A stretch of 64,000 nucleotides of DNA from Candidatus Nomurabacteria bacterium (GTDB lineage: Bacteria; Patescibacteriota; Minisyncoccia; Phycocordibacterales; UBA918). The stretch is taken from the NCBI GenBank assembly GCA_020632075.1, contig JACKGH010000002.1, positions 75,454 to 139,453 of the forward strand, given 5' to 3'. The translations under genes and the position numbers were made by a program. The notes beneath the pieces are model-generated. The model saw only the letters and a program-made list of their open reading frames with translations. It was not told the DNA's origin and ran no database searches. Below are positions 1 through 64,000 of this stretch, one piece after another. Positions within the stretch are counted from its first letter, which is position 1. Every line of letters begins with the position of its first letter.

Positions 1-477
1 AGACCGTCTTGTAGTCTGCAGTGTCTGCTGTACCTCCCGCGTACCCATTCACCGCGTCTACCACCCCCGGTTCTTCCTGGAAGAAGGCTTCAGTACACCA
101 GAAGCATCCACCAGCCAAGACCACCGTCTCACGCTGCCCAGAATCGACAGCTACTGACGCTGTTGCTGCTGGAGTCGTCCCTACCGCAGTCACTTCGGTC
201 GTTGGACTCATCGAACTGCCAGCACCCTCCTCCTGTGCACTGTCAGCGATCGCATCAGCTGACATGTTCTCATTATCTGAAACTGCCATCTCATCTTCAG
301 ATGACATTTCACTCATATCTCCGACACTCTCCTCACTGGTCGACACCAGCTCGGTCACCGGAGGAACCTCACTCACACCATGATCTTTCGTGACCATATA
401 TGCACCAGCACCCAAAGTAGCCAGAGCCAGAACAGCCAGTACGATGATCGTTACACTGCCTTTATTACCAATTTTCA
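1..477 (-). CDS. msrA: peptide methionine sulfoxide reductase MsrA, N-terminal part (C-terminus lies beyond the window start); membrane-anchored with an acidic linker
   Basis: Minus-strand ATG at 477..475. Hand translation stays open to position 1: MKIGNKGSVTIIVLAVLALATLG...VVLAGGCFWCTEAFFQEEPGVVDAVNGYAGG, which is the MsrA GCFWC active-site block. It is missing from the ORF track because it runs off the window edge. Confidence 0.7.
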
Positions 478-573
478 TATGTAAAGTATACTATACATTT
501 ACAGATGACTACAAGTAGCTGTAGACAAGAACTTCACATAGCAAAAAACCAGCTGAAGCTGGTGATTTATGCT

Positions 574-592
574 GCTGCCGGACTAGGGCTCG
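574..592 (-). repeat. 19-nt duplicate of the tRNA-Gln 3' end (T-loop/acceptor part)
   Basis: gctgccggactagggctcg is identical to 773..791 of the intact gene. Confidence 0.6.
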
Positions 593-734
593 GTCACGAG
601 TCACTAAGTATATTATTTCGCTACGCTCATAATCTACTAAGTGCTCGCGACCCCGGCTCGCTGGTTCGTCGCGGCGGGCCAAAGCCGCTCCTCACATCGC
701 TGCGCCTTTCTCGCCCTATTTTCGGCCCCACTGA

Positions 735-770
735 GCACAGAAAAGCAGGCAAAAGCCTGCTTTTCTGTGC
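735..770 (-). terminator. hairpin immediately 3' of tRNA-Gln
   Basis: Perfect palindrome gcacagaaaagcaggc/gcctgcttttctgtgc abutting the tRNA 3' end. Confidence 0.5.
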
Positions 771-844
771 TGGCTGCCGGACTAGGGCTCGAACCTAGAT
801 ACCCAGGACCAAAACCTGGTGTCCTACCATTAGACGATCCGGCA
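771..844 (-). tRNA. tRNA-Gln(TTG), CCA encoded
   Basis: Reverse complement folds as a cloverleaf: acceptor TGCCGGA/TCCGGCA, D-loop TCTAATGGTA, anticodon stem CCAGG/CCTGG, loop TTTTGGT (anticodon TTG), T-arm GGTTCGAGCC, discriminator G plus CCA. Confidence 0.8.
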
Positions 845-975
845 GTGTATTTGATTGTTGTTGCTTCGATGAAGCATTGCAGGCAGTCAGATGCTTGCGT
901 CAGATTTTCTTCTTGGATGGAAGAAAATCAGACGTACTCAGAAATTATACTCGCTACGCTCGGTAATTTCTGGCA

Positions 976-1025
976 ACCATTAGACGATCCGGCAGTGTAT
1001 TTGATTATTGTCGCTTCGGTGAAGC
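976..1025 (-). repeat. About 50-nt duplicate of tRNA-Gln nt 1-19 plus its 5' flank
   Basis: accattagacgatccggca plus gtgtatttgatt... matches 826..875 at about 90 % identity. After tRNA position 19 the sequence is unrelated. Confidence 0.6.
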
Positions 1026-1116
1026 TTTATTGAATGGCGCGCGGGCGTAGCCCGCGCGCCAGATACAGTAGCACATTTTGATTACTTTTTCAGCCCAGCA
1101 TTGCTACAATAGCTCT

Positions 1117-1425
1117 ATGACCACCTACCACAAATTGGTCCGTGATCGCATCCCGGAAATACTCGATAAAAAGGGTGTTCGCTATGCGCAGTACATTGCC
1201 GACGACGCTGAGTATCGCGCCGAACTCATCAAAAAACTCCTTGAAGAGGCCGAGGAATTTGTAAGCAGCGACGGCGCTATCGAGGAGCTGGCCGACGTGC
1301 TTGAGGTCATTGACGCCCTCCGCACACTCCCTGAATACACAGGCGTCGAAGAGGCACAAATAAAAAAGCGCACCGAACGTGGTGGCTTTAGTAAGCGATA
1401 CATTTTGAAAGGAGAGAAACCTTAG
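1117..1425 (+). CDS. MazG-like all-alpha NTP pyrophosphohydrolase family protein
   Basis: MTTYHKLVRDRIPEIL...EELADVLEVIDAL, the YHKLVRDRIPE signature of MazG-like house-cleaning NTPases. The start was chosen at an internal Met of ORF 1078..1425. Confidence 0.6.
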   Translation: MTTYHKLVRDRIPEILDKKGVRYAQYIADDAEYRAELIKKLLEEAEEFVSSDGAIEELADVLEVIDALRTLPEYTGVEEAQIKKRTERGGFSKRYILKGEKP

Positions 1426-1859
1426 CGAGCGAGAAACTGATCAAGATAGATCGTAGAGAGAATACCAGCCGTCACCAAGAGACCACCAACCACATTCCCT
1501 ACTGTTGGCTTTTCACCAAGGAAGACAAACGCCAAGATGATCGTGAGAGCGATACTAAGCTTATCGATCGGTGCTACGCGTGCCACTTCGCCGAGCTGCA
1601 ATGCTTTGTAGTAGAAGAGCCATGACGCACCGGTCGCCAGCGCCGAGAGCACCAAGAAGGTCATGGTGTAGCGTGATATCTCAAAGATCTCACGTGCGTT
1701 CCCCTGGAAGAGCACAATTCCCCACGCCATAACCACAATGATCACCGTACGAATCGCTACCGCTAAATTGCTATTTACTCCTTCAATACCGATCTTTCCA
1801 AAGATCGCCACGAGTGACGCAAAGAAAGCCGATAGAAGTGCGTATGCTGCCCAAGTCAT
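1422..1859 (-). CDS. small DMT/EamA-family membrane transporter
   Basis: 145 aa with four predicted TM helices and an EamA-like GEKPT...GG pattern. Confidence 0.55.
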   Translation of the reverse strand: MTWAAYALLSAFFASLVAIFGKIGIEGVNSNLAVAIRTVIIVVMAWGIVLFQGNAREIFEISRYTMTFLVLSALATGASWLFYYKALQLGEVARVAPIDKLSIALTIILAFVFLGEKPTVGNVVGGLLVTAGILSTIYLDQFLAR

Positions 1860-1876
1860 GCCCGCTAGTATACTGC

Positions 1877-2407
1877 CTACGCTTCGAGTAAGCTAGCTAG
1901 TTTCCGCACTGTATTGATATTGCGCGCCGTCATATTTTTGTAGAGCTCGGTACCAATAAAGTCATTCATCCCGCTTTTGTTATAGTCTTTTCGGTCAATA
2001 TGCCAAATGATCGACTTGGCTTCATACAGTAGCTCATCCACACCATCAGTGATCTTGAGCAGTTCAATACTCTTTTTTGAATCGTAGCCTGGCCAAAGAA
2101 AAAGTACGTCTGTCTTTTGGCCAGCACTATTCTCCCACGCTGCTGGAACTGCCTCTACGATCTTTAGAATATCCTTCTTTTCTCGCACCAACGTGCGTAC
2201 AAAAAACCCAAAGGTCTTTTCGATCTCTGTCTCGATTGAAGTTACATCCACAACCTCGGCGGCGCTAAAAAGCACATTACCTGAATTGATGTACGTGGAC
2301 ACATCACCAAAACCCATGTCTTCAAACATGACTTTAAGCTTTTTCATCTCGACTTTGTTGTTGCCGCCGACATTAATCCCGCGGAGGAGGGCTACGTATC
2401 GTTTCAT
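1877..2407 (-). CDS. DUF1697 family protein
   Basis: N-terminal YVALLRGINVGGNNKVEM signature. Confidence 0.6.
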   Translation of the reverse strand: MKRYVALLRGINVGGNNKVEMKKLKVMFEDMGFGDVSTYINSGNVLFSAAEVVDVTSIETEIEKTFGFFVRTLVREKKDILKIVEAVPAAWENSAGQKTDVLFLWPGYDSKKSIELLKITDGVDELLYEAKSIIWHIDRKDYNKSGMNDFIGTELYKNMTARNINTVRKLASLLEA

Positions 2408-2442
2408 AGTGACAGTGTAGCAGAAGAATAGAAAGGGGCGCG

Positions 2443-2462
2443 GGCTTCGCCCGCCCCCCTTT
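2443..2462 (-). terminator. intrinsic terminator of pyrG
   Basis: gcgggcTTCGgcccgc hairpin followed by a T-rich run on the minus strand. Confidence 0.5.
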
Positions 2463-2469
2463 CTATTCC

Positions 2470-4143
2470 CTAGTGCGTCTCGTACGCCGCTTTCACAAAC
2501 GCAGTGAAAAGCGGATGTGGTGCGAGCGGTCGCGCTTGAAGCTCCGGATGGAACTGTACTCCCATAAAAAATGGATGCTCGTGTGCTGGTAGCTCAGCGA
2601 TTTCCATGAGTGTGCCATCTGGAGAGGTGCCTGAGAACCGAAGCCCAGCCGCTTCGAGCTGTGCAATGTATTCTGGATTCACTTCATAGCGATGACGGTG
2701 TCGCTCGAGCGTCTCTTTGCTCTTGTATGCTTTTGCTGCCAGTGAACCAGCTTTCAGTTCGGCAGGATACTGCCCGAGTCGCATTGTGCCTCCCATCTCA
2801 TTCTTCGCGATCTTCTCACGCTGGTCCGGCATCACGCCGATCACCAAATGCTCAGCCTTTGGATCGATCTCTTCGGTACTCGAATTCTTGAGGCGAAGCA
2901 CATTGCGTGCATACTCAAGTACCATCAGCTGCATGCCGTAGCAGATCCCAAAATACGGAATCTTGTTTTTGCGCGCATATTCGATCACATTAAGTTTCCC
3001 ATCAATACCGGTCGTACCAAACCCACCCGGTACAAGAATTCCGTCGAACTTCTTTAGCTCCTTAAGCTTCTTCTTATCTGCAAAGTCTTGCGAACCAAGA
3101 TATGAGATCTCTGGCTTTAAGTTGAGCTTATAGGCTGAAAACTTGATCGCTTCAAGAACTGAAATGTACACATCCGACAACACAAAGTCTCCAGAATTAA
3201 AGTACTTTCCGACCACCGCGATCTTTACGGTGTCGTTCTGGTTTTTTGACCGTCGAACGAACTGCTTCCAAGCTTTTAGATCAGCCGGCTTGCGCACCGG
3301 AAGTCCAAGCAAATGACTCAAGCGGAGCGACAACTGATCTTCTTCGTAGTTCACCGGAATATCATAAATACTCTCAAGGTCAGGCGAGGAGATCACATTC
3401 TCCACTTTCACATTACAAAACTTTGCGATCTTTTCCTTACGCTTCTGATCGACACCTTGCGGGCTACGGCAGATGATCATATCCGCGAAGACCCCTGCAC
3501 TGTTAAGCATCCGTACGGCAGTCTGAGTAGGCTTGGTTTTCATTTCACCGATCGAGCCTGGTACTGGCAAGTAGCTCACCATCACCACCGCCACATTCTC
3601 CGGCTCTTCAGTCTTCATCATACGGATCGCTTCAAGAAAGAGAACGTTCTGATACTCACCGACTGTTCCGCCAACCTCGATAAGGACCACATCGGCGGCC
3701 GCTTCGTGGCCCGCTCGCTTGATGCGACTGATGGCTTCAAGTGGAATATCTGGCACCACCTCCACGTTGCGGCCGCCGTATTCAAGATTGCGCTCTTTTT
3801 GAATGACCGACTGGTACACACTACCGGTCGTCATGTAGTTGATACTAGGCAGATCGGTATTGAGAAAACGCTCATAGTTACCCATGTCCTGGTCGGTCTC
3901 AAGACCATCTTTAAGCACGAACACTTCACCGTGTTCGGTTGGGTTCATAGTTCCCGCATCGACATTGATGTACGGGTCGATCTTTATTGCGGTCACTTTA
4001 TTACCACGTGCCTGTAGTAGATTAGCGATCGAAGAAGAAGCAACTCCCTTCCCCACACCACTCATGACACCACCGACCACAAAAATGTACTTCGCAGCCG
4101 ACTTCTTTACAGTCGTCTTAGTTGTTCGTTTTGTCATAGGCAC
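2470..4143 (-). CDS. pyrG: CTP synthase
   Basis: KYIFVVGGVMSGVGKG N-terminus and the GICYGMQ glutamine-amidotransferase motif, 557 aa. Confidence 0.9.
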   Translation of the reverse strand: MPMTKRTTKTTVKKSAAKYIFVVGGVMSGVGKGVASSSIANLLQARGNKVTAIKIDPYINVDAGTMNPTEHGEVFVLKDGLETDQDMGNYERFLNTDLPSINYMTTGSVYQSVIQKERNLEYGGRNVEVVPDIPLEAISRIKRAGHEAAADVVLIEVGGTVGEYQNVLFLEAIRMMKTEEPENVAVVMVSYLPVPGSIGEMKTKPTQTAVRMLNSAGVFADMIICRSPQGVDQKRKEKIAKFCNVKVENVISSPDLESIYDIPVNYEEDQLSLRLSHLLGLPVRKPADLKAWKQFVRRSKNQNDTVKIAVVGKYFNSGDFVLSDVYISVLEAIKFSAYKLNLKPEISYLGSQDFADKKKLKELKKFDGILVPGGFGTTGIDGKLNVIEYARKNKIPYFGICYGMQLMVLEYARNVLRLKNSSTEEIDPKAEHLVIGVMPDQREKIAKNEMGGTMRLGQYPAELKAGSLAAKAYKSKETLERHRHRYEVNPEYIAQLEAAGLRFSGTSPDGTLMEIAELPAHEHPFFMGVQFHPELQARPLAPHPLFTAFVKAAYETH

Positions 4144-4152
4144 AGGAAAAAG

Positions 4153-5076
4153 TTAGGTTCGTAAATAACGTGCTACCGCGAGTGTACTTGAGACCAGACC
4201 AAGCACGACGCCGATACCAACGAGCACACCAAAAATCTCACCAAAATTGATCATGTAGTAGTTGTAGAGGTTGAAACCATCAAAAAATCGTTCTGTCTTT
4301 GGTCCCAACCAAACCAAGAGTGGATAGAAGAGTAGTAAGGAAAGAACACCTGATACAAACCCATACATAATACCCTGAAGCATGAATGGGCCACGAATGA
4401 ACATGTTCCCGGCACCCACCAGTCGCATAATAGCGATCTCTTCACGAGAGGTATAGATCGCCAAACGGATCGTATTAAATGTGATCAGCACAGCTGCTGC
4501 AAGCAATACACCCATAACGATCAGACTCGCTTGTCTGGTTGTGTTGATAAAGGTAGTAAGTGAATCGATAGACTCTTTGTTCTTAGCGTAGTTGATCTCA
4601 TCGATCACTGGCACTTGTGGCTGCGCCTGCTCACGCTGCTCCTCAAGGAAGCGAGCAACGTTCTCGTACTGTGAAGTCTCTTTGGCCTGGATCGCGATCG
4701 TAGCTCCGAGTGGGTTTTCGTCAAGTTCTTCCAGTGCCTGCATCGCAACCGTGTCGTTCATGTTCTCTTCACGATATCTCGCAAGCGCGTCTTCGCGTGA
4801 GGTGTAGCCAACCGAAGAGACATCAGGTAGTGCCTCTACTGCAGTTCGAATACGATCGATCTCTTCCTGCGGTGCATCTGGCACGAAGTACACATTGATA
4901 TCAACCTTCGACTGAAGAATATCAAGCGACGTCTGTAAAAGCTGGCTAAGGAACATTGTTGCACCGATCACAAAGAGACCAATGGTCAATACAAAAATAG
5001 AGGCCAATGACACGTAGGCATTGCGCCAAAAACCAACAAACCCTGCTTTTACTACTCTACGGACTCCAGTGATCAT
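4153..5076 (-). CDS. ftsX: cell-division ABC permease FtsX
   Basis: FtsX-type four-TM topology, immediately downstream of ftsE. Confidence 0.8.
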   Translation of the reverse strand: MITGVRRVVKAGFVGFWRNAYVSLASIFVLTIGLFVIGATMFLSQLLQTSLDILQSKVDINVYFVPDAPQEEIDRIRTAVEALPDVSSVGYTSREDALARYREENMNDTVAMQALEELDENPLGATIAIQAKETSQYENVARFLEEQREQAQPQVPVIDEINYAKNKESIDSLTTFINTTRQASLIVMGVLLAAAVLITFNTIRLAIYTSREEIAIMRLVGAGNMFIRGPFMLQGIMYGFVSGVLSLLLFYPLLVWLGPKTERFFDGFNLYNYYMINFGEIFGVLVGIGVVLGLVSSTLAVARYLRT

Positions 5077-5083
5077 ATGCTAA

Positions 5084-5767
5084 TTATAAAACGTACTTAC
5101 CAGTTGCGTCATCACGCACAATGCGACCGCCGTCCATAGTAATAACCCGTCGTTCGATCTCGTCGATCACACCCTTGTTGTGTGTGGTCATAATGACGGT
5201 CGTACCAAGATCATTGATCTTGCGGAGGATCTGGACTACTTCATAGGTAGCGATCGGGTCAAGGTTGCCGGTTGGCTCATCAGCAATGATGATATCTGGT
5301 TGATTGACGATCGCACGAGCGATCGCAACACGCTGCTTCTCACCCCCAGAAAGCTCATGCGGGAAGTTCCATGCTTTATCCTCCAAGTCTACAAGTGCCA
5401 GTGCTTGCGGCACATTTTCGGCGATCTCGATGTCACTGCGTCCATTAGCTTCCATCGCAAACGCGACGTTTTCATACGCAGTCTTGTGTGGCAGCAACTT
5501 GAAGTCCTGAAAGACCGTACCAATCTTACGGCGGTAGTGCGGCAACTTGGTCTTCGGGATACGATGCACATCGAGTGACTCAAAGAAGACCTGTCCATGA
5601 GACGGTCGATCTTCCGCAATGATCATCTTAAGGAGGGTTGTCTTGCCTGCACCGGAGTGACCGACAATTGAGACGAATTCTTTAGGTTCTACTTGAAACG
5701 TAACCTCTTGGAGCGCGGCACTACGACCGTCGTTATACACCTTTGAAACGTTATCAAAGTAGATCAT
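5084..5767 (-). CDS. ftsE: cell-division ATP-binding protein FtsE
   Basis: Walker A GHSGAGKTTLLK, signature LSGGEKQRVAIARA, 227 aa. Confidence 0.85.
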   Translation of the reverse strand: MIYFDNVSKVYNDGRSAALQEVTFQVEPKEFVSIVGHSGAGKTTLLKMIIAEDRPSHGQVFFESLDVHRIPKTKLPHYRRKIGTVFQDFKLLPHKTAYENVAFAMEANGRSDIEIAENVPQALALVDLEDKAWNFPHELSGGEKQRVAIARAIVNQPDIIIADEPTGNLDPIATYEVVQILRKINDLGTTVIMTTHNKGVIDEIERRVITMDGGRIVRDDATGKYVL

Positions 5768-5918
5768 ACACTTTGTTTCTTACTTCTATCTTCACTCGTT
5801 CGGTCATGTAAATGCTTTACAGCATTTACGCGACTCTCACTCATTCGATAGTAAATCATATCGGGGACAGTATACCATGGTAGAGCAAAGCTCAAAACTA
5901 TACTATTAGACCGCTACA

Positions 5919-6803
5919 TTACTCGGTCTTTGCCGCAGCAGCAGCCTCAATAAATGGCTCAATATCACCAGCTAAGACTGCTTCAACATTGCGAACTTCC
6001 AGGTTAAAACGATGATCTTTTACGAGTTGATACGGATGTAACACATACGAGCGAATCTGACTTCCCCACTCGATCTTAAGACTCTTTTCAACCGACAAAC
6101 CTTGCAGTTCACGACGGCGCTGCTCTTCTTCAAAGGCATAGATCTTACCTGCCAACAGCGCGAGGCCTTTTTCGCGATTCTGCTGCTGCGACCGCTCGGA
6201 AGAAATATTGACTGAGATGTTGGTCGGCTTATGGACGATCCGTACTGCTGTCTCGCGCTTGTTTACATTTTGTCCACCCGCGCCACCAGAACGCGCGAAA
6301 GAGATCTCAAGATCTTCCTCTTTGAGCTCCACGGCGCTCACGTCTTCAAGTCGCGGAGACACTTCCACCAATACGAACGAGGTCTGGCGTTTGCCATTAC
6401 TATTAAACGGTGAGATGCGCACCAAGCGGTGTACACCCGACTCGTACTGAAGTGCACCATAGGCGCCCTTCCCTTGCACTTCAAAAGTAATATTTCGATA
6501 GCCATTATGATCATTGGCGTTGCTATCGATCACCATCACATTCCAATTCTTCCCCTCAGCATAGCGCTGATACATCTCGACCAGCATGCGTGCAAAATCT
6601 TCAGCGTCGTCACCCCCAGCGCCCGCCACGATCGTAAAGACTGCGTCACTACGGTCATACTTCCCTTTTCCGTCAGCCGCATCCTTGAGTTCCTGAAGTT
6701 CCTTGATCATCGCCTGTGCTGCCGCGGGGTCATTCCAAAAAGTCGGCTCGAGCATCGCCGCCTCGATCTCTTGTATTCGTGCTTGGGTTTGTTCGTTATT
6801 CAT
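5919..6803 (-). CDS. prfB: peptide chain release factor 2
   Basis: SPF tripeptide and GGQ motif ([18 protein letters not shown]). Start taken at [14 protein letters not shown] (ATG 6803..6801). The longer ORF up to 6947 would overlap the upstream gene by 150 nt. Confidence 0.8.
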
Positions 6804-7290
6804 TTGGATGAAATTGGTGTCCGAGCGGAAGTGGCTCTTGTGCGACCGCCATGAGCCACTGCTTGCACGTACCCCATTTGCGGCACAACCAACGATCAAA
6901 GAATTCCTCTCGATCGTATACTTGATCTGGCCCATTCCACGGGTCATGGATGATCAACGTCTCGTCATCTATAGACACTACCACACCGTAGTGGTCTTCG
7001 TCTTCATCTGGCTCAATAAAACGAACGATCGGAGGGATCGAGAGACTGATGAGATACTGTAGTTCTTCTAGAGTTGAGCCATTGTTCACATAACAATGAA
7101 ATCCAAGTGCAGTAGCAAGTTGCTGCATACGATCCTTACGGGTGCCCGAATCGTCGTTAGTACCAAGTGCCTCAGCAAGCGCAGCTTCTGACGCACGCTT
7201 GCCATAGTACGCAAACACCATCTGCAGCGAGGTCGGGCCACAGGTGTATTCTTTGTCTTGTTTAAAAAATGGCACATCTAGTTTTGACAT
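6796..7290 (-). CDS. stand-alone papain-like cysteine peptidase, Peptidase_C39-like
   Basis: [16 protein letters not shown] catalytic-Cys block with downstream His/Asp. Start taken at [11 protein letters not shown]. Confidence 0.5.
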
Positions 7291-7320
7291 GCCGAAGAGT
7301 ATAGCAGGAAAATAAAAAAT

Positions 7321-7348
7321 GGGCGCGGTCCTGGCGGACCGCGCCCCT
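7321..7348 (-). terminator. intrinsic terminator of the GNAT gene
   Basis: gggcgcggtcc/ggaccgcgccc hairpin with a T-run on the minus strand. Confidence 0.55.
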
Positions 7349-7349
7349 G

Positions 7350-7874
7350 TTATACATCGAGCACCCACACCACAGTCTCATCGCCGCTCTCCTTTGTGCG
7401 TGGCCGAAACCCCATTCTGGCATAGAAACCAGCGTTGTCTTTCTTGGGGCTATTGCTCAACTCAAAGCGAAACTGCTCATAGGTCTCTGCCCATCGATCG
7501 AGTGCTGCCACCTGCAACGAGCGCAATACTTCAGAGGCAAAGCCCATGCGATGATGAGATGCGAGCGTCACGACATTGTTGATATACACATGTGCTCGCG
7601 GGAACGTCGTTGCAAGCGACGCTTGCGCTGTACTCACAATACGACGTCCGTAGAGCAGAAACACAATGATCTCAGAGTCAGACACTAAGCGAGCGGGGAG
7701 TTGCAGCGGCACGGCGCTAGATGCTTCACCGTGTAGTTGAGTCATCAGGGAACGATACTGTTCCTCGACCACTTCATCTGGCAACACATTGTACACTTCC
7801 CGAGAAATCAGGACCTGCACTTCATTACCTTGAATGTTCACAGTACCGTCTCCTAAAGAAAACTGCCAGTACAA
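7350..7874 (-). CDS. GNAT family N-acetyltransferase
   Basis: C-terminal RMGFASEVL...NAGFYARMGF acetyl-CoA-binding pattern. Confidence 0.6.
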   Translation of the reverse strand: MYWQFSLGDGTVNIQGNEVQVLISREVYNVLPDEVVEEQYRSLMTQLHGEASSAVPLQLPARLVSDSEIIVFLLYGRRIVSTAQASLATTFPRAHVYINNVVTLASHHRMGFASEVLRSLQVAALDRWAETYEQFRFELSNSPKKDNAGFYARMGFRPRTKESGDETVVWVLDV

Positions 7875-7901
7875 TAGTCCAACTTGTACATAAATACAAG
7901 A

Positions 7902-7930
7902 CAGCGGCGCCCGCTACGCGGGCGCCGCTG
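7902..7930 (-). terminator. hairpin 3' of tRNA-Thr(GGT)
   Basis: cagcggcgcccgc TAC gcgggcgccgctg followed by a T-rich run. Confidence 0.5.
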
Positions 7931-7940
7931 TCTTTGTTGA

Positions 7941-8012
7941 GCCAATGTCCAGGATTGAACTGGAGACCTCATCCTTACCATGGATGCGCTCTACCGACTG
8001 AGCTACATTGGC
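7941..8012 (-). tRNA. tRNA-Thr(GGT)
   Basis: Reverse complement GCCAATGTAGCTCAGTCGGTAGAGCGCATCCATGGTAAGGATG... Anticodon loop ATGGTAA, T-arm TCCAGTTCAATCCTGGA. No CCA encoded. Confidence 0.8.
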
Positions 8013-8216
8013 GAGTGAGTGACAAAGCGAGTTTACTCGCTTTGGATTTCTGAGAAAAATACAATGTCAGAGCTTGCTCGGACAGTGATTTTTTTCGAAG
8101 AAATCAAATGTGTTGACACATTTTGTTCGAACGAAGGCAATGTATGATTCTCATACATTGGCAACTTTCGTGCGGGTAGCATACCAAATCATTTCAGATA
8201 TCGCCACTTTTTTTGA

Positions 8217-8288
8217 GCCATCTCCGAGGATTGAACTCGGGACCTTAGCGTTACGAATGCTACGCTCTACCAACTGAGCTAAGATGGC
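8217..8288 (-). tRNA. tRNA-Thr(CGT)
   Basis: Reverse complement GCCATCTTAGCTCAGTTGGTAGAGCGTAGCATTCGTAACGCTA... Anticodon loop TTCGTAA. No CCA encoded. Confidence 0.8.
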
Positions 8289-8376
8289 ATGACCAATATT
8301 GTAGACAAAAGTAAATCGCAATTCAAATGAACGTATCAATCATGCCTCACAAATAAACAAAAACCGCTGATGCAAA

Positions 8377-8628
8377 TCAACGGTTGTTTTTTGCTCGAAT
8401 GAGTAGTGGCTGTACTCTAAGCAGTAAAAAAGCAAAGAGTCTTTGAACGATTTTTGTATACTTCTCAATACGTTTAACACCTTCTGCATTTTTAGCCACT
8501 CCCTCGAAATTCAATTTGGCTATCAACCGTACATACTTTGCTATTGTAACAGTCAAAACAAAAGCCACTAACTCAACAAGCACATATGCGACAACTAGTA
8601 GCATAACTATGATTAATACCATTTCCAC
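8377..8628 (-). CDS. small hypothetical membrane protein (83 aa), AT-rich islet between tRNAs
   Basis: GTG start 6 nt after an AAAGGAG SD. One TM helix plus a basic amphipathic tail. Local GC about 37 %. Confidence 0.4.
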   Translation of the reverse strand: MEMVLIIVMLLVVAYVLVELVAFVLTVTIAKYVRLIAKLNFEGVAKNAEGVKRIEKYTKIVQRLFAFLLLRVQPLLIRAKNNR

Positions 8629-8719
8629 AAAACACTCCTTTCGTTTGTGTGTAAATCCTCTTTAAAACTACTTGAATTTGGTGAGGTGTCAACAATTTTC
8701 TAAATACCAACTAAACAGC

Positions 8720-8748
8720 TTGTAAAAATGTAAAAAACCAGATATACT
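8720..8748 (+). promoter_or_regulatory. sigma70-like promoter for tRNA-Asp
   Basis: TTGTAA-N17-TATACT, ending 11 nt before the tRNA 5' end. Confidence 0.5.
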
Positions 8749-8759
8749 CTTGCCACTTT

Positions 8760-8836
8760 GCGCTGGTAGCTCAACTGGTTAGAGCACCCGCCTGTCACGC
8801 GGGAGGTTGCGGGTTCGAGTCCCGTCTGGCGCGCCA
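8760..8836 (+). tRNA. tRNA-Asp(GTC), CCA encoded
   Basis: GCGCTGGTAGCTCAACTGGTTAGAGCACCCGCCTGTCACGCGGG... Anticodon loop CTGTCAC, T-arm GCGGGTTCGAGTCCCGT, then GCCA. Confidence 0.85.
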
Positions 8837-9021
8837 CAAAGTAAAACACCGACTGTTTGTCGGTGTTTTACTTTGTCAGCGACAGAAGCTGGCAAACTGC
8901 TTTGCCAGCGTCGGGGGCGAGAAAGTCGGAACGATGTGAGGAAGAATGACGAACGAGTGAGGCGGGGTCGCGAAAAATTTTCGGAGAAAATTTATTTGTG
9001 ACCGAGTCCCGTCTGGCGCGC
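8837..9021 (+). repeat. conserved tRNA-downstream structured element, copy A, ending in a 19-nt direct repeat of the tRNA-Asp 3' end (9003..9021)
   Basis: Two hairpins, then a block cgatgtgagga..gacgaac..g.gg.ggggtcgcg.aaaa-hairpin-tgtgaccgagtcccgtctggcgcgc. About 85 % identical to 39170..39300, with compensatory changes in the aattttc/gaaaatt stem. Confidence 0.5.
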
Positions 9022-9034
9022 AGGAAGAGCAAAA

Positions 9035-9061
9035 GGCCGGCCCCTTCGGGGCCGGCCTTTT
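9035..9061 (+). terminator. bidirectional intrinsic terminator
   Basis: ggccggcccc TTCG gggccggcc plus tttt. Confidence 0.6.
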
Positions 9062-9132
9062 GTGTTCTTATCTTCTCGCTCACCACTCCATAAAAACAAA
9101 ACTCCCACGAGGAGAGTTTTGTGAAATATCTG

Positions 9133-9206
9133 TGTCGACGGGAGGAATCGAACCTCCGACCTTGGGTTTATGAGTCCCACGCTCTAACCGTCTGAGCTAC
9201 GCCGAC
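9133..9206 (-). tRNA. tRNA-Met(CAT), subtype uncertain
   Basis: Reverse complement GTCGGCGTAGCTCAGACGGTTAGAGCGTGGGACTCATAAACCCAAGGTCGGAGGTTCGATTCCTCC... The GGG/CCC anticodon stem and AAGGTCG variable loop are initiator-like, but G1-C72 is paired. Confidence 0.75.
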
Positions 9207-9352
9207 AAGTGAGAAGTAGAATAGCAAAGTCTACTTGGATATTCTAGCTTCGAACGCAGTCGGGGCAAGCTTTGCTTACAACGACATGCACGAAACAGTG
9301 GCGCTAGAGTACACTATTTCCCTGCTTCCTTCAACAGTTTTATCCATTCGCA

Positions 9353-10207
9353 CTACTGTTGCACACAGTACTCATCCAAGACATCTTTTAGATCTGGACG
9401 ATCCGCTGCGTAGGTAAGGATGGCTCGCAGATAGTTCTCTGGGTCCCCGGTAGTGATCCAAGCACCACCCTCAACCGCTTTTGCCAGGAATCTCCCCCCT
9501 TCAGCGATGTAGTTCTTGACCGCATCTACGATCCACAATTCATCTCCTTTCCCTCGCTCGGTACGCGCCAAGATATCCACGATCTCTCGGTTAAGGATCA
9601 TCCGACCAAAGCCGGCGTGTCGCGATGGTGCATGTGCTTTATCTGGCTTTTCAATGATATCTTCAAGCTCAAGACCGTCTTCACGGTACTTCACGATACC
9701 GTATTTCTCCACATCAGCTTCAGCCACTTCCTGCACACCGATCATCGGAGCTTGTTCTTTTTTGTATAGTTCAACCAGCTGCTTCGTGAACGAGACTTCA
9801 CTCTTCACCAGATCGTCTCCAAAAGCATAGACGAACGGTTCATCACCGATCAGATTTGCTGCTGAAAGCAAGGGCGTACCGTTTCCGTACGGCCCCTTCT
9901 GTCGCACGTATACGAAGTTCGCCATTTCTGAAATCCGACGCACTTCAGCCAAACGTCTTTCTTTACCAGTCTTTTCAAGACTACGCTCAAGTTCAAACGA
10001 TCGATCGAAGTGATCCTCAAGTGGCTTTTTGTCCCACCGGGTCACCATGATGATATCTTTGATCCCCGCCTCAACCAACTCTTCTACCAAATACTGAATG
10101 ATCGGCTTATCAATGATCGGCAACATTTCCTTCGGCTGCGATTTGGTAGCAGGAAGCAGACGAGTCCCCGAACCAGCAACAGCAATAACAGCTTTCGTAA
10201 TATTCAT
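9353..10207 (-). CDS. galU: UTP--glucose-1-phosphate uridylyltransferase
   Basis: AVIAVAGSGTRLLPATKSQPKEMLPIIDKPIIQY N-terminal signature. A TATAAT box sits 14 nt upstream of the ATG. Confidence 0.85.
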   Translation of the reverse strand: MNITKAVIAVAGSGTRLLPATKSQPKEMLPIIDKPIIQYLVEELVEAGIKDIIMVTRWDKKPLEDHFDRSFELERSLEKTGKERRLAEVRRISEMANFVYVRQKGPYGNGTPLLSAANLIGDEPFVYAFGDDLVKSEVSFTKQLVELYKKEQAPMIGVQEVAEADVEKYGIVKYREDGLELEDIIEKPDKAHAPSRHAGFGRMILNREIVDILARTERGKGDELWIVDAVKNYIAEGGRFLAKAVEGGAWITTGDPENYLRAILTYAADRPDLKDVLDEYCVQQ

Positions 10208-10248
10208 AGAGTGGTCACATTATACTGCATCATGCCGAGCAGACAAAA

Positions 10249-10268
10249 GCCCCACTTGCAGGGGGCTT
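10249..10268 (-). terminator. terminator of the membrane-protein gene
   Basis: gcccc acttgca ggggc followed by tttt on the minus strand. Confidence 0.45.
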
Positions 10269-10288
10269 TGAAAACGTGCACGGTTACC

Positions 10289-10621
10289 TTACATTGCGCT
10301 TTTTTGTTTTTCCTTCAGATAGAGATAGCGAGCAGATTCACAGACTGCCATCGTTGCTAACGGTGGCCCCAAAAACACACTCGATCCCAACACTACCCAT
10401 CCGGTCAATTCAAGCTCGATGAACCCAAATTGCCACATTACGACAACGAGCAAACCGACGGCCCAAGCCGCGATGATCATGAACCATAGCAGTATCACGT
10501 CGCCTGGCCGTAAGCGGATGTACCGGTTTGTGCTATGGAACACATACGTGATCCGTAACTTTGCATAAAGCATAACCATCGCATGAGCTGCCATTAACGG
10601 CAGATTCGTTAGCGCTTTCAA
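10289..10621 (-). CDS. hypothetical membrane protein (110 aa)
   Basis: Two TM helices, no recognisable motif. Confidence 0.4.
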   Translation of the reverse strand: MKALTNLPLMAAHAMVMLYAKLRITYVFHSTNRYIRLRPGDVILLWFMIIAAWAVGLLVVVMWQFGFIELELTGWVVLGSSVFLGPPLATMAVCESARYLYLKEKQKSAM

Positions 10622-10690
10622 GGCATTCTCCTAAGTGATAACCTGCGACAACCATACAAGACAATACTAAAATTAACAACCCAGGCAGAC

Positions 10691-10735
10691 AAAAGAAAAG
10701 CGGCCTGACATTTTGTCAGGCCGCTTTTCTTTTCT
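10691..10735. terminator. bidirectional hairpin
   Basis: gaaaagcggcctgac atttt gtcaggccgcttttc with T/A runs on both sides. Confidence 0.5.
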
Positions 10736-10964
10736 TGTTGCAGAGATACGTCAGCATTGGAATCAAGTACTTGAATCACTGGAGAATCTAAGACTCTAAG
10801 TTACAGCAGACAGCGAAACCGGTAAGACGGGGGTATGGGGGCATTGTTCTGAAAAGCAGTTATGTAATTACGGTGACAAATTCCTACTGTTCAAAGTAAT
10901 CTCTCAGTACATTTTGATTACTACGATAGAGTGAGCTTAAGCGGGATTTATATAGAAGTAAAAA

Positions 10965-11549
10965 TTAATTAAGTTTTTCACCTCTATTTTTCAAGAATTG
11001 CTCTACTGAAGCGACCGTATTTTTAGTAGTAGAACTAGAAAAATTATGTGATTTTACTGGATCAATTGCTTTTCCTAGAAATTCTTCATATTCAGCATCA
11101 AGTATTACATTTGGTTTGACTGATCGAATTTTTTCTAGAAATTCATGTAGCTTTTTGTCATTAAATCCATATTCGTTAATGGCTACATGTTTTAGATGGT
11201 CACCTTCCTCAACATACAACAACATTTTAATTCCAAAGCCCGGTATGACCATTCTTGGTACTCGTAATATATACTTAACTTCAGGCAAACGCACTTCAAC
11301 TTTTTTGAATGAATCATGCCAATTAATAATGATGTTCATGTTGTCTACAATTTTTACGTACATATTGGTACTAAGAAGATAAACATAGACAGTAGCCACT
11401 ATCATTCCTCCGACAACTGGTATTGCACCTTCCGTGAACAAGTGGCCTCTCTGAGCACCAACAACAGTAAAGAAACTGAATATTGCAACAACGAGCCAGA
11501 AAATGAACATTGACGGTTTATATACCTTTGTATTCATTACTTTATCCAT
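10965..11549 (-). CDS. candidate immunity protein for the RHS C-terminal toxin: two N-terminal TM helices plus a soluble domain
   Basis: Starts 6 nt downstream of the RHS gene. About 33 % GC against about 50 % genome. This is the classic polymorphic-toxin/immunity position. Confidence 0.5.
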   Translation of the reverse strand: MDKVMNTKVYKPSMFIFWLVVAIFSFFTVVGAQRGHLFTEGAIPVVGGMIVATVYVYLLSTNMYVKIVDNMNIIINWHDSFKKVEVRLPEVKYILRVPRMVIPGFGIKMLLYVEEGDHLKHVAINEYGFNDKKLHEFLEKIRSVKPNVILDAEYEEFLGKAIDPVKSHNFSSSTTKNTVASVEQFLKNRGEKLN

Positions 11550-11554
11550 AAATC

Positions 11555-14500
11555 TTAATTATCATCCCCGTCATCTCTTTCTAGAGATTTGTATGCTCCT
11601 ATAGTAACACTCAGTTCAAATGTACCTTGTATAACCTGCCCGGCAAATCCAGCTTTATTACCAACAGGAGAAGTAGTCAATGCAGTTTCAAATAGGAATC
11701 CCGCCGTACCACCTGCACCAGATGCTCCAACTTGCGAGCCACTTACTTTTCCATCAAACAGGTAACTCTCTGCTGCGGCAGCAGCTGGTCCAACAACCAA
11801 AGGACCTGATTTTTTAATAGCGGCTGATCCCGCAGTTCCCATGCCAAACAGATAACTACTTCCAGATTCTAGTGGACCGCCGTCAAACGATCCATCCTGC
11901 TTATCAACGTATCCACTAAAGGCAGCATTTGAGATTCCAGTTACTGCAGCTGATCTGGCCATCTGAGTTGATATTGGAACACCAAGTTCTGGGGCAGCTA
12001 AAGTTAGAGCCGCCAAACCAGCTACTGTATAAACTGCTTGTGCCTGTGGTGAAGTAGCAGCGTTCACTGCAGTCTGTCCAGCTTGTTGATAACTCCTTGT
12101 CTCTCGACTGATGTACCCACCAGACAAGTTATCAACTCTTTGCATATTACCCCAGAACATTGCACTGCTTTCTCCATTTGGATCAAACTTGATCAACGGA
12201 TTATTTTCAACATACGAGTAGCTATTCAGTTTCTGAGGATTGGTGAGTAGGTTTGGTTTATCTAATCTGATATGCAATGGGTCCTGAGAAGTGAAGCGTC
12301 CTGTATCGCCGGCGTAATACCTTGCTCCCATGTAGCTCAAATCCGTCTCATCATCGTACTCATGTCCCGTAAACCGCTTGGTCTGATTCTGGTTTCCATA
12401 CTGAGCATCAATCCTTGTAGCTCCAAACGGGTAGTAATCGAGAACTTGAGCGGTGTAACCGATTCCGTCAGTTACCACCCTCGTTGAATTAAGATGGTCT
12501 AAGTGATTGTGGTATGTGAGTGCTCCTGCGCCACTTCCCTCCACAGTTGCTACTAACATGTCTCCAGCGTAAATATGCTTGGTAGTCGTCCCAGTATCGG
12601 TGATCTCGTAGTTAGCGAAAGGATAATAAGTCGTTCCTTCGGAAGTGATCTTGAAGACACGTGAGCCGTTGTGATCATATCCATAGCTGGTCGTAGCAGT
12701 TCCCTCATCTGATTCGACAAGCTGATTGCGGTAATTCCAAGTGTTTGTGGTACTAGCACTAGTAGACGCTAAGTTACCATTTTTATCGTAGGTGTACGTA
12801 ACCCCGTTAATAGCTGTAGCGGCGTGAGGGTTGGCATACCCTGTTTCCGCATACGTATACGAACCTTGGTCAGATTTACTCAGGATGTTTCCGATTGGAC
12901 TATACGTATATGTACGACTATACGGAGTAGTTGTAGCTAAGGTGGTAGAAGCACTGGTGAGACGATACAGATCATCGTAGCCATAGGTAGTAGTTGCAGA
13001 ACTTACAACACCAGAGGAATCAGCGATTTGAGTAATATTTCCAACCGAATCGTATACATAGTTAACTCTTTGAACCACTTCATAAAGAGCGTATGGGTCA
13101 GTGCCTGTCGCCAGAACAAAAGTTGCTGTTGAAGTGCTCCAAATACCCTCTTCGTCCTCGTCATCCCAGAATTTAATTCTCCAGTAGTACAGTGTACTCG
13201 AAGCTAATGTTGAACCTCCGTAGGAAATACTAGGAGTTGTACTCCCTTGTGACGTAGTGGCGAGTGCTGTTTTACCACTGTCCCAAATTGTACTGCCAAA
13301 CCCGCTATCATCATCAACTTGAATCTGATAGTTTACCGCTTGATCACCTGAATCAGGATCATTGTAAACTGCAGTAAATTCGGGTGCACTATCTGAAACG
13401 GCTGTTGGATTTGCGCTACCTTCTGTCTTAAGTTCTGTTGGTGATGTCGGTGCCTGATTGTTAAGTGTGTATTCAGCATACATCGTTAATCGAATACTTG
13501 AAACTTGTGTGGCAGTGAAGCTGCTTGGCCATCCTTCAAAGCTTCCTCCAGTCTCATACTTGTACGCGTTTGATACAGAGTCGTAGTAATCAACTGAAGG
13601 GATCTGAGGCCAATACATAATCCAATATGGAGTACTCCCTGTAACACTGAGATTGATATTACTACTAATCCAAGCAGGTGTAGTAGTTATAGTTTGATTC
13701 CCAGTATCAACTGCCAATCTTGAGTTTGGCGACCCACTTGAGTCCGAATAGATAGCAGTTCCAATCACAGTTGAACCGGACTTCTGTTTTCTTGTGTAAA
13801 CCTTTATTGAACTAACTGTACCAGACTGTCCAGGAGTACCCTTAATGCCACCATAGTCTTTCCCTGAATGTACTGACAAACTCCCCCCGATTGAAGTATC
13901 TCCGAAGGTAGGGTCAACGAAAACTGGGTACTCAGCTGTGTCTAGAAATTCCTGTGGAACTGTGACTATCAACTCACCATCTACAATAGATAAAGCGCCC
14001 CATACTTCGTCACCACTCGAATCTGCAATCTTAGGTCTGTATATATGGAACACTTTTCCTGCACCATAATTAACCCCTCCAAGCACATGTCCACTCAACT
14101 CTTTGTGATAGACAGCGTATGATCCAACGATGTTCTCTGGCCTTTCTTTTCCTTCACCAATCTCCTCTTCTGTTAATTCAGGTTGATAGAAGAAATCAAG
14201 ATTTTCATACCCACTTAAAGAGAATCTGAATTTGTTACTGTCAGGCTTTTCTGCTAAAACTACCTCGATCTCTAGACCTCCGTTTTCCATCTGTTCATCG
14301 CTAGACAAAGGATACACATGGACCTCCTTTGATTGATCTTGGTTCTTCCAGCGAATAAGATTTCCGGCACTGAAGTCTGCTTCTTGAATAGAAATGTCAT
14401 TGTAACTGATTGAGAAGTCAACTTTTTCATTCCATTTTTTAAAACTCACTTCTGGTCGATTCTTTGCAACCTCAACTTCTAAACCATTTACCTTACTAAG

Positions 14501-17500
14501 AGCGAGTTTGCCTCCCAACTCTTTGAAATCAGCCTTGTCAGCCTTTGAATCAGAAACATAAGTTGCTCTCTTATCAATTTTGTTGATTTGACCAGCAGCA
14601 GTAGACTTGCTCTCTTTAGTCTGTTGGCTAACCACATCAATTACATTGCCACTTGAAGTAGAGGTTGTAGCAAAAACTACAGGGACTGTTGTTGTAGAAG
14701 TTGTTGATTTTTCTTGTACGATGTTAAGCCCGTCACTATTTCCTGTTTCTGAAACACCCCAAACTATCTCAGGATTTTCATCCGCCACTTGGCTTTCTCC
14801 TAAATCCAGATTGTCATGTGGAGATGTATCAGAAGAGATTGATCCTGAAGACAAAAGCTCAAAATCAGGAGAGTCTAGCAGCAGCATGATTTCGACCATT
14901 TCCTCACCAGGACCACCAGAACCAGCGGTAGAGGTTGCGGTGGTAACAATAGAGCTGAGGCGATACAACTCACTAGCATCATACGTCTTCGTTGTCGTAG
15001 CACCATTGCTGTGTACTTGCTGTGTAATCAAGTCATGTGGACCATACTCAAAGTTATTCACCACATCAGCAAACGAGCCCCCGCTTTCTCGTTGTTCAAC
15101 CTTTTCAAGCTTATTGGCTTTATTATAGGTGTATCTGACCTCAGAGTCATCTGGATAAGTGAGTAGAGTTTGATTGCCTAATCGGTCGTATTCATATTCA
15201 GTTGCGTATTCAGTACCAGCAATAGTCTTTGTCTCAGTATCAATTAATCCGTTTGGTGTGTAGGTGTAGGTTGTGGTGGCGCTTTCGTTTGCAACAAAAC
15301 ATAGCTGTGAAGCACCATTGGTACAGTTATCGTAGACGTATGTCACGTCAGTATAGCCAGTACCGAGATAATCTTCCGTCAGTACCCGATTCACACCATC
15401 GTACGTGTAGTTCACCACTTGCCCCTTCGGGTCAGTGGTAGAAGACACATTGCCAGCATCGTCATAACTAAACAGCCATGTTCCGTAATCTGTGTCAGAT
15501 GTATCATGCAAGTCTTCCAGTGAGGTGCGCCGAGACAAGCCGTCATAAGTCAGATTGCGAACATTGCCAGCAGCATCAGTTATCTTGATTAAGTCACCCC
15601 TTGCGTTCCAGTCGTAAACAGTATCGTATGAACTAACTCCTTCCTCTTCAGTAACTAGAGTTAGACGTCCATAGGCATCATACTCGAAGATCTTGTCATT
15701 GCTCGCTGCATCAGTAACTGTTTCTTGCCACTGGTCGTAGCTAGTGCTGGTAGTACCAACTACTGTCCCAACAGCCGTAATGCGAGCCAAAGCATCATAA
15801 ACATAGCTCGTCATCAAATCTCCGTCGGTGGTAGCATTGGTGCTGGTAGTACCAGTACTGAAGTAAGGGAGAGACTCAGCCTTCAAGAGACCATTGTCGC
15901 CATATATATAGTCACGTACTGCGTACTGAGTACTTCCTTCAGCTTCGACTCTTTCTTGGATCACCTGACCAAAACCATCATAATAAGTGTATTTACTATG
16001 TGAAGTTGAACCGTCGAGGTAATCGGTCTGTTGCACACTTATCGCCCCAGCAGTATCAGTGTATGTATAAGCTGCAATTTGCACTTGGCTACCAGTCTGA
16101 GGGTCAGGCATATACTTCGCTGTTGGTCGACCAAAGCCATCATAGATAGTGACAAACACTTCTCCATTTGCGTTGGTAGTCGTACCTACCTGACCAGTAC
16201 GATAATCATACTCATACTGAGTGTTGTGTCCTTCAGCATCAGTAGTTGAAGCAACGAATAGATTGTATGTGTCGTAAGCAAAAAGCGTGACGTTGCTATT
16301 AGGGTCGGTCTTAGTGAGAATGTTACCGTACGAATCATAAGTCAACTCTGTATCCACATAAGTGGAGCCAATAACCCAATCTTGTTGTTTGGTAAGATTT
16401 CCTGTCGTAACCGAACCGAGAGATTGATTGTCGTAGTAGTACCTAGATTCTTGAACCTTGGTGCTTGAGTCATCCTCAACCGTGATTTTGGATGGGAGTA
16501 CCAAGTCACTGCTCGTTGCATATTCATAGGTAGTTTCGCGATCGTCGGTTCCAGTATCTGTAAAAGTACCGTCAGTACTACCGCTAACTTCTCCCCACTC
16601 TGTCTTGGTTAACATCGAGCCATGATCACCACTATATATATACGAATTAGCGGAGGCTTTCTTATCACTGTCGCCATCATAGTCGAGCTGCAAATCACTC
16701 TCAAGTTTGACAAAAGTGCTACTGCTACTAAGGGAGGACGTGGCGTAATTGTATCGATTTAGTTGATAAAGGTTATCTGAAAGGTCAGTCTTTTCAGTAC
16801 GATACGCAACACCGAAGAGTGCTTCACCATCAATTTCTTCTTCTGATGACGTAGCGGCTTCATTCCCTTGATGGTAATACGTAATTTCTTTTCCTAAATC
16901 TGTAGTCTTTGTTACTTTACCGAAACCAACAAATCGATGGTCGTAAATGTCGTTCCGGTCTAAATAGTAGTATGCACCCTCATAGACATACTCATCTGTA
17001 GTTTCAGTAACTGACGATGTTTTGGTTACAGACTTTACAACCTGAAGTGAGATTGGAACTGTATTGTCTGTACTTGATTGCCAAAGTGGCTGATACTCGA
17101 TAACTGTCGCGGTGTCAGACACAGGATCAGTTATTGTCGCGAGTCGGAAGTCAGGACCTGGATTCAAATATACACGCATGTTGGATGAGGTGTATTGATA
17201 GGCAATGTCGGCCAGGCCGTCACCGTTAAAGTCAGCTATACGAGCATTCAACCCATCAGAAACATCAGACGACAAGTAAATCGGTGACGGCAGGCCAGGG
17301 AAACTCGATATGGTTGCACCCCAACCCGTTCCCGTATTCAGGCTCACACTAAGAGCACTACTGCCGTATGTACTCTGAAACCCGTTCACCTTATCAGCTA
17401 GACCATCACCATTGAAATCAAAATACTGTTGGGTGATGCCGTTGTTGTGGTCGACGTAAGAAGAATGATCTAAAGACGTCTCATGTTCAAAACCCCCTCC

Positions 17501-19093
17501 ACCACTATTAAGGTAAACCCACATCTGGCTGGTGGTGTACTGGTAAGCAATGTCAGCTAATCCATCACCGTTAAAGTCAGCTACTCGGGCGTTGTGGCCG
17601 TCCACCGTATCTGATGAAAAATACACCGTTGACGGCAAGCCTGACAGGAAACTCGATGATGCCGTTTCCCAACCCGTTCCCGTATTCAGGCTCACACTAA
17701 GAGCACTACTGCCGCTGTCACTCTGGAAAGCATTCACCTTATCAGCTAGACCATCACCATTGAAATCAAAATACTGTTGGGTGATGCCGTTACTACTATC
17801 AACATTCGCGGAATGGTTTAGTGATGATTCGTACTCAAAAGTATTTTCACCCGCGTTAAGGTAAACCCGCATCTGGCTGGTGGTGTACTGGTAAGCAATG
17901 TCAGCTAATCCATCACCGTTAAAGTCAGCTACTCGGGCGTTGTGGCCGTCTGGATCATCGGACGATAGATAGATTGGTGACGGCAAGCCAGGGAAGGTTG
18001 ACGTTGCCCCAACCCATCCACTACCATTACCAAAAATCACTCCAAGTGCATTGCTACCATAGCTACTTTCGAACCCGTTCACTCTATCAACCAAACCATC
18101 ACCATTGAAATCAAAATACTGTTGGGTGATGCCGTCATTATGATCAACATTCGCGGAGTGATTTAGAGCACTTTGATAGACCCAATCACCTGTACCTGCT
18201 CCATACTCAAACACGACAGCCGGCTTGGCCACATCAGTTGTTGGTGTAATGGAGTTTAACCGACCATCACTGTAAGACAGATCGTAAGTAGCAAACGTGT
18301 CACCGCTTTTTTTAACCTCTATCTTACTGATGTGATCCCCAGTATAAACTCGAAACCCTGACCTATAACTAATCCCACGTTTTGACGAACTCGCAACTGT
18401 AAATACTACGGTATACGGACCATAGGAAATGGTCGACGGATATAATTGCCCATCGCTATTAATATAGGTGTAGCTTATTTCATTTCCGTTACTATCAGTA
18501 CTACTGGCGAGATACCATCTGTAGATACGATTCGGATCGTCTGGATCTGCCATATGGGAGGAGAAAATATGGGTAGTACCATCTTTATCTGTTGTCTCCC
18601 AGGTACTTTGATTTGGATGACTATATACTCGAAAATTACCAAAATCTACTTCGGGTCTGTAATCGCTGCCATCCGCAATCAATTCTCCATCTAAGGACGA
18701 AACAAAAACCGGATCATCATAAATCGTATTTACCCCCTTACGGCTTGAGAGACTAATGTATGGAATACTGTCCTTCCAAGCAGCACCATAAACACCAACC
18801 ACATTCTCTTCATGTGAATTGTACAAAAGCGACACTGTTGGAGTATGTCCATTAACGCCCGGAGGCAAAGCAATTTCATACTGATAATCAAAAGCGCCAG
18901 AAGCATTGTCGTACGATGACCAAAGTGAGACTGGCTGGACGGCGTTTTGTGTTGTTCTCGCAGGATCGCCAACTACAAGTGAAGCATGAGCAAAAGGTAT
19001 GTCACCAAATGGACCAATGAATAAAATGACCGCCAAGAATAAACTGGCGGTTTTAGTAAGAAACGGTTTGCGAATAGTGTTTTTGTAAGTCAT
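11555..19093 (-). CDS. secreted 2512-aa TcB/TcC-like polymorphic toxin: signal peptide, SpvB-like domain, three tandem FG-GAP/VCBS repeats, RHS/YD-repeat shell with an internal insert of about 600 aa, RHS core with DPxG autoproteolysis motif, and a 205-aa Gly/Ala-rich C-terminal variable domain
   Basis: SpvB-like block LPPGVNGHTPTVSLLYNS..GAAWKDSIPYISLSSRKG. Three repeats of about 110 aa with FDFNGDGLAD. Many YD repeats (YTYDSYGNILTKTD..). Core YYPFGATR...RFTGHEYDDETDLSYMGARYYAGDTGRFTSQDPL...NPLIKFDPNGE. Confidence 0.85.
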   Translation of the reverse strand: MTYKNTIRKPFLTKTASLFLAVILFIGPFGDIPFAHASLVVGDPARTTQNAVQPVSLWSSYDNASGAFDYQYEIALPPGVNGHTPTVSLLYNSHEENVVGVYGAAWKDSIPYISLSSRKGVNTIYDDPVFVSSLDGELIADGSDYRPEVDFGNFRVYSHPNQSTWETTDKDGTTHIFSSHMADPDDPNRIYRWYLASSTDSNGNEISYTYINSDGQLYPSTISYGPYTVVFTVASSSKRGISYRSGFRVYTGDHISKIEVKKSGDTFATYDLSYSDGRLNSITPTTDVAKPAVVFEYGAGTGDWVYQSALNHSANVDHNDGITQQYFDFNGDGLVDRVNGFESSYGSNALGVIFGNGSGWVGATSTFPGLPSPIYLSSDDPDGHNARVADFNGDGLADIAYQYTTSQMRVYLNAGENTFEYESSLNHSANVDSSNGITQQYFDFNGDGLADKVNAFQSDSGSSALSVSLNTGTGWETASSSFLSGLPSTVYFSSDTVDGHNARVADFNGDGLADIAYQYTTSQMWVYLNSGGGGFEHETSLDHSSYVDHNNGITQQYFDFNGDGLADKVNGFQSTYGSSALSVSLNTGTGWGATISSFPGLPSPIYLSSDVSDGLNARIADFNGDGLADIAYQYTSSNMRVYLNPGPDFRLATITDPVSDTATVIEYQPLWQSSTDNTVPISLQVVKSVTKTSSVTETTDEYVYEGAYYYLDRNDIYDHRFVGFGKVTKTTDLGKEITYYHQGNEAATSSEEEIDGEALFGVAYRTEKTDLSDNLYQLNRYNYATSSLSSSSTFVKLESDLQLDYDGDSDKKASANSYIYSGDHGSMLTKTEWGEVSGSTDGTFTDTGTDDRETTYEYATSSDLVLPSKITVEDDSSTKVQESRYYYDNQSLGSVTTGNLTKQQDWVIGSTYVDTELTYDSYGNILTKTDPNSNVTLFAYDTYNLFVASTTDAEGHNTQYEYDYRTGQVGTTTNANGEVFVTIYDGFGRPTAKYMPDPQTGSQVQIAAYTYTDTAGAISVQQTDYLDGSTSHSKYTYYDGFGQVIQERVEAEGSTQYAVRDYIYGDNGLLKAESLPYFSTGTTSTNATTDGDLMTSYVYDALARITAVGTVVGTTSTSYDQWQETVTDAASNDKIFEYDAYGRLTLVTEEEGVSSYDTVYDWNARGDLIKITDAAGNVRNLTYDGLSRRTSLEDLHDTSDTDYGTWLFSYDDAGNVSSTTDPKGQVVNYTYDGVNRVLTEDYLGTGYTDVTYVYDNCTNGASQLCFVANESATTTYTYTPNGLIDTETKTIAGTEYATEYEYDRLGNQTLLTYPDDSEVRYTYNKANKLEKVEQRESGGSFADVVNNFEYGPHDLITQQVHSNGATTTKTYDASELYRLSSIVTTATSTAGSGGPGEEMVEIMLLLDSPDFELLSSGSISSDTSPHDNLDLGESQVADENPEIVWGVSETGNSDGLNIVQEKSTTSTTTVPVVFATTSTSSGNVIDVVSQQTKESKSTAAGQINKIDKRATYVSDSKADKADFKELGGKLALSKVNGLEVEVAKNRPEVSFKKWNEKVDFSISYNDISIQEADFSAGNLIRWKNQDQSKEVHVYPLSSDEQMENGGLEIEVVLAEKPDSNKFRFSLSGYENLDFFYQPELTEEEIGEGKERPENIVGSYAVYHKELSGHVLGGVNYGAGKVFHIYRPKIADSSGDEVWGALSIVDGELIVTVPQEFLDTAEYPVFVDPTFGDTSIGGSLSVHSGKDYGGIKGTPGQSGTVSSIKVYTRKQKSGSTVIGTAIYSDSSGSPNSRLAVDTGNQTITTTPAWISSNINLSVTGSTPYWIMYWPQIPSVDYYDSVSNAYKYETGGSFEGWPSSFTATQVSSIRLTMYAEYTLNNQAPTSPTELKTEGSANPTAVSDSAPEFTAVYNDPDSGDQAVNYQIQVDDDSGFGSTIWDSGKTALATTSQGSTTPSISYGGSTLASSTLYYWRIKFWDDEDEEGIWSTSTATFVLATGTDPYALYEVVQRVNYVYDSVGNITQIADSSGVVSSATTTYGYDDLYRLTSASTTLATTTPYSRTYTYSPIGNILSKSDQGSYTYAETGYANPHAATAINGVTYTYDKNGNLASTSASTTNTWNYRNQLVESDEGTATTSYGYDHNGSRVFKITSEGTTYYPFANYEITDTGTTTKHIYAGDMLVATVEGSGAGALTYHNHLDHLNSTRVVTDGIGYTAQVLDYYPFGATRIDAQYGNQNQTKRFTGHEYDDETDLSYMGARYYAGDTGRFTSQDPLHIRLDKPNLLTNPQKLNSYSYVENNPLIKFDPNGESSAMFWGNMQRVDNLSGGYISRETRSYQQAGQTAVNAATSPQAQAVYTVAGLAALTLAAPELGVPISTQMARSAAVTGISNAAFSGYVDKQDGSFDGGPLESGSSYLFGMGTAGSAAIKKSGPLVVGPAAAAAESYLFDGKVSGSQVGASGAGGTAGFLFETALTTSPVGNKAGFAGQVIQGTFELSVTIGAYKSLERDDGDDN
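11558..12172 (-). other. C-terminal variable domain of the RHS protein (toxin tip), Gly/Ala-rich with GxxxG glycine-zipper-like runs
   Basis: Lies after DPNGE: ...GMGTAGSAAIKKSGPLVVGPAAAAAESYLFDGKVSGSQVGASGAGGTAGFLFETALTT... Confidence 0.5.
17230..18200 (-). repeat. three near-identical tandem repeats of about 330 bp inside the RHS gene (FG-GAP-like units)
   Basis: The protein repeats NHSANVD.N.GITQQYFDFNGDGL.D.VNGF.S.YGS.AL.V...G.GW...S.F.GLPS..Y.SSD..DG.NAR.ADFNGDGLADIAYQYT.S.M.VYLN three times. Nucleotide blocks are also near-identical. Confidence 0.7.
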
Positions 19094-19234
19094 GGGGAAA
19101 TAATGACATAGTGTTGATAAACTATTTCTAAAATATCAGACAAAAAGTTTCCGGCCAAACACTGAAAAAGTGGACAAGTTGTGAATAACAAAAAGCTGGG
19201 CATGTACACCCAACCTTTTGTCATACTAAATTTG

Positions 19235-19305
19235 TTGCGGGGCCCGGAATCGAACCGGGGTCTGGAGGTTATGAGCCTCCCGAGGTACCTCTCCTCTACC
19301 CCGCT
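19235..19305 (-). tRNA. tRNA-Met(CAT) with an A1·A72 mismatch (initiator-like feature)
   Basis: Reverse complement AGCGGGGTAGAGGAGAGGTACCTCGGGAGGCTCATAACCTCCAGACCCCGGTTCGATTCCGGGCCCCGCAA. Anticodon loop CTCATAA. Short 4-nt variable loop. No CCA encoded. Confidence 0.7.
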
Positions 19306-19395
19306 ATATATTTTCTTCTTAATTGCCTTTTACAAAGCAATTAACCAACTCGTGGCGTGGGTAAGAAAATACACTATTTTTGAGCACTTGGCAAG

Positions 19396-20034
19396 TTAGG
19401 TTACCCCAAACTCGTTGAAAACACGTTGGTAGCGACCGATCGTTTCGTGTGCTAAACGCTTCGTCAGTACGAAGTCAGCTCCGTCATGTGCAATGCGGTT
19501 ACGTACCTTGTGCGCTTCCCACGCATCATCAAGCGAGGATAGCTGACTTGAAGAAATGCTCTTTAGCCGTTCACCAAGAGAACTGCCGATATAGCCTCTC
19601 TGTTTCAAGACATCATCGAGAATGATATCAGCCTCAATGATCGCCAACTTCCAGTCATTTGGGTTATCGGAATCACTATGTTTTAAAACATCATCAAGAC
19701 GACTCGCTCGGTGTTCACCGCGAAATTGTTCGGCATAAAGTTTTTCGTCATCGCGCAACTTTTGGATCTGCAGCCCAAGGTACAGATTCTTCTTGACCGA
19801 TGCATACACATACAGCACCAAAAGAATGATCGAAAAGATGTACGCCAAGATCGTATACAATGACCAAAGCGAACTGATGAAATTCCAGAGCCCATCAAAG
19901 GGGATCGAACTAAAATCAACCGTACCAGCGCCAGTCCCACCAGACGGATCAACACCTAAAGACACCGCCGGAATAGTTGGAACGTCGGGCGAAGTAGTTG
20001 GTGTAATAATGTCAGGATCAATGTATGTGGCCAT
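19396..20034 (-). CDS. hypothetical membrane-anchored protein with a C-terminal HEPN-like Rx4H motif
   Basis: Thr/Pro-rich N-terminus, one TM helix (LYTILAYIFSIILLVLYVYA), a helical domain, and ...AHKVRNRIAHDGADF near the C-terminus. Confidence 0.45.
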   Translation of the reverse strand: MATYIDPDIITPTTSPDVPTIPAVSLGVDPSGGTGAGTVDFSSIPFDGLWNFISSLWSLYTILAYIFSIILLVLYVYASVKKNLYLGLQIQKLRDDEKLYAEQFRGEHRASRLDDVLKHSDSDNPNDWKLAIIEADIILDDVLKQRGYIGSSLGERLKSISSSQLSSLDDAWEAHKVRNRIAHDGADFVLTKRLAHETIGRYQRVFNEFGVT

Positions 20035-20040
20035 AGAACG

Positions 20041-21468
20041 CTACGCGCGCTCGTCGTACATGGTCTTGCCAACTGCAAAGAGACGAGCGTCACCACCGTG
20101 TGGTCCTATGTATTGTACCCCAACCGGTAGCTGCTTTCCGTCTTGTTCCACGGTTCCCATTGGGAAGGTGAGCGCCGGGACACCGGTCAGATTGACCGGC
20201 ACCGTGAAGATATCTTGTTTGTACATCGCGATCGGGTCTTCTTGCTCACCAAACTTAAAGGCTGGCGTTGGCGCTGTCGGCGTGAGAATGATGTCTACTT
20301 TCTTGAAGACCTCATCGAGCTCCTGACGCATCTTCTTGCGAGCGAGTTCGGCCTTGCCATAGTACGCATCGTAGTACCCGGAAGAAAGTACGTGCGTGCC
20401 GAGCAAAATACGACGCTTCACTTCAGGACCAAAGCCCTTTGCGCGAGACAGTTCGTAGACATCGAGCAGTTCATCTCCGTCTTCTGAAAGACCGTATCGG
20501 ATACCGTCGTAGCGAGCGAGGTTTGAAGACACCTCAGCTGGCATCACGATATAGTACGCCGCCAGCCCTTTTTCAAAGAGCGGCAGGTCGATATCGACCA
20601 CCTTGTGTCCAGCTGTTTCGAGCTCCTTTGTGTGTGCCTCAAATGCTTCAAGGACTGACGCATCGACTCCTTCCTTGAGGAAGTTGCGCGGCACACCAAA
20701 AGTGTATGTTTCTTTTGCCGGGACCGCTGGATACGTATCGTCAGTGATCGTGGTAGCGTCCATCTTGTCGAGCCCTGCCATGGTCTCATGAACCAGCTCA
20801 GCATCTGCGACAGTGTTGGTAAGCGGCCCAGCTTGGTCGAGCGACGAACCCATTGCCATGAGTCCATATCGAGACACTGCGCCGTAGGTTGGCTTGAAAC
20901 CAACCAAACCACAGTAGCTCGCTGGTTGTCGGATCGAACCGCCAGTATCAGTACCGATCGCGACCGGTACCGCACCCATAGCGACTGCCGCAGCAGAACC
21001 ACCCGAAGAACCCCCAGGTACACGAGCAGTATCAACTGGGTTCTTGGTAGGACCAAAGGCAGAGTTTTCGGTTGATCCACCCATGGCGAATTCGTCGAGA
21101 TTGGTTGCACCCACGATGATCGCACCAACTGCCTTAAGCTTCTCAATGATCGTCGCGTCGTACACCGCAGTGTAGTTCTCGAGTATCTTAGACGCTGCCG
21201 TTGCTTTGCGGCCCTTTACGAGAATGTTGTTTTTAATGGCAACCGGAATACCGAGGAGTGCCGGAGTATCAGCACCCTTCTCTTTGTAAGCTGTAGTCGC
21301 AGCTTCTGCTTCTTTGAGTGCATCTTCATACACAGCCAAGAATGCGTGGATTTCGCCATCTTTTTCTTTGATCGTATCAAGTGTCTTTTGCACCACTTCA
21401 GTTGGAGTAGTGTCGCCTGCTATGTACGCAGCGCGGAGTGTTGCTATCGTATCCATATTATTCATCAA
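20041..21468 (-). CDS. gatA: Glu-tRNA(Gln) amidotransferase subunit A
   Basis: Amidase signature ARVPGGSSGGSAAAVA...GTDTGGSIRQPASYCG, 475 aa. Confidence 0.9.
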   Translation of the reverse strand: MMNNMDTIATLRAAYIAGDTTPTEVVQKTLDTIKEKDGEIHAFLAVYEDALKEAEAATTAYKEKGADTPALLGIPVAIKNNILVKGRKATAASKILENYTAVYDATIIEKLKAVGAIIVGATNLDEFAMGGSTENSAFGPTKNPVDTARVPGGSSGGSAAAVAMGAVPVAIGTDTGGSIRQPASYCGLVGFKPTYGAVSRYGLMAMGSSLDQAGPLTNTVADAELVHETMAGLDKMDATTITDDTYPAVPAKETYTFGVPRNFLKEGVDASVLEAFEAHTKELETAGHKVVDIDLPLFEKGLAAYYIVMPAEVSSNLARYDGIRYGLSEDGDELLDVYELSRAKGFGPEVKRRILLGTHVLSSGYYDAYYGKAELARKKMRQELDEVFKKVDIILTPTAPTPAFKFGEQEDPIAMYKQDIFTVPVNLTGVPALTFPMGTVEQDGKQLPVGVQYIGPHGGDARLFAVGKTMYDERA

Positions 21469-21754
21469 CTTGCAGGATCTTCTTCACCTTCATAAATCGA
21501 CCTTCAGTCTTCGGCATTTCCGCCAAAATATCCTTGGTGTACTGGTCCGGCTCGTTGGTCACTTCATCCTTGCGAAATACGTTGTATCGCACCCCAACCT
21601 CCGGCGCAGCATCAGCTTCTTCGCCAGCAATATCACTCACGACACTAACGTACGCTACAATTGATGATAATTCCCCCGGTAGGCGCTCCATCTCCTCTTC
21701 AGTCAAACGAATGCGAGCGAGCGAGGCCAAATGCTCAATATCTTCTCGTTTCAT
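21458..21754 (-). CDS. gatC: Glu-tRNA(Gln) amidotransferase subunit C
   Basis: 98-aa acidic protein overlapping the gatA start. DIEHLA.LARI.L.EEE N-terminus typical of GatC. Confidence 0.75.
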   Translation of the reverse strand: MKREDIEHLASLARIRLTEEEMERLPGELSSIVAYVSVVSDIAGEEADAAPEVGVRYNVFRKDEVTNEPDQYTKDILAEMPKTEGRFMKVKKILQVDE

Positions 21755-21789
21755 GGGGCTAGCATACCACTCCTCACCCGAAAGTAAAA

Positions 21790-23802
21790 TTACACTAGCT
21801 GTTGGAAATCTGTCTCAGAAAGAATTGTCACTCCCAGTCGTTCTGCTTCAGCAGCCTTGCTGCCTGGATCGGCACCTACTACAACATAGTCCGTCTTCTT
21901 CGAAACTGAAGAAGATATCTTGCCACCCATCTTTCTGATGATCGCCTTTGCTTCGTCGCGTGTCATTGACTCAAGAGTGCCAGTGAGCACAAACGTCTTG
22001 CCCGTTAGGGTGCCTGGTGTACCACTAAGGTCAGGATTTTCGATCGTCAGGTGTGGGAGCAGCTCTGCTAACACCTTTGCGTGCTGCTTGTCAGCAAACC
22101 AAGCAATGATCGAATCAGCAACCGTTTCACCGATACCGTGAATGGCGTCGATATCTTCGCGTGAGGCGCGCTTGATCGCTTCGAGGGAACCAAAATGCTC
22201 AGCGAGCAAGCGCGCCGTCTCCTCTCCCACGTTATCGATCGACAACCCTACCAGCAGTCGGTACAAAGGAACATTCCGAGCTTTGGTAATTGCCTCGATC
22301 ACATTCTGTGCCGCTTTTTCCTTAAAGCCAGGTAAGTCTCGCACATCGCCTTCAGTGAGAGTAAATAAGTCTACATAGGTTGAAATGAGTCCGTACTCAA
22401 GTAGTGCATCAATGATCTTCGGACCAACACCATCTATATTGAGCGCACCCTTTGATACAAAATAGTACAAACGCTGCCGGTGGAGCACACCAGAATCTCT
22501 GAAAACACACCGATAAGCTGCTTCGCCCGGGATGCGCTCGATCGAGCCGTCACTGCCACATTCAGCCACTTTCTTAGGGAACTTGTATGGCTTCGCACCC
22601 TCTGGGCGAAGCGGCAGTACTACCGAGAGAATCTCTGGAATGATATCTCCTGCTTTGCGGAGCACCACCGTATCACCAACCCGAATATCGAGCTCCTTGA
22701 TCCGATCTTCATTGTGAAGCGTCGCTCGCGATACCGTCGAGCCATCGATCAAAACTGGCTTCAAGTGCGCCACTGGGGTGATCACTCCAGTCCGACCGAC
22801 TTGCAACATAATATCTTCGACCAAAGTGGTTGCTTCCTCTGCTGGAAATTTATATGCCATTCCAAAGCGTGGTGCCTTGGCGGTATAGCCAAGTACGCGC
22901 TGAATGGATACTTCGTTTACTTTTGCTACCACCCCATCAACCCCATACGGAAGAGAATTATGTTTCTTGGTCCAGACCTCATAGTACTCCTGCACTTCAG
23001 CGATCGACTTGCAGCGCTTTGAGTCTTTACTAACTGGCAGACCAAGCTGCGCCAAGAGCTGCAATTCTTCCCATTGCGAGGCAGGTTCTGTTACCACCGC
23101 ATCTCGCACGTCAAACAGATCAATATCATACACAGTGAGCGACAATTTTCGGCTGGCTGCTACCGCCGGGTCCAGCTGTCGCAAGGACCCGGCGGCTGCG
23201 TTACGCGGGTTCGCAAACAACGCCTCAGCATTCTTCTCACGCTCTGCATTGATACGTGCAAATTCTTTTTCACCTAGCCAGACTTCTCCTACACAAATAA
23301 GGTCAACTGGTTGCTTGAGCGTCTGCGGCAGTGTCTTGATGGTACTTGCAGTATGGGTCACGTTCTCACCGACCACTCCATCACCACGTGTTGCACACCG
23401 CACCAGCTTGCCGGCTTCATACTCGATCACTAGCTTCAGTCCGTCGATCTTATGTTCTGCCACATACTCGATCTCAGTCTGCGGACGGTCAGCATCACGA
23501 AGCCAACGCTTGAGGCGCGCGTCCCAATCGATCAGTTCTTCTTCTGTAAATACATTATCAAACGACCACTGCCGCACTCGGTGCGTCACTTTCGAAAATG
23601 CTTCATTGACCACTCCACCAACTGTGGCTGCTGTGCTGACCCGCCCTTCTACCTGTAGCTCAAGTTCACCAAGCTCTTTAAGAAGCGCATCATATGCCTC
23701 ATCACTGATCTCAGGCGCATCTTCATCATGATATCGTTTGCGATGATACGCGACCGTCTCCCGCAGCTTCCCTAGCCGCTCTCTATCTGCCTGCTTAGCC
23801 AT
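21790..23802 (-). CDS. ligA: NAD-dependent DNA ligase
   Basis: Adenylation motif EHKIDGLKL, OB/Zn/HhH region, C-terminal BRCT domain, 670 aa. Confidence 0.9.
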   Translation of the reverse strand: MAKQADRERLGKLRETVAYHRKRYHDEDAPEISDEAYDALLKELGELELQVEGRVSTAATVGGVVNEAFSKVTHRVRQWSFDNVFTEEELIDWDARLKRWLRDADRPQTEIEYVAEHKIDGLKLVIEYEAGKLVRCATRGDGVVGENVTHTASTIKTLPQTLKQPVDLICVGEVWLGEKEFARINAEREKNAEALFANPRNAAAGSLRQLDPAVAASRKLSLTVYDIDLFDVRDAVVTEPASQWEELQLLAQLGLPVSKDSKRCKSIAEVQEYYEVWTKKHNSLPYGVDGVVAKVNEVSIQRVLGYTAKAPRFGMAYKFPAEEATTLVEDIMLQVGRTGVITPVAHLKPVLIDGSTVSRATLHNEDRIKELDIRVGDTVVLRKAGDIIPEILSVVLPLRPEGAKPYKFPKKVAECGSDGSIERIPGEAAYRCVFRDSGVLHRQRLYYFVSKGALNIDGVGPKIIDALLEYGLISTYVDLFTLTEGDVRDLPGFKEKAAQNVIEAITKARNVPLYRLLVGLSIDNVGEETARLLAEHFGSLEAIKRASREDIDAIHGIGETVADSIIAWFADKQHAKVLAELLPHLTIENPDLSGTPGTLTGKTFVLTGTLESMTRDEAKAIIRKMGGKISSSVSKKTDYVVVGADPGSKAAEAERLGVTILSETDFQQLV

Positions 23803-23804
23803 GA

Positions 23805-24425
23805 CTAGAATTGTAGCAGCACTTCACGTTCTACGATACCTCTCGTATTTCCCCCTGCGATTGCTGAACACGGATAATTATACCCACGCACAGAGATCAC
23901 CGAACAACGTGAGCCAGACTCACAAACGAATGAATTTCCGTCTGGGTATCCAGGAACGTGCGTTTCGACATTGTTGACTGTTGTTCCCACGCCAAGTGGC
24001 GTTGACGAAGCCACCAGCGCAGTCACACTCGTGCAGCGATCAGGGGTACCGCTCGGCCACGAAAAGGTGTATTTGTACAAGAACGCTTCACCATCCCCTG
24101 CAACGTCACCCAAACCACCAAGATCGGTTGGCGCTACACTCACTGGATCAGAGTTGACTCCAAAGCAATCAGGCGAGATATTGTTACCAAGTTCCATTGC
24201 GTCCGATTCTTCTCGGCGCCAGAAGTGCGCACACTCCATACCCGCATTGGCTGCATGAAATGCGATCTCAGACTGTTTTGAGTTGGTCGAAAGACTGATC
24301 TGCTTGATCGAAAGATCTAGAATTGCCAACCCGATCGAAATGACCGCAGCTACAACGATCAGTGAGATCAGCAGTGCAAATCCAGATTGTTCAGGGGAAT
24401 GTTTCATACTACTAACGATATACAT
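23805..24425 (-). CDS. type IV pilin-like minor pilin/pseudopilin
   Basis: N-terminal SGFALLISLIVVAAVISIGLAIL prepilin-type hydrophobic segment. Adjacent to three more pseudopilin genes and pilD. Confidence 0.55.
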   Translation of the reverse strand: MYIVSSMKHSPEQSGFALLISLIVVAAVISIGLAILDLSIKQISLSTNSKQSEIAFHAANAGMECAHFWRREESDAMELGNNISPDCFGVNSDPVSVAPTDLGGLGDVAGDGEAFLYKYTFSWPSGTPDRCTSVTALVASSTPLGVGTTVNNVETHVPGYPDGNSFVCESGSRCSVISVRGYNYPCSAIAGGNTRGIVEREVLLQF

Positions 24426-25008
24426 CTAACAAGAATGTCTCTACCGTAACTGACTGCTCATCTCTGAGCGATCCACTTCGCCACGAAACAGTAGACTCGA
24501 CCCGAACCTGGTGGTCATCAAGCCTGTTAAACTTGATGATACGTTTGTACGCAGTTGGAGTGCCTGCCGAGTGCTTGTACCGACTACGCTCTCCCGTTTC
24601 ATCGAAACGCAAGGTACAGGCATTACCAGTACTGGTACAGTCAATCGGTGCAGCTACTGCTCCAGCCGTATCTCCCGCGATCAATTCAAGGCCACAACCA
24701 TACACATTATGCGAAATGAAACAATCACTATATGCTCCAGCCCCTGTGTCGTCAGAAAACTGCTGCCAAGCTGTATTGGTCAAACCTTCGAACTCACGCA
24801 ACACAAGATCATCGCGCAACTTCTGAGCGATCTCTGCCCCCTCTTGAGCCAAGAAGAAAGCCACCACCTGCTCACTCGCGTAGGTTGTACTCTTGGCTGC
24901 TCGTGAACTGATCGCCATCGGACCGCTGATCACGATCAAAAGAATAGTAATCGCAACCAGTGTCTCCACCAAACTAAAGCCTCTTTGATTGTGTCGTGTA
25001 TACATCAT
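24412..25008 (-). CDS. pseudopilin with prepilin-type N-terminal cleavage/methylation motif
   Basis: QRGFSLVETLVAITILLIV (G|FSLVE). Confidence 0.7.
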   Translation of the reverse strand: MMYTRHNQRGFSLVETLVAITILLIVISGPMAISSRAAKSTTYASEQVVAFFLAQEGAEIAQKLRDDLVLREFEGLTNTAWQQFSDDTGAGAYSDCFISHNVYGCGLELIAGDTAGAVAAPIDCTSTGNACTLRFDETGERSRYKHSAGTPTAYKRIIKFNRLDDHQVRVESTVSWRSGSLRDEQSVTVETFLLDVYR

Positions 25009-25694
25009 ACGTCAGCTGTTCTTTGAGTTACGGTTGTTTGCACTCGGTACGGTTTTGCCTGTGGATCATCAACCTCCCTAGCCTCAATATAGATCGTGAT
25101 CGAAGCCTGATCTAAATAATCTGGTGCACCTTCGCTCAGCGGCTTCGAACCGGTCACATAAAATTCCGCATCGGTAATCACGATACCAGACGAAACGATC
25201 GACTGTGCTGGACCAGCTCCGACCCGACGATAGATCTTGCCGGTATCTTCATGATAAAAATACAGAATGCGATCATCCGCTGCTCCGGTAATACTGTTGC
25301 CTCCTTCCACAAATGCAACACCTTGCCACGTGTTACCTCCACGCCCAGTTGCACAATCTTGCTTTAATGGAATTCCTCCAACCTCAAGCTCGGTGTCCAA
25401 GTCAGTTGTGATGCCTGAATTGATACCATCAGCAAAGATCTTATGTGCACCAGCATTTGGTGCCATTTGAGCATCACAAAAATAGTGAAAGCCCGTTCTC
25501 AGCTCACGCGTCATACTATCGAGCGCAAACGAAAGGTTGGTCATCACTGACTGTTCATTCTGCAAACGCTCATTGGAAGTGATCAAAGCTAGTAGTGCCC
25601 CTACCGCGATCGTAACCACCACCGAGAACACCGCCAACGAGACGATCATTTCTACGAGAGTAAAGCCAGATTGTTTTGTGTTGCTAATTTGCAT
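25005..25694 (-). CDS. pseudopilin with prepilin-type N-terminal motif
   Basis: QSGFTLVEMIVSLAVFSVV. Confidence 0.7.
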   Translation of the reverse strand: MQISNTKQSGFTLVEMIVSLAVFSVVVTIAVGALLALITSNERLQNEQSVMTNLSFALDSMTRELRTGFHYFCDAQMAPNAGAHKIFADGINSGITTDLDTELEVGGIPLKQDCATGRGGNTWQGVAFVEGGNSITGAADDRILYFYHEDTGKIYRRVGAGPAQSIVSSGIVITDAEFYVTGSKPLSEGAPDYLDQASITIYIEAREVDDPQAKPYRVQTTVTQRTADV

Positions 25695-25695
25695 A

Positions 25696-26292
25696 TTAGA
25701 TAACGGCTATTTGACCAGAAGTCGTCACTTCGATCACACGCACATCAGCACTACCAACTCGACCAACTTCGATCTGCACTGATTCTGCTGGAATCTCACC
25801 AACGCCATCAAAGAATCGTGCATCAAAGTTTGGCCGCTCGAACACGACCGAAATGTCATTGTGTAGATTTCCATTACTATCCGTAATAGTACGTATCTCA
25901 AAACGCTTATCGAGCCTACCAAGTGCTCCGTAGTCTTCACTCGCGGCACTGTAATGATAATCCGCATCGCCGTCTCTGAATACTCGATAACGATCATTGA
26001 GGATCAAACTGTCAAAATACACTCCCATAACCGAACGGAAGACTCCCGCGTCACCACTAGAACTTACTGCATTAAGCTGCACTTCTCGAAGTGTTAGTGC
26101 GATCTCGTACGCTTGGTTGCGGAGCAATACTGCACTATTGAAAGAACTTTGGTTGGCCAACACAATACCTGCCACCAACACGATGATACTGATACTCACC
26201 ATGAGTTCGATCAGACCGAAACCGCCTTGTAGCATGCGGCAAGTAAGTGTATTTGATATAGGTCTAGAGGAAGTAAAATAACGAGAGAACAT
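25696..26292 (-). CDS. pseudopilin with prepilin-type N-terminal motif
   Basis: QGGFGLIELMVSISIIVLVAG. Confidence 0.65.
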   Translation of the reverse strand: MFSRYFTSSRPISNTLTCRMLQGGFGLIELMVSISIIVLVAGIVLANQSSFNSAVLLRNQAYEIALTLREVQLNAVSSSGDAGVFRSVMGVYFDSLILNDRYRVFRDGDADYHYSAASEDYGALGRLDKRFEIRTITDSNGNLHNDISVVFERPNFDARFFDGVGEIPAESVQIEVGRVGSADVRVIEVTTSGQIAVI

Positions 26293-27100
26293 TGAAATGT
26301 GTGAATAGTATGATCAAACAACTCGCTACGAGAAACGGCGCAAACGGTATAGCACTCTTCATTGTAAGGGCTTTTGCCGGTAAAGGTAAGCTCGCTTTTC
26401 CCCTACTCAGATACTGATAGCCAATAATGAGCAAACTAATAACAGCACCCACCCAAAACGACAGCACCACAAACGAAAAGACTGACTTGGCACCAACGAG
26501 AAGACCGAGGGGTATTGCCAACTTTACGTCACCAAAACCGAGCCACTGCCCTTTTGAGATAAGCCAGAGCAGTAAGTAAAAGCCAGAACCGAGCAGTGCG
26601 GCTCCAACCGCAATACCAAACACTTCGAAGCTGAAGCCACCACGTAAGCCATCACTCACTAACAGCGCAACTGCAGCTGCTGTAAGCACGACGGTCAATT
26701 TGTCAGGAATAATGAAGTGATAGAGATCATAGACCGTAATGACCACCAGTACTGACATGACAAACCAATACAAAAACAGCGTCGACACTGAATACGCAAT
26801 GAGTAGCGTCCACGTGAATAAAAGCCCAGTAGCCAGCTCCACCAAGAAGTACCGAGACGGGATCCGACACCCGCACGTACGACATCGTCCGCGTAATCCA
26901 AGATACGACAAAAGCGGAACTAATTCATACCACTTAAGGTCAGTACCACAGGACAAACAATGTGAACTGCCCGCTAGAGATTTACCGGTGTGGAAACGAT
27001 AGATATATACATTGAGAAAACTGCCGATGATCACACCCACACCAAATATATAGAAGCACAACCAACCAACCGGTACCGCGATAAGATCAAGTAAAAACAT
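26264..27100 (-). CDS. pilD: prepilin peptidase (A24 family)
   Basis: N-terminal GSFLNVYIYR...SHCLSCGTDLKWYELVPLLSYLGLRGRCRTCG Zn-binding domain plus a polytopic A24 peptidase body. Confidence 0.85.
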   Translation of the reverse strand: MFLLDLIAVPVGWLCFYIFGVGVIIGSFLNVYIYRFHTGKSLAGSSHCLSCGTDLKWYELVPLLSYLGLRGRCRTCGCRIPSRYFLVELATGLLFTWTLLIAYSVSTLFLYWFVMSVLVVITVYDLYHFIIPDKLTVVLTAAAVALLVSDGLRGGFSFEVFGIAVGAALLGSGFYLLLWLISKGQWLGFGDVKLAIPLGLLVGAKSVFSFVVLSFWVGAVISLLIIGYQYLSRGKASLPLPAKALTMKSAIPFAPFLVASCLIILFTHFNVLSLFYFL

Positions 27101-27258
27101 GGTTCATGTAGTATAGCAAAGGCCCGGCGCTGCACCACAAGAGTACTTCCTGCCCCAGGGCACTCCCTCTTTTTCTTTGCAGAAAATTCACCTTGCTTTT
27201 TATAGTCGTCTAAACGACTCCTTAAAAATCTGGTCGCGCACCGGGCCTTTGCACTCCC

Positions 27259-27675
27259 CTATGGATCACAGGTCACTTGAGCTGCTGGCAACGCCGCAGC
27301 GATCTCTTTCTTTTCGCCTGTACTATCAACACACCAGTACCCTGTATCAAACGGCGCTGCTGCAGCATATGCAGCTGTTCCGCTGTTACAGATGACTGTA
27401 CTGGAAGCGATCTTGTTGATCGAGGTGATCAGGCTAAGCACCTCTGTTGACGTGGCGATGCCATTCGTACCACACACTGAATCGTACGTAAGACTTTGAA
27501 TATGTTCGATCTCAGCGCGCTTCGAGAGAAATTCCATTTCTGACTGTACTTTGGCATCGATTCCAGATGACCGAGCATCGTTAAGGGACTTAAGTATAAT
27601 AGATGCCAAAATACCAATAATTGCAATCACGACGAGGAGCTCGATTATTGTAAAAGCTGCGTTTCGCTTTTTCAT
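27259..27675 (-). CDS. type IV major pilin
   Basis: MKKRNAAFTIIELLVVIAIIGILASII N-terminus with C-terminal Cys pairs. Confidence 0.85.
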   Translation of the reverse strand: MKKRNAAFTIIELLVVIAIIGILASIILKSLNDARSSGIDAKVQSEMEFLSKRAEIEHIQSLTYDSVCGTNGIATSTEVLSLITSINKIASSTVICNSGTAAYAAAAPFDTGYWCVDSTGEKKEIAAALPAAQVTCDP

Positions 27676-27717
27676 TACTGACTATTATACCTGATACATT
27701 GTCGTCAAAATGACTTT

Positions 27718-27756
27718 GCAAACAAAAAAACACCCATTGGGTGTTTTTTTGTTTGA
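27718..27756. terminator. bidirectional terminator between the two pilin genes
   Basis: aaacaaaaaaacaccc attg ggtgtttttttgttt. Confidence 0.6.
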
Positions 27757-27770
27757 CCAATCTCGACAAA

Positions 27771-28259
27771 CTATAGACAAGTCACATCCTCAGCAGCACC
27801 TGTAGCATCAATAGTAGCAGCAGTAGTGGTGCCTGAGAATCCAGTTGAGTCTACACACCAGAACGCTGTAGTCATAACACCTCCGTTATCCCACTGAATA
27901 TTAAGTGGTGCGTTTGCAGCATAACCACTAGCGTTATCTGCACATGTTACAGTATCAGCTGCACCAACACCTGTGTAGTTAACTGTCTTACCAGTCTCTG
28001 AGCGGTTATTTGCTGCCGCCTCCAAAAGCGACTGAACCTGACTTTCACTACACACACCCGCATAGGTATACCCAGCCTGGTTGTAGTTAAGCTCTGCTTG
28101 AGAACGAAGGTTACCCATTGACTGCTTGATAGATGCGTCCTGTCCACCATCACGAGCATCGTTGAGTGAAGCGAGCACAACTGCGGCCAAAATACCAATA
28201 ATTGCAATCACGACGAGGAGCTCAATGAGCGTAAAACCTCGTTGGAGTGTCTTTTTCAT
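27771..28259 (-). CDS. type IV major pilin, paralogue
   Basis: MKKTLQRGFTLIELLVVIAIIGILAAVV N-terminus. Confidence 0.85.
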   Translation of the reverse strand: MKKTLQRGFTLIELLVVIAIIGILAAVVLASLNDARDGGQDASIKQSMGNLRSQAELNYNQAGYTYAGVCSESQVQSLLEAAANNRSETGKTVNYTGVGAADTVTCADNASGYAANAPLNIQWDNGGVMTTAFWCVDSTGFSGTTTAATIDATGAAEDVTCL

Positions 28260-28288
28260 AATGATTAGATCAATTATTTCATTAATAT

Positions 28289-28323
28289 CATATTTCAGAT
28301 ATCAGCTGCGTATCTGAAATATG
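28289..28323. promoter_or_regulatory. perfect 13-9-13 palindrome 30-64 nt upstream of the major pilin start
   Basis: catatttcagata tcagctgcg tatctgaaatatg. The spacer holds a nested cagctg palindrome. Confidence 0.45.
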
Positions 28324-28403
28324 ATGGCCTACGTTGTACGCGGCTACTACTATTATACGACCTCATCTTGTCTATATCCGAGAGACTGGGGACAAGTGAT
28401 GAA

Positions 28404-28440
28404 AACGGGCCAGCAGCGAAGCTGCCGGCCCGTTTTCATT
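28404..28440 (-). terminator. terminator of pilC
   Basis: aaaacgggccagcagc gaa gctgccggcccgtttt. Confidence 0.5.
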
Positions 28441-28454
28441 TGCTCAAGCCTACA

Positions 28455-29672
28455 TCAAAACGCACTTGTCAGGTTGTAGATCGGCATCAAGACAGATGCG
28501 AGCAATACACCAACACCAATACCAAGCATCACGATCATCGCTGGTTCGATCAGTCCGATGAGAGTATCGACTGCGTTGTTCACTTCTCGACGATAGAAAT
28601 TAGACAACGTCGTAAGGATCGTACCGAGACTACCAGTCTCCTCACCCACCTTAGCCATCTGCGCGAGCACACCTGGGATCTCCGGGTACTCAGCGATCGA
28701 GTCCGCAAACGAACGACCTCCCTTCACCTCGACCAACGCTGACTGAATGATCTCTTTGTAGACCATGTTGTCCACCACGTCAGCAGTCACTTCGAGCGCC
28801 TGTACGATCGAGATACCGCTACCAAGCATAGTTGCCATGTTGTCACAAATACGGGTGAGCAAAAGTTTGCGTTGCAGGTCACCTAAATACGGCACAGAAA
28901 TGAAGAACTCATCGAAGGTTCGTTTACCGACATCAGTTTGACGAAATTTCCAGATACCAACACCAATACCAGCAATAGCGATCAAAATAAATCCGATGTA
29001 GTTGACCATAAAATCAGAGATACCGATCACGATCTTAGTGTAGATCGGTAATTCTTGTCCTGAATCAGTAAGGATCTTAGCGATATTTGGGATCACCAAG
29101 GTGAGCATCAGCCCCATCACCAAAATAAAGATACCCACCACAAACGCCGGATAAATAAGTGCGTTACGCGCTTTGCTGATCACTTCATATTGTCGATCGA
29201 GATAATCAGCCAAATAATCAAACGCCTTCTCAAGAGAACCAGACTCTTCACCTGAACGCACTAGGTTTACATAGAAAGAAGAGAACACCTCAGGATGCGA
29301 AGATAGTGCACGCGAGATCGAACTACCAGCCTGAAGATCCTCAACGATCTGATTCATGATCTGCTGTAGCTGCGGATTCTCTACTTCAGCAGACAACAAA
29401 CGGAAGATACGAAGTGGCGACACTTGCGCCTGGAAAAGTGTCGAGATCTGACGAGAGAGGATCACGATCTCTTTGTTTGAGACTGACTGGAAAAACGAGA
29501 ACTCAATGTTCATTAGCCCAGCCAACCCTTCAGATTTGTTGGTCTCATCGATCGAAACAAGCGTATATCCACGCTTCTGCACCGCCGAGATTGCAGCATC
29601 AACCGTTGGTGCTTCCACAGTACCTTCACGTTGGATGTTTGAGCTGTCGATCGCTTTGTAATTAAAGAGCAT
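28455..29672 (-). CDS. pilC: type IV pilus platform protein PilC (GspF family)
   Basis: 405 aa, two GspF repeats, three TM helices. Confidence 0.85.
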   Translation of the reverse strand: MLFNYKAIDSSNIQREGTVEAPTVDAAISAVQKRGYTLVSIDETNKSEGLAGLMNIEFSFFQSVSNKEIVILSRQISTLFQAQVSPLRIFRLLSAEVENPQLQQIMNQIVEDLQAGSSISRALSSHPEVFSSFYVNLVRSGEESGSLEKAFDYLADYLDRQYEVISKARNALIYPAFVVGIFILVMGLMLTLVIPNIAKILTDSGQELPIYTKIVIGISDFMVNYIGFILIAIAGIGVGIWKFRQTDVGKRTFDEFFISVPYLGDLQRKLLLTRICDNMATMLGSGISIVQALEVTADVVDNMVYKEIIQSALVEVKGGRSFADSIAEYPEIPGVLAQMAKVGEETGSLGTILTTLSNFYRREVNNAVDTLIGLIEPAMIVMLGIGVGVLLASVLMPIYNLTSAF

Positions 29673-29682
29673 ACAAAATTTG

Positions 29683-30750
29683 TTAGATGAGTCGTTCGAG
29701 ACCCTTCGGATTCACCGAGTACGTGAAGGCATTCTCAACTGTAATGTCTCCATTTTGTACCAAGCGAGCCAGCGATCGGTTCATGTCGATCATACCTTGC
29801 TCGAGACCAGTCTCGATCACTGATGGAATCTCATGAATGCGATTCTCACGGATCAGGTTACTGACCGCAGTGTTGTTGATGAGCAGCTCATAGGCTGGCA
29901 CCAATCCACCCGCAATGTGTGGAATAAGTCGCTGTGAAAAGATCGCGATCAAAGATGAAGCGAGCTGCACTCGGATCTGATCTTGCTGCGCACCCGGAAA
30001 CGAGTCAACAATACGGTTGATAGTCTGAGCCGCGTCGTTGGTGTGAAGTGTTGAATACACCAAGTGACCAGTTTCTGCTGCTGTTACTGCTGCAGCAATG
30101 GTCTCCGTGTTACGCATCTCACCCACCAGAATAACGTCTACGTCTTGGCGTAGCGCTGCGCTAAGCGCTTTTTCAAAATTCACTGTATCAATTCCGATCT
30201 CTCTCTGATCGATCAGCGCCTTTTCTTCAGTGTATACGTACTCGATCGGATCCTCGATCGTCACGATGTGCTCAGCCCGCCCTTTATTGATCAAGTTCAC
30301 CATCGAGGCAAGCGTGGTTGACTTACCCTGTCCTACTGGGCCTACACAAAGAAAGAAACCTTGTGAACGCTGCGTGAAACTCTCAAGAATTGGTGGCAAA
30401 TTAAGCTCTTCAAACGTACGGATCACATTAGGAATGAGACGAAGTGCAATGGCCATACGACCCCGCTGATGAAATGCGTTTCCTCGAAAACGAACACCCT
30501 CAGAGTTTTCATATGAAAAGTCTATCTCACTATACTCCGCATAGCGTTTGTATTGATCTTCACGCATCAGTACCTTTGCGAATCCGTTCACATCTGCATC
30601 GGTCAGGATCGGCTTTTTTAGAAGAGGGATCAGTGTACCCGACACTCGAATAAGCGGATGTGCACCAACTGAAAAGTGCAGGTCAGATGCCTGTTCTTGC
30701 AAGATCAGCTCGATCAACACATTGAGTTCTCGTTTGTAATCAACAGCCAT
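29683..30750 (-). CDS. pilT: twitching-motility retraction ATPase PilT
   Basis: Walker A GPVGQGKSTTLASMV, GEMRNTETIAAAVTAAETGHLV, AAQTINRIVD. Confidence 0.85.
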   Translation of the reverse strand: MAVDYKRELNVLIELILQEQASDLHFSVGAHPLIRVSGTLIPLLKKPILTDADVNGFAKVLMREDQYKRYAEYSEIDFSYENSEGVRFRGNAFHQRGRMAIALRLIPNVIRTFEELNLPPILESFTQRSQGFFLCVGPVGQGKSTTLASMVNLINKGRAEHIVTIEDPIEYVYTEEKALIDQREIGIDTVNFEKALSAALRQDVDVILVGEMRNTETIAAAVTAAETGHLVYSTLHTNDAAQTINRIVDSFPGAQQDQIRVQLASSLIAIFSQRLIPHIAGGLVPAYELLINNTAVSNLIRENRIHEIPSVIETGLEQGMIDMNRSLARLVQNGDITVENAFTYSVNPKGLERLI

Positions 30751-30761
30751 ACATTTGTTAC

Positions 30762-31133
30762 TTACTTTTTTGCCATTGCCTCTACTTTTTTAACCACATC
30801 ACTTGGCACTGCTTCCGCTTTAATAATATACCCATCGGCTCCAGCCTTGGTCGCTTCTTCAATATCTTCATCTTGTCCCTGATTAGACAAAACGATGCAC
30901 TTGGCTTTCATGTCAGGGAACTTTTCACGAATCGCTCTAATAAGTTCTGTTCCTGTCATTCCCGGCATGATCATGTCTAACATAATGACATCAAAATCTT
31001 GCGATCGCTCAAGAACACGCAAAGCAGTGACCGCACCATCAGCAACCTCAACCTCATAGCCAGTATCTTTAAACTTCAGCGCGTACATGTCGCGCAAAAA
31101 AGCGTCATCATCAATGAGAAGTAACTTCATCAC
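30762..31133 (-). CDS. single-domain response regulator (CheY-like receiver)
   Basis: LLIDDD...D(54-like)MIMPGMTG...K receiver signature, 123 aa, embedded between pilT and pilB. Confidence 0.8.
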   Translation of the reverse strand: MMKLLLIDDDAFLRDMYALKFKDTGYEVEVADGAVTALRVLERSQDFDVIMLDMIMPGMTGTELIRAIREKFPDMKAKCIVLSNQGQDEDIEEATKAGADGYIIKAEAVPSDVVKKVEAMAKK

Positions 31134-32943
31134 TACCCATTATAGCCTCTGCCACCTCAATATCATTTAGGTTATCGACAGTATCATAAGTTTCATTTGG
31201 GTCAGTTTCAATACCGATCTTAGTACTAAAGACATTCATTTCTTCGTATGGTATCTCGTGATTAAGCGCCTTGATCATGGCGTCTTCTTGGATAGTGATA
31301 AAGCCATTCTTACGAGCAGCCATGAAGAATTCTTCTTCTGAGGCATTTTTCAAGATCAACTCTTGCATCTCTTCATTGATCTCAAGCACTTCAGTGATCG
31401 CAGTTCGTCCGCTGTAGCCAGTCGCGCAACCAGGTGTCGGTTCTGGATGCAACATCGTGCGACTTTCAGGTATACGCTTATGATACTTCTGTGGCAACGT
31501 CTTAAATGTCTCACTGATACGAGCCTCTGTACTTGGAGAAACTTCTTCTTCACGACCTGTACCATCACACAAGGTACGAGCAAGTCGCTGCGCGATCGTG
31601 AGTTTGAGCGTTGGTGCGATCAGGTACGGATCAATCCCCATGTCGATCAGACGCGGAATCACACCGATCGCGTTGTTGGTGTGAATCGTAGAAAGCACAA
31701 GGTGACCAGTAAGTGCAGCTTGGATAGCCAGCTGTGCAGTTTCAGTATCTCGGATCTCACCTACCATGATAATGTCTGGGTCTTGACGAAGTGCAGCGCG
31801 TAGACCGCGCGCGAAGGTGTACCCGATCTCGGGTCGAACCTGTGACTGACTCACTCCAGACATGTCATACTCAACCGGATCCTCAAGTGACATTACATTC
31901 TTGGTCACCGTATCAACTTCCTGGATCATTCCACGCAATGTAGTTGACTTACCAGAACCAGTTGGACCTGAGATGAGAATGATACCGTATGGTTCCTGCA
32001 CGATCTTTCGGAGCAACTCCATATTTGAGGCAGAAATACCACTCTCTTCAAGCGAGCGAACTCCTTTACTCGTATCCAAAATACGCATTACCACCTTCTC
32101 GCCATGATTGGTAGGCAATACAGATACACGAAAATCGATCTTTCGATCATCAAATGTCGCTGAGAAACGACCATCTTGTGGCCGACGTCGCTCATCAAGA
32201 CGCATCGAAGAGAGTATCTTCACTCGCGCAACCACTGCCATATGCACGTTCTTCGGCAGTGTGAGACTTTTTGCCAACTCACCATCAACACGAAAACGGA
32301 CCGCCACCTCAACCGGACTTGGTTCAATATGAATATCAGACGCACTACCATCCACTGCATACCGCAAAATCGTCGCTACGATCTTTGTAACTGGCGCATC
32401 CTCTTCAATATGCTCCAGTGACTCTTTAGTCTGTACATCTGACTCCTCAAGACTAGCAGCAATTTCTTTATCGAGTTCGCTTTCAAGCGTCTCAAGCGCA
32501 TCACCAACATCACCTTCCAGGTTTGAGTAGAAGTTAAGGATACGAACAATATCCTCATCTGGCATGTAGACGAGCTTGTATGGAATATTGTTCTTGGTGC
32601 TTATGAAGTTAAGCGCCTCACGCATCTGTAGGTTGTCAGGATTGTTGACACCCACCACCAACACATCATCTTCAACCTTAAGGGGCACCATTCGATAGTG
32701 CTGGGCTGATTCTTCTGAAATAAAATCTAGGATCTCCTGAGTAACCGTAAATCCTTCTGGGATATCAAAGACTGGCACCTGATAGAAATCGGCCATAAAC
32801 TGACGAACATCCTCCTTGCTCATGCCGAGTTCTTCAAAAACAGACTCATATGAACGGCCAGTCTCACCGATAATACGCTCAGCCTCCGTAATAAAAGACT
32901 GATCGACCCCACCACGCTCTTGTAATGCCTGCAGCGGATCCAT
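31111..32943 (-). CDS. pilB: type IV pilus assembly ATPase PilB (GspE family)
   Basis: N-terminal GSPII_E_N-like domain, Walker A GPTGSGKSTTL, His-box, 610 aa. Confidence 0.85.
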   Translation of the reverse strand: MDPLQALQERGGVDQSFITEAERIIGETGRSYESVFEELGMSKEDVRQFMADFYQVPVFDIPEGFTVTQEILDFISEESAQHYRMVPLKVEDDVLVVGVNNPDNLQMREALNFISTKNNIPYKLVYMPDEDIVRILNFYSNLEGDVGDALETLESELDKEIAASLEESDVQTKESLEHIEEDAPVTKIVATILRYAVDGSASDIHIEPSPVEVAVRFRVDGELAKSLTLPKNVHMAVVARVKILSSMRLDERRRPQDGRFSATFDDRKIDFRVSVLPTNHGEKVVMRILDTSKGVRSLEESGISASNMELLRKIVQEPYGIILISGPTGSGKSTTLRGMIQEVDTVTKNVMSLEDPVEYDMSGVSQSQVRPEIGYTFARGLRAALRQDPDIIMVGEIRDTETAQLAIQAALTGHLVLSTIHTNNAIGVIPRLIDMGIDPYLIAPTLKLTIAQRLARTLCDGTGREEEVSPSTEARISETFKTLPQKYHKRIPESRTMLHPEPTPGCATGYSGRTAITEVLEINEEMQELILKNASEEEFFMAARKNGFITIQEDAMIKALNHEIPYEEMNVFSTKIGIETDPNETYDTVDNLNDIEVAEAIMGSDEVTSH

Positions 32944-32948
32944 GGTGC

Positions 32949-33305
32949 CTAGATATTTGTTATAACCGGAACTGATGCTGGAGGCTCGAGTTCATCGAAC
33001 ACTTTATCTTCTACTTCGGCAAACGGATCAGATCGGCCAATTGGTGGCTCGACAATATCAGTACGGTAACTTCGAAGTGACGTGAACCGCTCATCATCAA
33101 AAAGACCAACGTTCATCTGCACACCATCTAGCACTTTACCCCGCTCAATAAAAGCTCTTGTATTGGCGATCATGTTATCGAACGTCGGTCGATTCGAATC
33201 AAAATCCAGGGTAGTTGCAGACTTTTGTGTATAGAGATAATACCCGGCAAACGCAACCGTAATGAGTCCGAGAACGATGATTAGATTTACTGCAGTTTTA
33301 CTCAT
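32949..33305 (-). CDS. small single-TM protein in the pilus cluster (PilP-like position)
   Basis: 118 aa with N-terminal TM, between pilB and pilO. Confidence 0.4.
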   Translation of the reverse strand: MSKTAVNLIIVLGLITVAFAGYYLYTQKSATTLDFDSNRPTFDNMIANTRAFIERGKVLDGVQMNVGLFDDERFTSLRSYRTDIVEPPIGRSDPFAEVEDKVFDELEPPASVPVITNI

Positions 33306-33316
33306 ATTCCACGTAC

Positions 33317-33889
33317 TTAACTACTAATTTCTGAAGACATGTACTCATAAGTCATGATCTCAAAATCAGCTGATAGAAAACCACCATCAATTCGTTTGAT
33401 CGACAGGTCGTGGATCTCAAATGGATAATTATTCTGCTCAAGAAGGGTCAAGAAGGTTTTTACTTGATTATAGGTCCCTTCAACTGAAAGACTGAAGCTG
33501 TGTGGCTTTGGCATGTTCAGCGGCTGGCCAGTTCTTGGGTCAGTTGGCACCCTATAATTTTGCACCTTCGCATATGTAACATCGCGATACAACAATCCTG
33601 CCTGCTTAACGATCAGGTACAGATCACGTGGTATATGGATCGAATCAACCGAATCTGGCATGTACGTGTATAACCTTTCCTCATCACGAGTTGGCGTATT
33701 ATCCATACGAGAAACAAGCGTGCGTAACTTTTGGTTCACTGCTTCGACCTGCTCATTTTGCTTTTGATATGCTTCGATCTGTGACTGCACTTCACCAATA
33801 TCAGAAAAAGCTGGTTTTACATATGTGATGATGATCGCTACAGAGATTATCACCATGCCGATCTGTGTGAATAAGCCTTTTGGAATCAT
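33317..33889 (-). CDS. PilO-like pilus assembly protein
   Basis: TM plus coiled coil plus C-terminal domain, overlaps the pilN stop. Confidence 0.55.
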   Translation of the reverse strand: MIPKGLFTQIGMVIISVAIIITYVKPAFSDIGEVQSQIEAYQKQNEQVEAVNQKLRTLVSRMDNTPTRDEERLYTYMPDSVDSIHIPRDLYLIVKQAGLLYRDVTYAKVQNYRVPTDPRTGQPLNMPKPHSFSLSVEGTYNQVKTFLTLLEQNNYPFEIHDLSIKRIDGGFLSADFEIMTYEYMSSEISS

Positions 33890-34614
33890 AGATCATTATC
33901 GTTAACATCGACTGCTGTGGTCGTTGCAATTGGACTAACCGGGCTAGTAACTACTGGTGCAGAAACAGTGATCGGCGCATCAGGCGGAACGTACGGAATA
34001 GCTTCAATCGGTACAGTTAGTTCTACTTTGAAATCAACAGCTGATCGCTGATTCAGGATCGCATTCTTATCTTCTTGTAGCCTCTCTTGAGCAGCGTCAG
34101 CCTCACTTAATGCCTTCACATCCATCACCGAAACGTCTGCGATTATCTCAGAGTCAGTAAAGAGATCACGCTGGAAGATAGTTGAGTCGAACGTGTCTGT
34201 GTTCACTGCAGCAGCAAGCATGTATTCTGAATCCATCTCACGAGTAAGTGATAGGTCTTCAAGCTGCACTGTTCCCGCAGTGGCTGCCTCGAGGGCTTTA
34301 AGAACCGACACTATTGAAACACTACTCTCAACTCGATCCGTTGCTTGTTGAAGTCGTCGGTCAAACTCAAGCACCCGTTGCAGATCAGCCTCACTAAAAC
34401 TAGAGATCCTTGTATTAAGCTGCTCAACTTGAGATTGCCACTCCTTATCAATGTATTGTCCGTAGAAAAAGACACCACCAGTTGCTAGCAATGTAGCGAA
34501 TAGGAGTACATAACTGATCAAAGTAAAAACGTACACCTGCCGAGACATCACTTCACGACGTCGCTTCGCGGGACCACGCTTTGGAATGAACGAGTTATTA
34601 GAAAGATCTGCCAT
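33886..34614 (-). CDS. PilN-like pilus assembly protein
   Basis: Short cytoplasmic N-terminus, TM (VFTLISYVLLFATLLATGGVFF), periplasmic coiled coil. Confidence 0.55.
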   Translation of the reverse strand: MADLSNNSFIPKRGPAKRRREVMSRQVYVFTLISYVLLFATLLATGGVFFYGQYIDKEWQSQVEQLNTRISSFSEADLQRVLEFDRRLQQATDRVESSVSIVSVLKALEAATAGTVQLEDLSLTREMDSEYMLAAAVNTDTFDSTIFQRDLFTDSEIIADVSVMDVKALSEADAAQERLQEDKNAILNQRSAVDFKVELTVPIEAIPYVPPDAPITVSAPVVTSPVSPIATTTAVDVNDNDL

Positions 34615-34668
34615 ACTTTATATTATACGCTCCTTAGTAACAAAAACGGCTAAGTGACTGTGGAAACG

Positions 34669-35757
34669 TTACTCAAATACTCGCAACGCTGCACCAAGCG
34701 CAACAGTAAACGAAGGACCAATGTTTTTCATGTTGTCTTCCATAAAAGCTGGGTACGCGACCTTAGAAAATGGATTCGCCAACAGAATTTCACGACCCAG
34801 TGTCTCTTTAAGATTGCCTACCATGCCTGGGAAGAGTGAACCACCGCCAGACAAGTATATTGAAGTTAGTTTATTGCCGGTTCGATCCTCATACTCTCGC
34901 AGTACCTGATTGAATTCTCGAAATGCCCGATCGTAGCTACTGTCATGCGCTCGTTTCAACTCTGAAAACTGCGCGTCGTTTTTATCGGCGGCTAGCTTGC
35001 GCTGCTCAGCTTCAGAAAAATCAATTGAAAGTGCACTTGCGATCTGCTTGGTTGCCAATGTACCGCCAGCACGGATACGATACATACGCATGAGTAATCC
35101 CTTTCGAGCAATGTAAAGCTTTGATGAAACTGCACCAATATCGATCACTGCAACATTATCTTCATCACTATCAAACAGACTTCGCATCGTACTGAAACAC
35201 TCGATCTCAGTTGGCGGCTGAGTAAGTCCAGCAAACTGCATCAATATCTTGAAGCGTTCTAATGCTGAATTTTGAATCGCAGCAATGAGAACATTACGTC
35301 GATTTTCACTATTCTTCGACGCTTCTTTCTTGGTCACCTCAACCTCAGCCCAGTCCAGCGTAACTTCACTAAGCGATGCAGGAATGACCTTTCGCGCTTC
35401 CACTCGCACCATGGATGAAAGATCAGCATCTGGATCCGCTTCAATACTCACGTTGGTCACAAAACTCGACGAAAGAGGCATTGCAAACACCGCTTGTCTT
35501 CCTTGTACAGCTGATTCTCTAATGACGTCAACCAATGCTTCTTGCTCCTGCTTTGGTTCTAGGGTAACTGACTCGCCGATATCTTCTCCAACGTAGGGAC
35601 CAAGTTGCACTTCACCGTATGTCGCGAGCGTAATCACTCCTTTTCGTTCCTGTAACTCAACAACTTTCATTGAAGACGAGCCAACATCAATACCAACCAC
35701 TCCCTTTGCTGAGCTGCTACTCGTTAACGAGGAAAAAATATCACTGAGAGATTTCAT
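34669..35757 (-). CDS. pilM: type IV pilus assembly ATPase-fold protein PilM
   Basis: Actin-like GIDVGSSSMKVVEL...SGGGS pattern, 362 aa. Confidence 0.8.
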   Translation of the reverse strand: MKSLSDIFSSLTSSSSAKGVVGIDVGSSSMKVVELQERKGVITLATYGEVQLGPYVGEDIGESVTLEPKQEQEALVDVIRESAVQGRQAVFAMPLSSSFVTNVSIEADPDADLSSMVRVEARKVIPASLSEVTLDWAEVEVTKKEASKNSENRRNVLIAAIQNSALERFKILMQFAGLTQPPTEIECFSTMRSLFDSDEDNVAVIDIGAVSSKLYIARKGLLMRMYRIRAGGTLATKQIASALSIDFSEAEQRKLAADKNDAQFSELKRAHDSSYDRAFREFNQVLREYEDRTGNKLTSIYLSGGGSLFPGMVGNLKETLGREILLANPFSKVAYPAFMEDNMKNIGPSFTVALGAALRVFE

Positions 35758-35806
35758 ATACTATTCACAGATATTCTAGCATGAAGAATTTCGTATACTG
35801 GTAAAT

Positions 35807-36406
35807 ATGCTCAAGTTACTCACAGCAATAGTAGACATCCTCTTCCCACCTTCGACCGAAGAAATCCTGTTGCGTTCAACCAAGCCTACAGACTACATGA
35901 AACTGTATAGACCTGGACGGATCGGCTCTTGTGAGTATCTTTGCCACTACCAAGATCCGATCATTCGCGCAGCTATCACCAGCAACAAGTTTCACTATCA
36001 TCGTCGTGGATCGATACTACTCGGAACATTGTTATCAAACTGGGTCGATGAACAAGCCACAGACTGCGTATTCATACCGATACCACTCGGGAAGAAACGT
36101 ATGCGGACTCGTGGTCACAATCAAGTACTGACGATCTTACAAGCTGCTAACGTAGCAACTGCACCGCACTTGCTGACACGAGAAATTGAAACGAAGCAGC
36201 AGTCAAAACTTGATAAGGTGGCTAGGCAGCAGAACGTCCGCGGAGCTTTTACATACACTGACAAACCGTTGCCACAAGGCACTACAGTGGTTGTACTGGT
36301 TGACGATGTTTTCACTACTGGCGCGACGATGCGTGCGGCGCGAGCTGCGCTCGCGCCGCACCTACCACCCCACGTAAAACTCATTTGCCTGGCGATCGCA
36401 CACTAA
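35807..36406 (+). CDS. comFC: ComF family protein (competence, phosphoribosyltransferase domain)
   Basis: PRTase motif VVLVDDVFTTGATMRAA. TATACT box 16 nt upstream of the ATG. Confidence 0.7.
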   Translation: MLKLLTAIVDILFPPSTEEILLRSTKPTDYMKLYRPGRIGSCEYLCHYQDPIIRAAITSNKFHYHRRGSILLGTLLSNWVDEQATDCVFIPIPLGKKRMRTRGHNQVLTILQAANVATAPHLLTREIETKQQSKLDKVARQQNVRGAFTYTDKPLPQGTTVVVLVDDVFTTGATMRAARAALAPHLPPHVKLICLAIAH

Positions 36407-36446
36407 GATCGATAGTAGGTCGGCGGGCCCTTCGGGCCCGCCGACC

Positions 36447-36479
36447 AAAAAAAGAAGCGAACGTTTTCACGTTCGCTTC
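36447..36479 (-). terminator. terminator of the GGDEF gene
   Basis: gaagcgaacgt tttc acgttcgcttc with a 7-T run on the minus strand. Confidence 0.55.
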
Positions 36480-36506
36480 AAGTATCAGCGGGAGGACAAT
36501 CTTTGA

Positions 36507-37214
36507 TCAGGTCAGTACACGACCAACCACTCGATTCCGCCCCTCCTTTTTTGCGTCATACAGAGCCAGATCTGCTTCTTTAAGCAGTTTTTCCGGCGTC
36601 GTTGCGAAACGCGTGTGAGCGGTCCCGACACTGACCGTTACCAGCAGGTCGTTGACGAACTCATGATCCTCGATCGCAGCGCGGATCTCCTCCGCAACTT
36701 CAGCCAACTTCTCAGCCGAAATATTTGGAAACACGACCACGAATTCTTCGCCGCCATACCGTGCCACCAAGTCGGTGTCACGAACGACCGAACGAAGTAC
36801 GCGCGCGATGTCGATCAGCACCTGATCTCCAACATCATGACCGTACGTGTCATTTACCGCCTTGAAGAAATCAGCGTCGATCATGGCTGCTGCCAAGCTT
36901 TGCATCAATCCAGCGCGCTTTTCTTCGGAGTCGCGCCGTAGCAGAGGGCTCGCAAGTGCACTCAGCTGACTGGTCAGTTCACCACGGTTTGCCAGTCCCG
37001 TCATCGGATCACGCTTGGCCGATTCCTCAGCTTGCTGACGGAGCACACGCTCTTGCCGAAGCTGATCCTCAGCAACCAGCGCTCGATCACGCTCCGCGTG
37101 CATTTGATGCATTGAGTTACGAAGCCGGGCCTCCAACTCTCGCTTCTTGAGAAGCATGTAGACTGCGATGAATACGACCAGCCCAAAGACGGTCGCAAGA
37201 ATGATTTCTTTCAC
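36507..37214 (-). CDS. membrane-anchored diguanylate cyclase (GGDEF)
   Basis: TM, coiled coil, then the RYGGEEF active-site motif. Confidence 0.85.
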   Translation of the reverse strand: MKEIILATVFGLVVFIAVYMLLKKRELEARLRNSMHQMHAERDRALVAEDQLRQERVLRQQAEESAKRDPMTGLANRGELTSQLSALASPLLRRDSEEKRAGLMQSLAAAMIDADFFKAVNDTYGHDVGDQVLIDIARVLRSVVRDTDLVARYGGEEFVVVFPNISAEKLAEVAEEIRAAIEDHEFVNDLLVTVSVGTAHTRFATTPEKLLKEADLALYDAKKEGRNRVVGRVLT

Positions 37215-37397
37215 TTTGTCCTCCCAAAGAACAATCTTTTACTGTTTTATAATTATATTACAATATATACCAAATGTCAATAAATCATTGGTTTTCAACG
37301 CTTGACACTTGCTATTTTATGTATTTGTGGTATAAATCCAGCCAGGAGGGTGGCTATTATAGTAATAATTCCCGCACAGTTTTTTGGAGCAGCAGTA

Positions 37398-37643
37398 ATG
37401 ACTTCTAAGCAGATCGGCTTCGCGGTGGCAATCCTTGCCCTGACTAGCGTCGCAAGCGCCACCGCCGCTCACATGAGCGGCATTCCCTGGTTCCAGATCC
37501 AGAACTTCATCGGCAGCATCATCACGTATGTTGCCATAGGATTCTTCGCCATCATGATGGGTCTCGGCATCTTGATCGTATTCAGCGGAATGGTCGCACC
37601 TGGCTGGTGTCCGTTCAATCTCTGCAACGATCAGAAGAACTGA
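37398..37643 (+). CDS. small membrane protein (81 aa)
   Basis: GGAG SD 8 nt upstream. TGgTATAAA extended -10 at about 37320. Signal-like N-terminus plus two TM helices. Terminator follows. Confidence 0.5.
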   Translation: MTSKQIGFAVAILALTSVASATAAHMSGIPWFQIQNFIGSIITYVAIGFFAIMMGLGILIVFSGMVAPGWCPFNLCNDQKN

Positions 37644-37659
37644 TCAGAACCTCCCCCAG

Positions 37660-37686
37660 CAGCGCCCCCAAGGCGCTGCTTTTTTG
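37660..37686 (+). terminator. intrinsic terminator
   Basis: cagcagcgcc cccaa ggcgctgctg plus tttttt. Confidence 0.65.
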
Positions 37687-37702
37687 TTGTGTAAAAATTG
37701 TA

Positions 37703-37730
37703 AAAGCGGCCTTAAGCGGCCGCTTTTCCT
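37703..37730 (-). terminator. terminator of the 37747..38148 gene
   Basis: aaaagcggcc ttaa gcggccgctttt. Confidence 0.5.
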
Positions 37731-37746
37731 CCGAAGTAGAAAGTGT

Positions 37747-38148
37747 CTATACCCAAGCAACACCGTGCCTTGCCTGCGGCTCGCGACGAAGTCGTCTTTT
37801 TTCTGCCTGGCGTGCCAGCCAGCTGGTGCGGATCTCCCGCAACTGCTTCCGCACCGCCCGCGCATCACCAATGGTGAATATCTGACCGCTTGCCGTTGCC
37901 TGCTTACGCTCCTTGGCAATGACCTGATCTTCGTGATATCTCACGTGCTGCGCACGCTGTCGCGCTTCAGCTTGCTTACGCGCTGCTGCCTCAGTCTCAC
38001 GCCGCTCTGCGGTCAGCTGACCATTTGCTTTCTGGATCGCGAGTTTGCGAGCGATCGTCTTTTCAGCCTGCTCGTGTTTTGCACGGACAGACTCTCTTCC
38101 CCTTTTTTCCGACTGACGGGTAAACGCTCTACTTCTATTGTAAAACAT
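37747..38148 (-). CDS. hypothetical highly charged (Arg/Lys/Glu-rich) protein
   Basis: 133 aa. Preferred over the overlapping Cys-rich plus-strand ORF because of its terminator and composition. Confidence 0.4.
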   Translation of the reverse strand: MFYNRSRAFTRQSEKRGRESVRAKHEQAEKTIARKLAIQKANGQLTAERRETEAAARKQAEARQRAQHVRYHEDQVIAKERKQATASGQIFTIGDARAVRKQLREIRTSWLARQAEKRRLRREPQARHGVAWV

Positions 38149-38312
38149 CTGCCAAAGAACTCCTGTATGAAAGACCAGTATTGGTCATATCAAACGTACA
38201 AAAAAATACATTATTAGTAAAGTCCCTTTTTGCACCCGAGAGACCTATGATCCACTTTACAAACTATTCATATGGGTATGTAATGAAGTTGGAAGTACCT
38301 CAGGAGAACGAA

Positions 38313-38834
38313 ATGAAACCTGCAGTAAGCAATTACCTACACGATCAATTCGGACGCCTCCTGCTTGAGGCCGAAATGCGAGTCAATGTTGACCTAAAGG
38401 AAACGGTGCGCCTGTACACTGTCGGCGTACTCGTAACTCACTGGCGGACAGAGTGGTCGCACGAAGCTCTGGCACTACGGTACCTGCGGGCTGCGAAACA
38501 GCCGCGCCGGTCTGCACACGACTTTCTTTCCATCGCCGACACTGCCCTACTGATCCTTTCACTACAATTGCCCAAAGTCCTCCGGCGTGGCCTCGACCCT
38601 GACTACTTCGTCACCCTCGGTCGCAGCTCGTACCACGATGCTGCGCTACGCGAGCATCATGAAGCTCTGGCAGAACGAGACATCCTGCTCTGTAACGCAT
38701 TCGTTCAAACGGCACGTGTCGTCTATGATGTATTCACGCACCGCTACCACGAACGAGTCCTCGAGATCAGCGAACATCTGTCTAGGTTGGCAGCAGAAAA
38801 CACCACACCAGCAACGCCACGGATACTTCAGTGA
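38313..38834 (+). CDS. hypothetical protein (173 aa)
   Basis: AGGAG SD 6 nt before ATG 38313. The upstream in-frame ORF part lacks an RBS. Terminator at 38855. Confidence 0.45.
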   Translation: MKPAVSNYLHDQFGRLLLEAEMRVNVDLKETVRLYTVGVLVTHWRTEWSHEALALRYLRAAKQPRRSAHDFLSIADTALLILSLQLPKVLRRGLDPDYFVTLGRSSYHDAALREHHEALAERDILLCNAFVQTARVVYDVFTHRYHERVLEISEHLSRLAAENTTPATPRILQ

Positions 38835-38854
38835 TCCGCGATCCGTTTCACCAA

Positions 38855-38878
38855 AGGGCCTCCCCGCGAGGCCCTTTT
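38855..38878 (+). terminator. intrinsic terminator
   Basis: agggcctc cccgc gaggccct plus ttt. Confidence 0.6.
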
Positions 38879-38929
38879 GAGACTCTGGACATAATGTGTT
38901 ATCCTACCGTGCACAATTGAATAAATTAT

Positions 38930-39020
38930 GGAGAGTTGGCTGAGTGGATGAAAATGTCTGGGAGACATTTTCATCCGACTAAAAGGAGGTGGACGAACTT
39001 GTTCGACCTGAAGCCAACTC
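38930..39020 (+). repeat. element carrying an 18-nt copy of the tRNA-Ser 5' end, a perfect 14-bp hairpin and a 9-bp closing inverted repeat
   Basis: GGAGAGTTGGCTGAGTGG is identical to the first 18 nt of the adjacent tRNA-Ser. The hairpin is GGATGAAAATGTCT GGG AGACATTTTCATCC. The end AGCCAACTC is the reverse complement of nt 4-12. Confidence 0.5.
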
Positions 39021-39030
39021 GAAGTGAAAC

Positions 39031-39117
39031 GGAGAGTTGGCTGAGTGGTCGAAAGCGCCTCACTGCTAACGAGGTAAGGGCTAAACCCCTTCATGGGTTC
39101 GAATCCCATACTCTCCG
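39031..39117 (+). tRNA. tRNA-Ser(GCT), type II
   Basis: GGAGAGTTGGCTGAGTGGTCGAAAGCGCCTCACTGCTAACGAGG. Long variable arm TAAGGGCTAAACCCCTTCA, T-arm TGGGTTCGAATCCCA, acceptor ACTCTCC plus G. Confidence 0.8.
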
Positions 39118-39300
39118 CTCGTTGAAAATACCACCGTCAGGTGGCTATTTTCTTGAGCGGAGAGTAAGTAAAGTGCCCTGCGGCACTTTACGTTGGGATT
39201 CGAAAGCCGCAGCGATGTGAGGAGCTTGCGACGAACAATGCGAGACGGGGTCGCGGAAAATTTCTGCAAGAAATTTATCTGTGACCGAATCCTGAAAAAT
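39118..39300 (+). repeat. conserved tRNA-downstream structured element, copy B
   Basis: About 85 % identical to 8890..9010 over the block cgatgtgagga..gacgaacaatgcgagacggggtcgcggaaaatttc-TGCAA-gaaatttatctgtgaccgaatcc. The tail mimics the tRNA-Ser T-arm (cgaatcc). Confidence 0.5.
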
Positions 39301-39385
39301 GCTATAATACTTGTATTAAGCGGCTTTTCCGCATCCAAGAGCTAGCACGAGACACCTGTCTCGTGCTAATTCGTGAGTAAGATGA

Positions 39386-40024
39386 GTGTATACTGATGTT
39401 ATGCTACGAAGTTTCTTAGACTGGCTCTTATATTTTATTCTAAAAAGCCGTAGACAGGCACAGAGAAGAGAAGTGTCTTCGAACAGTCTTTTCGTCTTTG
39501 AGAATGTGCAAGTTCTTTATGATAAGGGCTTTGTTGGGGCTATGAAATTCACACTTGCTTTCTTGTTTAGAATCATTCTTGTTTTTGGTCCTCTGGTCTT
39601 TTTCCTACTCTACCTTGATCATGGAAGTAATCTGTTTTCACAAAATTTAGCTAACGACCAAATCTATACATGGGGTTTTGTTTTTGTAATGCTAACACTA
39701 ATAGTATTTAGTGGTTATTTTGCACACGGACACCACAGTGACATGAGTGGTTTGGGTACAACGTATGATTTGAAGGAGTTAATTAAATCTAAATTCAGCT
39801 TGTTCGTCAGCAAAGATGGATTATATGGCGTAACAAAAGTGCGGTGGAAATCTATACGGTTTGTAGAAGGATCTGCAAGTCAAGAGGCAAGAATTTATTT
39901 AAAAAAACGACTTCTTTTGCCATTACCATCATATAGTTACAGGATAAAATTCTCATCCCAAGAGGATTTGAATAGGTTCATAGATTTAGCGCTCGAGACG
40001 CTTCGGGAGCGAAGTGTAAAATGA
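39386..40024 (+). CDS. hypothetical membrane protein in an AT-rich islet (about 35 % GC): two TM helices plus a C-terminal beta-rich domain
   Basis: Follows tRNA-Ser plus element. The start may be at the internal MKFTLAFLF. The architecture resembles the RHS-downstream immunity candidate. Confidence 0.45.
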   Translation: MYTDVMLRSFLDWLLYFILKSRRQAQRREVSSNSLFVFENVQVLYDKGFVGAMKFTLAFLFRIILVFGPLVFFLLYLDHGSNLFSQNLANDQIYTWGFVFVMLTLIVFSGYFAHGHHSDMSGLGTTYDLKELIKSKFSLFVSKDGLYGVTKVRWKSIRFVEGSASQEARIYLKKRLLLPLPSYSYRIKFSSQEDLNRFIDLALETLRERSVK

Positions 40025-40091
40025 ACTGATTCCGTCAAGCTCTGCTTGACCGACTACGGTTCTAACTCGAGACTACCCGCAAACAAAAAGC

Positions 40092-40120
40092 TTCTCTTTT
40101 CGAGAAGCTTTGTTCTATTT
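40092..40120 (-). terminator. terminator after the small ORF
   Basis: aaagcttctc tttt cgagaagcttt. Confidence 0.45.
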
Positions 40121-40131
40121 CTTTTTGCCGA

Positions 40132-40257
40132 TCAGTCGGCGACTTGCTCCACAGTAGGAGTTTTTGTGACGTCGCCGGAAACCATGACCTGCACGGTCGT
40201 AAAAGCCATGAAAAGAAAGACCGGAATCAAAAGGTACAAAAGTGCTTTACCTAACAT
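40132..40257 (-). CDS. unlisted 41-aa small membrane protein
   Basis: GGAGG SD 9 nt upstream of ATG 40257..40255. Translates MLGKALLYLLIPVFLFMAFTTVQVMVSGDVTKTPTVEQVAD. Below the 60-aa cut-off of the ORF track. Confidence 0.45.
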   Translation of the reverse strand: MLGKALLYLLIPVFLFMAFTTVQVMVSGDVTKTPTVEQVAD

Positions 40258-40277
40258 ACTTTATTCCTCCAGGTGCG

Positions 40278-40790
40278 TTAGAGCAGCGTAGTCTTGGTGA
40301 AAACGGCAATCCAGATCAACGCCAGGATCAGTTGGTAGACATGGAGGTCGGTAAACCCCCAGAACCCGACATTTCGGTCCAACTTCCTGAAGTAATTCGA
40401 CGGCGAAGCGCCAAGCATCTCTTCCTGAGCTGTTTCGATCCACACCCCTTCGTCCAAGGTATGCTGTCGATCTTTCACCAGCAACAGCACAACGATCAGC
40501 GTCACGATGATCGTGAGAATCGCGAGTGTCGGAACGAGCGCAAGAAGCACCGGGTCGCTCTTCCACGAATCGAGCGTAAAGTATGCCGTAAGCACACCCA
40601 CATGAGTGGTAAATACCGCAGTAGCAAATGATCGCCAACGACCAAGATGAAGCGCACGTTCGGTAACCATTGCTTTGTGTGCAGTAGCTCGCGCATCAAC
40701 CAATGCTTTATCGAGCAAAGAGAATTCACCTCGAGTGTCTGCCAGAGAATCTGGCACAGGCATAGCTGTCTGACTCGGTTTCATAGTCAT
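40278..40790 (-). CDS. hypothetical membrane protein (170 aa, three TM helices)
   Basis: Long ORF with hydrophobic helices, no known motif. Confidence 0.45.
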   Translation of the reverse strand: MTMKPSQTAMPVPDSLADTRGEFSLLDKALVDARATAHKAMVTERALHLGRWRSFATAVFTTHVGVLTAYFTLDSWKSDPVLLALVPTLAILTIIVTLIVVLLLVKDRQHTLDEGVWIETAQEEMLGASPSNYFRKLDRNVGFWGFTDLHVYQLILALIWIAVFTKTTLL

Positions 40791-40930
40791 ATTCCTCCGT
40801 ATAGTTTCCTATGTTCACCCAGCGGCTATAGGAACATATTTTTACATGCTAAGCAAGGCTACGCAAAACATATTGACAGTAAGCACTTTAACCTCTACTG
40901 TGCATTCCGAACCAGCACAGGAGGAAGTTC

Positions 40931-41452
40931 ATGACCATTTCAAGACAGATCGTCAACTCTTTTGACCAAGGAACTATCGAGTACGTGATCGCACATATGA
41001 TCTGGCGCAGGCAGCGTGGCAAGAATACACCGACCGCAACGCTGCCTGCACTCGGCCTTACCAATGCCCGTACTGCGCTCAGGTACGCGGTCAGAAAGTA
41101 TCGTGAAAAAGAAGCAATTATTGTCGACAAGCACACGATCAGCGGCAATCCGGACATCACACCGGAACGGCAAACTGAAGAAGACTACGCACCTGGCGAC
41201 GCCATCTTTATCTTCGAAGGTACGTTTGCAGGCTACGTCGGTCTCATCACCAACGTAGATCACGATCAAAAGCGCGCGACTGGGCCGATCGTGTTTCGAC
41301 CAGGTCATAGTGTCGGTATCGCAACTGGACCTGAAGAACACGGTTCGTTCGATGAACCGTTCAGCAACATCACACATGACCAGGTCGACGTAGTCCTCGG
41401 TCCACTCAACACTATGGAGCTCGTCCTGCTGTCACCAGCCTTGATGAACTAA
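40931..41452 (+). CDS. hypothetical protein (173 aa)
   Basis: AGGAGG SD 6 nt upstream. Strong terminator at 41458. Confidence 0.5.
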   Translation: MTISRQIVNSFDQGTIEYVIAHMIWRRQRGKNTPTATLPALGLTNARTALRYAVRKYREKEAIIVDKHTISGNPDITPERQTEEDYAPGDAIFIFEGTFAGYVGLITNVDHDQKRATGPIVFRPGHSVGIATGPEEHGSFDEPFSNITHDQVDVVLGPLNTMELVLLSPALMN

Positions 41453-41457
41453 CAAGC

Positions 41458-41486
41458 AAACCACCCGCACGCGGGTGGTTTTTTAT
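41458..41486. terminator. bidirectional terminator (this gene and valS)
   Basis: aaaccacccgc acg cgggtggtt plus ttttatt. Confidence 0.65.
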
Positions 41487-41498
41487 TATTGCTCTGCT

Positions 41499-43673
41499 TT
41501 ATGCCCCTGGCCACTTTGACACCATCAGTACTTCCCCGTTCTTCTCTGGCAGCGTCTGCCAGATCTCTTCGGTCACAAACGGCATAAATGGGTGCAGCAG
41601 CTTGAGTGATGTATCGAGGACATGTCGTATTGTGTGCTGACGCGACAGCTTTGCGTCTGCATCTTCACCCTGGAGGATCGGCTTTGATTCTTCGAGGATA
41701 ATGTCGGCCACCTCATGCCACACGTAGTGATAGATCTTCTCGGCCGCGAGGTAGAGACGGTAGTTTTCGAAGTCGTCAGTTACTTCAGCCACCAGCTCCT
41801 GCAGTCGAGTTTCGATCTGCTGGTCAGCTTCCGTCTTGGTCACTTCGCCAGCTAAGTCGACACCGTCGGTGTTGTCGAGAATAAAGCGAGTGATATTCCA
41901 GATCTTGTTCGCAAAGTGCTTGTAGCCCTTGATCTTGCTTTCATCGAACTTCACGTCGTTGCCGATCGCGGTACCAACGAGCAAGCCCATGCGCAGCGCA
42001 TCAGCACCGTACTTTTCGATGATCTCAAGTGGATCAACGCCATTACCGAGCGACTTACTAAACTTTCGTCCTTGCTTATCGCGCACGAGACCGTGGATCA
42101 TCACGCGCTTAAATGGCACCTGTCCGAGGTGGAAGCCAGCCATGAGGATCATACGCGACACCCAAAGCTGCAAGATCTCATAGGCTGGTGACATAAAGGC
42201 AGTCGGATGGAAGGTTTCGAGGTCTTTCGATTTCTCTGGCCAACCAAGCGTCGAGAAGGTCCACAGTGCTGAAGAAAACCACGTGTCGAGCACGTCTTCT
42301 TCCTGTTCCCAGCCGTCGCCTTCTGGTGGAGTGACATCACAGTAGATCTCCTCGCCCTTGTACCAAACCGGGATCCGGTGTCCAAACCAGATCTGACGCG
42401 AGATACACCAGTCACGAAGATTTTCGATCCAGTGGAAGTAGGTCTTGCTGAAACGCTCCTGCGGCATATCGACTGCCCCACTCGCCACGCTCTGCTTCAT
42501 AAGCTCCTTGAGTGATACTTCGCTACCACTTTCAATACCTGGAATTTCTGAGTGCTCAATTGTAAATGGCTTGTTCACATCAATCCACCACTGCAGTTTC
42601 GGCAATGGCTCAATGATCGCACCGGTACGTTCTGAGGTTGAGACATTCTGTGGTACGTCTTCTTCTGAAATAAGCAGATCTTCTTCACGCAGCCACTCCA
42701 CGACCATTTCACGCGCTTCGAGCACTTTCTTGCCTTCAAGTCGTCCCTCGACCATCATTTTGGCGTATTCATTGATCACCTGTGGACGCGGTAAGTCGTT
42801 GCGATCGGCAATCTCCCAGTCGATCTGACTATGCGCTGGAGTCACACCGAGCGCACCAGTTCCGAATTCCATTTCAACTGATTCGTCGGCAACGATCTTA
42901 ATATGGAGCGGCACATCACAAAAGACCACGTCGTATTCCTTACCGATGAATTCCTTGTATCGCGCGTCGTCGGGGTGGACTGCTACTGCAGTGTCGCCGA
43001 CCTTGGTCTCCATTCGAGTAGTAGAAACTGGGATTGGGAAATCTTTCGCGTACTTAAAGGTCACCAGCTTCGCGGTACGTTCTTCGTAGACGATCTCATC
43101 GTCTGAAATAGTCGTCTGGCCTTTTGGGTCCCAGTTTACGATGCGGTTGCCGCGGTAGATCAGCCCAGCGTCGTACATGCGCTTGAAGGCAGTCTGCACC
43201 GCGAGGTAGCGCTGCTCGTCGAGGGTGTAGGCGTAGCGGCTCCAGTCAAGCGAAGCACCAACGCGGCGGACCTGATTAAGGATCGTATCTTCACTGTTCT
43301 TCGCGTACTCCGCCACGCGACGCACGAGTTCTTCACGACCAAGATCATGGCGACTCTTCTTTTCTTCCTTTTGAATATTCTTCTCTACGCGCGCCTGGGT
43401 CGCGATCGCAGCAGAGTCGGTACCCGGCACCCAGAGCGCGCGCTTCCCGCGCATGCGCTGGTAGCGGACCACGGCGTCTTGGAGTGAATCCTCGTATGCA
43501 TGACCAAGGTGCAAGACACCGGTCACGTTTGGTGGCGGCAAAACCACGGTAAATGATTCTGCTCGGTCACCTGGAAGATTGTCAGGATTAAAATACCCTG
43601 ATTCTTCCCACATTTTATAGACAGCTTCTTCGGTCTCTTGCGGATTATATGGTTTTAAAAATTTGTCATGCAT
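41499..43673 (-). CDS. valS: valine--tRNA ligase, short form lacking the C-terminal coiled-coil
   Basis: KPYNPQETEEAVYKMWEESGYF. HIGH region PPPNVTGVLHLGHA. KMSKS as GRKFSKSLGN. LLHPFMPFVTEEIWQ. Ends at ..VSKWPGA. Start taken at MHDKF (ATG 43673..43671). Confidence 0.8.
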   Translation of the reverse strand: MHDKFLKPYNPQETEEAVYKMWEESGYFNPDNLPGDRAESFTVVLPPPNVTGVLHLGHAYEDSLQDAVVRYQRMRGKRALWVPGTDSAAIATQARVEKNIQKEEKKSRHDLGREELVRRVAEYAKNSEDTILNQVRRVGASLDWSRYAYTLDEQRYLAVQTAFKRMYDAGLIYRGNRIVNWDPKGQTTISDDEIVYEERTAKLVTFKYAKDFPIPVSTTRMETKVGDTAVAVHPDDARYKEFIGKEYDVVFCDVPLHIKIVADESVEMEFGTGALGVTPAHSQIDWEIADRNDLPRPQVINEYAKMMVEGRLEGKKVLEAREMVVEWLREEDLLISEEDVPQNVSTSERTGAIIEPLPKLQWWIDVNKPFTIEHSEIPGIESGSEVSLKELMKQSVASGAVDMPQERFSKTYFHWIENLRDWCISRQIWFGHRIPVWYKGEEIYCDVTPPEGDGWEQEEDVLDTWFSSALWTFSTLGWPEKSKDLETFHPTAFMSPAYEILQLWVSRMILMAGFHLGQVPFKRVMIHGLVRDKQGRKFSKSLGNGVDPLEIIEKYGADALRMGLLVGTAIGNDVKFDESKIKGYKHFANKIWNITRFILDNTDGVDLAGEVTKTEADQQIETRLQELVAEVTDDFENYRLYLAAEKIYHYVWHEVADIILEESKPILQGEDADAKLSRQHTIRHVLDTSLKLLHPFMPFVTEEIWQTLPEKNGEVLMVSKWPGA

Positions 43674-43770
43674 ACAAGGGCTATCATAACTAATATTGTC
43701 GTTTAAACAAGTAATTACAAGGCGATTACGCTTGTAACTCAACCGGAAATTGCTATACTCACCGTCATAG

Positions 43771-44577
43771 ATGTTTGAATCACTCATTGCTGCTGCTGGC
43801 GTCGCCTCCGTCTCACTCGTCGGTGTCTTTTTCTTTGGTAATACAAAGCGACTCATTGGCGCACAGAAGTTTGTTGTTCCAGTTGCAGTTGGTGTCTTCT
43901 TGAGCTTGATCTTGACCGAACTGATCCCAGAGACACTCTCACTTTCACCGGAATGGGGTGGTATTGCCATCGCAGGTGGCTTTATCCTCTTTTACATACT
44001 AGCGAATGCACTGCACCAAAAGTATCACCACCTCGAAAGCGAAGACTGTGATCGTAAGGGTGCTGCGATGCTCTTACTCATCGGTGACGGGATTCACAAT
44101 GTCGCAGACGGTGTCGTCCTTGGTGGTGCGTTTATGGTCGATCCGACCGTAGGTATCGCAACCGCTGTCGGACTAGCGATCCACGAGATCCCGCAGGAGA
44201 TCGTTGAGTTTGGAGTATTGATCCGCGCCGGCTACACCCGCACGAGAGCTGCTCTTCTTAATCTCCTCTCTGCCAGCAGCATTATTGTTGGCGTTGTACT
44301 CATTTTTATCATTGCAGAGCACGCGGAGGATTTTGTATGGCTCATTACTGGAATCGCGGCCGGGAACCTCCTCTTCCTTGCGGCCAGTGATCTCTTACCT
44401 CGCATTCACGGCAACCTCTCACACTACCGGAGTATCTGGCACTCTACTCTTTCGATCATCCTTGGTTTTATCCTCATGACAGTCGTCTTGACCTGGACGC
44501 ACGAACACTTTGGTCATGGTGCTGATGCGCACGACGAGTACGATTCGCACTTACTACATGAGGTGATGGTGGAATGA
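43771..44577 (+). CDS. ZIP-family metal (zinc) transporter
   Basis: LIGDGIHNVADG...LAIHEIPQEI His/Glu metal-binding helices. Confidence 0.75.
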   Translation: MFESLIAAAGVASVSLVGVFFFGNTKRLIGAQKFVVPVAVGVFLSLILTELIPETLSLSPEWGGIAIAGGFILFYILANALHQKYHHLESEDCDRKGAAMLLLIGDGIHNVADGVVLGGAFMVDPTVGIATAVGLAIHEIPQEIVEFGVLIRAGYTRTRAALLNLLSASSIIVGVVLIFIIAEHAEDFVWLITGIAAGNLLFLAASDLLPRIHGNLSHYRSIWHSTLSIILGFILMTVVLTWTHEHFGHGADAHDEYDSHLLHEVMVE

Positions 44578-44637
44578 GGTTGAACCACGGGCGGCGGGCT
44601 TCGCCCGCCTCCCTTTTCATTTTGCTATACTACCCAC

Positions 44638-45072
44638 ATGCAGATCGTCCACCAACAAGACAATGTCTACACCCTCTCCTTCAGTCGCGGCGAGGAAGTT
44701 ATGAGCGTCATTGCAGACCACTGCAAAAAACATAACATCACCGCCGCACATCTCACCGGTCTGGGTGCAGCTGATCAACTCGATATCGCCTACTACAACC
44801 TCGCCACCAAAGAATACGAACGACACACAATCGACGAAGAAGTCGAGGTGCTCAGTCTCATCGGCAACATCGGCGCTAAAGACGACGGGCAGATCATTAT
44901 GCATATCCACGGCACCTTTGGACGCAAAGACCTCTCGGTCTTCGGCGGCCACCTTTTTTCAATGCAGATCTCGGGCGCTGGAGAGATCCACTTCACGGTG
45001 TTTGATGGCACGATCAACCGCTCCTTCGATGAGGCAACCGGTCTCAATCTCATGTGCCACGTGCCTGAGTAA
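44638..45072 (+). CDS. PPC/DUF296 domain protein
   Basis: ...IIMHIHGTFGRKD...FGGHL pattern of the DUF296 family. Confidence 0.55.
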   Translation: MQIVHQQDNVYTLSFSRGEEVMSVIADHCKKHNITAAHLTGLGAADQLDIAYYNLATKEYERHTIDEEVEVLSLIGNIGAKDDGQIIMHIHGTFGRKDLSVFGGHLFSMQISGAGEIHFTVFDGTINRSFDEATGLNLMCHVPE

Positions 45073-45162
45073 TTTTGGGGACAACCACTTGCTGCAAGTG
45101 TCCGAGCGTGATACAAAGGATTTATAGTATTAACGCTATAAAACAGAATAGATTTAAACACT

Positions 45163-45984
45163 ATGGAACCAATCCTACTCGCGTTCCTGGTCACCCTCGG
45201 AGCCGGTCTTGCAACCGGAATCGGGAGTTTCCTCGCGTTCGCAGCAAAAGACACAAACAAAAAATTCTTATCCTTCATGCTCGGCCTTTCGGCCGGTGTG
45301 ATGATCTATGTCTCACTGGTTGAGATATTTCAAAAGGCAGTTACCTCGCTTGGTGAAGCCTTTGGTGATCATGCCACTGGCTACCTCTGGGCTACCATCG
45401 GCTTCTTTGGTGGCGTGGCCGTGATCTGGATCATCGATCACTTCATGCACGGCAGTGCTGAAGGCAGTCCGCACGAAGCGCATGAAGCACACGAAATGGA
45501 CCACCCAGACAAAGAGGAGCATGAAAAACGCGCTCTCCTCAAAATGGGAACCTTCACTGCGCTCGCTATCGCGATCCACAACTTTCCCGAAGGACTTGCG
45601 ACTTTCTTGGCAACCATGAACGAACCAGCGCTTGGTATCTCACTCGCGATCGCGATCGCGATCCACAACGTACCTGAAGGTGTGGCAGTATCCATCCCGA
45701 TCTACCATGCTACCGGTAGCCGCGTGAAGGCATTCTGGTATTCATTTGCCTCAGGCCTGGCCGAACCGGTCGGTGCCCTACTCGGCTACTTCCTCCTGAT
45801 CCAGTTCATCAGTGATCAGGTATTCGGAGTGATCTTCGCTGGCGTGGCGGGTATCATGGTGTTCATTGCACTTGATGAACTCCTCCCCGCTGCACAGAAG
45901 TATGGCTACCATCATCATTCGATCATCGGTGCCATCATCGGCATGGGAATCATGGCGGTCAGCTTGGTACTCTTCCTCTTTTAG
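45163..45984 (+). CDS. zupT: ZIP-family zinc transporter ZupT-like
   Basis: His-rich loop HEAHEAHEMDHPDKEEHE. AIAIHNFPEGLA and AIAIHNVPEGVAV motifs. Confidence 0.8.
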   Translation: MEPILLAFLVTLGAGLATGIGSFLAFAAKDTNKKFLSFMLGLSAGVMIYVSLVEIFQKAVTSLGEAFGDHATGYLWATIGFFGGVAVIWIIDHFMHGSAEGSPHEAHEAHEMDHPDKEEHEKRALLKMGTFTALAIAIHNFPEGLATFLATMNEPALGISLAIAIAIHNVPEGVAVSIPIYHATGSRVKAFWYSFASGLAEPVGALLGYFLLIQFISDQVFGVIFAGVAGIMVFIALDELLPAAQKYGYHHHSIIGAIIGMGIMAVSLVLFLF

Positions 45985-46043
45985 TTGAAGTCACGATTAA
46001 AAAATGGGCGTGCTGTCGTAAGGCAGCACGCCCGTTGCGTTAC

Positions 46044-47432
46044 TCATTCATCTTCAAGATCGAGGAACTCCAAGAGCAGCGAAGCATACACCCCACCAAA
46101 GCCGAAGCTATTGAGGAGCACCCAGATTGAGTCTTGCACGATCGTAGTCCGAACATGATTGACCACATCGCACTCCGGATCGAGGGACCCATCGGCTTCA
46201 AGACCACGTGTCGGTGGAATGAGTCCAGCCTGCACGAAGCTGATAACTGCCACAAGCTCTGCGATGGCTGCCGCTCCGAGCAGGTGCCCGATGTACGACT
46301 TCATCGACATAACTTTGATCTCAGCAGCTATCACAGAGACCGCATCAGCTATAAGCGCATACTCCGGATCAGATTCGACCTCTTCCCAGGTCAATCCTTC
46401 TTTCAGATACATACCGAGTTCCGGGAAGCGTGCGATATCTTTGAACATTTCCTGCAACGCCAGTCTGACGACGGCATTTGTTTCAGCGATATCACCCGCT
46501 CCAGTGCCAGTACCATGAACCTTGATCCAGTCGACATCTTCGAGCGGCACACGAGCTTTTGCCAATGCCAAGCCCATGACCATTGCCGCAGCTTCAGCAT
46601 TCGGACTTGTAATAGAGCCGCCAGTCGTACCGCCACCACAGTCACCATAGCCAGCGATCTTTACAATCGGCTTGAGACCGAGCTTGCGCGCCTTGGCGTA
46701 CGTCATCATAACGATCGCCGCAGCACCTTCACCCATCACGAATCCGTCCCGATCAGTATGGAACGGCAAGCCCTTCCCAAGCACACCTTGCACCTGGAAG
46801 GAACCGATGCCAAAGTCAGAAATCCCGGCTTCGGCGCCAACCACGAGACCAGCTTCTGCATCGCCAGCCCGGATGATTCGAATCATGTCGATAATCGCAA
46901 TCGCCGACGCGGCACAAGCATCACCCTTCACACCAACCGGGCCGGTGAAGCCGTACTTCTCGATGAGATACCCTTGCAGAATGTTCGGCAAGTAGCCGAG
47001 ATTGTAATGAATCTTGCGCAGCGGTTTCCCAGCTGCCAAAACCGCCTCGGCTTCAGCGACGGTATTGAGACCTGCTCCACCTGTAGCGGTTGTGCACGCA
47101 AACCGCGACACGTCGATACCTTCAAGCGGAGCCATGGCTTCTTTCGCCGCGATCAGCCCGAAGAGCTGATGCCGGTCATACCGTTTCGCCTCTTTTCTCG
47201 TGAGTCCAGCCAGTTCGGCCAGCTCACCATCAGTGAGGGGCACCGGCGCTACCAAGGCAGTACTGAGCGATGTGTCTCGTGTCGAGAAGTCGATCGGCAT
47301 GTATTTGTCGGCCTTACCGACAGTTATAAACTCCGGACCGCCTACCTTGAGCATTTCGATACGCTCGTCGACAGTCGTACCAGCGCCATCGATCGCACCC
47401 ATACTCACGATCACGATATCTGTGTCTTTCAT
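46044..47432 (-). CDS. beta-ketoacyl-ACP synthase (KAS I/II-like, thiolase fold)
   Basis: Active-site Cys GVKGDACAASAIAI, His motifs KVHGTGTGAGD and KSYIGHLLGAAA, C-terminal NSFGFGG. Start at MKDTDIVIV (ATG 47432) with a GGGGGAG SD. Confidence 0.8.
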   Translation of the reverse strand: MKDTDIVIVSMGAIDGAGTTVDERIEMLKVGGPEFITVGKADKYMPIDFSTRDTSLSTALVAPVPLTDGELAELAGLTRKEAKRYDRHQLFGLIAAKEAMAPLEGIDVSRFACTTATGGAGLNTVAEAEAVLAAGKPLRKIHYNLGYLPNILQGYLIEKYGFTGPVGVKGDACAASAIAIIDMIRIIRAGDAEAGLVVGAEAGISDFGIGSFQVQGVLGKGLPFHTDRDGFVMGEGAAAIVMMTYAKARKLGLKPIVKIAGYGDCGGGTTGGSITSPNAEAAAMVMGLALAKARVPLEDVDWIKVHGTGTGAGDIAETNAVVRLALQEMFKDIARFPELGMYLKEGLTWEEVESDPEYALIADAVSVIAAEIKVMSMKSYIGHLLGAAAIAELVAVISFVQAGLIPPTRGLEADGSLDPECDVVNHVRTTIVQDSIWVLLNSFGFGGVYASLLLEFLDLEDE

Positions 47433-47583
47433 CTTCTCCCCCTCTGCAATTTGCAGAAATTTGTAAACAACAAAACCTGTAGTTTGTACAGATAAAACCT
47501 GCTGGCACTGTAACACACTCCATAAAAAATGGAATCCCGCTCCCGCTTTTTTGCCATACAAGAGGAGGGGGGATAATCCATCA

Positions 47584-47611
47584 TTGACAGATTTTTTATA
47601 TACTGTATATT
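47584..47611 (+). promoter_or_regulatory. strong sigma70-type promoter
   Basis: TTGACA-N16-TATATT. Confidence 0.55.
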
Positions 47612-47692
47612 CGTGCGGTGTTTCACCCAGAAACACCACCCACTTCCCCGGTTTCGGGCGGGTGTAGTTCCACCACACAAGAGGAAATCCCC

Positions 47693-47980
47693 TTGAACCA
47701 GACCAATCCGTTCAGCCTGCAGATCAACAACGGCGCGACCATCACGATCAATAACATCGGTGACATCACCGACCAGGTGACCGACGGGTACCGCAAGATC
47801 TCCGGCAGCATCACCGACGACAACGGCACGCGCGAGATCCACTCGCCCGAGTTCAAGATCACGAAACCTGGCAACCTCAAGTTCCGCGACTTCGCCAACA
47901 TGAGCCCGGACGATCGCATGATGTCCCTGGCCATCATGCACGTGATCACCGTCGGCGACCTGAACGCCATCGCGGCGTAA
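47693..47980 (+). CDS. GC-rich hypothetical protein (about 95 aa from a TTG start; 120 aa if a leaderless GTG at 47618 is used)
   Basis: AGAGGA SD before TTG 47693. About 60 % GC with GC3-rich codons. The leader is about 75 nt and contains the hairpin ggtgtttcacccagaaacacc. Confidence 0.45.
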   Translation: MNQTNPFSLQINNGATITINNIGDITDQVTDGYRKISGSITDDNGTREIHSPEFKITKPGNLKFRDFANMSPDDRMMSLAIMHVITVGDLNAIAA

Positions 47981-47996
47981 ACGGCTACGGCCTGCG

Positions 47997-48023
47997 GCCC
48001 CTCCAGCTTGGAGGGGCTTTTTT
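47997..48023 (+). terminator. intrinsic terminator
   Basis: gcccctcca gct tggaggggc plus tttttt. Confidence 0.65.
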
Positions 48024-48074
48024 AATGCTAAAGAAAGTGGCCGGCGCCGAAGGCGCCGGCCATTTTCTTTTCAC

Positions 48075-48881
48075 CTATCCAAGTGCTACATCAAGTGTCA
48101 TCATGACCGCAAAGCCGATCATCGCTCCGGTAGTAGCCAGATCTGTCATTCCCATACCGCCACGCTGTGCTTCCGGGATCAATTCTTCCACCACCACAAA
48201 CAGCATTGCACCAGCCGCAAATGCCAGTGCGTACGGCAAGATAGGTGTCGCCACAAGCACCACCGCAGCGCCGATCACAGCCGCGATCGGCTCAACCGCA
48301 CCCGATAGCTGCCCAAACCACCATGCCTTCTTTCGACTAAATCCTTCACGACGAAGTGGTACTGATACTGCGGCTCCTTCTGGGAAGTTCTGAATACCGA
48401 TACCAACAGCGAGCGCAATTGCCCCTGCCAGCGTCGCACTTTCAAGCCCAGCATACGCAGCTCCAAACGCCACACCAACTGCGAGTCCTTCCGGAATGTT
48501 ATGCAGTGTGATAGCAGACACCAAGAGAATACTGCGATGCCAAGACGTCTTCGGCCCTTCAGCATCCTCCTTCGGGAAGCCCATGTGCAGGTGCGGAATG
48601 ACTTTATCCATCACCCACAGCGTAGCAACACCGAGTAAAAATCCGATCAGAGGCTGCACCCAACCACCATCTGACATTTCGATCGCAGGCGAAAGCAGCG
48701 ACCAAAAGCTCGCAGCGATCATCACCCCAGCTGCAAAGCCGAGCATCGCGTTCAAGATGCGCTTATTGATTTCCTTAAAGAAGATCACGATAGTGGCACC
48801 AAGCGCGGTGACACTCCAAGTAAAAAGTCCGGCAAGCAACGCTTGCTCAACTGGACCAAGTCCAATAAACCATTCAACCAT
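48075..48881 (-). CDS. ZIP-family metal transporter (GufA/ZupT-like)
   Basis: [16 protein letters not shown] and [13 protein letters not shown] motifs, eight TM helices. Confidence 0.75.
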
Positions 48882-49010
48882 ACGTTGTTAGTTACAATTA
48901 TTATTCATGAGTTCAGAGAGAAATAAGAACTCTTTAGTAAGTGGAGCTGTTTAAAGCTACATTTGTAGTATACGGACAAGATCGATTTTCAGCAAGTAGG
49001 TTAGGAACAG

Positions 49011-49048
49011 GCGCGAAAAAGCCGGACCTCCGTCCGGCTTTTTCGCGC
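49011..49048. terminator. bidirectional terminator
   Basis: gcgcgaaaaagccggac ctcc gtccggctttttcgcgc, a perfect 17-bp stem. Confidence 0.65.
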
Positions 49049-49057
49049 CCACTTCCA

Positions 49058-50206
49058 CTACTTCTTGATCGCGCTCGCCACTGCTTTTACCAAGCCTGGC
49101 GTCATGACCGACGGAATAACATTGTCAGCCGTTGGTTTCTTGATGAGTGCTGCGATCTTCTTTGCAGCTGCGATCTTCATCTCGTCAGTGATCTCAGTCA
49201 CACCGTGATCAAGCGCACCACGGAAAATTCCTGGAAATGCGAGTGAGTTATTTACCTGATTAGGAAAATCAGACCGGCCCGTAGCGATCACGATCGCTCC
49301 GGCACGCTTTGCATCCTCCGGCATGATCTCTGGAACCGGATTCGCGAGCGCAAACACGATCGGCGATTTTGACATCCGCTCGATATGAGCCTGTGCGATC
49401 GTACCCGGACCAGACACACCAATGATCACATCAACCCCATCAACCACCTGCATCACATCTCCTGAGAGATTATTTGGATTCGTCACCTTCGCCAAGTCCT
49501 TCTTGTATCCCTCAAGTCCCGGTCGGCCTTCATAGATCGCGCCCCGTGAATCTACCACCACAACATCTACAACCCCAGCTTTAACCAACATAAGCGCAGT
49601 CGCCCGGCCGGCCGCACCAGCCCCCACGATCACCACCCTGAGTTTCTTTAGCTGTTTTCCCACTACTTTCACTGCATTTAAAAGACCGGCCAACACTACC
49701 ACTGCCGTACCGTGCTGATCATCATGCATCACCGGGATCGAAAGCTCAGCCTTGAGTCGTTCCTCAATTTCAAAACACTTTGGCGCAGCAATATCTTCGA
49801 GGTTAATACCACCAAACCCCGGAGCGATCAGTTTCACCGTACGAATGATCTCTTCTGGCTCATCGGTATCGAGCACGATCGGAACTGCATCCACATCAGC
49901 CATTTCTTTGAAGATCGCCGCTTTCCCTTCCATTACCGGCAGTGCCGGGATCGCACCCAAGTCGCCTAGACCAAGCACCGCCGAACCATCACTCACAACT
50001 GCAACCGTATTGCGCTTCATGGTGTAGTTACGAGCTTCCTGTGGCTTCTTGGCCAAAAACGAAGAAACCGCACCGACTCCTGGCGTATACATCGTACTCC
50101 AGTCATCTTTGGTCTTAAGCTTTCCTTTTGTGGCAATACTGATCTTGCCTTTGAGTTTCTTGTGTAAAGCTAGCGCGAGTTTGTTGTAGTCCTTTTTAGC
50201 AGCCAT
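49058..50206 (-). CDS. NAD(P)-dependent malic enzyme (small form)
   Basis: MYTPGVGAV...VVSDGSAVLGLGDLGAIPALPVMEGKAAIF and the NAD-binding VIVGAGAAG. Confidence 0.85.
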   Translation of the reverse strand: MAAKKDYNKLALALHKKLKGKISIATKGKLKTKDDWSTMYTPGVGAVSSFLAKKPQEARNYTMKRNTVAVVSDGSAVLGLGDLGAIPALPVMEGKAAIFKEMADVDAVPIVLDTDEPEEIIRTVKLIAPGFGGINLEDIAAPKCFEIEERLKAELSIPVMHDDQHGTAVVVLAGLLNAVKVVGKQLKKLRVVIVGAGAAGRATALMLVKAGVVDVVVVDSRGAIYEGRPGLEGYKKDLAKVTNPNNLSGDVMQVVDGVDVIIGVSGPGTIAQAHIERMSKSPIVFALANPVPEIMPEDAKRAGAIVIATGRSDFPNQVNNSLAFPGIFRGALDHGVTEITDEMKIAAAKKIAALIKKPTADNVIPSVMTPGLVKAVASAIKK

Positions 50207-50402
50207 GTGATCGTGATGATTTTAAAAATAAGTGCGACAGAGTTTTAGTATACGCCATCAAAATCGGCGGGCAAATTTTCTCCGAAAATTTGCCCGCCCA
50301 ACAAACAAAAAGCCCTTTCGGGCATAAATTTAGGCGGGAAGCTATCGCTTCCCGCCCCTCCTTGCGGACTATTGAGATAATCTCACCGCGTGCCGCGTTG
50401 TG

Positions 50403-50543
50403 TCAGATACCCGGCCCTTTGCCGGTTGTGATCGCTCCGCCACCCCCGCCGAAGCCAGGATTGGCTTTGTTGCGGCGACAGGCCGCACCGACGCACCGGT
50501 CGTCATACTGATCGAGCTCATGCCCGAAAGCGGTCTTCTTCAT
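50403..50543 (-). CDS. unlisted 46-aa GC-rich micro-ORF (cassette 1)
   Basis: AAGGAG SD 7 nt upstream. Translates MKKTAFGHELDQYDDRCVGAACRRNKANPGFGGGGGAITTGKGPGI. Own promoter TTGCGG-N16-TGcTATAAA and terminator. Confidence 0.5.
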   Translation of the reverse strand: MKKTAFGHELDQYDDRCVGAACRRNKANPGFGGGGGAITTGKGPGI

Positions 50544-50640
50544 CGAGTTTCTCCTTGATGGAGGTTACTGTACCAGCCCGCCTCACATTGAGCGCTGGTA
50601 GTTTCTTTATAGCACTATAGCCATAAACCGCAAGTGTTAC
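50544..50640 (-). promoter_or_regulatory. promoter (extended -10 TGCTATAAA) plus hairpin leader of cassette 1
   Basis: cacTTGCGGtttatggctatagTGCTATAAAgaaa, then leader hairpin ccagcgctcaatgtgaggcgggctgg. Confidence 0.45.
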
Positions 50641-50666
50641 ACTTGCACAAGTAAAAAACCGCCGTA

Positions 50667-50690
50667 GGCGGTTGTTGGGGCCATCCTTGG
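50667..50690 (-). terminator. terminator of cassette 2
   Basis: caaccgcc tac ggcggtt plus ttttt on the minus strand. Confidence 0.55.
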
Positions 50691-50724
50691 CCGTAGATAT
50701 CATTCCGTTGACACGTGCCGGCGT

Positions 50725-50823
50725 TCAGACGCCGCTTATGGGCCTTGCGCGGGTGTGGACCGTATTGTTGATCCAGGTCGGATCGGCGATGCGTTCCGTG
50801 AAGTCGGGGGTGTCACGTTTCAT
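50725..50823 (-). CDS. unlisted 32-aa GC-rich micro-ORF (cassette 2)
   Basis: AAAGGAGAT SD. Translates MKRDTPDFTERIADPTWINNTVHTRARPISGV. Promoter TTGCAC-N17-TGcTATAAA and leader hairpin ccagctcctcatagtaggatgacagctgg. Confidence 0.45.
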   Translation of the reverse strand: MKRDTPDFTERIADPTWINNTVHTRARPISGV

Positions 50824-50949
50824 ACTGGATCTCCTTTGCTGGGAGGGTGGTGTGCACCAGCTGTCATCCTACTATGAGGAGCTGGTCTTTTCTTTATAGC
50901 ATTACGGCACACAAAGTGCAAGCTGGTTGTACCTAACGCTGTATAGAAA

Positions 50950-50985
50950 AAAGGCGGGAGAGACTTGCTCACCGCCTTTTGAAAT
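50950..50985 (-). terminator. terminator of the cold-shock protein gene
   Basis: ggcggtgagcaagtctctcccgcc hairpin with a 6-T run on the minus strand. Confidence 0.5.
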
Positions 50986-51005
50986 ACCCGAAGGTAGATT
51001 GAAGA

Positions 51006-51527
51006 TCAGGCCGCAGCCGAAGCGTTGCGATAGATTCGCGCCTCTGCCTCGGCTTCCGACAAAGTGAGCGGACCCGCCGCTACCATGGCGCCGAGACCGT
51101 CGTCCTGACACACTTCGTAGCGCATCGGATGAGTACCCTCGATGATACAGACACAGCGACCGTTCTCGTCGTTCTTTTCGACGATACGTCCAAACTGCTT
51201 CTGCTTCAGACGTGCCGCTTCCGCTGCAGCCAGGGCAGCAGCGACCCGCTTAGCCTCTTCGGCAGCAGCCTGCTTAGCTGCTTCCCGGGCACGAAGGACC
51301 GGCGACTCTTTGCCGCGGATCTTGTGGACGACCGAAACTTCGAGACCTTTCAGACCCATGACGGTCTCGACCTCGATATGCGGCATACCCTTCACGTCCT
51401 TGGCGGTGAAGCCGTATTCCTCGATGGTTCTGATGTGGAGAAAGGCATCACCGCTTTTGAGCGCGACGAAACCCCACCCCTTGTCGTCCTTGAAGAATTT
51501 GACCGAACCTTTTTTGATATTGCTCAT
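51006..51527 (-). CDS. cold-shock-domain protein with a long Ala/Lys-rich and Cys-containing C-terminal extension
   Basis: N-terminal KGSVKFFKDDKGWGFVALKSGDAFLHIRTIEE cold-shock-domain pattern, then an AAEEAKRVAAALAAAEAARLK linker and ...CVCIIEGTHPMRYEVC. Upstream promoter TTGACA..TAAAAAT with a leader of about 70 nt. Confidence 0.65.
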   Translation of the reverse strand: MSNIKKGSVKFFKDDKGWGFVALKSGDAFLHIRTIEEYGFTAKDVKGMPHIEVETVMGLKGLEVSVVHKIRGKESPVLRAREAAKQAAAEEAKRVAAALAAAEAARLKQKQFGRIVEKNDENGRCVCIIEGTHPMRYEVCQDDGLGAMVAAGPLTLSEAEAEARIYRNASAAA

Positions 51528-51657
51528 CATGACCTCCCCGGCCAGTGATTAGATGGAACTAGCTACAAAACGCAGCTTGATACTTGATATTTTTATCATA
51601 AAAAATACTTTTTGTCAATGGTCTCGCAGCGCTAGGTAAATTGGTACAATACGGGAC

Positions 51658-53838
51658 ATGTTATTCACCGACCCACTCACGTCGCACGTTCGAGTTGATA
51701 CTGCTCACCAAAAAGCTCTCAAACGACTTGGTATCGAAACCGTCGGCGACATTCTCTATCACCTCCCTGCTCGGTACGAAGACATTAGCGATGTACAGTC
51801 GGTTGGTGGCCTGGAGAAAGGCCAAGAAGCAGTCGTGTACGGCCAGCTTTCTGGCCTCAAGACCCGCAAAGCCTGGAAGAGTCGTAAGCCGATTGCTGAA
51901 GGCTACGTTGAAGATGGTTCGGCCAAGATGAAGATCATGTGGTTCAACCAGCCATACATCGCCAAGATGTATACCGATGGTATGTATGTGAAGTTGGCAG
52001 GCAAAGTGGCTGGAAGCGAAGACAAGCTGTATCTCAGCAATCCAGAAGTTGAGCCGCTCGATTCACTGCCAATCGATCGCCACGACAGCATCTTTGCTGG
52101 GACCGAAGGCGCCGACGATACGCTCTACCCCGTCTACCGCGAGACCAAGGGCATCACGAGCCGCTGGCTCTACCACACAGTCCTCAAGCTCTTTGAAAAA
52201 GGTGCACTCGATACCCTGAGCGACCCGATCCCGGAAGAGATCCTGAAGAAGTACAAACTTCCGATCCTTAAGACCGCGCTCGTGTGGGTGCACTCGCCCA
52301 AAAAAGCCGCCGATGCTGAAGCAGCGCGCAAGCGCTTTGCCTTTGAAGAGGTCTTCTATATACAAGTCCAGAAAGCACAGGAACGGGCGGCGGTGAGCGC
52401 CGCGCAAACCTACACGATCAAGACGAGCGACGAACACCTCGCGGCCTTTACCGAACGTTTCCCATTCTCGCTCACCGCCGCCCAAGACGACTCGATACAA
52501 TCTATCCTCGCTGACTTCGCCGCCGGCACGCACGCTATGTCGCGCCTCCTTGAAGGAGATGTAGGAAGCGGCAAGACTGCCGTAGCGGCTACTACTGCGT
52601 ATGCCGTCGCTACCTCTCGCCCACCAGAAGGCACGGATAAAAAGATTGAGTACGGGAACCTTCAAGTCGCATACATGGCACCAACTGAAATCCTCGCCAA
52701 GCAACACTTCGAATCGTTCATCGAGTATTTTCATCATCTCCCGATCTCGATCGGGCTCATTACCGGCTCCGGCTGTATGAAGTTCCCCTCGAAGACCGAC
52801 CCGACGAAGCCAACCAAGATCAGCAAGGCGCAGCTCCTGAAGTGGGTCGCCAACGGCGAAGTCCCGATCCTCATCGGCACACATGCACTTATCTATAAGA
52901 GCGTGGAATTCAAACATCTCGCCTACGTGATCATCGACGAGCAGCACCGCTTCGGCACCAACCAGCGCAAGAAGCTCGCCAAGAAAGACGCGCGGCTTCC
53001 ACACCTCCTCTCCATGACTGCCACCCCGATCCCGCGCACACTTGCGCTCACGATCTATGGTGACCTCGACATCACCTTACTTGATCAAATGCCGGCCGGC
53101 CGCAAACCAGTACAGACCACCGTCGTCGGCCCCGGCCAGAGCGCGGAGATGTACGACCACGTCCGCAGTGAGCTTGCGGCCGGCCGGCAAGCCTACGTCA
53201 TCTGCCCGCGCATCGACGAACCAGACCCAACCAAAGAAAACGCGCTCAATATGAAGAGCGTCATCGCCGAAGCCAAGCGCCTGAAGAAAGACGTCTTCCA
53301 AGACTACGTCATCGAACCCCTCCACGGCAAAATGACACCAGCTGAAAAGGACGATGTCATGAAGCGCTTCGCCGAGCACAAGATCGACATTCTCTGCGCC
53401 ACGAGTGTGGTGGAAGTGGGGGTCAATGTCCCGAATGCTACCAACATCATCATCGAAGGCGCGGAGCGCTTTGGCCTGGCGCAGCTCCATCAGCTCCGTG
53501 GGCGCGTCGTGCGCGGTACGCATCAGCCGTACTGTTTTGCGGTGACTGAGTCTAAGAGCGACAAAACCCGCGACCGCCTCAAGGCGCTCGCCACGGCCAA
53601 GAACGGCTTCGAGCTCGCCGAGCACGACTTACAGTTCCGTGGCTCCGGCGAGCTTTACGGCGGCAAGCAAAGCGGCCTCTCCGACCTCGGCATGGAGGCC
53701 ATCCGCAACCTCAAGCTCGTCGAGGCCGCCCGCACCGAGGCCAAGCACCTGGTCGACCAACACTCCGACCTAGCCAAGTCTTTCCCGCTCATCGCGGAGA
53801 AGGTCACGCGGTTGGGTGAAGTGCTGCATATGGAGTAA
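51658..53838 (+). CDS. recG: ATP-dependent DNA helicase RecG
   Basis: N-terminal wedge region (LPARYEDIS), Walker A GDVGSGKTAVA, DEQHRFG (DEQH box), helicase C-terminal motifs, 726 aa. About 60 % GC. Confidence 0.9.
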   Translation: MLFTDPLTSHVRVDTAHQKALKRLGIETVGDILYHLPARYEDISDVQSVGGLEKGQEAVVYGQLSGLKTRKAWKSRKPIAEGYVEDGSAKMKIMWFNQPYIAKMYTDGMYVKLAGKVAGSEDKLYLSNPEVEPLDSLPIDRHDSIFAGTEGADDTLYPVYRETKGITSRWLYHTVLKLFEKGALDTLSDPIPEEILKKYKLPILKTALVWVHSPKKAADAEAARKRFAFEEVFYIQVQKAQERAAVSAAQTYTIKTSDEHLAAFTERFPFSLTAAQDDSIQSILADFAAGTHAMSRLLEGDVGSGKTAVAATTAYAVATSRPPEGTDKKIEYGNLQVAYMAPTEILAKQHFESFIEYFHHLPISIGLITGSGCMKFPSKTDPTKPTKISKAQLLKWVANGEVPILIGTHALIYKSVEFKHLAYVIIDEQHRFGTNQRKKLAKKDARLPHLLSMTATPIPRTLALTIYGDLDITLLDQMPAGRKPVQTTVVGPGQSAEMYDHVRSELAAGRQAYVICPRIDEPDPTKENALNMKSVIAEAKRLKKDVFQDYVIEPLHGKMTPAEKDDVMKRFAEHKIDILCATSVVEVGVNVPNATNIIIEGAERFGLAQLHQLRGRVVRGTHQPYCFAVTESKSDKTRDRLKALATAKNGFELAEHDLQFRGSGELYGGKQSGLSDLGMEAIRNLKLVEAARTEAKHLVDQHSDLAKSFPLIAEKVTRLGEVLHME

Positions 53839-53841
53839 TGC

Positions 53842-54162
53842 TTACTCAATTACATCTTCAGTCGTAGTCCCTAATAACCTCAACTCTTTCGCAAGACGTC
53901 CATTTTCACTCATTAAGTAGGTATTCAATGTTTTGTTTTCAGCATACTCCATATATATCATTGAATTGAAGCGTAAGGAATCAATCACCATGGCAATAAC
54001 CATCACCAACATTGTTATGACGGCTACCACCAACACAACTACGACCGCAACAATGACACGATGGAAGTCAGAGAATTTTTTATCCGTTTTATCCTCTAAG
54101 TCTTTCATTTGCTGACCGAGAGGATTGCGTGGTGCTCCTTTTGAAACCTGAAGATTGCTCAT
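53842..54162 (-). CDS. hypothetical single-TM protein, AT-rich
   Basis: 106 aa, about 37 % GC. Confidence 0.4.
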   Translation of the reverse strand: MSNLQVSKGAPRNPLGQQMKDLEDKTDKKFSDFHRVIVAVVVVLVVAVITMLVMVIAMVIDSLRFNSMIYMEYAENKTLNTYLMSENGRLAKELRLLGTTTEDVIE

Positions 54163-54165
54163 AGA

Positions 54166-54432
54166 TTAGTCGATGTCTGGAAAGTTAGGGAAGAATTTTT
54201 TCAATGGAAAATGATAGATTTGCCCAGTATTGTTACCAACAAGCATAATGGACACGACGGTATTACCACCAAGCACAGTTTTGTTTGTCCATGTCTGTGT
54301 AAAGTTGTTGTAAAAAAAACCATCCACCAAACTTACAGGCTCATTAATGTTGGTATTCTGAATTTGACTGAGATGATCAATGATCTGATCTCTAACTTCG
54401 GAGAATTCAACTTTTACTTCTTTGCTATTCAT
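54166..54432 (-). CDS. hypothetical protein, AT-rich
   Basis: 88 aa, Asn/Thr-rich. Confidence 0.35.
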   Translation of the reverse strand: MNSKEVKVEFSEVRDQIIDHLSQIQNTNINEPVSLVDGFFYNNFTQTWTNKTVLGGNTVVSIMLVGNNTGQIYHFPLKKFFPNFPDID

Positions 54433-54502
54433 AAATAAATTATACTCACACTTCTATGCTTCATCAAAAGACAAATCTCGTACGATGTGTCATGACACTT
54501 AC

Positions 54503-54877
54503 TCAAAACATCGACGACTTCTTAGGATCATACAACTCCGGAAAAATCCTTATCCCCTTCGTGTCGCAGTGGTCACAATCATAATCCGACTTCTGGATGT
54601 TTTGTTGGCGGAGGCGGATCAGCTTGCCCTCGGCGTCGAAGCAGCGCGAACAAAACGGACCGTCTTCCTCAAGCCAGTATGACTTGTCGCGGTACTCAAG
54701 CTGATCCGCCGTGACTTTTGCTTTCTTGAGTTCGGTCACCTCATCTTCCAGCTGCCGAATCGTGCGCTGCATTTCCATCATCTTTTCTTGCGCTTCGAGG
54801 ATCTCTTTGTATTCCTCGATCTTGTTCGCTTCCTTCAGCACCTTGGCCGCGTCTTTCATGCCATCGTAGATTCCCAT
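54503..54877 (-). CDS. hypothetical coiled-coil protein with C-terminal CxxC...CxxC zinc ribbon
   Basis: ...GPFCSRCFDAEGK...YDCDHCDTKG. Confidence 0.45.
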   Translation of the reverse strand: MGIYDGMKDAAKVLKEANKIEEYKEILEAQEKMMEMQRTIRQLEDEVTELKKAKVTADQLEYRDKSYWLEEDGPFCSRCFDAEGKLIRLRQQNIQKSDYDCDHCDTKGIRIFPELYDPKKSSMF

Positions 54878-54913
54878 ATGTGTGCATTATACGCGCTCAG
54901 GTAGAAACGAAAA

Positions 54914-54940
54914 GACGGTGCGCGATCGCGCACCGTCCGT
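54914..54940 (-). terminator. hairpin terminator
   Basis: gacggtgcgcg atcg cgcaccgtc. Confidence 0.45.
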
Positions 54941-54951
54941 CTATTACTTGC

Positions 54952-55179
54952 CTAATGAGCACTGAACACCTCGAATCCTTTCCAAGCTGTGCGCATCATC
55001 ACAAGCGCCATATCGTAGCCCCAGTCGATGAGACCGTACGGATCATCAGCTGGGCGCGCACCGTAATATGGCTCATACGGTTGGTGCATGAGATTCGGAA
55101 TCTCTTCCACCTTAAGCTCGCGCACATAGGCTGCCGGCCGTTCAGACGTCGTATTAAAAAACATGACACCTCTCCCCAT
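54952..55179 (-). CDS. hypothetical small protein (75 aa)
   Basis: ORF with its own downstream hairpin. Confidence 0.35.
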   Translation of the reverse strand: MGRGVMFFNTTSERPAAYVRELKVEEIPNLMHQPYEPYYGARPADDPYGLIDWGYDMALVMMRTAWKGFEVFSAH

Positions 55180-55259
55180 TGGTACAACTCAAACTTCGTT
55201 ATAGCGCACCCACAAGACAACTTCAACTCAAGATGTGTCTAAGTGTAGTAGAAGCAAAA

Positions 55260-55278
55260 GGCGGCGCGAAGCGCCGCC
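55260..55278 (-). terminator. terminator ggcggcgc-GAA-gcgccgcc (first of two identical copies)
   Basis: Hairpin with a T-run on the minus strand. Confidence 0.5.
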
Positions 55279-55290
55279 GACGTACCTGCA

Positions 55291-55554
55291 TCAGTGCAGA
55301 TCATAGGTCACGTAATTATGCTCCTCAGCCAATCGCACCATTCGTTCGAAACTCGATTCGTTACCGAGCTGATTGCCATAAGCGTCAAAGAAGCCGTACG
55401 CGCCTGGCTTGTAGTGTCGACCTCCCTTGTCAGAAGGCTTGAACAATCGCACATACCCAGCTGAAGGTTCCATGTAGAGTGCAAAGATCTCGTCAACAAA
55501 TTCTGGTGTTGCGTCAGGGTTTCCTACAGAATAGATGTCAGTCATGATTCTCAC
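55291..55554 (-). CDS. hypothetical small protein (87 aa)
   Basis: ORF plus terminator. Confidence 0.4.
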   Translation of the reverse strand: MRIMTDIYSVGNPDATPEFVDEIFALYMEPSAGYVRLFKPSDKGGRHYKPGAYGFFDAYGNQLGNESSFERMVRLAEEHNYVTYDLH

Positions 55555-55630
55555 CCTCGTTGCTTTGGATCTATTTTTATGAAAACCTTTTTTGGAGAAA
55601 AATGCAACTGGAAGGTGCGTGGAAATTTGA

Positions 55631-55653
55631 AAGGCGGCGCGAAGCGCCGCCTT
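55631..55653 (-). terminator. second copy of the ggcggcgc-GAA-gcgccgcc terminator
   Basis: Identical 19-nt hairpin core. Confidence 0.5.
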
Positions 55654-55666
55654 TACCAGTAGTTGC

Positions 55667-55936
55667 CTAGTGCAGAAAGTTCATCGTCAGCCACGTGCTT
55701 GGGTCTCGATTACGTTTCGCAATGTACTCACGCAGACCTTGCAAGGAATCGTCATAGTACAACATGAAACCATCAAGCGAAAACAATGCGTATATGATAC
55801 ACGCATCCTTAGGATCACAACTATCACTGCAATCAAACACCTGCACAACAAGGAACGACTGCGTTGGCATGAGGAGATCAAATACATGAACTACTGCATC
55901 AAAACTAAGCTCATCTCGGATTGACCACGTTTTCAT
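55667..55936 (-). CDS. hypothetical small protein (89 aa)
   Basis: ORF plus terminator. Confidence 0.4.
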   Translation of the reverse strand: MKTWSIRDELSFDAVVHVFDLLMPTQSFLVVQVFDCSDSCDPKDACIIYALFSLDGFMLYYDDSLQGLREYIAKRNRDPSTWLTMNFLH

Positions 55937-56020
55937 TACTGCATACCCGCCTCATTACTTTCTGTCCCCAGTGAACCATGGAGTGAACTGACTGTACATG
56001 TAATGACTGTGCGCAAAAAA

Positions 56021-56045
56021 ATGCTCGGACAATTTGTCCGAGCGT
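56021..56045 (-). terminator. hairpin plus U7 in the 500-nt noncoding region
   Basis: gctcggacaa tt tgtccgagc followed by ttttttt on the minus strand. Confidence 0.5.
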
Positions 56046-56378
56046 GAATGGGTTGAGGAGGTGATCTTTGCTCCCCAGGGGTGGAAAGACTCCTAGGTGG
56101 GGTGGATGAGACCCCGTTTAGACGCCGTTCATCGGTGCCACCGTAGCAGCTCCTTCACTTTTGTCCTTTGTAGATGGGGCCGAAGCCCGATCACCTCCTT
56201 TTATTGATAGACCGGAGAAAGATGGATGATGGTCTTCCCATCATGAGCCAACGGTTTCGCGTTTCTCACTGTCTTCTCCCTGAATAACTACGAGCGACAT
56301 CGCTCAAATCTAGTATTACAAAAAACTGAAGGGTTTGTAAAGACGCACTACACAGATGACCATACACTAGCCCAACAA

Positions 56379-56407
56379 TTGTTTCTGTCACGGCGGTACG
56401 GTATAGT
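56379..56407 (+). promoter_or_regulatory. promoter-like TTGTTT-N17-TATAGT, copy A
   Basis: About 75 % identical over 45 nt to the tRNA-operon promoter at 58517. Confidence 0.4.

Positions 56408-64000: not shown

Follow-up and report, generated by a model that had tools for sequence, protein, structure and literature searches.

The 64,000-nt window (the whole stretch of DNA that was analysed) contains three copies of a repeat, located downstream of tRNA-Asp, of tRNA-Ser and of a tRNA-Gln encoded on the minus strand, that point to a previously uncatalogued family of ORF-less mobile insertions of CPR bacteria, 150-200 nt in size. The copy adjacent to tRNA-Asp is probably (about 55%) a member of a family of non-autonomous, site-specific insertion units from Paceibacterota that would act as folded single strands and whose target would be set by base pairing. 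The anatomy of the units, the covariation of their core, its folding strand and the match between antisense segments and target are established in the present work. These antisense segments, which are complementary to the target and were overlooked in the initial annotation of the window, are the most unusual feature of the units.

Copies and anatomy of the units

The initial annotation described an element found downstream of tRNA-Asp and again after tRNA-Ser. This is borne out: a two-block pattern (CGGGGTCGCG..TGTGACCGA) has exactly two matches in the window, at 8963-9005 and at 39246-39288, and none in 100 shuffles, and the similarity of the Asp and Ser copies is genuine and far above chance expectation. 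The identity of about 85% then given was too high, as the global alignment of 8890-9021 with 39170-39300 yields 65.5%; the cores (8920-9011 and 39201-39294) are 76.8% identical, and a separate estimate gives a mean column identity of 76%. A third copy that had been missed (574-770, minus strand) follows tRNA-Gln and ends in a 19/19 copy of the 3' end of this tRNA, so that three of the eight tRNAs of the window carry a unit. The search for further copies proposed in the initial annotation, done here with patterns and covariance models, retrieved about 30 additional ones in 23 CPR loci, all hosted by Paceibacterota genomes or metagenomes; the patterns were derived from the window copies, and the conservation of some core blocks is therefore partly imposed by the search. 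No strain polymorphism was found over the Asp copy, other assemblies of the same organism being 100% identical there.

The units, about 150-200 nt long and too short to accommodate an ORF, have a common order: X_p (the live 3' end of the target), a hairpin T1, one or two antisense segments, a folded core and X_b (the displaced native 3' end). The core spans about 100 nt, comprises the helix P2, with many tandem G.A pairs, and the helix P3, ends in GTGAC(C) and shows strong covariation. The parts of the three window copies are the following.

Copy 1 (tRNA-Asp)
8760..8836, plus strand: tRNA-Asp(GTC), target gene (ARAGORN, Rfam)
8816-8834, plus strand: X_p, last 19 nt of tRNA-Asp ahead of CA, cgagtcccgtctggcgcgc (repeat comparison)
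8838..8874, plus strand: hairpin T1, aaagtaaaacaccgac-tgtt-tgtcggtgttttacttt, abutting tRNA-Asp (sequence, fold)
8879..8886, plus strand: antisense segment g2 (gcgacaga); pairs with tctggcgc, the 3' strand of the acceptor, apart from one G.A mismatch (sequence, fold)
8888..8909, plus strand: side hairpin H with CTGC loop, stem fully covarying with the Ser copy
8912..8923, plus strand: antisense segment g1, cgggggcgagaa, pairing with the T-loop/T-stem ttcgagtcccg (sequence, guide-target pairing)
8925..8963, plus strand: core helix P2, ..CGGAACGATGTGAGGA-loop-GACGAACGAGTGAGGC (alignment, pair counts)
8967..9002, plus strand: core helix P3, GGTCGCG...TGTGAC (alignment, pair counts)
9003..9021, plus strand: X_b, displaced native tRNA-Asp 3' end, without CCA (repeat comparison, 19/19)
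9029..9063, plus strand: terminator-like hairpin T2, 3' of X_b, 16 pairs and a T run (terminator scoring)

Copy 2 (tRNA-Ser)
39031..39118, plus strand: tRNA-Ser(GCT), target gene (ARAGORN, Rfam)
39100-39118, plus strand: X_p, live tRNA-Ser 3' end
39124..39152, plus strand: hairpin T1, terminator-like, followed by a T run (sequence, fold)
39156..39165, plus strand: antisense segment g2, agcggagagt, 10/10 complementary to actctccgct
39169..39190, plus strand: side hairpin H with CTGC loop
39194..39204, plus strand: antisense segment g1, tgggattcgaa, complementary to ttcgaatccca, which spans the insertion point
39206..39246, plus strand: core helix P2 (alignment, pair counts)
39250..39285, plus strand: core helix P3 (alignment, pair counts)
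39286..39292, plus strand: X_b remnant, cgaatcc alone, the rest of the tRNA-Ser 3' end being lost

Copy 3 (tRNA-Gln)
771..844, minus strand: tRNA-Gln(TTG), target gene (ARAGORN)
773-791, minus strand: X_p, live tRNA-Gln 3' end
735..770, minus strand: hairpin T1 (sequence, fold)
708..734, minus strand: antisense region, with g1 (tagggcgagaa) at 708-718
655..706, minus strand: core helix P2 and an extra distal hairpin gcggc..gccgc
593..651, minus strand: core helix P3, long form, tip GAGCGTAGCGAA
574..592, minus strand: X_b, displaced native tRNA-Gln 3' end, 19/19
543..563, minus strand: T2, hairpin and T run 3' of the displaced end

The tRNA mimics already noticed at the ends of the first two copies were recovered exactly, over 19/19 nt for tRNA-Asp (9003-9021 identical to 8816-8834) and as cgaatcc for tRNA-Ser. 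In copy 1, T1 is not scored as a canonical terminator, and T2 is probably the original terminator of tRNA-Asp. Since the sole canonical terminator is located 3' of the displaced end, co-transcription of this copy with tRNA-Asp is plausible.

Folding of the core and match of the antisense segments

Compensatory substitutions had previously been claimed for one hairpin of the first two copies. The comparison agrees with this claim: copy 2 has G-C in place of the A-T pair 8971/8997 (alignment columns 84/132), and between copies 1 and 2 the same hairpin loses one base pair on both strands. The second hairpin, H, which had escaped notice, passes from gctggcaaa/tttgccagc (8888-8909) to taaagtgcc/ggcacttta (39169-39190) and keeps its CTGC loop. 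Among 21 distinct copies, 89.6% of the cells pair, compared to 77% in shuffles and 31-36% with slid partners; two-sided changes affect 18 of the 28 pairs, and none of 500 shuffles reached the observed covariation score. The wider set of 32 copies gives the same picture, and the support expected from aligning more homologues was thus obtained with both sets.

The folding strand is the sense strand of the gene, since G.U wobbles are conserved. The three window units fold as closed junctions (z = -6 to -10), and their distance from shuffles is at least as large with DNA parameters as with RNA parameters. C(GNA)G triloops form the tips of 17 of the 21 long-type hairpins (GCGAAGC, GCGTAGC, ACGTAGT, cGGAg, cGTAg). 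The junction-proximal sequence of P2 is conserved between subfamilies (GGCGGAGCGAT / AGCGAGCCGGGG), P3 ranges from 25 to 60 nt, and a GUGAGGA..GACGAAC module is swapped for a plain helix in subfamilies. In copy 1, four tandem G.A/A.G pairs are interleaved among the Watson-Crick pairs of P2, and P3 has a conserved wobble (G81.U135) and a cGGAg triloop at its tip. A kink-turn reading of P2 was discarded, its bulges being of 1 nt and not of 3 nt.

The antisense segments pair with their own target at a mean of -22.3 kcal/mol, compared to -11.2 with the targets of other loci and -9.0 for shuffled guides. The match reaches 2-5 nt beyond the insertion point, into the 5' flank, and is better with the live copy than with the displaced one in 17 of 18 loci. 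In copy 1, a CGAG/CGAG stretch between g1 and its target generates tandem G.A pairs. In copy 2, g2 matches its target over 10/10 nt and its reach therefore exceeds the acceptor stem. An origin of these segments from a degenerate tRNA 5' half was rejected, as they extend past the acceptor stem into discriminator and trailer, and are also present for ftsZ and rplB. One unit located after tRNA-Glu (L016:6057) lacks a recognisable X_b, and what looks like its antisense segment is simply the 3' side of a perfect hairpin to which the last 4 nt of the tRNA also belong. A hairpin preceding the core, instead of a guide, could therefore be all that is minimally required.

Targets, replaced gene ends and mobility

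The targets comprise tRNA-Asp, Gln, Ser(GCT), Ser(CGA), Leu, Thr, Glu and Phe, as well as ftsZ and rplB (ribosomal protein L2). A location 3' of tRNAs, as considered in the initial annotation, is thus not the rule: nine loci carry a unit within the final 37 nt of ftsZ, and a further locus has one within the final 11 nt of rplB. In tRNAs, the insertion point follows C56 of the T-loop; it precedes the stop codon by 37 nt in ftsZ and by 11 nt in rplB, and in every locus the break sits exactly at the extreme 5' edge of X. In the window, the flanking repeats agree over 19/19 nt for both tRNA-Asp and tRNA-Gln and over 7 nt for tRNA-Ser; at rplB and ftsZ they extend over 11-37 nt. Cores that are about 90% identical are found at 10 or more different targets; for example, the tRNA-Gln copy of the window and the ftsZ copy of L010 have near-identical cores.

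Comparison of the live and displaced ends of ftsZ in five loci revealed 28 codons that differ, all of them synonymously (28 vs 0). In L001, 15 of 36 nt differ, including AGT/TCG for Ser and CGC/AGG for Arg, and the rplB ends are likewise synonymously different (AGA/CGG for Arg). These comparisons show that X_p is of foreign origin, and such a divergence of the flanking copies (up to 15/36) rules out a target-site duplication. The live upstream copy is always intact, whereas six or more loci have a displaced copy that has been truncated or has decayed. At tRNA targets, X_p is identical to X_b; therefore, the occupied site still resembles the target, and models that destroy the target are excluded.

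Like and unlike units are found in tandem arrays at one target (L008, L011, L012, L013, L014 and L016), and orthologous sites are empty at tRNA-Glu in L023 and at tRNA-Ser(CGA) in L012, L019 and L023. Judging from these arrays and empty sites, the units are therefore mobile. The initial proposal of a tiny integrative element, with the intact tRNA as attL and the displaced 3' end as attR, is strengthened by the arrays, the empty sites, the downstream-only decay and the covarying family of about 30 copies, and only its restriction to tRNAs has to be abandoned. CCA is encoded by only two of the eight window tRNAs (tRNA-Asp and tRNA-Gln). As a mark of reverse-transcribed mature tRNA it was set aside, as live copies in related loci are devoid of CCA and an empty tRNA-Glu has it.

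The genes of the window include no recombinase, reverse transcriptase or transposase, and Pfam identified only housekeeping genes among 50 of its ORFs; a type IV pilus/competence-like cluster, LigA and RecG are encoded there. All-against-all blastp of ORFs from 20 loci detected no recurrent ORF family near the copies beyond the conserved gene order, i.e., the ftsA/ftsZ neighbourhood and a thioredoxin-reductase-like gene. With Rfam 15, only tRNAs reach the gathering score in the whole window, and searches of two copies at E <= 10 and E <= 1 returned hairpin noise and tRNAs. The blastn search of 72,556 plasmids with two copies gave only short chance matches. In viral contigs, the standard pattern and the third pattern had no match; the "universal core" pattern had two, with model scores of 10-13 bits in DNA of 63-69% GC, which were taken as chance. 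A full-text literature search yielded no description of such elements.

Proposed mechanism, alternative explanations and related systems

According to our reading, the unit would act as a folded single strand, of RNA or DNA, in which X_p and the antisense segment would pair with each other, closing a multi-helix junction at which the first and last bases of the unit would meet. For insertion, the antisense segment would pair with an intact target instead of X_p; strand transfer at the foot of P3 might then conceivably place the unit, single-stranded and either circular or looped out, at this target by Campbell-type insertion. Insertion would regenerate the target, so that repeated insertion would be possible, and the enzyme involved would be encoded elsewhere or owned by the host. 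The host gene stays intact because X_p supplies its end, the native X_b being displaced downstream. This base-pairing reading gives no account of the joint gain of a new X_p and of a matching antisense segment when the target changes. More tentatively, the units may constitute a natural programmable and gene-less integration module, made of a core of about 100 nt and an exchangeable guide, the catalyst being either their own nucleic acid or an ordinary enzyme of the host; they would then form a new class of mobile elements that shield the host by means of a (sometimes recoded) gene end.

An element acting at the RNA level seems unlikely. The core and antisense segment would be a small co-transcribed ribozyme (self-cleaving/self-ligating or intron-like) acting at the foot of P3 and producing a unit-length, possibly circular RNA that spreads by reverse splicing or reverse transcription. 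The order guide - P2 - P3 - junction - substrate is indeed that of the strands of a type I hammerhead, the guide covers both sides of the junction like the internal guide sequence of group I introns (P1/P10), and the conserved G.U wobbles and tandem G.A motifs are of a kind typical for RNA tertiary structure; furthermore, no terminator separates ftsZ from the core, and the only canonical terminator of the Asp copy follows X_b. However, the Rfam ribozyme and intron models do not match even at E <= 10, the junction strands (RRR, GGG) are devoid of any known catalytic core, and the last base at the 3' end is a C, where group I has a G. Splicing is neither needed nor maintained, given the always intact live copy and the decay of the displaced "exon"; in addition, several tRNA-type units open with terminator-like hairpins, and no reverse transcriptase is present nearby. 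The units could also be relics of tyrosine-integrase elements (cis-mobilisable, CIME-like), whose attL and attR would be the repeats and whose core would be a leftover attP arm, with a non-guiding antisense segment. Insertion at a tRNA T-loop where the 3' end is replaced, accretion in tandem arrays and the use of housekeeping 3' ends are classical integrase traits, as reportedly described by Williams in 2002 and for ICESt1 and the CIME at fda. The tRNA fragments left behind by integration are widespread (PMC9897764). Relics are nevertheless quite unlikely to explain more than 30 copies that share one compact plan without variable leftovers. Unlike double-stranded protein sites, the helices keep pairing despite sequence change and have strand-specific G.U pairs; the antisense segment changes along with the target, the multiplicity of unrelated targets for nearly identical cores is not the behaviour of a site-specific integrase, and the window has no integrase.

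Two further explanations would dispense with a dedicated enzyme or with mobility. Very unlikely in our opinion is an enzyme-free hitch-hiker of natural transformation and homologous recombination, for which the gene body and X_b would serve as homology arms; in the incoming ssDNA, the antisense segment would hide X_p, the core would fold, the insert would loop out and replication would fix it. Neither the junction-proximal conservation of P2 across subfamilies nor the exact break at the 5' edge of X and the retargeting are explained in this way. The frequent C(GNA)G tips would nonetheless suit such a process, as this motif is reportedly that of the hyperstable DNA mini-hairpins of Hirao et al.; the folds obtained with DNA parameters, the competence-like cluster, LigA and RecG of the window, and the recoding of the ftsZ X_p, which reduces the homology between X_p and X_b, also speak in its favour. 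The least probable explanation is a non-mobile cis-acting RNA serving the host in the 3' trailer of tRNA, ftsZ and rplB transcripts, through their processing, stability or regulation. The units always lie on the sense strand, directly 3' of highly expressed essential genes, and pairing with the antisense segment could keep the 3' end of the transcript sequestered. However, this explanation is at odds with orthologous sites that are either occupied or empty, truncated copies, the presence of units at 3/8 window tRNAs only, tandem arrays of unrelated cores at one site, and replaced and duplicated gene ends of foreign origin.

The reading as base-pairing insertion units can be compared to several known systems. 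With tRNA-targeting tyrosine-recombinase elements and CIMEs, the units share: (i) the insertion into a tRNA or housekeeping gene, within its 3' part, (ii) the replacement end that they carry, (iii) the native end forming a downstream direct repeat, and (iv) the repeated insertion leading to tandem arrays. As in CIMEs, the insert lies between direct repeats of the 3' part of the target, and the left junction restores the gene. They differ from CIMEs by their gene-less 150-200 nt, by a core kept as a folded single strand and not as double-stranded protein sites, by an internal antisense copy of the target, and by the many unrelated targets of one family, at least 10 compared to one att specificity per family; no integrase was found in the units or in the 64 kb window, and no recurrent non-syntenic ORF family near copies in 23 loci. 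The bridge RNA/seekRNA of IS110/IS1111 is likewise a structured non-coding segment that sets the target by base pairing, the same guide logic reads the target and the junction of the element itself, and a circular intermediate has been proposed. However, IS110/IS1111 encode a DEDD/serine recombinase, use two guide loops with short split guides and a 2-nt core, and neither duplicate nor replace target sequence, whereas the units contain no gene and their antisense is continuous or two-part and lies outside the core helices. IS200/IS605 elements (PATE, REPIN) also act as a folded single strand with sub-terminal hairpins beside the cleavage points, include non-autonomous miniatures, and have cleavage and target sites read by pairing with a short internal guide. 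They differ by a 4 nt guide, a tetra- or pentanucleotide target, the lack of gene-end replacement and of long direct repeats, and the need for TnpA (HUH); the window has neither TnpA nor TnpB, long flanking repeats are present in the units, and the IS605-related motifs of Rfam have no match.

Group I and II introns also have an internal guide pairing on both sides of the insertion point, occupy conserved positions in essential genes (tRNA, rRNA), without phenotypic effect. In contrast, the core of the units is of about 100 nt and is devoid of an intron catalytic core, a terminal G and GUGYG/domain V, and the gene is rescued by a duplicated end and not by splicing, the downstream "exon" decaying. 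Hallmarks of group I introns are a P3-P9 catalytic core that binds G, a terminal G and a U.G pair at the 5' splice site, and those of group II introns are 5' GUGYG, domain V and the branch A of domain VI. Group I introns were rejected because of the lack of Rfam match even at E <= 10, the two-helix core of about 100 nt and the last base C, and group II introns because no Rfam model matched and because P3, of 25 to 60 nt, pairs unlike domain V. Small self-cleaving ribozymes (hammerhead, hairpin, twister, pistol, hatchet, HDV-like) had no Rfam match either; for the hammerhead, GUGAGGA..GACGAAC also departs from CUGANGA..GAAA at the invariant positions C3 and A14, and subfamilies have a plain helix in its place. 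Other candidates were discarded: (i) MITEs, as the ends (X_p ... GTGACC) are not inverted repeats and the flanking repeats are not duplications made by insertion, (ii) retron msr-msd, whose inverted-repeat form is present (antisense vs X_b) but whose reverse transcriptase gene adjoins no copy, and (iii) diversity-generating retroelements, as the end differences are synonymous third-position changes of all kinds, without adenine bias or reverse transcriptase. The ssoA-type single-strand origin is a folded strand of about 150 nt with RS_B (TTATGCCGAGAAAATTT) in its stem and CS-6 (TAGCGT) in its terminal loop (PMC4598088); the short-type P3 of the units has GAGAAAATTT and the long-type tips contain TAGCGA or TAGTGA, but no single copy combines the two. 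Synthetic cleave-and-rescue or recoded homing drives similarly attack an essential gene and bring along, beside the guide, a functional and recoded version of the targeted part, but they are an engineered concept and only an analogy, the tRNA targets found here being unrecoded and no nuclease being known.

If the antisense segment truly sets the target, the units would be the smallest guide-directed mobile elements known and, as is rare in nature, would rescue the essential gene that they invade with a replacement, sometimes recoded, end. This would bear on the survival of mobile DNA in CPR genomes of 0.6 Mb with almost no room, on the origin of nucleic-acid-guided recombination and possibly on compact programmable insertion tools. 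The units account for partial tRNA genes and duplicated ftsZ or rplB ends in CPR assemblies, and perhaps for some contig breaks, and the covariance model from this work can be used to annotate them.

Copies in the window and related loci

The approximately 185 nt located directly 3′ of tRNA-Asp (8760-8836, plus strand) end in a copy of the 3′ end of that tRNA. As stated in the initial annotation, 9003-9021 repeats 8816-8834 over 19/19 nt, and a related sequence found 3′ of tRNA-Ser(GCT) (39031-39118) includes a terminal cgaatcc (39286-39292). The compensatory change that it described between the AT-rich hairpins of these two copies is real, but the identity of the copies, given as about 85%, was overestimated (65.5% over the spans for which it was quoted and 76.8% in the core). 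In the small side hairpin H, the stems of the Asp (8888-8909) and Ser (39169-39190) copies are entirely different while the CTGC loop is common to both. Only these two copies match the two-block pattern CGGGGTCGCG..TGTGACCGA in the window (0/100 shuffles). A search with the 11-mer CGATGTGAGGA revealed a third copy, located 3′ of tRNA-Gln (574-770, minus strand) and ending in a 19/19 copy of the 3′ end of this tRNA. The window has a 100% match in contig JAGQMK010000008.1 of assembly GCA_020428695.1.

A three-block pattern derived from the window copies was searched in species-representative genomes, metagenomes and viral contigs. It identified 10 loci in the first set, all from Paceibacterota (Nomurabacteria, Kaiserbacteria, Elulimicrobium and others), 13 in metagenomes and none in viral contigs. 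A covariance model trained on 21 distinct copies retrieved the three copies, and no others, from the window. Covariance-model scanning, which the initial annotation had proposed as a check, demonstrated that further copies exist (43 matches in the sequences scanned, including divergent subfamilies). However, the idea that copies could always lie 3′ of tRNAs did not hold: besides the tRNA genes for Asp, Gln, Ser(GCT), Ser(CGA), Leu, Thr, Glu and Phe, units are found within the last 37 nt of ftsZ (nine loci) and the last 11 nt of rplB (one locus). A standard unit at L004:4051-4161 (minus strand) has a displaced end that resembles a tRNA 3′ end and terminates in CCA (caagtctctcatcgctcacca); since there is neither an intact tRNA nor a live copy upstream, it is a solo or relocated unit.

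Organization, fold and gene ends of the units

Organization of the units, from 5′ to 3′
X_p: live copy of the 3′ end of the target gene, which it completes
T1: hairpin following X_p
Antisense: a single stretch, except in most tRNA units, where hairpin H (CUGC loop) separates two stretches, g2 and g1
P2: helix of the core
P3: helix of the core, ending in GTGAC(C)
After the unit: X_b, second gene-end copy, after which a terminator-like hairpin is often present (9029-9063 for the Asp copy)

Three proposed helices (antisense with X, P2 and P3) were scored on the 21 distinct copies. Paired cells reach 89.6%, compared to 77% in shuffles and 31-36% when partners are slid. Both sides have changed in 18 of the 28 pairs, and the covariation score was reached by 0/500 shuffles; the 32-sequence model alignment, which leans towards the model, gives 24/28 pairs. 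P2 consists of 2-3 Watson-Crick pairs alternating with tandem G.A/A.G pairs, whose flanking pairs covary (AC/GU, AU/AU, GC/GC), and its distal GA-rich module is an ordinary helix in several subfamilies. In P3, 20 of 21 copies keep a G.U wobble at the same position and therefore the folded strand is the sense strand of the host gene. Long P3 tips are C(GNA)G triloops with adjoining G.A pairs in 17/21 (for example GAGC-GUA-GCGAA or GAAC-GUA-GUGAA), and short ones are cGGAg, cGUAg or cGAAg. From the first base of X_p to GTGAC, the window units are predicted to form closed multi-helix junctions (z = -6 to -10, under both RNA and DNA parameters), the predicted pairing of X_p with the antisense being full length in the Ser unit and partial in the Asp and Gln units. 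Overall, these data show that selection maintains the fold of the units as a single strand, the sense strand.

In five ftsZ loci, both gene-end copies encode VPAFLRRSKLK* and differ by 28 codons, all synonymous. In one of the ftsZ loci (L001), 15 of 36 nt differ, including AGT/TCG for Ser and CGC/AGG for Arg, and the live and displaced rplB copies show AGA/CGG for Arg. This synonymous divergence rules out a duplication made at insertion; a distant allele of this gene is the source of one of the copies. Furthermore, the live copy remains intact throughout the loci, whereas truncation or decay affects the displaced copy of the window Ser copy and of L007, L011, L015, L016 and L023. Two related tRNA-Asp loci share a native flank after the last displaced copy while each unit has its own T1 on the left. 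Taken together, these observations define the unit as live copy-T1-antisense-core and the displaced copy as the old end of the resident gene.

Some particularities of these gene ends should be mentioned. CCA is encoded by two of the eight window tRNA genes (tRNA-Asp and tRNA-Gln) and not by the other six, including tRNA-Ser; these two are those followed by a full-length displaced 3′ end, a pattern that fails in related loci. At L007:2050-2260 (minus strand), the 3′ half of tRNA-Thr(TGT), from the anticodon stem to the tRNA end, occurs a second time (46 nt) after this gene and upstream of the standard unit, a further layer of gene-end duplication. Exactly where the displaced tRNA-Ser end is lost, the end of the Ser copy provides a -35-like GTGACC, 16 nt upstream of TGcTATAAT; 39281-39308 may be a hybrid promoter for ORF 39386-40024.

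The antisense can base-pair with the target on both sides of the insertion point, its complementarity covering 10-19 nt 3′ and 2-5 nt 5′ of this point. Its mean pairing energy with its own target is -22.3 kcal/mol, compared to -11.2 with the targets of other loci and -9.0 for shuffled guides, and the live copy with its 5′ flank is a better fit to it than the displaced copy in 17 of 18 loci, showing that the antisense matches the intact target. It is no remnant of a tRNA 5′ half: that of the Ser copy pairs 10/10 with actctccgct, past the 7-bp acceptor stem, and ftsZ and rplB units also have one. At T-loop TTCGAG sites, three copies have CGAGAA instead of CTCGAA, which converts two Watson-Crick pairs into tandem G.A. 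The copy at L016:6057 has a plain hairpin incorporating the last 4 nt of the tRNA and no displaced copy, which hints that the minimal requirement may be a hairpin 5′ of the core.

Mobility and possible mechanism

The units are shown to be mobile insertions that replace a gene end. Tandem arrays occur in six loci, some combining unrelated cores at one T-loop position: L013 carries a standard unit and a unit named E3, and L014 three units, namely E3, a variant and a truncated standard one. Two different units follow tRNA-Glu in L012. Empty orthologous sites were found for tRNA-Glu (L023) and tRNA-Ser(CGA) (L012, L019 and L023). Near-identical cores occupy different targets, indicating that retargeting is fast relative to core divergence. 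The E3 core (agcttttgcgatagatttgcccacagggcagatatatccaaaaggtgtactgaa..; L013:3400-3600 and L014:740-930, minus strands) is unrelated to the standard one, and E3 units have split antisense segments and a displaced tRNA-Asp end, with insertion 2-4 nt from the standard position; the unit plan is therefore common to at least two unrelated cores.

The units contain no ORF. Among the 50 window ORFs, Pfam detected housekeeping functions only (such as CTP synthase, FtsEX, RF, LigA, a type IV pilus cluster, LeuRS and RecG) and no recombinase, transposase or reverse transcriptase. Near the copies, the only recurrence of ORF families is that due to conserved gene order. Rfam gave no match for the units, plasmid and viral searches nothing meaningful, and our literature searches no description of such elements.

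In a free single strand, circular or looped-out, X_p would pair with the antisense and close the junction, so that the two ends of the unit would meet at the P3 foot. During insertion, the antisense would pair with an intact target and strand transfer at the P3 foot would regenerate this target, which would explain the arrays. A target-destroying model (nuclease homing) is ruled out for tRNA targets since the occupied site retains an intact target, and an obligatory intron since the downstream copy decays. The active strand of the proposed mechanism is about equally likely to be RNA, as suggested by the fixed G.U wobble, the G.A motifs and the likely co-transcription with ftsZ and tRNA-Asp, or single-stranded DNA. 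The latter agrees with the C(GNA)G tips and the terminator-like T1 of several units, makes a reverse transcriptase unnecessary and has precedents in IS608, integron attC sites and the CTX phage, all of them systems that operate through folded single strands.

At the genomic level, the units resemble integrase-driven insertions into the ends of tRNA or housekeeping genes, as well as CIMEs, the integrase-less derivatives of these; the guide logic of the units recalls that of IS110 bridge RNAs and of the guide sequences of IS608 and introns. The defining tests of each of these systems are negative for the units. We group them with gene-end-replacing integrative elements; that they are a categorically new, guide-directed and gene-less mobile element is a tentative reading (probability of about 0.3).

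Other insertions and features of the window

A mirror-image insertion lies at the 5′ side of tRNA-Gln (826-1010, minus strand), where a 35-nt direct repeat with one mismatch (1010-976 and 860-826), made of 16 nt of upstream flank and the first 19 nt of the tRNA, surrounds a 115-nt insert. The tip of its first hairpin, GAGCGTAGCGAG (951-961), is the P3 tip motif of 3′ units. Upstream of tRNA-Ser, the first 18 nt of this gene (ggagagttggctgagtgg) have a second copy at 38930-47. Next come two hairpins, of which one contains GACGAAC, then the antisense gaagccaactc (39010-20) and tRNA-Ser itself; from its sequence, 38930-39030 looks like a 5′-end-replacing unit of the same design as the 3′ units.

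At 58602-58848, a complete tRNA-Ile(TAT) (58716-58790) is located inside a different tRNA-Ile(TAT) split in its anticodon loop. The halves of the latter (5′ half, 58602-58637; 3′ half with CCA, 58806-58848, then a strong terminator) have stems that match each other and not the inner gene.

In four independent short-read assemblies of the same organism, contigs end at 9037, 9037, 9046 and 9099. These positions fall within or shortly past T2, the hairpin 3′ of the displaced tRNA-Asp end. The NCBI contig stops within tRNA-Thr, at 7965. Repeats, palindromes or strain heterogeneity may account for these ends. Finally, the 2512-aa ORF at 11555-19093 (minus strand) has SpvB, RHS-repeat, FG-GAP and YD-shell domains and encodes a toxin-like surface protein, very large for so small a genome.

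Follow-up and report, generated by a model that had tools for sequence, protein, structure and literature searches.

What is the Gly/Ala-rich end of a 2512-aa RHS protein for, is the small membrane protein encoded directly behind it its partner and, if the two form a toxin and its antidote, where does the toxin act? These questions are raised by a locus in a 64-kb stretch of DNA (hereafter, the window) from an uncultured, Paceibacteria-like bacterium of the Patescibacteria (CPR). The tips of RHS proteins constitute a large reservoir of undescribed toxins, and the reading favored here, with a probability of roughly 0.6, is that of a toxin/immunity cassette carried by a Sec-exported RHS cocoon, with a tip that would target membranes and a membrane protein that would confer immunity.

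Architecture of the RHS Protein

From its N- to its C-terminus, the protein comprises a signal peptide, an SpvB domain, an FG-GAP propeller, an RHS shell with a large insert, the RHS-associated core and the tip (Table 1). The predicted signal peptide displays a basic n-region, a hydrophobic h-region and an AHA-S cleavage-type site. At the DNA level, the FG-GAP repeats are the 348-nt direct repeats D1/D2 (17156-18148). The RHS/YD repeats are also matched in NCBIfam by TIGR01643 (E 7.5e-15) and, partially, by NF041261. The insert within the shell combines a Ser/Thr-rich linker with β-rich domains that include Ig_Rha78A_N (aa 1885-1988); homologous inserts are found in two related loci, L007 and L009, at an identity below that of the shell.

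The RHS-associated core (Rhs_assc_core in NCBIfam, aa 2220-2307, E 5.2e-19) stops at residue 2307, within the sequence ARYYAGDTGRFTSQDP…NNPLIKFDPNG/ESS, where the slash marks the junction with the tip. It contains the PxxxxDPxG motif preceded by RxYxxxxGRFxxxDP, and its end, compared with PDB sequences, aligns position by position with the autoproteolytic ends of YenC2, TcdB2-TccC3 and teneurin-like proteins. By these alignments, the RHS shell ends in a canonical aspartyl-autoprotease motif (…DP…NNPLIKFDPNG), at which cleavage is predicted. The nearest solved relatives of the RHS protein are Rhs, Tse15, Tse5, YenC2, TccC3 and teneurin-like proteins. An initial annotation had described a TcB/TcC-like RHS protein with a complete core and a DPxG signature, a description with which Pfam, NCBIfam and the PDB alignment all agree. 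With a putative signal peptide, SpvB domain and β-propeller N-terminal to the RHS repeats, the protein can be assigned to the TcdB/TcaC type of polymorphic toxins, a class defined by the succession of signal peptide, SpvB, β-propeller, RHS, aspartyl-protease end and variable tip (PMC3482391; Zhang et al. 2012).

Table 1. Features of the locus, with positions in the window.
Feature	Position	Strand	Basis
Candidate cognate immunity protein, 194 aa	10965..11549	(-)	AF2, Foldseek, family linkage, GC3
Full RHS polymorphic-toxin gene, 2512 aa	11555..19093	(-)	ORF list and translation, Pfam, NCBIfam
C-terminal tip, aa 2308-2512, 205 aa, acidic tail	11558..12172	(-)	Composition, GC3, homologues, AF2 model
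RHS shell, last part, with RHS-associated core and predicted aspartyl autoprotease/cleavage region	12173..13123	(-)	TIGR03696
Insert of ~590 aa within the RHS shell, aa 1401-1990	13124..14893	(-)	Pfam PF25788, E 3.2e-13
RHS/YD-repeat shell, first part, ~aa 660-1400	14894..17116	(-)	PF05593, E 1.2e-26, 8 stretches
FG-GAP/integrin-like β-propeller repeats, ~aa 320-640	17174..18136	(-)	Pfam FG-GAP_3, E 1.9e-21, 6 stretches
SpvB domain, aa 64-216, TcB-type N-terminus	18446..18904	(-)	Pfam PF03534, E 1.9e-13
Predicted Sec signal peptide, aa 1-37, MTYKNTIRKPFLTKTASLFLAVILFIGPFGDIPFAHA followed by S	18983..19093	(-)	Read by eye from translation

A Small Family of C-Terminal Tips

The tip is composed of 15.6% Ala, 14.6% Gly and 11.2% Ser (41% Gly/Ala/Ser) and has no match in Pfam, NCBIfam, PDB sequences, PADLOC or plasmids. 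An exhaustive phmmer (HMMER) search of 1.84 billion protein cluster representatives returned only three non-self relatives, P0002 (a 2316-aa RHS protein), P0004 and P0005, whose tips are 61%, 41% and 33% identical, respectively; in all three, the homology begins directly after the core end …NNPxxxxDPxG. More members (L010, L011, L095 and L098) were reached via the immunity gene. Judging from these searches, the tip forms a small, previously undescribed family, in keeping with the earlier remark that it resembles no recognized toxin fold; it is probably a toxin module of a new family in a well-known kind of bacterial weapon and not a new kind of system.

The AF2 model of the tip is all-α, with eight helices, and of low confidence (pLDDT 47.5); Foldseek returns nothing below E = 1 for this model, a comparison that is uninformative at such a pLDDT. 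A colicin-type pore-forming domain was also considered, and none of the six aligned family tips matches the corresponding Pfam model at E up to 1.

Linkage of the Tip to the Downstream Gene

A homologue of the downstream gene directly follows a tip-family ORF in all nine loci with readable upstream sequence. The spacing between the two is 0-8 nt, or they overlap, in the window and in L007, L008, L009, L010 and L011; in L095, L096/97 and L098, the homologue follows tip remnants, the tip of L096/97 being truncated. L007 carries two tandem copies, L013 a frameshifted copy next to transposases, and L008 and L009 orphan tip stubs that are accompanied by the immunity gene and devoid of an RHS shell or signal peptide. 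A search for orphan pairs had been suggested by the initial annotation; while those of L008 and L009 lie in homologous loci, there is none within the 64-kb window. Pairwise identities of tips and immunity proteins are only loosely correlated (Pearson 0.58, Spearman 0.21; not significant), a point against the favored reading.

The tip and the 194-aa gene thus very probably constitute a toxin/immunity cassette, as had been proposed, given a linkage that holds in nine of nine loci, among them loci with orphan modules, with a tandemly duplicated copy and with the remnant of a truncated tip. The 194-aa gene is a candidate cognate immunity gene, to which protection is ascribed on the strength of genomic linkage.

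Codon composition sets this pair apart. The GC content at third codon positions (GC3) drops from 0.45 at the core end to 0.26 in the tip (Fisher p 2e-5) and is 0.27 in the immunity gene, for a value of 0.525 in host housekeeping genes; a GC3 step at the core/tip junction is also seen in L007, L010 and L011 (p 3e-6 to 1e-12). The tip and the downstream gene are one compositional unit, which sets them apart from the RHS core as well as from the genome of the host. An AT-rich patch had been attributed to the downstream gene, whose GC content is indeed 33.5% versus 48.5% for the window; however, the tip is equally AT-rich at third codon positions, a property hidden in its overall GC content because of its Gly/Ala codons.

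The tip family is found on RHS cores that are 38-64% identical to the core of the window as well as in the orphan stubs of L008 and L009; a cassette present on diverged cores and as orphans would therefore move by recombination at the conserved core end. In L009, the core end of the main RHS protein is 57% identical to that of the window and is followed by an unrelated tip (hhalign probability 0.1), the window-type tip being located in the downstream orphan module of that same locus. Together, the linkage and the shared GC3 step argue for a mobile toxin/immunity cassette that was joined to the core through C-terminal displacement, an interpretation that is well supported by sequence comparison; the displacement first suggested by the initial annotation is in line with the GC3 drop at the junction, the diverged cores, the orphan stubs and the tip exchange in L009.

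The Candidate Immunity Protein

The ATG of the 194-aa ORF lies 5 nt (gattt) after the RHS stop codon, and not 6 nt as initially counted; public assemblies start this gene at Met5, resulting in a 190-aa protein. Its N-terminus contains two strongly hydrophobic segments, modeled by AF2 (pLDDT 82.5, pTM 0.76) as transmembrane (TM) helices 15-33 and 42-61 and followed by a PH-like β-sandwich with a C-terminal helix. The two N-terminal TM helices already noted in this patch of low GC content are therefore seen in both sequence and model, and the Foldseek comparison advised for this protein adds a PH-like domain beyond them: the best matches of the model are the PH-fold domains of SSRP1-N, Pob3, Sin1 and Avo1 PH (probability up to 1.0, TM-score up to 0.57 on the target, E from 7e-3). 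The charge distribution points to an N-in/C-in topology that would place the PH-like domain in the cytoplasm.

The family numbers 10 clusters among 5.8 billion proteins. No described immunity family in Pfam, NCBIfam or PADLOC matches the 194-aa protein, none of 12 family members matches an Imm family of Pfam, and there is no Pfam match to bPH for the family; EbsA (PF17255) appears below threshold in 3 of the 12 members (best score 20.1 bits versus a cut-off of 25.9). Like the tip, the protein belongs to a small and previously undescribed family. Within it, the mean pairwise identity is 48% for the cytoplasmic domain versus 22% for the TM region.

Membrane-Active or Soluble Toxin

An action of the toxin on the membrane is slightly favored by its sequence features, namely its composition, its lack of conserved catalytic-type residues, a small-xxx-small zipper, marginal helices and a membrane immunity protein. 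Gly, Ala and Ser make up 34-41% of all six family tips, and 19 alignment columns are occupied by small residues in all six sequences. Five GxxxG motifs are present in the tip, as the initial annotation had reported in mentioning GxxxG runs, but a single chain is conserved in the family: A150-G154-G158, small in all six sequences and with G154 invariant, corresponds to A/S-xxx-G-xxx-G/A, the sole small-xxx-small-xxx-small chain kept across the tips. Each tip contains three to four segments with a summed Hessa ΔG of 2-9 kcal/mol, below the first percentile of RHS-core windows; all hydrophobic segments of the tip are less hydrophobic than a canonical TM helix. Cys is absent from all six tips and His from four of them, the alignment of the six contains no conserved His, Cys, Lys or Arg, and no enzyme family is matched at any threshold in Pfam, NCBIfam or PDB sequence searches.

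The same cassette could instead deliver a soluble cytoplasmic toxin, either an enzyme of an undescribed fold or a binder of an essential target, that would be neutralized by the PH-like domain while the TM helices tether the immunity protein at the site of toxin entry. The best-conserved polar residues of the tip are acidic (D90, D93, D97, E135, D140 and E186) and belong, with Y88, Q92 and Q182, to an invariant or nearly invariant acidic and polar set; this counts against the membrane reading in that the acidic residues could form an active or binding site. Likewise, the conservation of the cytoplasm-facing PH-like domain over the TM region also fits the neutralization of a toxin acting in the cytoplasm, no segment of the tip is as hydrophobic as a true TM helix, and characterized RHS tips are mostly enzymes (PMC3482391). 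A soluble toxin is nonetheless considered unlikely, as it sits uneasily with the absence of conserved His, Cys, Lys and Arg, with the abundance and fixed positions of small residues, with the lack of any enzyme-family match and with the usual pairing of cytoplasmic toxins with soluble immunity proteins and of membrane-active toxins with membrane immunity proteins (PMC9637101, PMC11630599).

Established RHS/Tc biology suggests that the tip would be kept unfolded within the RHS cocoon, severed after DPNG and released into a neighboring cell upon contact. As a non-enzymatic, membrane-targeting toxin, it would enter the target cytoplasmic membrane by means of helices that are rich in Gly/Ala and marginally hydrophobic, and the membrane potential would collapse in the manner known for Tse5-CT, CDI ionophores and glycine-zipper LXG toxins. 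The 194-aa protein would shield producer cells and their kin: two variable TM helices would contact the toxin in the bilayer and set specificity, and the conserved cytoplasmic PH-like domain would fulfill a common function, be it oligomerization or the binding of the membrane face or of the toxin. No TcA, T6SS or T7SS that could act as a delivery partner is encoded within the 64-kb window, which counts against this reading. A bolder and rather doubtful version has a Paceibacteria-type CPR epibiont use a Sec-exported, TcA-less TcB/TcC-fusion cocoon to deliver a non-enzymatic glycine-zipper ionophore to the membrane of its host or of competitors, with TM+PH proteins as a new class of immunity, the variable TM helices catching the toxin in the bilayer and the conserved cytoplasmic PH fold completing its neutralization; if true, RHS immunity would share a mechanistic connection with YdbS/DdE, the PH-domain proteins that confer protection from membrane-active bacteriocins, and this branch of the CPR would have its first defined pair of antagonistic effector and immunity protein.

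Comparison with Known Systems

By analogy, the closest functional counterpart of the pair is Tse5-CT/Tsi5, in which Tse5-CT is an Rhs-encapsulated pore former and Tsi5 an immunity protein with two predicted TM regions (PMC9637101, PMC10684867). As in Tse5 (RhsP1, PA2684, Pseudomonas aeruginosa), the putative toxin would be held in an Rhs cocoon and released by autoproteolysis at the conserved core end; as in Tse5-CT, it lacks an enzymatic signature and contains marginal TM or amphipathic helices; and as for Tsi5, the immunity protein is encoded directly downstream and has two predicted TM regions. In contrast, Tse5 belongs to the PAAR-like T6SS effectors and comes from a Gram-negative bacterium, whereas the CPR protein carries a signal peptide, an SpvB domain and a β-propeller, with no T6SS in the window, and its immunity protein, unlike Tsi5, has an extra cytoplasmic PH-like domain. 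Among PDB sequences, the tip or the six-sequence profile retrieves no Tse5 chain at E up to 10, in a set whose matched Tse5 chain has 1121 residues and from which the toxin fragment may be missing; the Rhs core of Tse5 is found by the RHS body only.

The glycine zipper is the sole common element of the CDI ionophores (CdiA-CT EC93 family), which are paired with membrane CdiI proteins (PMC11630599), and EsxX, an LXG toxin, is a glycine-zipper depolarizing toxin (PMC12744356). Like them, the tip is predicted to be all-α, is small-residue-rich and highly diverged, goes with a membrane immunity protein and retains a GxxxGxxxG-type motif as the only common element, in the form of the single A/S-xxx-G-xxx-G/A of its family. 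Unlike the tip, these toxins depend on CdiA/T5SS and LXG/T7SS delivery modules, and no homology is detectable; five-helix bundles are predicted for the domains of the CDI ionophores, whereas the tip has ~200 aa and about eight helices predicted with low confidence.

On the immunity side, YdbS (two TM helices and PHb2) and YdbT protect Bacillus subtilis from amylocyclicin, a bacteriocin that acts on membranes (PMC8144471, PMC8657885). The 194-aa family shares with YdbS/DdE a succession of two N-terminal TM helices and one PH-fold domain in 140-190 aa, but has an extra C-terminal helical tail, and its gene is tied to an RHS tip and not to a bacteriocin operon or stress regulon. The resemblance to YdbS/DdE, together with the transport role proposed for DdE/DdF (PMC8657885) and the tight coupling of the gene to the tip (5-nt gap or overlap), could also suit an RHS accessory (a chaperone in the membrane, a helper in export or anchoring, or part of a DdE/DdF-like transporter), protection then coming from elsewhere or being unneeded. 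This is improbable: the gene tracks the tip and not the RHS body, accompanying the stubs of L008 and L009 and the remnants of L096/97, and its tandem duplication in L007 and decay beside transposases in L013 are the behavior of immunity genes of polymorphic toxin loci (PMC3482391).

The overall layout is also that of TcdB2-TccC3 and YenB/YenC2, the core end aligning with YenC2 and TccC3; unlike in Tc toxins, B and C are fused here in one gene. Classical Tc tips are eukaryote-directed enzymes, and we know of no immunity gene that accompanies them; the linked immunity gene of the present tip sets it apart and therefore implies bacterial or self targets. A tripartite Tc (ABC) complex was considered, but neither the 64-kb window nor the surroundings of the L007 homologue contain a TcA-like gene; the largest other ORF (among those of at least 150 aa) in the 19-64 kb section encodes a class I aminoacyl-tRNA synthetase of 823 aa. 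That the tip is non-toxic and the protein a teneurin-like adhesin of an epibiotic CPR cell, with the Gly/Ala-rich end as a plug or anchor and an unrelated neighbor, is most improbable: CPR bacteria do live attached to hosts and have very large surface proteins, the Ig-like insert of the shell could bind a receptor and the closest relatives of the core end with a solved structure include teneurin-like proteins, but the autoproteolytic DPxG region is intact, the tip is modular (on other cores and in orphan stubs), its GC3 is unlike that of the core, and every one of the nine assessable loci links it to the downstream family.

For a cassette on a Sec-exported cocoon, WapA offers another comparison. 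WapA tips described to date are mostly nucleases with soluble immunity proteins. In B. subtilis and Streptococcus suis, WapA is, like the present protein, a Sec-dependent RHS toxin of monoderm-type cells with a polymorphic tip and an adjacent immunity gene; wall-associated, it is used with its immunity protein WapI in contact-dependent competition (PMC12704120; PMC3482391). Unlike the present protein, WapA has no SpvB/β-propeller N-terminus.

Significance and Host Setting

To our knowledge, the means by which CPR bacteria attack other cells or compete with them are almost entirely undescribed. That a secreted RHS weapon comes with an immunity gene implies that its targets are bacteria and that these organisms, with their reduced genomes, discriminate kin. 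Neither the family of the tip nor that of its immunity partner is represented in Pfam, NCBIfam or the PDB and, on current data, both are confined to a few metagenomic contigs that are related to a CPR lineage. As an ionophore, if it is one, the tip would be an independent addition to the few pore formers delivered by Rhs proteins. An immunity protein made of two TM helices and a PH fold would be a tractable model for the neutralization of pore formers inside membranes. Since the type of system is itself textbook, the practical value is modest. The genes neighboring the locus are housekeeping genes; among the proteins encoded in the window, PyrG is 79-85% identical to its counterparts in MAGs of Candidatus Paceibacteria and other Patescibacteria.

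Architecture and Class of the RHS Protein

The 2512-residue RHS protein opens with a signal-peptide-like N-terminus (…FAHA/S) and runs through an SpvB domain, FG-GAP propeller repeats and RHS repeats to an RHS-associated core whose end, ARYYAGDTGRFTSQDP…NSYSYVENNPLIKFDPNG, matches position by position the autoproteolytic ends of YenC2, TcdB2-TccC3 and teneurin-like proteins. Because these domains are found and the core end aligns in this manner, the anatomy described in the initial annotation, a complete RHS core closed by a DPxG signature, is correct. By all testable criteria the protein is an RHS polymorphic toxin of the TcdB/TcaC trafficking class. An identity as a tripartite Tc toxin is ruled out since TcA is absent: the 64 kb contain no TcA-like gene, and no T6SS or T7SS component either. 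The RHS stop codon (TAA) is separated by a 5-nt gap (gattt) from the ATG of the next gene, which encodes the 194-residue immunity candidate, here called the partner; public gene calls start the partner four codons later, giving 190 residues.

The RHS shell is broken by an insert of about 590 residues, in which a Ser/Thr-rich linker is combined with β-rich domains; it is also present in two other RHS loci (L007 and L009), has lower conservation than the rest of the shell, with identity of 24-38% in parts, and could be a receptor-binding module shown on the cocoon. Direct DNA repeats of 300 nt in the propeller region (72-83% identity, spacing 348 and 693 nt) indicate a recent internal duplication of propeller blades. 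In L007, two overlapping ORFs (4083-6017 and 5935-12951) take the place of the single orthologous gene, with the SpvB/FG-GAP portion apart from the RHS portion; either the long-read contig, of low coverage (2.88x), contains a frameshift, or the gene has truly divided into B-like and C-like genes.

Features of the window with their GC3 (window positions in nt; aa, residues of the RHS protein)
Feature	Position	Strand	Support or remark	GC3
2512-aa RHS ORF	11555-19093	-	ORF list, translation	
Whole RHS body				0.38
SpvB domain	aa 64-216		E 1.9e-13	
FG-GAP propeller repeats			E 1.9e-21	
Direct DNA repeats in propeller region	17156-18148			
RHS repeats			E 1.2e-26	
RHS-shell insert	aa 1401-1990; 13124-14893	-		
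Ig_Rha78A_N domain	aa 1885-1988		within ~590-aa insert	
RHS-associated core (TIGR03696)	aa 2220-2307		E 5e-19	
Last 250 core codons				0.45
Tip	aa 2308-2512			0.26
194-aa downstream ORF (partner)	10965-11549	-	ORF list, translation	0.27
Pooled housekeeping genes				0.525
110-aa hydrophobic ORF	10289-10621	-	gene call in public assemblies (L005, L006)	0.57
tRNA-Met	19234-19305		one flank of RHS locus	
tRNA cluster	7939-9206	mixed	other flank of RHS locus	
AT-rich spacer in tRNA cluster	~8300-8750		GC 0.38-0.39	
tRNA-Ile (UAU)	58716-58790	+	ARAGORN, Rfam	

A Very Small Tip Family with a Constant Partner

The last 205 residues of the RHS protein, the tip, are composed of 15.6% Ala, 14.6% Gly and 11.2% Ser, and their novelty, as first proposed, stands: no match was found in Pfam, NCBIfam, PADLOC, PDB sequences or plasmids (tblastn), and Foldseek returned nothing below E = 1 with a tip model too poor to interpret. 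Among 5.8 billion proteins, a word-indexed search gave no match to the tip, viral contigs yielded no match, and only noise came from Pfam on six tips (OM14_C, Kinocilin, DUF4781) and from PDB sequence searches with the tip, the tip profile and the partner. When 1.84 billion cluster representatives were scanned exhaustively with phmmer, the tip recovered four proteins: a fragment of the window's own RHS protein (P0003), a 2316-residue RHS protein with 61% identity over the tip (P0002), and two short proteins (P0004, 41%; P0005, 33%) in which an RHS core-end stub (…NNPLTKTDPTG and …NNPVICHDPTG, respectively) precedes the tip. Further members were reached via the immunity gene (L010, L011/L012, L095, L096/97 and L098). 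The tip is thus a real but very small family, and its alignment is too variable for search patterns to be derived.

The partner alone likewise found only itself in the word-indexed search of the 5.8 billion proteins, while a profile built from the five copies adjoining tips reached 10 clusters there, none with a Pfam domain; the word-indexed search was insufficient for either family, the tip needing the exhaustive scan and the partner the profile. The immunity profile found no relative in GTDB species-representative genomes, and metagenome contigs added solely a frameshifted fragment (L014). The partner matches no described immunity family in Pfam, NCBIfam or PADLOC, and neither tip nor partner can be detected as a member of a described toxin or immunity family.

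The pairing of tip and partner proposed from the window is borne out across loci: wherever upstream sequence is readable (the window, L007, L008, L009, L010, L011/12, L095, L096/97 and L098), the partner lies directly 3' of a tip-family ORF, with a gap of -11 to +8 nt. L007 carries two tandem partner paralogues with 44% mutual identity; in L096/97, the tip is reduced to a truncated remnant but the partner copy after it is intact; the L013 copy is frameshifted and lies at the end of a contig, adjoining transposases; and L008 shows the apparent C-terminus of another copy upstream of an orphan tip. Immunity genes in polymorphic-toxin loci behave in the same way (PMC3482391). Tip and partner identities, compared in mirror-tree style, show a weak, non-significant correlation (Spearman 0.21), which is not used as evidence. 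We put the probability that tip and partner form a toxin/immunity module at about 0.85.

Support for C-Terminal Displacement

The partner gene has a GC content of 33.5% vs 48.5% for the window. Low overall GC was rejected as a mark of the cassette, as the difference between tip and immunity gene partly reflects amino-acid composition; because Gly/Ala codons raise the GC of the tip, GC3 was used instead. A change-point scan places a GC3 break near aa 2300-2334, and the same step from core to tip, with the tip matching the partner, recurs in L007, L010 and L011 (Fisher p 3e-6 to 1e-12). The RHS proteins of the window and L007 are collinear orthologues (54% identity overall, 64% at the core end, 61% in the tip); no exchange separates them. 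The tip family nevertheless occurs on orphan stubs and on cores that differ widely, with identity down to 38% (L011). The main RHS protein of L009 shares 57% identity with that of the window at its core end but bears an unrelated tip, a window-type tip being located in a downstream orphan. The GC3 steps, the divergent cores and orphan stubs and the tip difference in L009 support a mobile tip-plus-immunity module recombining at the conserved core end, and with it the displacement first proposed for the window.

The L009 tip (main RHS, 396-2343) is also Gly/Ala-rich; its candidacy as a distant family member was rejected (hhalign probability 0.1). It starts strongly hydrophobic (ELPILIPFIAGAIIGAGTVY…) and is adjoined downstream by an 80-residue protein with two hydrophobic segments, with which it may constitute another membrane-type tip/immunity pair of this lineage, unrelated to the first. 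Positions 1-904 of L011, upstream of its tip-bearing RHS module, contain the last part of a further toxin ORF plus a 151-residue candidate immunity gene, making this locus an array of toxin/immunity modules.

Predicted Fold and Topology of the Partner

The confident AF2 model of the partner (pLDDT 82.5, pTM 0.76; 10-sequence alignment) comprises two helices (15-33 and 42-61), a six-stranded β-sandwich closed by a helix (131-144) and a helical tail. Nearly all Foldseek matches in the PDB are PH-superfold domains, including the SSRP1 N-terminal domain, the Pob3 and Spt16 middle domains and the Sin1 and Avo1 PH domains (probability up to 1.0; E from 7e-3; rmsd 3.4 Å over 89 residues). Pfam bPH matches no family member, and three members have sub-threshold EbsA-like matches. 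As the N-terminus is Lys/Arg-rich in most members (2-5 K+R in 9/11 full-length sequences) and a short, neutral to acidic loop joins the two helices, a cytoplasmic location is predicted for the PH-like domain. Mean pairwise identity is 22% in the TM region vs 48% in the soluble domain. The architecture is closest to that of YdbS and DdE (2 TM + PHb2), which have links to membrane-active bacteriocins, either in protection from them or in their handling (PMC8144471, PMC8657885).

A Possible Membrane Target

Observed here are the architecture, the linkage of tip and partner, and the mobility of the module. By established RHS/Tc biology, the tip would be encapsulated in the cocoon and then released by the aspartyl protease at DPxG. 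Six aligned tips share nine invariant positions (G52, P61, D90, G110, E135, G141, V148, G154 and P169), 19 columns that are Gly/Ala/Ser in 6/6 sequences and a single conserved i, i+4, i+8 small-residue chain (A150-G154-G158). Cys is absent from 6/6 tips and His from 4/6, and no His, Lys or Arg is conserved across the six. Each tip has 3-4 marginally hydrophobic, small-residue-rich segments (summed Hessa ΔG 2-9 kcal/mol); the four segments of the window tip (5.5-8.7 kcal/mol) all fall below the first percentile (9.4) of RHS-body windows, whose minimum is 6.6 kcal/mol. A low-confidence model predicts the tip to be all-helical.

The composition, the absence of any catalytic-type constellation, the marginal segments, the tentative helical prediction, the single zipper-like motif, and a partner that is an integral-membrane protein lead us to lean towards the membrane as the target of the tip. 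However, its best-conserved polar positions are acidic, the partner is conserved mainly in its predicted cytoplasmic domain, and no tip segment matches the hydrophobicity of a genuine TM helix. Each element of the membrane reading has a precedent. The closest functional pair is Tse5-CT/Tsi5, in which an Rhs-borne pore former is matched with a 2-TM immunity protein (PMC9637101, PMC10684867); in delivery logic the closest system is WapA. CDI ionophores share only a glycine zipper, their CdiI proteins being membrane proteins (PMC11630599), and a glycine zipper also marks the depolarising toxin EsxX (PMC12744356). The overall type of system is already known and would not surprise a polymorphic-toxin specialist; the tip and partner are two new families and provide a rare look at antagonism genes in CPR.

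Host and Genomic Setting

The PyrG encoded in the window is 79-85% identical to that of Candidatus Paceibacteria and other Patescibacteria MAGs, and its housekeeping neighbours include GatA, LigA, RF2, FtsEX, a GalU-like NTP transferase, PilB and an aminoacyl-tRNA synthetase. This segment of the genome recurs in several independent metagenome assemblies, in which the downstream protein is identical. No second RHS copy, orphan tip, further immunity gene or orphan cassette is present in the 64-kb window (tblastn). Integration of the RHS locus at the adjacent tRNA-Met was rejected, as 10200-19400 contains no att-type direct repeat. The tRNA cluster holds four genes (Thr-GGU, Thr-CGU, Asp-GUC and Met-CAU), and its AT-rich spacer has short ORFs only.

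The 110-residue hydrophobic ORF that separates the immunity gene from the GalU-like gene has host-like GC3 and matches no family, none of the other loci has an equivalent after its cassette, and the ORF is therefore probably outside the cassette. The window also encodes a tRNA-Ile with a UAU (tat) anticodon, an uncommon way to read AUA in bacteria.

Follow-up and report, generated by a model that had tools for sequence, protein, structure and literature searches.

The locus lies in a stretch of 64,000 nucleotides (the window) from the chromosome of a member of Candidatus Kaiserbacteria (Patescibacteria/CPR), in which a gene cluster in the order ZipA-PCC-ZipB-KS-ZipC holds, between KS and ZipC, a small reading frame with its own expression signals. 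This frame, ORF95, comprises 95 codons and a stop on the forward strand (47693..47980, with a TTG start at 47693-47695 and TAA at 47978-47980), is tail-to-tail with ZipC and carries the GenBank annotation hypothetical protein KC877_02270. The wider flanks contain LeuRS, ZIP transporters, KS, malic enzyme and RecG, and no phage or mobile-element genes were found near the cassette (no PHROG matches).

The initial annotation described ORF95 as a self-contained cassette (47584-48023), which proved correct and even understated the case: the promoter, the structured leader of about 75 nt, the reading frame and the strong terminator it named are all present at the positions given, with the same design recurring around the sole homologue, which is carried by a 739-bp contig (L011, ENA ERZ27256790) of a related low-GC genome. 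The sigma-70-type promoter agrees with the consensus at 11 of 12 positions (-35 TTGACA at 47584-47589, a 16-nt spacer, -10 TATATT at 47606-47611) and is one of two sites reaching at least 11/12 in a scan of both strands of the window; L011 has TTGACA-16-TATAGT, and CATTGACA...TATA.TC.TGCGGTG of the promoter region is kept there. Overlapping the -10 box is a 13-nt perfect palindrome, ATATAC-t-GTATAT (47598..47610), which could be an operator or a chance outcome of a TATA-rich -10, and which is not kept as such in L011, where CTATATAG takes its place. From this near-consensus promoter, transcription would start at approximately 47617, giving a leader (about 47617-47692) that folds into three hairpins (-28.2 kcal/mol, z -2.2), as does the L011 leader with other sequence. 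Hairpin 1, the one that had been recognised previously (GGTGTTTCACCCAGAAACACC, 8-bp stem, 47617..47637, found in both the MFE and centroid folds), lies at, or directly beside, the 5' end inferred for the transcript, and L011 has a 7-bp hairpin of other sequence at this position. Hairpin 2 (47641..47664, 9 bp with one bulge, with an 8-bp equivalent in L011) has no U-run after it and is therefore not an attenuator terminator. In hairpin 3 (47678..47695) the Shine-Dalgarno sequence AAGAGGA (47679-47685) is weakly paired with CCCCUUG, which includes the UUG start, and the L011 counterpart pairs AAAGA with UCUUU. The Shine-Dalgarno sequence, the 7-nt spacing and the TTG start are all kept in L011.

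Downstream of the stop codon, the intrinsic terminator (47996..48023) consists of a 10-bp stem with seven G-C pairs and a 3-nt loop (47996-48018) followed by six T, and none of 200 shuffled sequences folded as well (z -2.9); the L011 cassette has a 12-bp terminator in the same place (z -4.7). Immediately beyond, at 48030..48070, is a bidirectional terminator hairpin with 19-nt arms that are 95% complementary and with A and T runs at its flanks. This hairpin, repeat I2, is kept at 12262-12309 in a sister genome (L012), and is a native element outside the insertion that ends the convergent ZipC and backs up the cassette terminator. Together, the two tandem terminators would insulate the neighbouring genes. 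No minus-strand promoter-like sites were found inside the cassette.

There was no Rfam match to the leader at gathering thresholds, nor at E-values up to 5 across 47400-51100, where the weak matches were on terminators alone, and without a match in the 5' leader a riboswitch or known cis-regulatory leader was rejected. Hairpins of the ompA type at the 5' end stabilise mRNA, and RNA-thermometer-like leaders occlude the Shine-Dalgarno sequence. The ORF95 leader resembles these in combining a 5'-end hairpin with a short helix between the Shine-Dalgarno sequence and the start codon, and both features recur in the leader of the homologue despite sequence divergence, a conservation of structure based on two sequences (z -2.2 and -1.9). 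However, it differs from them in the lack of an Rfam match, in a Shine-Dalgarno/start helix of only 4-6 bp and, as far as sequence can tell, in having no evident ligand- or temperature-sensing architecture. Hairpin 1 probably shields or stabilises the mRNA, and the conserved weak UUG, 7 nt past a strong and partly start-paired Shine-Dalgarno sequence, would leave initiation tempered or conditioned. A metagenome scan with the promoter/leader DNA pattern returned 40 matches, none of them related: all were promoters from other bacteria, for the most part a single family with GAGCCGCTTCGGAGCGG behind it, and no homologous ORF followed any of them.

The extent of the cassette DNA was delimited by comparison with L012, which is closely related to the window genome (ZipB 94% identical at the amino-acid level, RecG 84% at the nucleotide level) and which keeps ZipB and ZipC. 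In L012, KS and ZipC are adjacent, the intervening DNA consisting only of the promoter blocks of KS and the terminator common to both genomes, and tblastn of that genome found no copy of ORF95. The conserved left anchors in the KS promoter region (47462-47479, 47499-47514 and 47525-47531) and the right anchor, the hairpin at 48030-48071, are a few nucleotides apart in L012 (12259 to approximately 12262), leaving in the window an extra segment of about 498 bp (47532..48029, bounds approximate to within about 10 nt) with 56% G+C and the whole cassette inside. As KS and ZipC are adjacent in L012, this 0.5 kb represents an insertion/deletion difference between the two genomes, and the cassette is strain-specific extra DNA. 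The difference may have arisen by insertion here, by deletion in L012 or by recombinational co-replacement of the whole KS-cassette segment, and nothing that would tell these apart was found: neither phage genes nor genes of mobile elements, no repeats at the ends, and no target-site duplication beyond weak, unconvincing GGAGG/TGGA microhomologies at the bounds. The KS orthologues are only 43% identical, and the ZIP/KS locus appears to be hypervariable and recombination-prone. A second strain-specific segment relative to L012 (50299-51545) also has 56% G+C.

An identical 643-bp cassette, with its junctions, was recovered in ten contigs from independent assemblies or samples (NCBI, ENA, Logan), with flanks at least 99.9% identical. 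All ten copies are 100% identical, with no population variation among them on which selection within the species could be gauged. Misjoining of a G+C-rich foreign fragment into the metagenome-assembled genome, as a chimera or contaminant, would account for the atypical composition and the lack of homologues, but is barely conceivable given the ten contigs with the same flanks on both sides and the homologous cassette beside an orthologous Zip gene in a related genome.

In a full HMMER scan of 1.84 billion representative proteins, ORF95 had one homologue, the L011 protein P0002 (41-43% identity), and the one further match, to a 2282-aa repeat protein, was spurious. A word-indexed search of 5.8 billion proteins, using the single sequence and a two-sequence profile, recovered the two family members and no more, and no homologue was found by back-translated pattern scans of representative-genome, JGI metagenome and IMG/VR viral collections or by tblastn against phage and plasmid collections. 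The L011 cassette occupies a different slot, directly upstream of the ZipB orthologue, and the ORF fragment upstream of it had no match in the window or L012 in a synteny check. The alignment of ORF95 with its homologue scored 150 in the sense frame, whereas any other frame pair scored at most 96 (96 and 65 for the best antisense pairs), and nucleotide identity by codon position was 0.61/0.69/0.41, with a dN/dS of approximately 0.30. With the sense frame best conserved and this dN/dS, ORF95 is, on comparative grounds, a true protein-coding gene, and the comparison shows what appears to be a fast-evolving family of two known members under purifying selection.

Long antisense ORFs do exist (47623-47970, 115 aa; 47429-47941, 170 aa), and in neither genome is the wobble-sharing antisense frame interrupted within the gene, which could suggest that these frames, or a structured RNA, are the real product of the locus. 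However, the wobble-sharing frame would be open almost automatically given few T-ending codons and rare Tyr, the antisense pairs score well below the sense frame, the promoter, Shine-Dalgarno sequence, start and terminator are all plus-oriented in both genomes, and no Rfam family speaks for a structured RNA, making anything other than a plus-strand protein gene very improbable.

The predicted product is approximately 10.4 kDa, with a pI of 5.1, no Cys, two His and a GRAVY of -0.34. It lacks a signal peptide, and no transmembrane segment is conserved, a hydrophobic C-terminal stretch not being kept (maximum Kyte-Doolittle value in a 19-residue window of 1.50, versus 0.28 in the homologue); the pI of the homologue is 10.3, and net charge is not kept either. 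The AlphaFold2 model (pLDDT 77.8, pTM 0.69) predicts three beta-hairpins and a C-terminal helix (residues 72-87), and comparison and modelling together show what is predicted to be a soluble beta-hairpin-plus-helix protein. The protein had previously matched nothing recognisable, and this was borne out in that there were no matches in Pfam, NCBIfam, PHROGs or PADLOC at E-values up to 1, nothing significant in a sequence-profile search of PDB (best E at least 0.4) and no Foldseek match of the model in PDB or BFVD at E ≤0.001, with query-normalised TM-scores of up to about 0.4. A type I toxin-antitoxin system, or another cassette for a small toxic peptide, comprising a hydrophobic peptide of under 60 aa and an overlapping antisense RNA, was rejected because ORF95 is 95 aa and hydrophilic.

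The genomic neighbourhood raises the question of whether ORF95 is a zinc-homeostasis accessory protein tied to the ZIP transporters, for example as a buffer or chaperone for metal in the cytoplasm, or as a ZIP regulator. The cassette is tail-to-tail with ZipC inside the Zip cluster, the L011 copy is immediately upstream of a ZipB orthologue, and placement beside a ZIP gene twice, independently and at random, is unlikely. However, one insertion in an ancestor, with local rearrangement afterwards at this hypervariable locus, could explain the common neighbourhood, the protein has no metal-binding motif, with its absent Cys, two His and unconserved charge, L012 retains both ZipB and ZipC without it, and the terminators insulate the cassette from the ZIP genes in both genomes. 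The zinc role is accordingly judged improbable, and ORF95 is probably neither a housekeeping nor a zinc-transport component.

The base composition of ORF95 is its most atypical property and is close to what had been estimated previously, namely a GC3-rich frame of about 60% GC in a genome of about 50%: ORF95 has 58.7% G+C, compared with 48.5% for the window (genome 49%), and its GC1/GC2/GC3 values are 0.46/0.375/0.927, compared with a GC3 of 0.49 ± 0.086 among the window genes (n=41). G- or C-ending codons make up 88 of 94 (exact tail P 1.8e-21, conditioned on the ORF95 protein and window codon usage, for which the expected GC3 is 0.49 ± 0.05), and no 240-nt segment elsewhere in the window is as extreme. 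As neighbouring coding regions have a G+C content of approximately 0.51-0.55, the overall contrast is modest and the anomaly is carried by the third codon position. The 25 in-frame codons before the TTG have a GC3 of 0.52, placing the beginning of the signal at the TTG. A longer, 120-aa ORF from GTG 47618 was rejected on this difference in GC3, on the location of that GTG at the inferred transcript start within hairpin 1, and because the homologue keeps the Shine-Dalgarno sequence and TTG but not the upstream peptide. Despite the GC3, the amino-acid composition of ORF95 is of the AT-rich type, with a combined share of Phe, Tyr, Met, Ile, Asn and Lys (FYMINK) of 0.37 versus 0.25 ± 0.04 in the window genes.

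One possible explanation for this bias is that ORF95 is a small gene native to this genome and expressed at a very high level, which the sister genome has lost and whose GC3 results from translational selection for C- (and G-) ending codons. Consistent with this, the promoter is near consensus, the Shine-Dalgarno sequence is strong, there are two terminators and the two-fold NNY codons are nearly all C-ending (ATC 12/12, AAC 8/10, GAC 8/9, TTC 4/4). Further, the lone relative, which like ORF95 belongs to no known family, has a near-normal GC3 of 0.55 that is yet higher than the 0.41 of the adjacent Zip fragment, leaving room for a gene-intrinsic preference for C-ending codons by translational selection. 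However, the bias is uniform over codon classes, including G-ending NNR codons and four-fold boxes, and employs AGC, TCC, CCC, GCC, CTG, CGC and GGC, which are minority choices in the host genome (host usage of AGC 0.12, TCC 0.06, CCC 0.05, GCC 0.16 and CTG 0.16), and the conserved start codon, TTG, is weak and pairs in part with the Shine-Dalgarno region. Type IV pilins are normally abundant in CPR bacteria, and the presumably abundant pilin genes here have a GC3 of only 0.37-0.45; no ribosomal-protein genes were found in the window or in up to approximately 9 kb recovered past its ends. High expression of ORF95, as the initial annotation had considered, is thus not supported by codon usage, and the native gene under translational selection appears rather unlikely.

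The same annotation had also suggested a foreign origin, which is upheld in part. Absence from L012, the different slot of the homologue and the atypical codon usage all favour it, but no donor lineage for the cassette was found in any database searched, and this, together with amino acids of the AT-rich type like those of the L011 homologue, fits poorly with a simple transfer from a high-GC organism. The native gene RecG reaches a local GC3 of 0.84-0.89, so that foreign origin is not proven by high GC3 alone. The extreme GC3 is best read not as an adaptation to the host translation apparatus, and would instead be a synonymous-site signature gained outside the mutational regime of the host genome, either while the gene resided on a G+C-rich vector or in such a relative, or by GC-biased conversion accompanying recombination at a locus prone to it.

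The cassette had additionally been placed in a family with two micro-ORF cassettes at 50.4-50.9 kb, a grouping which did not withstand comparison. These units (50403-50543 and 50725-50823, encoding peptides of 32 and 46 aa) resemble ORF95 in having a promoter-like site, a 5' hairpin, a Shine-Dalgarno sequence of their own (AAGGAG), a small orphan ORF and a terminator, as well as a raised GC3 (0.68 and 0.76) and a place in strain-specific DNA of raised G+C (56%) that is absent from L012. However, they are on the minus strand, have no sequence in common with the ORF95 cassette and encode unrelated orphan peptides. When the leaders were compared for a common motif, one 24-nt promoter-proximal block (88%) joined the two micro-ORF units, as their sole mutual relation, and was not present in the ORF95 cassette. 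The similarity would therefore appear to be an analogy of design rather than homology.

Among known systems, the closest parallel considered is the phage moron of the Hendrix/Juhala concept, an extra gene that separates two genes adjacent in a relative, brings along a promoter and a factor-independent terminator, and differs in composition (PMC2920897). The ORF95 cassette likewise lies between KS and ZipC, genes adjacent in L012, has a predicted promoter and factor-independent terminator that are both kept in the homologue, and differs in composition (GC3 of 0.93 versus 0.49; 56% G+C in the segment versus 48.5% in the window). It is also variably present, in differing slots of related genomes, at a local hotspot. 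It departs from morons in that the deviation is in the third codon position only and in that the surrounding DNA is a cellular chromosome rather than a phage or prophage, and the cassette had no PHROG match and none in the phage, viral and plasmid collections; without phage or prophage residence, it is moron-like and not a moron. With horizontally acquired ORFans it shares the lack of a family, the presence in two genomes only, the atypical codon usage and fast evolution (41-43% identity versus approximately 90% for a neighbouring gene), whereas recent ORFans typically have a higher A+T content than their host and are often poorly provided with expression signals, in contrast to the GC3-extreme ORF95 with its AT-rich-type amino acids and near-consensus signals. 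An integron gene cassette, meaning a promoterless ORF with an attC site behind it in an array beside intI, was rejected on the grounds that ORF95 has its own promoter and that what follows the frame is an ordinary terminator hairpin with a T-run, and no integrase or cassette array was found in the flanks.

Taken together, it is likely that ORF95 is a real gene in an autonomous cassette, of accessory status and with an atypical synonymous composition, and the cassette is best read as a moron-like autonomous accessory unit in a hypervariable ZIP/KS locus of a CPR bacterium. As such, ORF95, although unusual, amounts in essence to an ordinary accessory gene and not to a new kind of system. Functions in conflict and niche adaptation are the usual cargo of morons, and a tentative guess is that ORF95 is an accessory binding protein of this kind, for example an immunity, anti-defence or regulatory factor. 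A more far-reaching possibility, and a distinctly unlikely one, is that CPR chromosomes carry mobile single-gene promoter/terminator cassettes, 'chromosomal morons', which hop between slots among relatives without a recombinase of their own, with ORF95, the micro-ORF units and a CSD-like gene as examples; G+C-rich synonymous sites would then record passage through a G+C-rich vector or intense GC-biased gene conversion, and ORF95 itself would act in episymbiotic or anti-phage conflict as an effector with a new fold.

The family that ORF95 represents is new and tiny, its fold is predicted with confidence but has no match, and the codon usage of ORF95 suits heterologous expression in E. coli. Its amino acids indicate a low-GC lineage and its synonymous sites a high-GC regime, such that it provides a natural probe for telling apart, in Patescibacteria, the effects of horizontal transfer, of translational selection and of GC-biased gene conversion. 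Although beyond these uses ORF95 is one more hypothetical accessory gene with no pointer to a new mechanism, the cassette, with its empty site in L012, is a clean and well-delimited case of single-gene gain or loss in the very small genomes of CPR bacteria.

The 95-aa protein gene ORF95 (47693-47980, +) lies in a self-contained cassette, and the promoter, leader hairpin, Shine-Dalgarno sequence, ORF and terminator described in the initial annotation were all located. The promoter (TTGACA-16 nt-TATATT, 47584-47611, +) matches 11/12 consensus positions and is one of only two in the 64-kb window, across both strands, to reach that score. The sole perfect consensus promoter of the window (TTGACA-17-TATAAT, at 37280, -) lies upstream of a diguanylate-cyclase-like GGDEF gene with a GGEEF motif (36507-37157, -). 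Taking transcription to start ~6-8 nt past the -10 box, the leader is ~75 nt long and folds into three hairpins (-28.2 kcal/mol, z -2.2), at 47617-47637 (+; the one initially quoted), 47641-47664 (+; not followed by a U-run) and 47678-47695 (+). AAGAGGA stands 7 nt before the TTG start at 47693, and the TAA stop codon (47978-47980) is followed by a terminator with a 10-bp G+C-rich stem (47996-48018, +) and six T, which ends the unit at 48023 and behind which the bidirectional terminator of the transporter gene ZipC (48030-48070) forms a backstop. The leader was rejected as a recognisable riboswitch or attenuator because it matches no Rfam family and has no U-run behind its second hairpin; its 5' hairpin probably stabilises the transcript, and the weak start codon together with Shine-Dalgarno/start pairing would temper initiation. 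A perfect 13-nt palindrome (ATATAC-t-GTATAT, 47598-47610) overlaps the -10 box and could be an operator; the related 739-bp contig L011 has just an 8-nt palindrome (CTATATAG) at this position.

The composition anomaly of ORF95 sits in the third codon position, where it is extreme. The gene has 58.7% G+C with GC1/GC2/GC3 of 0.46/0.375/0.927, bearing out the initial description of about 95 aa, about 60% GC and GC3-rich codons, and is the most extreme 240-nt segment of the window. Mean GC3 among window genes (n=41) is 0.49 (sd 0.086), and 0.494 +/- 0.050 would be expected for ORF95 with the protein fixed and codons drawn from window usage; 88 of its 94 codons end in G or C (exact tail probability 1.8e-21). 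The jump begins at the TTG, the 25 in-frame codons upstream having a GC3 of only 0.52, and extends to all codon classes (ATC 12/12, GAC 8/9, AAC 8/10, CGC 4/4, CAG 3/3, GAG 2/2), favouring codons that are minority choices of this genome. The amino acids are of an AT-rich type: the share of Phe, Tyr, Met, Ile, Asn and Lys (FYMINK) is 0.37 against 0.25 +/- 0.04 in window genes, and that of Gly, Ala, Arg and Pro (GARP), which have GC-rich codons, is 0.22. Opposite outliers in the window are a giant 2512-aa ORF (11555-19093, -; GC3 0.37) and its 194-aa neighbour (10965-11549, -; GC3 0.27).

ORF95 is a genuine protein-coding gene and belongs to a very small family that evolves fast. GenBank lists the identical protein as hypothetical protein KC877_02270, in a metagenome-assembled genome (GCA_020428695.1) of Candidatus Kaiserbacteria. 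When 1.84 billion representative proteins were scanned in full with HMMER, one true homologue came up, P0002 (E 4e-9), located on L011 (an ENA contig), along with a repeat protein judged spurious; searching collections of proteins, genomes, metagenomes, viruses, phages and plasmids by profile and pattern gave no further homologues. The two proteins are 43% identical in the HMMER scan and 41% across 90 aligned codons, with nucleotide identities per codon position of 0.61/0.69/0.41 and a dN/dS of ~0.30, at a dS near saturation. The database call of P0002 (111 aa, L011 150-485) runs across an in-frame TGA, as under an alternative genetic code, and its 20-residue annotated N-terminus is an artefact of this readthrough; under code 11 the real start is a TTG at L011:210, aligned with that of ORF95. 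The antisense frame sharing the ORF95 wobble positions is also open over the whole gene (47623-47970, -, 115 aa; L011 185-493, -, 102 aa). The scarcity of T-ending codons and of Tyr explains this, so that the frame is probably a by-product; it aligns less well than the sense frame (96 against 150), and no antisense frame pair scores above 96.

The initial remark that the protein resembled nothing recognisable holds across family and fold searches, with no family match in Pfam, NCBIfam, PHROG or PADLOC, no significant match in a PDB sequence profile search and likewise nothing significant when the model was compared with PDB and BFVD by Foldseek. The AlphaFold2 model, from a two-sequence alignment (pLDDT 77.8, pTM 0.69), predicts three beta-hairpins and a C-terminal helix (residues 72-87). 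The protein has no Cys, signal peptide or conserved transmembrane segment, and the two family members differ in net charge (pI 5.1 against 10.3 in P0002).

Comparison with L011 indicates that the conserved unit is the entire cassette, beyond the ORF alone. L011 carries a promoter (CATTGACA-N16-TATAGT), the same first transcribed bases (TGCGGTG), a leader of different sequence in which the three hairpins recur in unchanged order (z -1.9), including a Shine-Dalgarno/UUG-start helix, and likewise AAGAGGA, a 7-nt spacing, a TTG start and a strong terminator (z -4.7). GC3 of P0002 is also somewhat raised (0.55; the Zip fragment next to it has 0.41), as translational selection might produce; such selection is nevertheless disfavoured as the source of the ORF95 bias, given a TTG start, the use of codons rare in this genome, and a GC3 of 0.37-0.45 in the pilin genes taken here as a proxy for high expression. 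These belong to a long type IV pilus cluster (23805-35757, -), in which several pilin-like genes have a FTLIELLVVIAIIGILA-type N-terminus. A simple move out of a high-GC donor fits poorly with both the AT-rich type of the protein and the absence of any donor from the searches.

The cassette neighbourhood is chromosomal, in the order LeuRS, ZipA, PCC-domain protein, ZipB, KS, cassette, ZipC, malic enzyme, a gene-poor 0.8 kb, CSD-like gene and RecG. The stand-alone beta-ketoacyl synthase KS (46044-47432, -) is divergently oriented and ZipC (48075-48881, -) is convergent with the cassette; ZipA, ZipB and ZipC place three ZIP-family transporter genes within 5 kb (43771-44577, 45163-45984, 48075-48881). 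ZipB is ~60% identical to ZIPs of many non-CPR phyla (Bacillota, Desulfobacterota, Bacteroidota and others) and reaches 94% only with the sister CPR genome, which suggests that it entered the lineage by horizontal transfer. KS is FabF-like, in a CPR genome, and scores 199 bits, well under the fabF model cut-off of 494.

The sister contig L012, from a metagenome-assembled genome labelled Candidatus Nomurabacteria (HK-STAS-PATE-21), shares 94% identity in the ZipB protein and 84% in RecG DNA, and retains the order ZipB-KS-ZipC-malic enzyme-RecG. Its conserved KS-promoter blocks almost touch the ZipC terminator, so that nothing between KS and ZipC there corresponds to ~47532-48029 of the window (about 498 bp, 56% G+C); across the 20.8 kb of L012 that were searched, tblastn found no ORF95 copy at another place either. 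In L011 the cassette lies directly upstream of the ZipB orthologue (33/37 aa identical), where the window has its PCC gene and L012 a tRNA gene. The sequence of the cassette and its junctions are the same in ten contigs of independent assemblies, which rules out an assembly chimera. The KS orthologues are just 43% identical, against 94% for neighbouring ZipB, so that the KS segment looks replaced or hypervariable and may have been exchanged with the cassette as one block; KS also carries an insertion of ~38 residues that its syntenic counterpart (L012 10900-12177, -) lacks. The locus is thus hypervariable, and the cassette is accessory to it.

A second segment (~50299-51545, ~1.25 kb, 56% G+C) is likewise missing in L012, where malic enzyme adjoins RecG. 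It contains two micro-ORF units (50403-50543, -, 46 aa; 50725-50823, -, 32 aa) and the CSD-like gene (51006-51530, -), whose 174-aa product includes a partial cold-shock domain. In both units a promoter-like site and a 5' hairpin (ACCAGC...GCTGGT) precede AAGGAG and an ATG, a terminator closes the unit, and CCUCC/GGAG pairing could sequester the Shine-Dalgarno sequence. The initial annotation had suggested that they and ORF95 form a family of foreign or highly expressed small-protein genes; they share a 24-nt promoter-proximal block with each other (50594-50617 and 50881-50904, 88%) and no sequence with the ORF95 cassette, so the likeness is one of design and accessory status, not of family. 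A homologue search with the 46-aa peptide returned only itself.

Phage morons lie between genes adjacent in a relative, have their own promoter and terminator, deviate in composition and reside in phage DNA (PMC2920897). The cassette shares the first three of these features, but its host DNA is not phage, and it is therefore moron-like rather than a moron. Neither mobility machinery nor convincing end repeats were found, so the sequences fit an insertion, a loss of the segment from L012 or its replacement as a block alike. The GC3 anomaly of ORF95 has to be read with caution, since the genome is heterogeneous: RecG (51658-53838, +) has an unusually high GC3 of 0.71 here and in the sister genome, rising locally to 0.84-0.89 near its 3' end (especially 53460-53840), and high GC3 islands thus occur also in native, vertically shared genes of the lineage. 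For ORF95, two candidate sources of the GC3 are left: former residence on some G+C-rich vector or relative, and recombination-associated GC-biased conversion, which has been documented for bacterial GC3 (PMC4450053) and would be plausible in this recombination-prone locus. Nothing but the adjacency of ORF95 and P0002 to ZIP genes in both genomes hints at a role connected with zinc, and this reading is weakened by the lack of metal ligands in ORF95 and by L012, which retains its ZIP genes without it. The initial reading is partly supported, its observation being confirmed: the cassette adds a new orphan to a familiar category, the autonomous accessory gene cassette, and is remarkable in a single respect, that its synonymous sites and its amino acids do not match in composition.

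What the first reader, a model, noticed from the sequence alone, without database searches (positions are those of the whole stretch)
50290..50990. Two tandem micro-ORF cassettes (46 aa and 32 aa), each with its own extended -10 promoter, hairpin leader, strong SD and terminator
Cassette 1 (ORF 50403..50543) translates MKKTAFGHELDQYDDRCVGAACRRNKANPGFGGGGGAITTGKGPGI. Cassette 2 (ORF 50725..50823) translates MKRDTPDFTERIADPTWINNTVHTRARPISGV. The cassettes share a promoter core (TTGC..-N16/17-TGCTATAAAGAAA) and a leader hairpin starting ccagc..., but their peptides are unrelated. Both ORFs are about 62 % GC and are missing from the ORF track because they are under 60 aa. Possible identities: bacteriocin/RiPP-like precursors (a C39-like peptidase, a MacAB-type exporter and a subtilase are all in this window), dual-function sRNAs, or a novel class of small regulatory proteins. 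Cassette 1 ends in a Gly-rich tail containing two Cys.
Basis: seen in the sequence. Interest (0 to 1): 0.7.

Follow-up and report, generated by a model that had tools for sequence, protein, structure and literature searches.

The report
Two orphan small-gene units, shared promoter-leader
Two short stand-alone transcription units on the minus strand of a candidate-phyla-radiation (CPR) bacterium share a duplicated promoter-and-leader module but carry unrelated peptide frames found in no other organism, so they are most likely ordinary lineage-specific small genes or RNAs, not a new peptide class or antibiotic precursors.

Summary
On the minus strand, between a cold-shock-domain (CSD) gene and the malic-enzyme gene maeB, lie two tandem units. 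Each has a promoter-like TTGC-N16/17-TGCTATAAA, a stem-loop near the 5' end, a CCTCC/AGGAG hairpin that occludes the Shine-Dalgarno site (SD), an ATG exactly 7 nt after the SD, a 32- or 46-codon frame, and an intrinsic terminator.

The two 5' modules are clearly homologous from the -35 box to the SD (z=12.8). The homology stops at the start codon, and the ORF and 3' parts are unrelated (z=0.2).

Both peptides are orphans. Peptide 1 matches only itself in 5.8 billion and 1.84 billion protein libraries, and nothing in any frame matches Pfam, NCBIfam, PADLOC or PHROGs. ORF1 has gene-like codon usage; ORF2 does not.

The recG-maeB spacer is hypervariable in relatives. It is empty in several and holds other unrelated orphan micro-ORFs or larger genes in others. 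No RiPP (ribosomally made, modified peptide) maturase is nearby, and the only C39 peptidase is 43 kb away.

Best reading: a local duplication of a promoter-leader module drives two lineage-specific small transcripts. ORF1 is probably translated. Cassette 2 may be coding or a small RNA. Function is unknown and interest is modest.

The parts
50916..50921 (-). Cassette 2: -35-like hexamer TTGCAC
   Evidence: Read from the sequence. It lies 17 nt upstream of the -10 hexamer. It aligns with the cassette 1 -35. Promoter function is inferred.
50893..50901 (-). Cassette 2: extended -10, TGCTATAAA
   Evidence: Exact repeat of the cassette 1 box. One of only 8 TTGnnn-N16-19-TGnTAnA[AT]n sites in the window.
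50856..50886 (-). Cassette 2: two-tier stem-loop near the 5' end (ACCAGC/GCTGGT outer stem, UCCU/AGGA inner stem)
   Evidence: Pattern hit. Present in the minimum-free-energy and centroid folds. Pairings verified.
50831..50846 (-). Cassette 2: anti-SD CCTCC (50846..50842) paired with SD AGGAG (50835..50831)
   Evidence: The helix is in the minimum-free-energy and centroid folds. SD P(unpaired) is about 0.2 from 4 to 45 C. Such an anti-SD is seen upstream of only 1 of 35 strong-SD long ORFs.
50725..50823 (-). ORF2, 32 aa (MKRDTPDFTERIADPTWINNTVHTRARPISGV), including the stop codon
   Evidence: Called as a gene on the Logan contig L001. Codon usage is NOT gene-like: -0.10 bits/codon, 2nd percentile of true-gene fragments. 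No homologue found.
50651..50673 (-). Cassette 2: intrinsic terminator (AACCGCC-TAC-GGCGGTT followed by T6)
   Evidence: Terminator scan and fold.
50628..50633 (-). Cassette 1: -35-like hexamer TTGCGG
   Evidence: Sequence. 16-nt spacer to the -10 hexamer.
50606..50614 (-). Cassette 1: extended -10, TGCTATAAA
50571..50600 (-). Cassette 1: two-tier stem-loop near the 5' end (UACCAGC/GCUGGUA outer stem, CUCA/UGAG inner stem)
50551..50564 (-). Cassette 1: anti-SD CCTCC (50564..50560) paired with SD AGGAG (50555..50551)
50403..50543 (-). ORF1, 46 aa (MKKTAFGHELDQYDDRCVGAACRRNKANPGFGGGGGAITTGKGPGI), including the stop codon
   Evidence: Called as a gene on six metagenome contigs. Codon usage is gene-like: 0.26 bits/codon, 33rd percentile of true-gene fragments, and only 1-2% of open off-frames score as high. 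Strict orphan.
50301..50356 (-). Cassette 1: 3' hairpin (GCGGGAAGC-GATA-GCTTCCCGC, 50356..50333), then the terminator GCCC-GAAA-GGGC plus a T-run (50323..50301)
   Evidence: Inverted repeat I6 and fold.
50266..50298 (.). 15-bp perfect palindrome GGCGGGCAAATTTTC/GAAAATTTGCCCGCC overlapping the -35 of the maeB promoter (TTGCCC-N16-TATACT). It is not part of the cassette proper; it is conserved upstream of maeB in relatives.
   Evidence: Related palindromes lie upstream of maeB in L090, L091 and L007, with a weaker one in L089.

Best explanation
**What it is.** These are two independent monocistronic small transcription units: about 235 nt (roughly 50886 to 50651) and about 300 nt (roughly 50600 to 50301). 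They lie in a hypervariable spacer of a Kaiserbacteria/Nomurabacteria-like (Patescibacteria) genome. They arose by local duplication or propagation of a ~100-nt promoter-leader module that is now fused to two unrelated downstream bodies.

**How it most likely works.**
1. The identical extended -10 boxes give both units the same transcriptional input.
2. The stem-loop, which starts about 5-7 nt after the -10 box, sits at or near the 5' end of the RNA and protects it from 5'-end-dependent decay.
3. A conserved CCUCC just upstream of the AAGGAG SD keeps the ribosome-binding site mostly paired. Translation is therefore damped or gated rather than maximal.
4. An intrinsic terminator ends each transcript, so neither unit reads into maeB.

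**Products.** ORF1 (46 aa) is probably translated into a species-specific soluble peptide. ORF2 (32 aa) is either a very young or atypical coding frame, or cassette 2 acts as an RNA.

**Shown versus inferred.** Shown: the sequence anatomy, the homology of the modules, the lack of any homologue, and the variability of the locus. Inferred: promoter activity, the transcription start, the stabiliser role, SD gating and translation.
For: **Anatomy.**

**Module homology.** It runs from -35 to the SD and stops at the start codon: z=12.8 against z=0.2 for ORF plus 3'; 68% over 104 columns.

**Start codon.** The ATG is kept exactly 7 nt after AGGAG in both copies, although only 2 of the 7 spacer bases are identical. 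Both frames start MK[K/R].

**SD occlusion.**
- An anti-SD next to the SD is rare: 1 of 35 strong-SD long ORFs.
- It is kept in both copies despite different loop length and sequence.
- The SD is predicted mostly paired at 4-45 C.

**Coding potential.** Only ORF1 among all eight ORFs of 32 aa or more in the spacer has gene-like codon usage.

**Gene calling.** Gene callers picked ORF1 on six contigs and ORF2 on one, L001.

**Locus variability.**
- The spacer is empty in L089, L172, L173, L176 and L177.
- It holds other orphan micro-ORFs with a promoter-like box, SD and terminator in L007 (58 aa), L090 (49 aa) and L174 (53 aa).
- It holds larger genes in L087, L088, L091 and L178.

**Same layout elsewhere.** A third stand-alone small gene in the window (37398-37643) has the same layout.

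**Copy number.** Only two copies of the module exist in 64 kb plus 1.4 Mb of relatives.
Against: - No expression data exist.
- No relative lies between 84% and 100% malic-enzyme identity. The near-identical contigs carry no substitutions inside the ORFs, so selection on the frames could not be tested.
- The leader hairpins fold no better than shuffles (z about -1).
- ORF length is not significant, and AGGAG-ATG is only weakly enriched.
- ORF2 codon usage looks non-coding.
- The promoters fail a standard sigma-70 consensus scan.
- The CPR promoter consensus and the ribonuclease set of this organism are not established here.
Confidence: 0.55

Rival explanations
1. One or both units, cassette 2 above all, are non-coding small RNAs. 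Their functional part is the conserved 5' ~60 nt: the stem-loop plus a C-rich CCUCC motif that could pair with ribosome-binding sites of target mRNAs. The downstream open frames are fortuitous.
For: - Homology between the copies is confined to the 5' module.
- ORF2 codon usage is like non-coding open frames.
- ORF lengths are expected by chance.
- Neither peptide has a homologue.
- The relative L007 has a promoter, 5' hairpin and terminator unit with no credible ORF in the same spacer.
- Both units are bounded by a promoter-like box and an intrinsic terminator.
Against: - The ATG is kept at an identical 7-nt distance from AGGAG in both copies while the spacer diverged, and both frames start MK[K/R].
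- ORF1 has gene-like codon usage.
- No Rfam family matches.
- The cassette 2 transcript is not unusually structured (z=-1.2).
- No conserved RNA was found in relatives.
Confidence: 0.25
2. The peptides are RiPP or bacteriocin precursors, matured by the C39-like peptidase or the subtilase and exported by the MacAB/HlyD-type system in the window.
For: The peptides are small. Peptide 1 has a Gly run and two Cys, and AlphaFold2 places a beta-hairpin at residues 12-27 with Cys17 and Cys22 either side of the turn. A C39 peptidase (6796-7368), a subtilase (56434-58425) and HlyD/FtsX/ABC genes (58815-62397) exist in the window.
Against: - No precursor family hit in Pfam or NCBIfam at E<=1.
- No radical-SAM, YcaO, lanthipeptide or lasso maturase among the window's ORFs of 120 aa or more that look like genes.
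- The C39 peptidase is 43 kb away, beside RF2 and FtsEX genes.
- An HlyD/RND-type adaptor gene also lies beyond recG in relatives that lack these cassettes.
- There is no double-glycine-type leader: the Gly run sits 10 residues from the C-terminus.
- There is no signal peptide.
- The peptides are not conserved anywhere.
Confidence: 0.04
3. The region is decaying or neutral DNA, either remnants of former genes or spacer filler. The apparent signals are non-functional leftovers, and the ORFs are never expressed.
For: The frames are orphans and the spacer is hypervariable. The statistical weight of ORF length and SD-ATG alone is weak.
Against: - No frame on either strand matches any protein family.
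- Both copies keep the complete set of promoter box, hairpin, anti-SD/SD, ATG and terminator in the right order and spacing. The module keeps 68-79% identity while the adjacent bodies keep none, which argues for constraint on, or recent reuse of, the module.
- The region is 100% identical in five independent assemblies.
Confidence: 0.1
4. The units are cis-regulatory for maeB (a leader peptide or attenuator), or they form a type I toxin-antitoxin pair.
For: Cassette 1 lies directly upstream of maeB on the same strand and is followed by several hairpins. An 18-nt inverted repeat pairs the start of ORF1 with the terminator region.
Against: - maeB keeps its own palindrome plus TATACT promoter in relatives with no cassettes.
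- Strong terminators separate ORF1 from maeB.
- The peptides are hydrophilic with no transmembrane segment, unlike type I toxins.
- No antisense promoter was found.
Confidence: 0.04

Closest known systems
Putative mobile promoters / promoter propagation (Matus-Garcia et al. 2012, PMC3488235)
   Same: Homologous non-coding sequence upstream of non-homologous CDSs within one genome. As in their Treponema example, conservation runs from the promoter to a few bases before the start codon and then stops (compared). Two-member families were the commonest case in that survey.
   Different: Identity is below their cut-off: 78.6% over 42 nt and 74% over the best 50 columns, against >=80% over >=50 nt. 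The two copies are tandem neighbours rather than dispersed, and the genes they drive are micro-ORFs.
5'-terminal stem-loop and strong-SD mRNA stabilisers of Gram-positive bacteria (for example B. subtilis hbs, PMC5737220; decay review PMC3997798, both listed; the aprE and ermC leaders are from my own knowledge)
   Same: A hairpin at or next to the predicted 5' end, followed by a strong SD, on short monocistronic mRNAs.
   Different: Nothing here has been tested. The transcription start is only predicted. The hairpins are of modest stability (z about -1). In addition, the SD here is occluded by an anti-SD.
Dual-function sRNAs that encode small peptides (SR1/SR1P, RNAIII/hld, SgrS/SgrT; from my own knowledge)
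   Same: Transcripts of 200-300 nt with their own promoter and terminator, a short ORF with an SD, and structured 5' regions.
   Different: No Rfam match, no conserved RNA or peptide in relatives, and no identified target.
Orphan (taxonomically restricted) small ORFs in variable intergenic hot spots
   Same: There is no homologue in 5.8 billion or 1.84 billion protein libraries. The units sit at a locus whose content differs between genomes sharing 80-84% identical flanking proteins.
   Different: Nothing distinguishes them from this general category, apart from the duplicated leader with its anti-SD.

Membership tests
Translated small-protein gene (sORF) | SD and start codon at canonical spacing downstream of a promoter | tested here: met
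   AGGAG, then 7 nt, then ATG in both units, 55-65 nt after a TGCTATAAA box. The signal on its own is only mildly enriched in this genome.
Translated small-protein gene (sORF) | Codon usage like that of the host's genes | tested here: inconclusive
   ORF1 meets it (0.26 bits/codon; 1-2% of open off-frames score as high). ORF2 does not (-0.10; 2nd percentile of true-gene fragments). The test has low power at 32-46 codons: a plausible 81-aa membrane protein gene scores only at the 6th percentile.
Translated small-protein gene (sORF) | Reading frame conserved in relatives, with purifying selection | tested here: not met
   No homologue in any library or in 1.4 Mb of related loci. The only other copies are 100% identical strains, or one contig with 3 SNPs, all outside the ORFs, so selection cannot be measured.
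Translated small-protein gene (sORF) | Direct evidence of transcription or translation | not testable with these tools
   This needs metatranscriptome or metaproteome data from the source samples.
RiPP / bacteriocin precursor | Recognisable precursor family or leader motif (double-glycine, NHLP/Nif11, lasso and the like) | tested here: not met
   Pfam and NCBIfam give 0 hits at E<=1. By inspection there is no hydrophobic -4/-7/-12 pattern before a GG.
RiPP / bacteriocin precursor | Maturase, protease or exporter genes adjacent to the precursor | tested here: not met
   The neighbours are maeB, a CSD gene, recG, ZIP transporters and a ketoacyl synthase. The C39 peptidase is 43 kb away. An HlyD/RND-type adaptor gene also lies beyond recG in relatives without the cassettes.
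Putative mobile promoter family (PMC3488235) | Promoter regions align over >=50 nt at >=80% identity | tested here: not met
   BLAST gives 78.6% over 42 nt (E=5e-6). The best 50-column stretch is 37/50. Identity is 68% over 104 columns.
Putative mobile promoter family (PMC3488235) | Downstream and upstream CDSs do not align | tested here: met
   The CDSs give no BLAST hit better than an 8-mer. ORF plus 3' parts give z=0.2. No similarity in any reading frame.
Known RNA family (riboswitch, leader or sRNA in Rfam 15) | Covariance-model match at or near the gathering score | tested here: not met
   Only tRNAs reach the gathering score in the window. The best sub-threshold hits in 50150-51050 are terminator-like noise.
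RNA thermometer | SD-occluding helix that melts over the physiological temperature range | tested here: not met
   Predicted P(unpaired) of the SD stays at 0.2-0.5 from 4 to 45 C with no opening trend. This is an in-silico result only.
Type I toxin-antitoxin | Small hydrophobic membrane toxin plus an overlapping antisense RNA | tested here: not met
   Both peptides are hydrophilic with no transmembrane segment (sequence). No plus-strand promoter-like site lies in the region.

The most novel reading that the evidence does not exclude
The recG-maeB spacer of this CPR clade may be a birthplace for small genes. A 5' expression module is retained, duplicated or re-used, while the body behind it turns over completely. 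The module is an extended -10 promoter, a 5' stem-loop, a gated SD and an ATG-AAR start. This would yield a stream of species-specific micro-proteins, either born de novo or under extreme diversifying selection, for example in episymbiont-host interaction.

Hints:
- Module homology stops at the ATG.
- The W1 and L007a initiation regions are similar across species (z=5.1) although their ORF bodies are unrelated.
- Unrelated orphan micro-ORFs sit at this locus in 4 of the 11 distinct genomes sampled.
Probability: 0.12. Interest if true: 0.6.

Novelty: new member of a known kind. Interest (0 to 1): 0.3.

Why it matters
If transcribed and translated, these would be further examples of the many unannotated, lineage-restricted micro-proteins of CPR bacteria; peptide 1 is listed only from Logan and ENA assemblies, not from NCBI. 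They would also be a tidy natural example of one promoter-leader module placed in front of unrelated bodies.

The anti-SD/SD leader is a small, testable piece of regulatory logic in a phylum where almost nothing is known about gene expression signals. There is no indication of a new biochemical system, an antibiotic or a new RNA class.

Tried and rejected
1. **Rfam.** Gathering thresholds on the whole window and permissive E-values on 50150-51050 gave only tRNAs and noise.
2. **Peptide homology.**
   - Word-indexed search of 5.8 billion proteins.
   - Exhaustive HMMER over 1.84 billion representatives.
   - tblastn against all fetched loci.
   - Pfam, NCBIfam, PADLOC and PHROGs, for all six-frame ORFs where relevant.
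   - Nothing but self was found. Peptide 2 was too short for the word-indexed search.
3. **Phage or plasmid origin.** The viral-contig pattern scan and blastn against phages and plasmids found no match.
4. **Selection test.** The six other contigs are identical or differ by 3 SNPs outside the ORFs. No relative lies between 84% and 100% identity.
5. **A cross-genome "module family".**
   - L090 has TGCTATAAG plus a TACCAAC/GTTGGTA hairpin, which looked like covariation.
   - The W-versus-L090 alignment is not significant beyond the -10 box.
   - nhmmer gives the L090 cassette E=7.3.
   - A generic "-10 plus hairpin" descriptor is not enriched (46 against 38+-6).
   - I therefore treat the resemblance as analogy, not homology.
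6. **Covariance model.** MAFFT misaligned the 3' stem arm, so no model was built and nhmmer was used instead.
7. **RNA thermometer.** No melting was predicted.
8. **Foreign-DNA signature from GC3.** The value is within the local range.
9. **Plus-strand genes in the spacer.** They have no SD and non-gene-like codon usage.
10. **Integron attC, CsrA-site and attenuator readings.** I considered these by inspection and dropped them. The hairpins are too short, and lack the R''/R' cores, for attC. A GGA motif is absent from the W1 hairpin. maeB has its own conserved promoter.
11. **Single-sequence AlphaFold2 models.** Confidence is low to moderate (pLDDT 58 and 72), which was not informative enough to justify fold searches.
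Full report
**Observation**

They lie in the 799-nt spacer (50207-51005) between the malic-enzyme gene maeB (49058-50206, minus) and a 174-aa gene for a weak cold-shock-domain (CSD) protein (51006-51530, minus). recG lies beyond, at 51658-53838 on the plus strand.

Read on the minus strand, each unit has, in order:
- a TTGC-type -35 hexamer;
- a 16- or 17-nt spacer;
- TGCTATAAA;
- about 5-7 nt;
- a stem-loop whose outer stem is ACCAGC/GCTGGT;
- about 10-15 nt;
- CCTCC, then 4-6 nt, then AAGGAG;
- 7 nt, then ATG;
- the ORF;
- one or more GC-rich hairpins with T-runs.

The 13-mer TGCTATAAAGAAA occurs only at these two places in 64 kb. A 24-nt block is 88% identical at a 287-nt spacing.

The whole stretch from -35 to the Shine-Dalgarno site (SD) is homologous. 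The local alignment score is 42 against 14.2+-2.2 for shuffles, and 0 of 1000 shuffles reach it. Identity is 68% over 104 columns.

The ORF plus 3' parts share nothing (z=0.2), in any reading frame. It is confined to the 5' control region.

- The last "terminator" (50298..50266) is a 15-bp perfect palindrome that overlaps the -35 of the maeB promoter (TTGCCC-N16-TATACT). Related palindromes (GGCAAAATTTC...GAAATTTTGCC) lie upstream of maeB in relatives with no cassettes. It belongs to maeB.
- About 60% GC is barely above the flanking genes. GC3 of 0.70/0.78 is matched by recG at 0.71 and the CSD gene at 0.66.
- An open frame of 46 or 32 codons after an ATG is expected by chance in this composition (P=0.17 and 0.38). 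AGGAG-N4-9-ATG occurs 19 times in the window against 12+-3 expected.
- A standard sigma-70 scan does not call the promoters. My looser scan for an extended -10 finds 8 sites in the window, including these two. Promoter activity is therefore an inference.

**Who carries it**

The flanking malic enzyme is 100% identical to a protein annotated in a Candidatus Kaiserbacteria MAG. The nearest species-level genome is a Ca. Nomurabacteria chromosome at 80% identity (L007). The window is therefore from a Patescibacteria (CPR) bacterium.

Peptide 1 is encoded on six metagenome contigs, and all six also contain ORF2. Five are 100% identical to the window over the region. One has three SNPs, none inside an ORF. 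No relative exists between 84% and 100% malic-enzyme identity, so the reading frames could not be tested for purifying selection.

**Are the peptides related to anything?**

No.
- Peptide 1 finds only itself in the word-indexed search of 5.8 billion proteins and in an exhaustive HMMER search of 1.84 billion representatives.
- Neither peptide has a tblastn match in about 1.4 Mb of related loci (best non-self E=0.07).
- None of the eight ORFs of 32 aa or more in the spacer, on either strand, matches Pfam or NCBIfam at E<=1.
- PADLOC and PHROGs give nothing.
- The 651-nt region has no blastn match in the phage or plasmid collections, and the promoter-leader pattern has no match in the viral contigs.
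- Rfam has no match beyond terminator-like noise.

**Coding potential**

I trained a codon log-odds model on 31 long ORFs of the window.
- ORF1 scores 0.26 bits/codon. That is the 33rd percentile of true-gene fragments of equal length, and only 1-2% of open off-frame fragments reach it.
- ORF2 scores -0.10. That is the 2nd percentile of true fragments and is typical of open non-coding frames.
- No other ORF in the spacer is gene-like, and the plus-strand ORFs lack an SD.
- The test is weak at this length. A plausible 81-aa membrane-protein gene elsewhere in the window scores only at the 6th percentile.

Independent support for real start codons:
- The ATG sits exactly 7 nt after AGGAG in both paralogous leaders, although only 2 of the 7 spacer bases are the same.
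- Both frames begin MK[K/R].

Single-sequence AlphaFold2 models are of low to moderate confidence. Peptide 1 has pLDDT 58, with a beta-hairpin at residues 12-27 that has Cys17 and Cys22 either side of the turn. Peptide 2 has pLDDT 72, with two short helices.

**The leader**

Both leaders fold into the same two elements in their minimum-free-energy structures.
- The first is a two-tier stem-loop near the 5' end. The outer stem is 6-7 bp. The inner stem is 4 bp and differs between the copies (CUCA/UGAG against UCCU/AGGA). There is a 4-5-nt bulge on the 3' side (verified).
- The second is a 4-bp CUCC/GGAG helix that occludes the SD.

Each fold is individually no better than shuffles (z about -1). 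The case therefore rests on the helices being kept in both paralogues despite different loops.

An anti-SD within 25 nt upstream of a strong SD is rare in this lineage. It occurs at 1 of 35 long ORFs, and that one is a likely spurious antisense frame.

The SD is predicted to be mostly paired from 4 to 45 C, with P(unpaired) of 0.2-0.5 and no melting trend. This looks like constitutive damping or factor-dependent gating, not a thermometer.

**The locus in relatives**

I read the recG-maeB spacer in 11 distinct other genomes, all with 80-84% identical malic enzymes. (L087/L088, L172/L173 and L176/L177 are each two contigs carrying the same malic-enzyme sequence.)

| Locus | Content of the recG-maeB spacer |
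|---|---|
| L089, L172, L173, L176, L177 | empty (97-170 nt) |
| L087, L088 | 190-aa PEP-CTERM-like gene |
| L178 | 181-aa gene |
| L091 | GtrA gene plus a CSD gene, with no cassettes between the CSD gene and maeB |
| L174 | 53-aa ORF plus a 246-aa gene |
| L090 | 49-aa acidic ORF |
| L007 | 58-aa ORF, followed by a promoter-hairpin-terminator unit without a credible ORF |

The micro-ORFs in L007, L090 and L174 each have a -10-like box, a nearby hairpin, a strong SD and a terminator. Their peptides are unrelated to each other and to the window's peptides. The L007 peptide is again an orphan. The spacer is therefore a hot spot where small lineage-specific genes come and go.

L090's unit (TGCTATAAG, TACCAAC/GTTGGTA hairpin, AAGGAG) at first looked like a covarying orthologue. 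However:
- the alignment to W1 and W2 is not significant beyond the -10 box (z=1.0-1.7);
- an nhmmer profile of the W1/W2 module gives it E=7.3, among noise;
- a generic "-10 plus hairpin" descriptor is not enriched over shuffles (46 against 38+-6).

I treat it as an analogous design.

One cross-species similarity does stand out. The initiation regions of W1 and L007a share ATCA..AGGAGAAACTC..ATGAA (z=5.1, 1 of 1000 shuffles). The 10-mer GGAGAAACTC is otherwise at chance frequency in the loci. After about ten comparisons this is suggestive only.

A third stand-alone small gene in the window (37398-37643, an 81-aa membrane protein) also has TGGTATAAA, a hairpin close to the 5' end, an SD and a terminator. 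The layout therefore seems to be a common way of building small monocistronic genes in this genome.

**Most likely mechanism**

Shown: two self-contained units with a duplicated ~100-nt control module and unrelated bodies.

Inferred:
- The identical extended -10 boxes give both units the same transcriptional input.
- The stem-loop lies at or near the 5' end and stabilises the RNA against 5'-end-dependent decay. This is as described for 5' stem-loops and strong SDs in Gram-positive mRNAs (papers listed: PMC5737220, PMC3997798; otherwise my own knowledge).
- The CCUCC keeps the SD partly closed, which damps or gates translation.
- The terminators insulate the units from each other and from maeB, which has its own conserved promoter.

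ORF1 is probably translated (my estimate about 0.55). ORF2 is less likely to be (about 0.35). Cassette 2 may act as an RNA.

The origin is best described as promoter reuse or propagation (PMC3488235). That survey describes homologous promoter regions upstream of non-homologous CDSs, with conservation ending just before the start codon. The pair here falls just below that survey's cut-off: 78.6% over 42 nt and 74% over the best 50 columns, against >=80% over >=50 nt. It is therefore an older or more diverged example and not a formal member.

**Rivals**

- *sRNA reading, about 0.25.* It is favoured by the 5'-only homology, ORF2's codon usage, the chance-level ORF lengths, and the ORF-less unit in L007. 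It is disfavoured by the conserved SD-ATG geometry and ORF1's codon usage.
- *RiPP/bacteriocin reading, about 0.04.*
  - There is no precursor family and no double-glycine-type leader.
  - No maturase was found among the window's ORFs of 120 aa or more that look like genes.
  - A stand-alone C39 peptidase is 43 kb away, next to RF2 and FtsEX.
  - An HlyD/RND-type adaptor gene also lies beyond recG in relatives that lack the cassettes.
- *Neutral or decayed DNA, about 0.1.* It is disfavoured by the complete, correctly ordered signals kept in both copies and by the absence of any family match in any frame.
- *Attenuator of maeB or type I toxin, about 0.04.* It is disfavoured because maeB has its own promoter in cassette-less relatives and because the peptides are hydrophilic.

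**Novelty and verdict**

This is a confirmed pair of lineage-specific small transcription units with a duplicated, SD-occluding promoter-leader. It is a new member of known kinds: orphan small ORFs or sRNAs, and promoter reuse. It has no detectable family, partners or function.

It is worth a line in an annotation and a look in metatranscriptomes, but it does not point to a new system. The most novel reading not excluded is a small-gene birthplace. In that reading a retained 5' expression module at the recG-maeB spacer sits in front of rapidly replaced bodies. I give it about 0.12.

Noticed in passing
window 50266-50298; L090 3410-3434; L091 3411-3446; L007 about 3903-3935: A palindrome (GGCAAAATTTC...GAAATTTTGCC) overlapping the -35 of the maeB promoter (TATACT -10) is conserved in sequence across genomes whose spacers are otherwise unrelated. 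It looks more like an operator for a dimeric regulator of maeB, or a bidirectional terminator, than part of the cassettes. L002 carries two SNPs at its edge (50299, 50295).
   Followed up: partly
window 50308-50325 and 50520-50537: An 18-nt, 83% complementary inverted repeat pairs codons 3-8 of ORF1 with the GCCCGAAAGGGC terminator region. It dominates the minimum-free-energy fold of the cassette 1 transcript (z=-4.8, inflated by the terminators). It could be a 5'/3' interaction or chance (rough expectation about 0.1 per region).
   Followed up: partly
window 37330-37690 (+): An unannotated-looking stand-alone gene for an 81-aa membrane protein (37398-37643). It has TTGCTA-N16-TGGTATAAA, a hairpin close to the 5' end (AGCCA/TGGCT), a GGAG SD and a strong terminator. 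There is no Pfam hit and no relative in the fetched loci.
   Followed up: partly
window 54952-55164 (-): A 70-aa ORF with clearly gene-like codon usage (0.38 bits/codon; 0 of 344 open off-frames score as high). It has a GCGCTATAAC promoter-like box and no Pfam hit. It is probably a real small gene just beyond recG.
   Followed up: no
window 6796-7368 (-): A stand-alone 190-aa Peptidase_C39 domain protein (E=4e-17) that is not fused to an ABC transporter. It overlaps a GNAT acetyltransferase gene (7350-7874) and lies next to RF2 and FtsEX. Its substrate is unknown.
   Followed up: no
window 11555-19093 (-): A 2512-aa protein with SpvB, FG-GAP, RHS-repeat and Ig-like domains. This is a Tc/RHS-type polymorphic-toxin-like giant protein in a CPR genome.
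   Followed up: no
window 43771-44577, 45163-45984, 48075-48881: Three ZIP-family metal transporter paralogues lie within 5 kb of each other. Relatives carry ZnuABC plus a metal-dependent repressor, or a ZIP gene, next to maeB instead. The neighbourhood seems devoted to metal uptake.
   Followed up: no
window 51006-51530 (-): The 174-aa protein upstream of the cassettes has only a sub-threshold N-terminal CSD match (24.5 bits against a cut-off of 27). It has an Ala/Glu/Lys-rich linker and a Cys-containing C-terminal domain with no family. A 194-aa counterpart sits directly next to maeB in L091.
   Followed up: no
L089 740-1000 (+): Another micro-ORF unit (TAATAAT box, hairpin, AAAGGAG, ATG, MKNRSAAQLRR...) lies between a tRNA gene and recG in a relative whose recG-maeB spacer is empty.
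   Followed up: no
window 63303-63332: A perfect 13-bp-stem palindrome (ACCAGCTACGACT-AACC-AGTCGTAGCTGGT) lies inside a 306-aa ORF. It has the same ACCAGC/GCTGGT ends as the cassette hairpins. This is probably coincidence.
   Followed up: no
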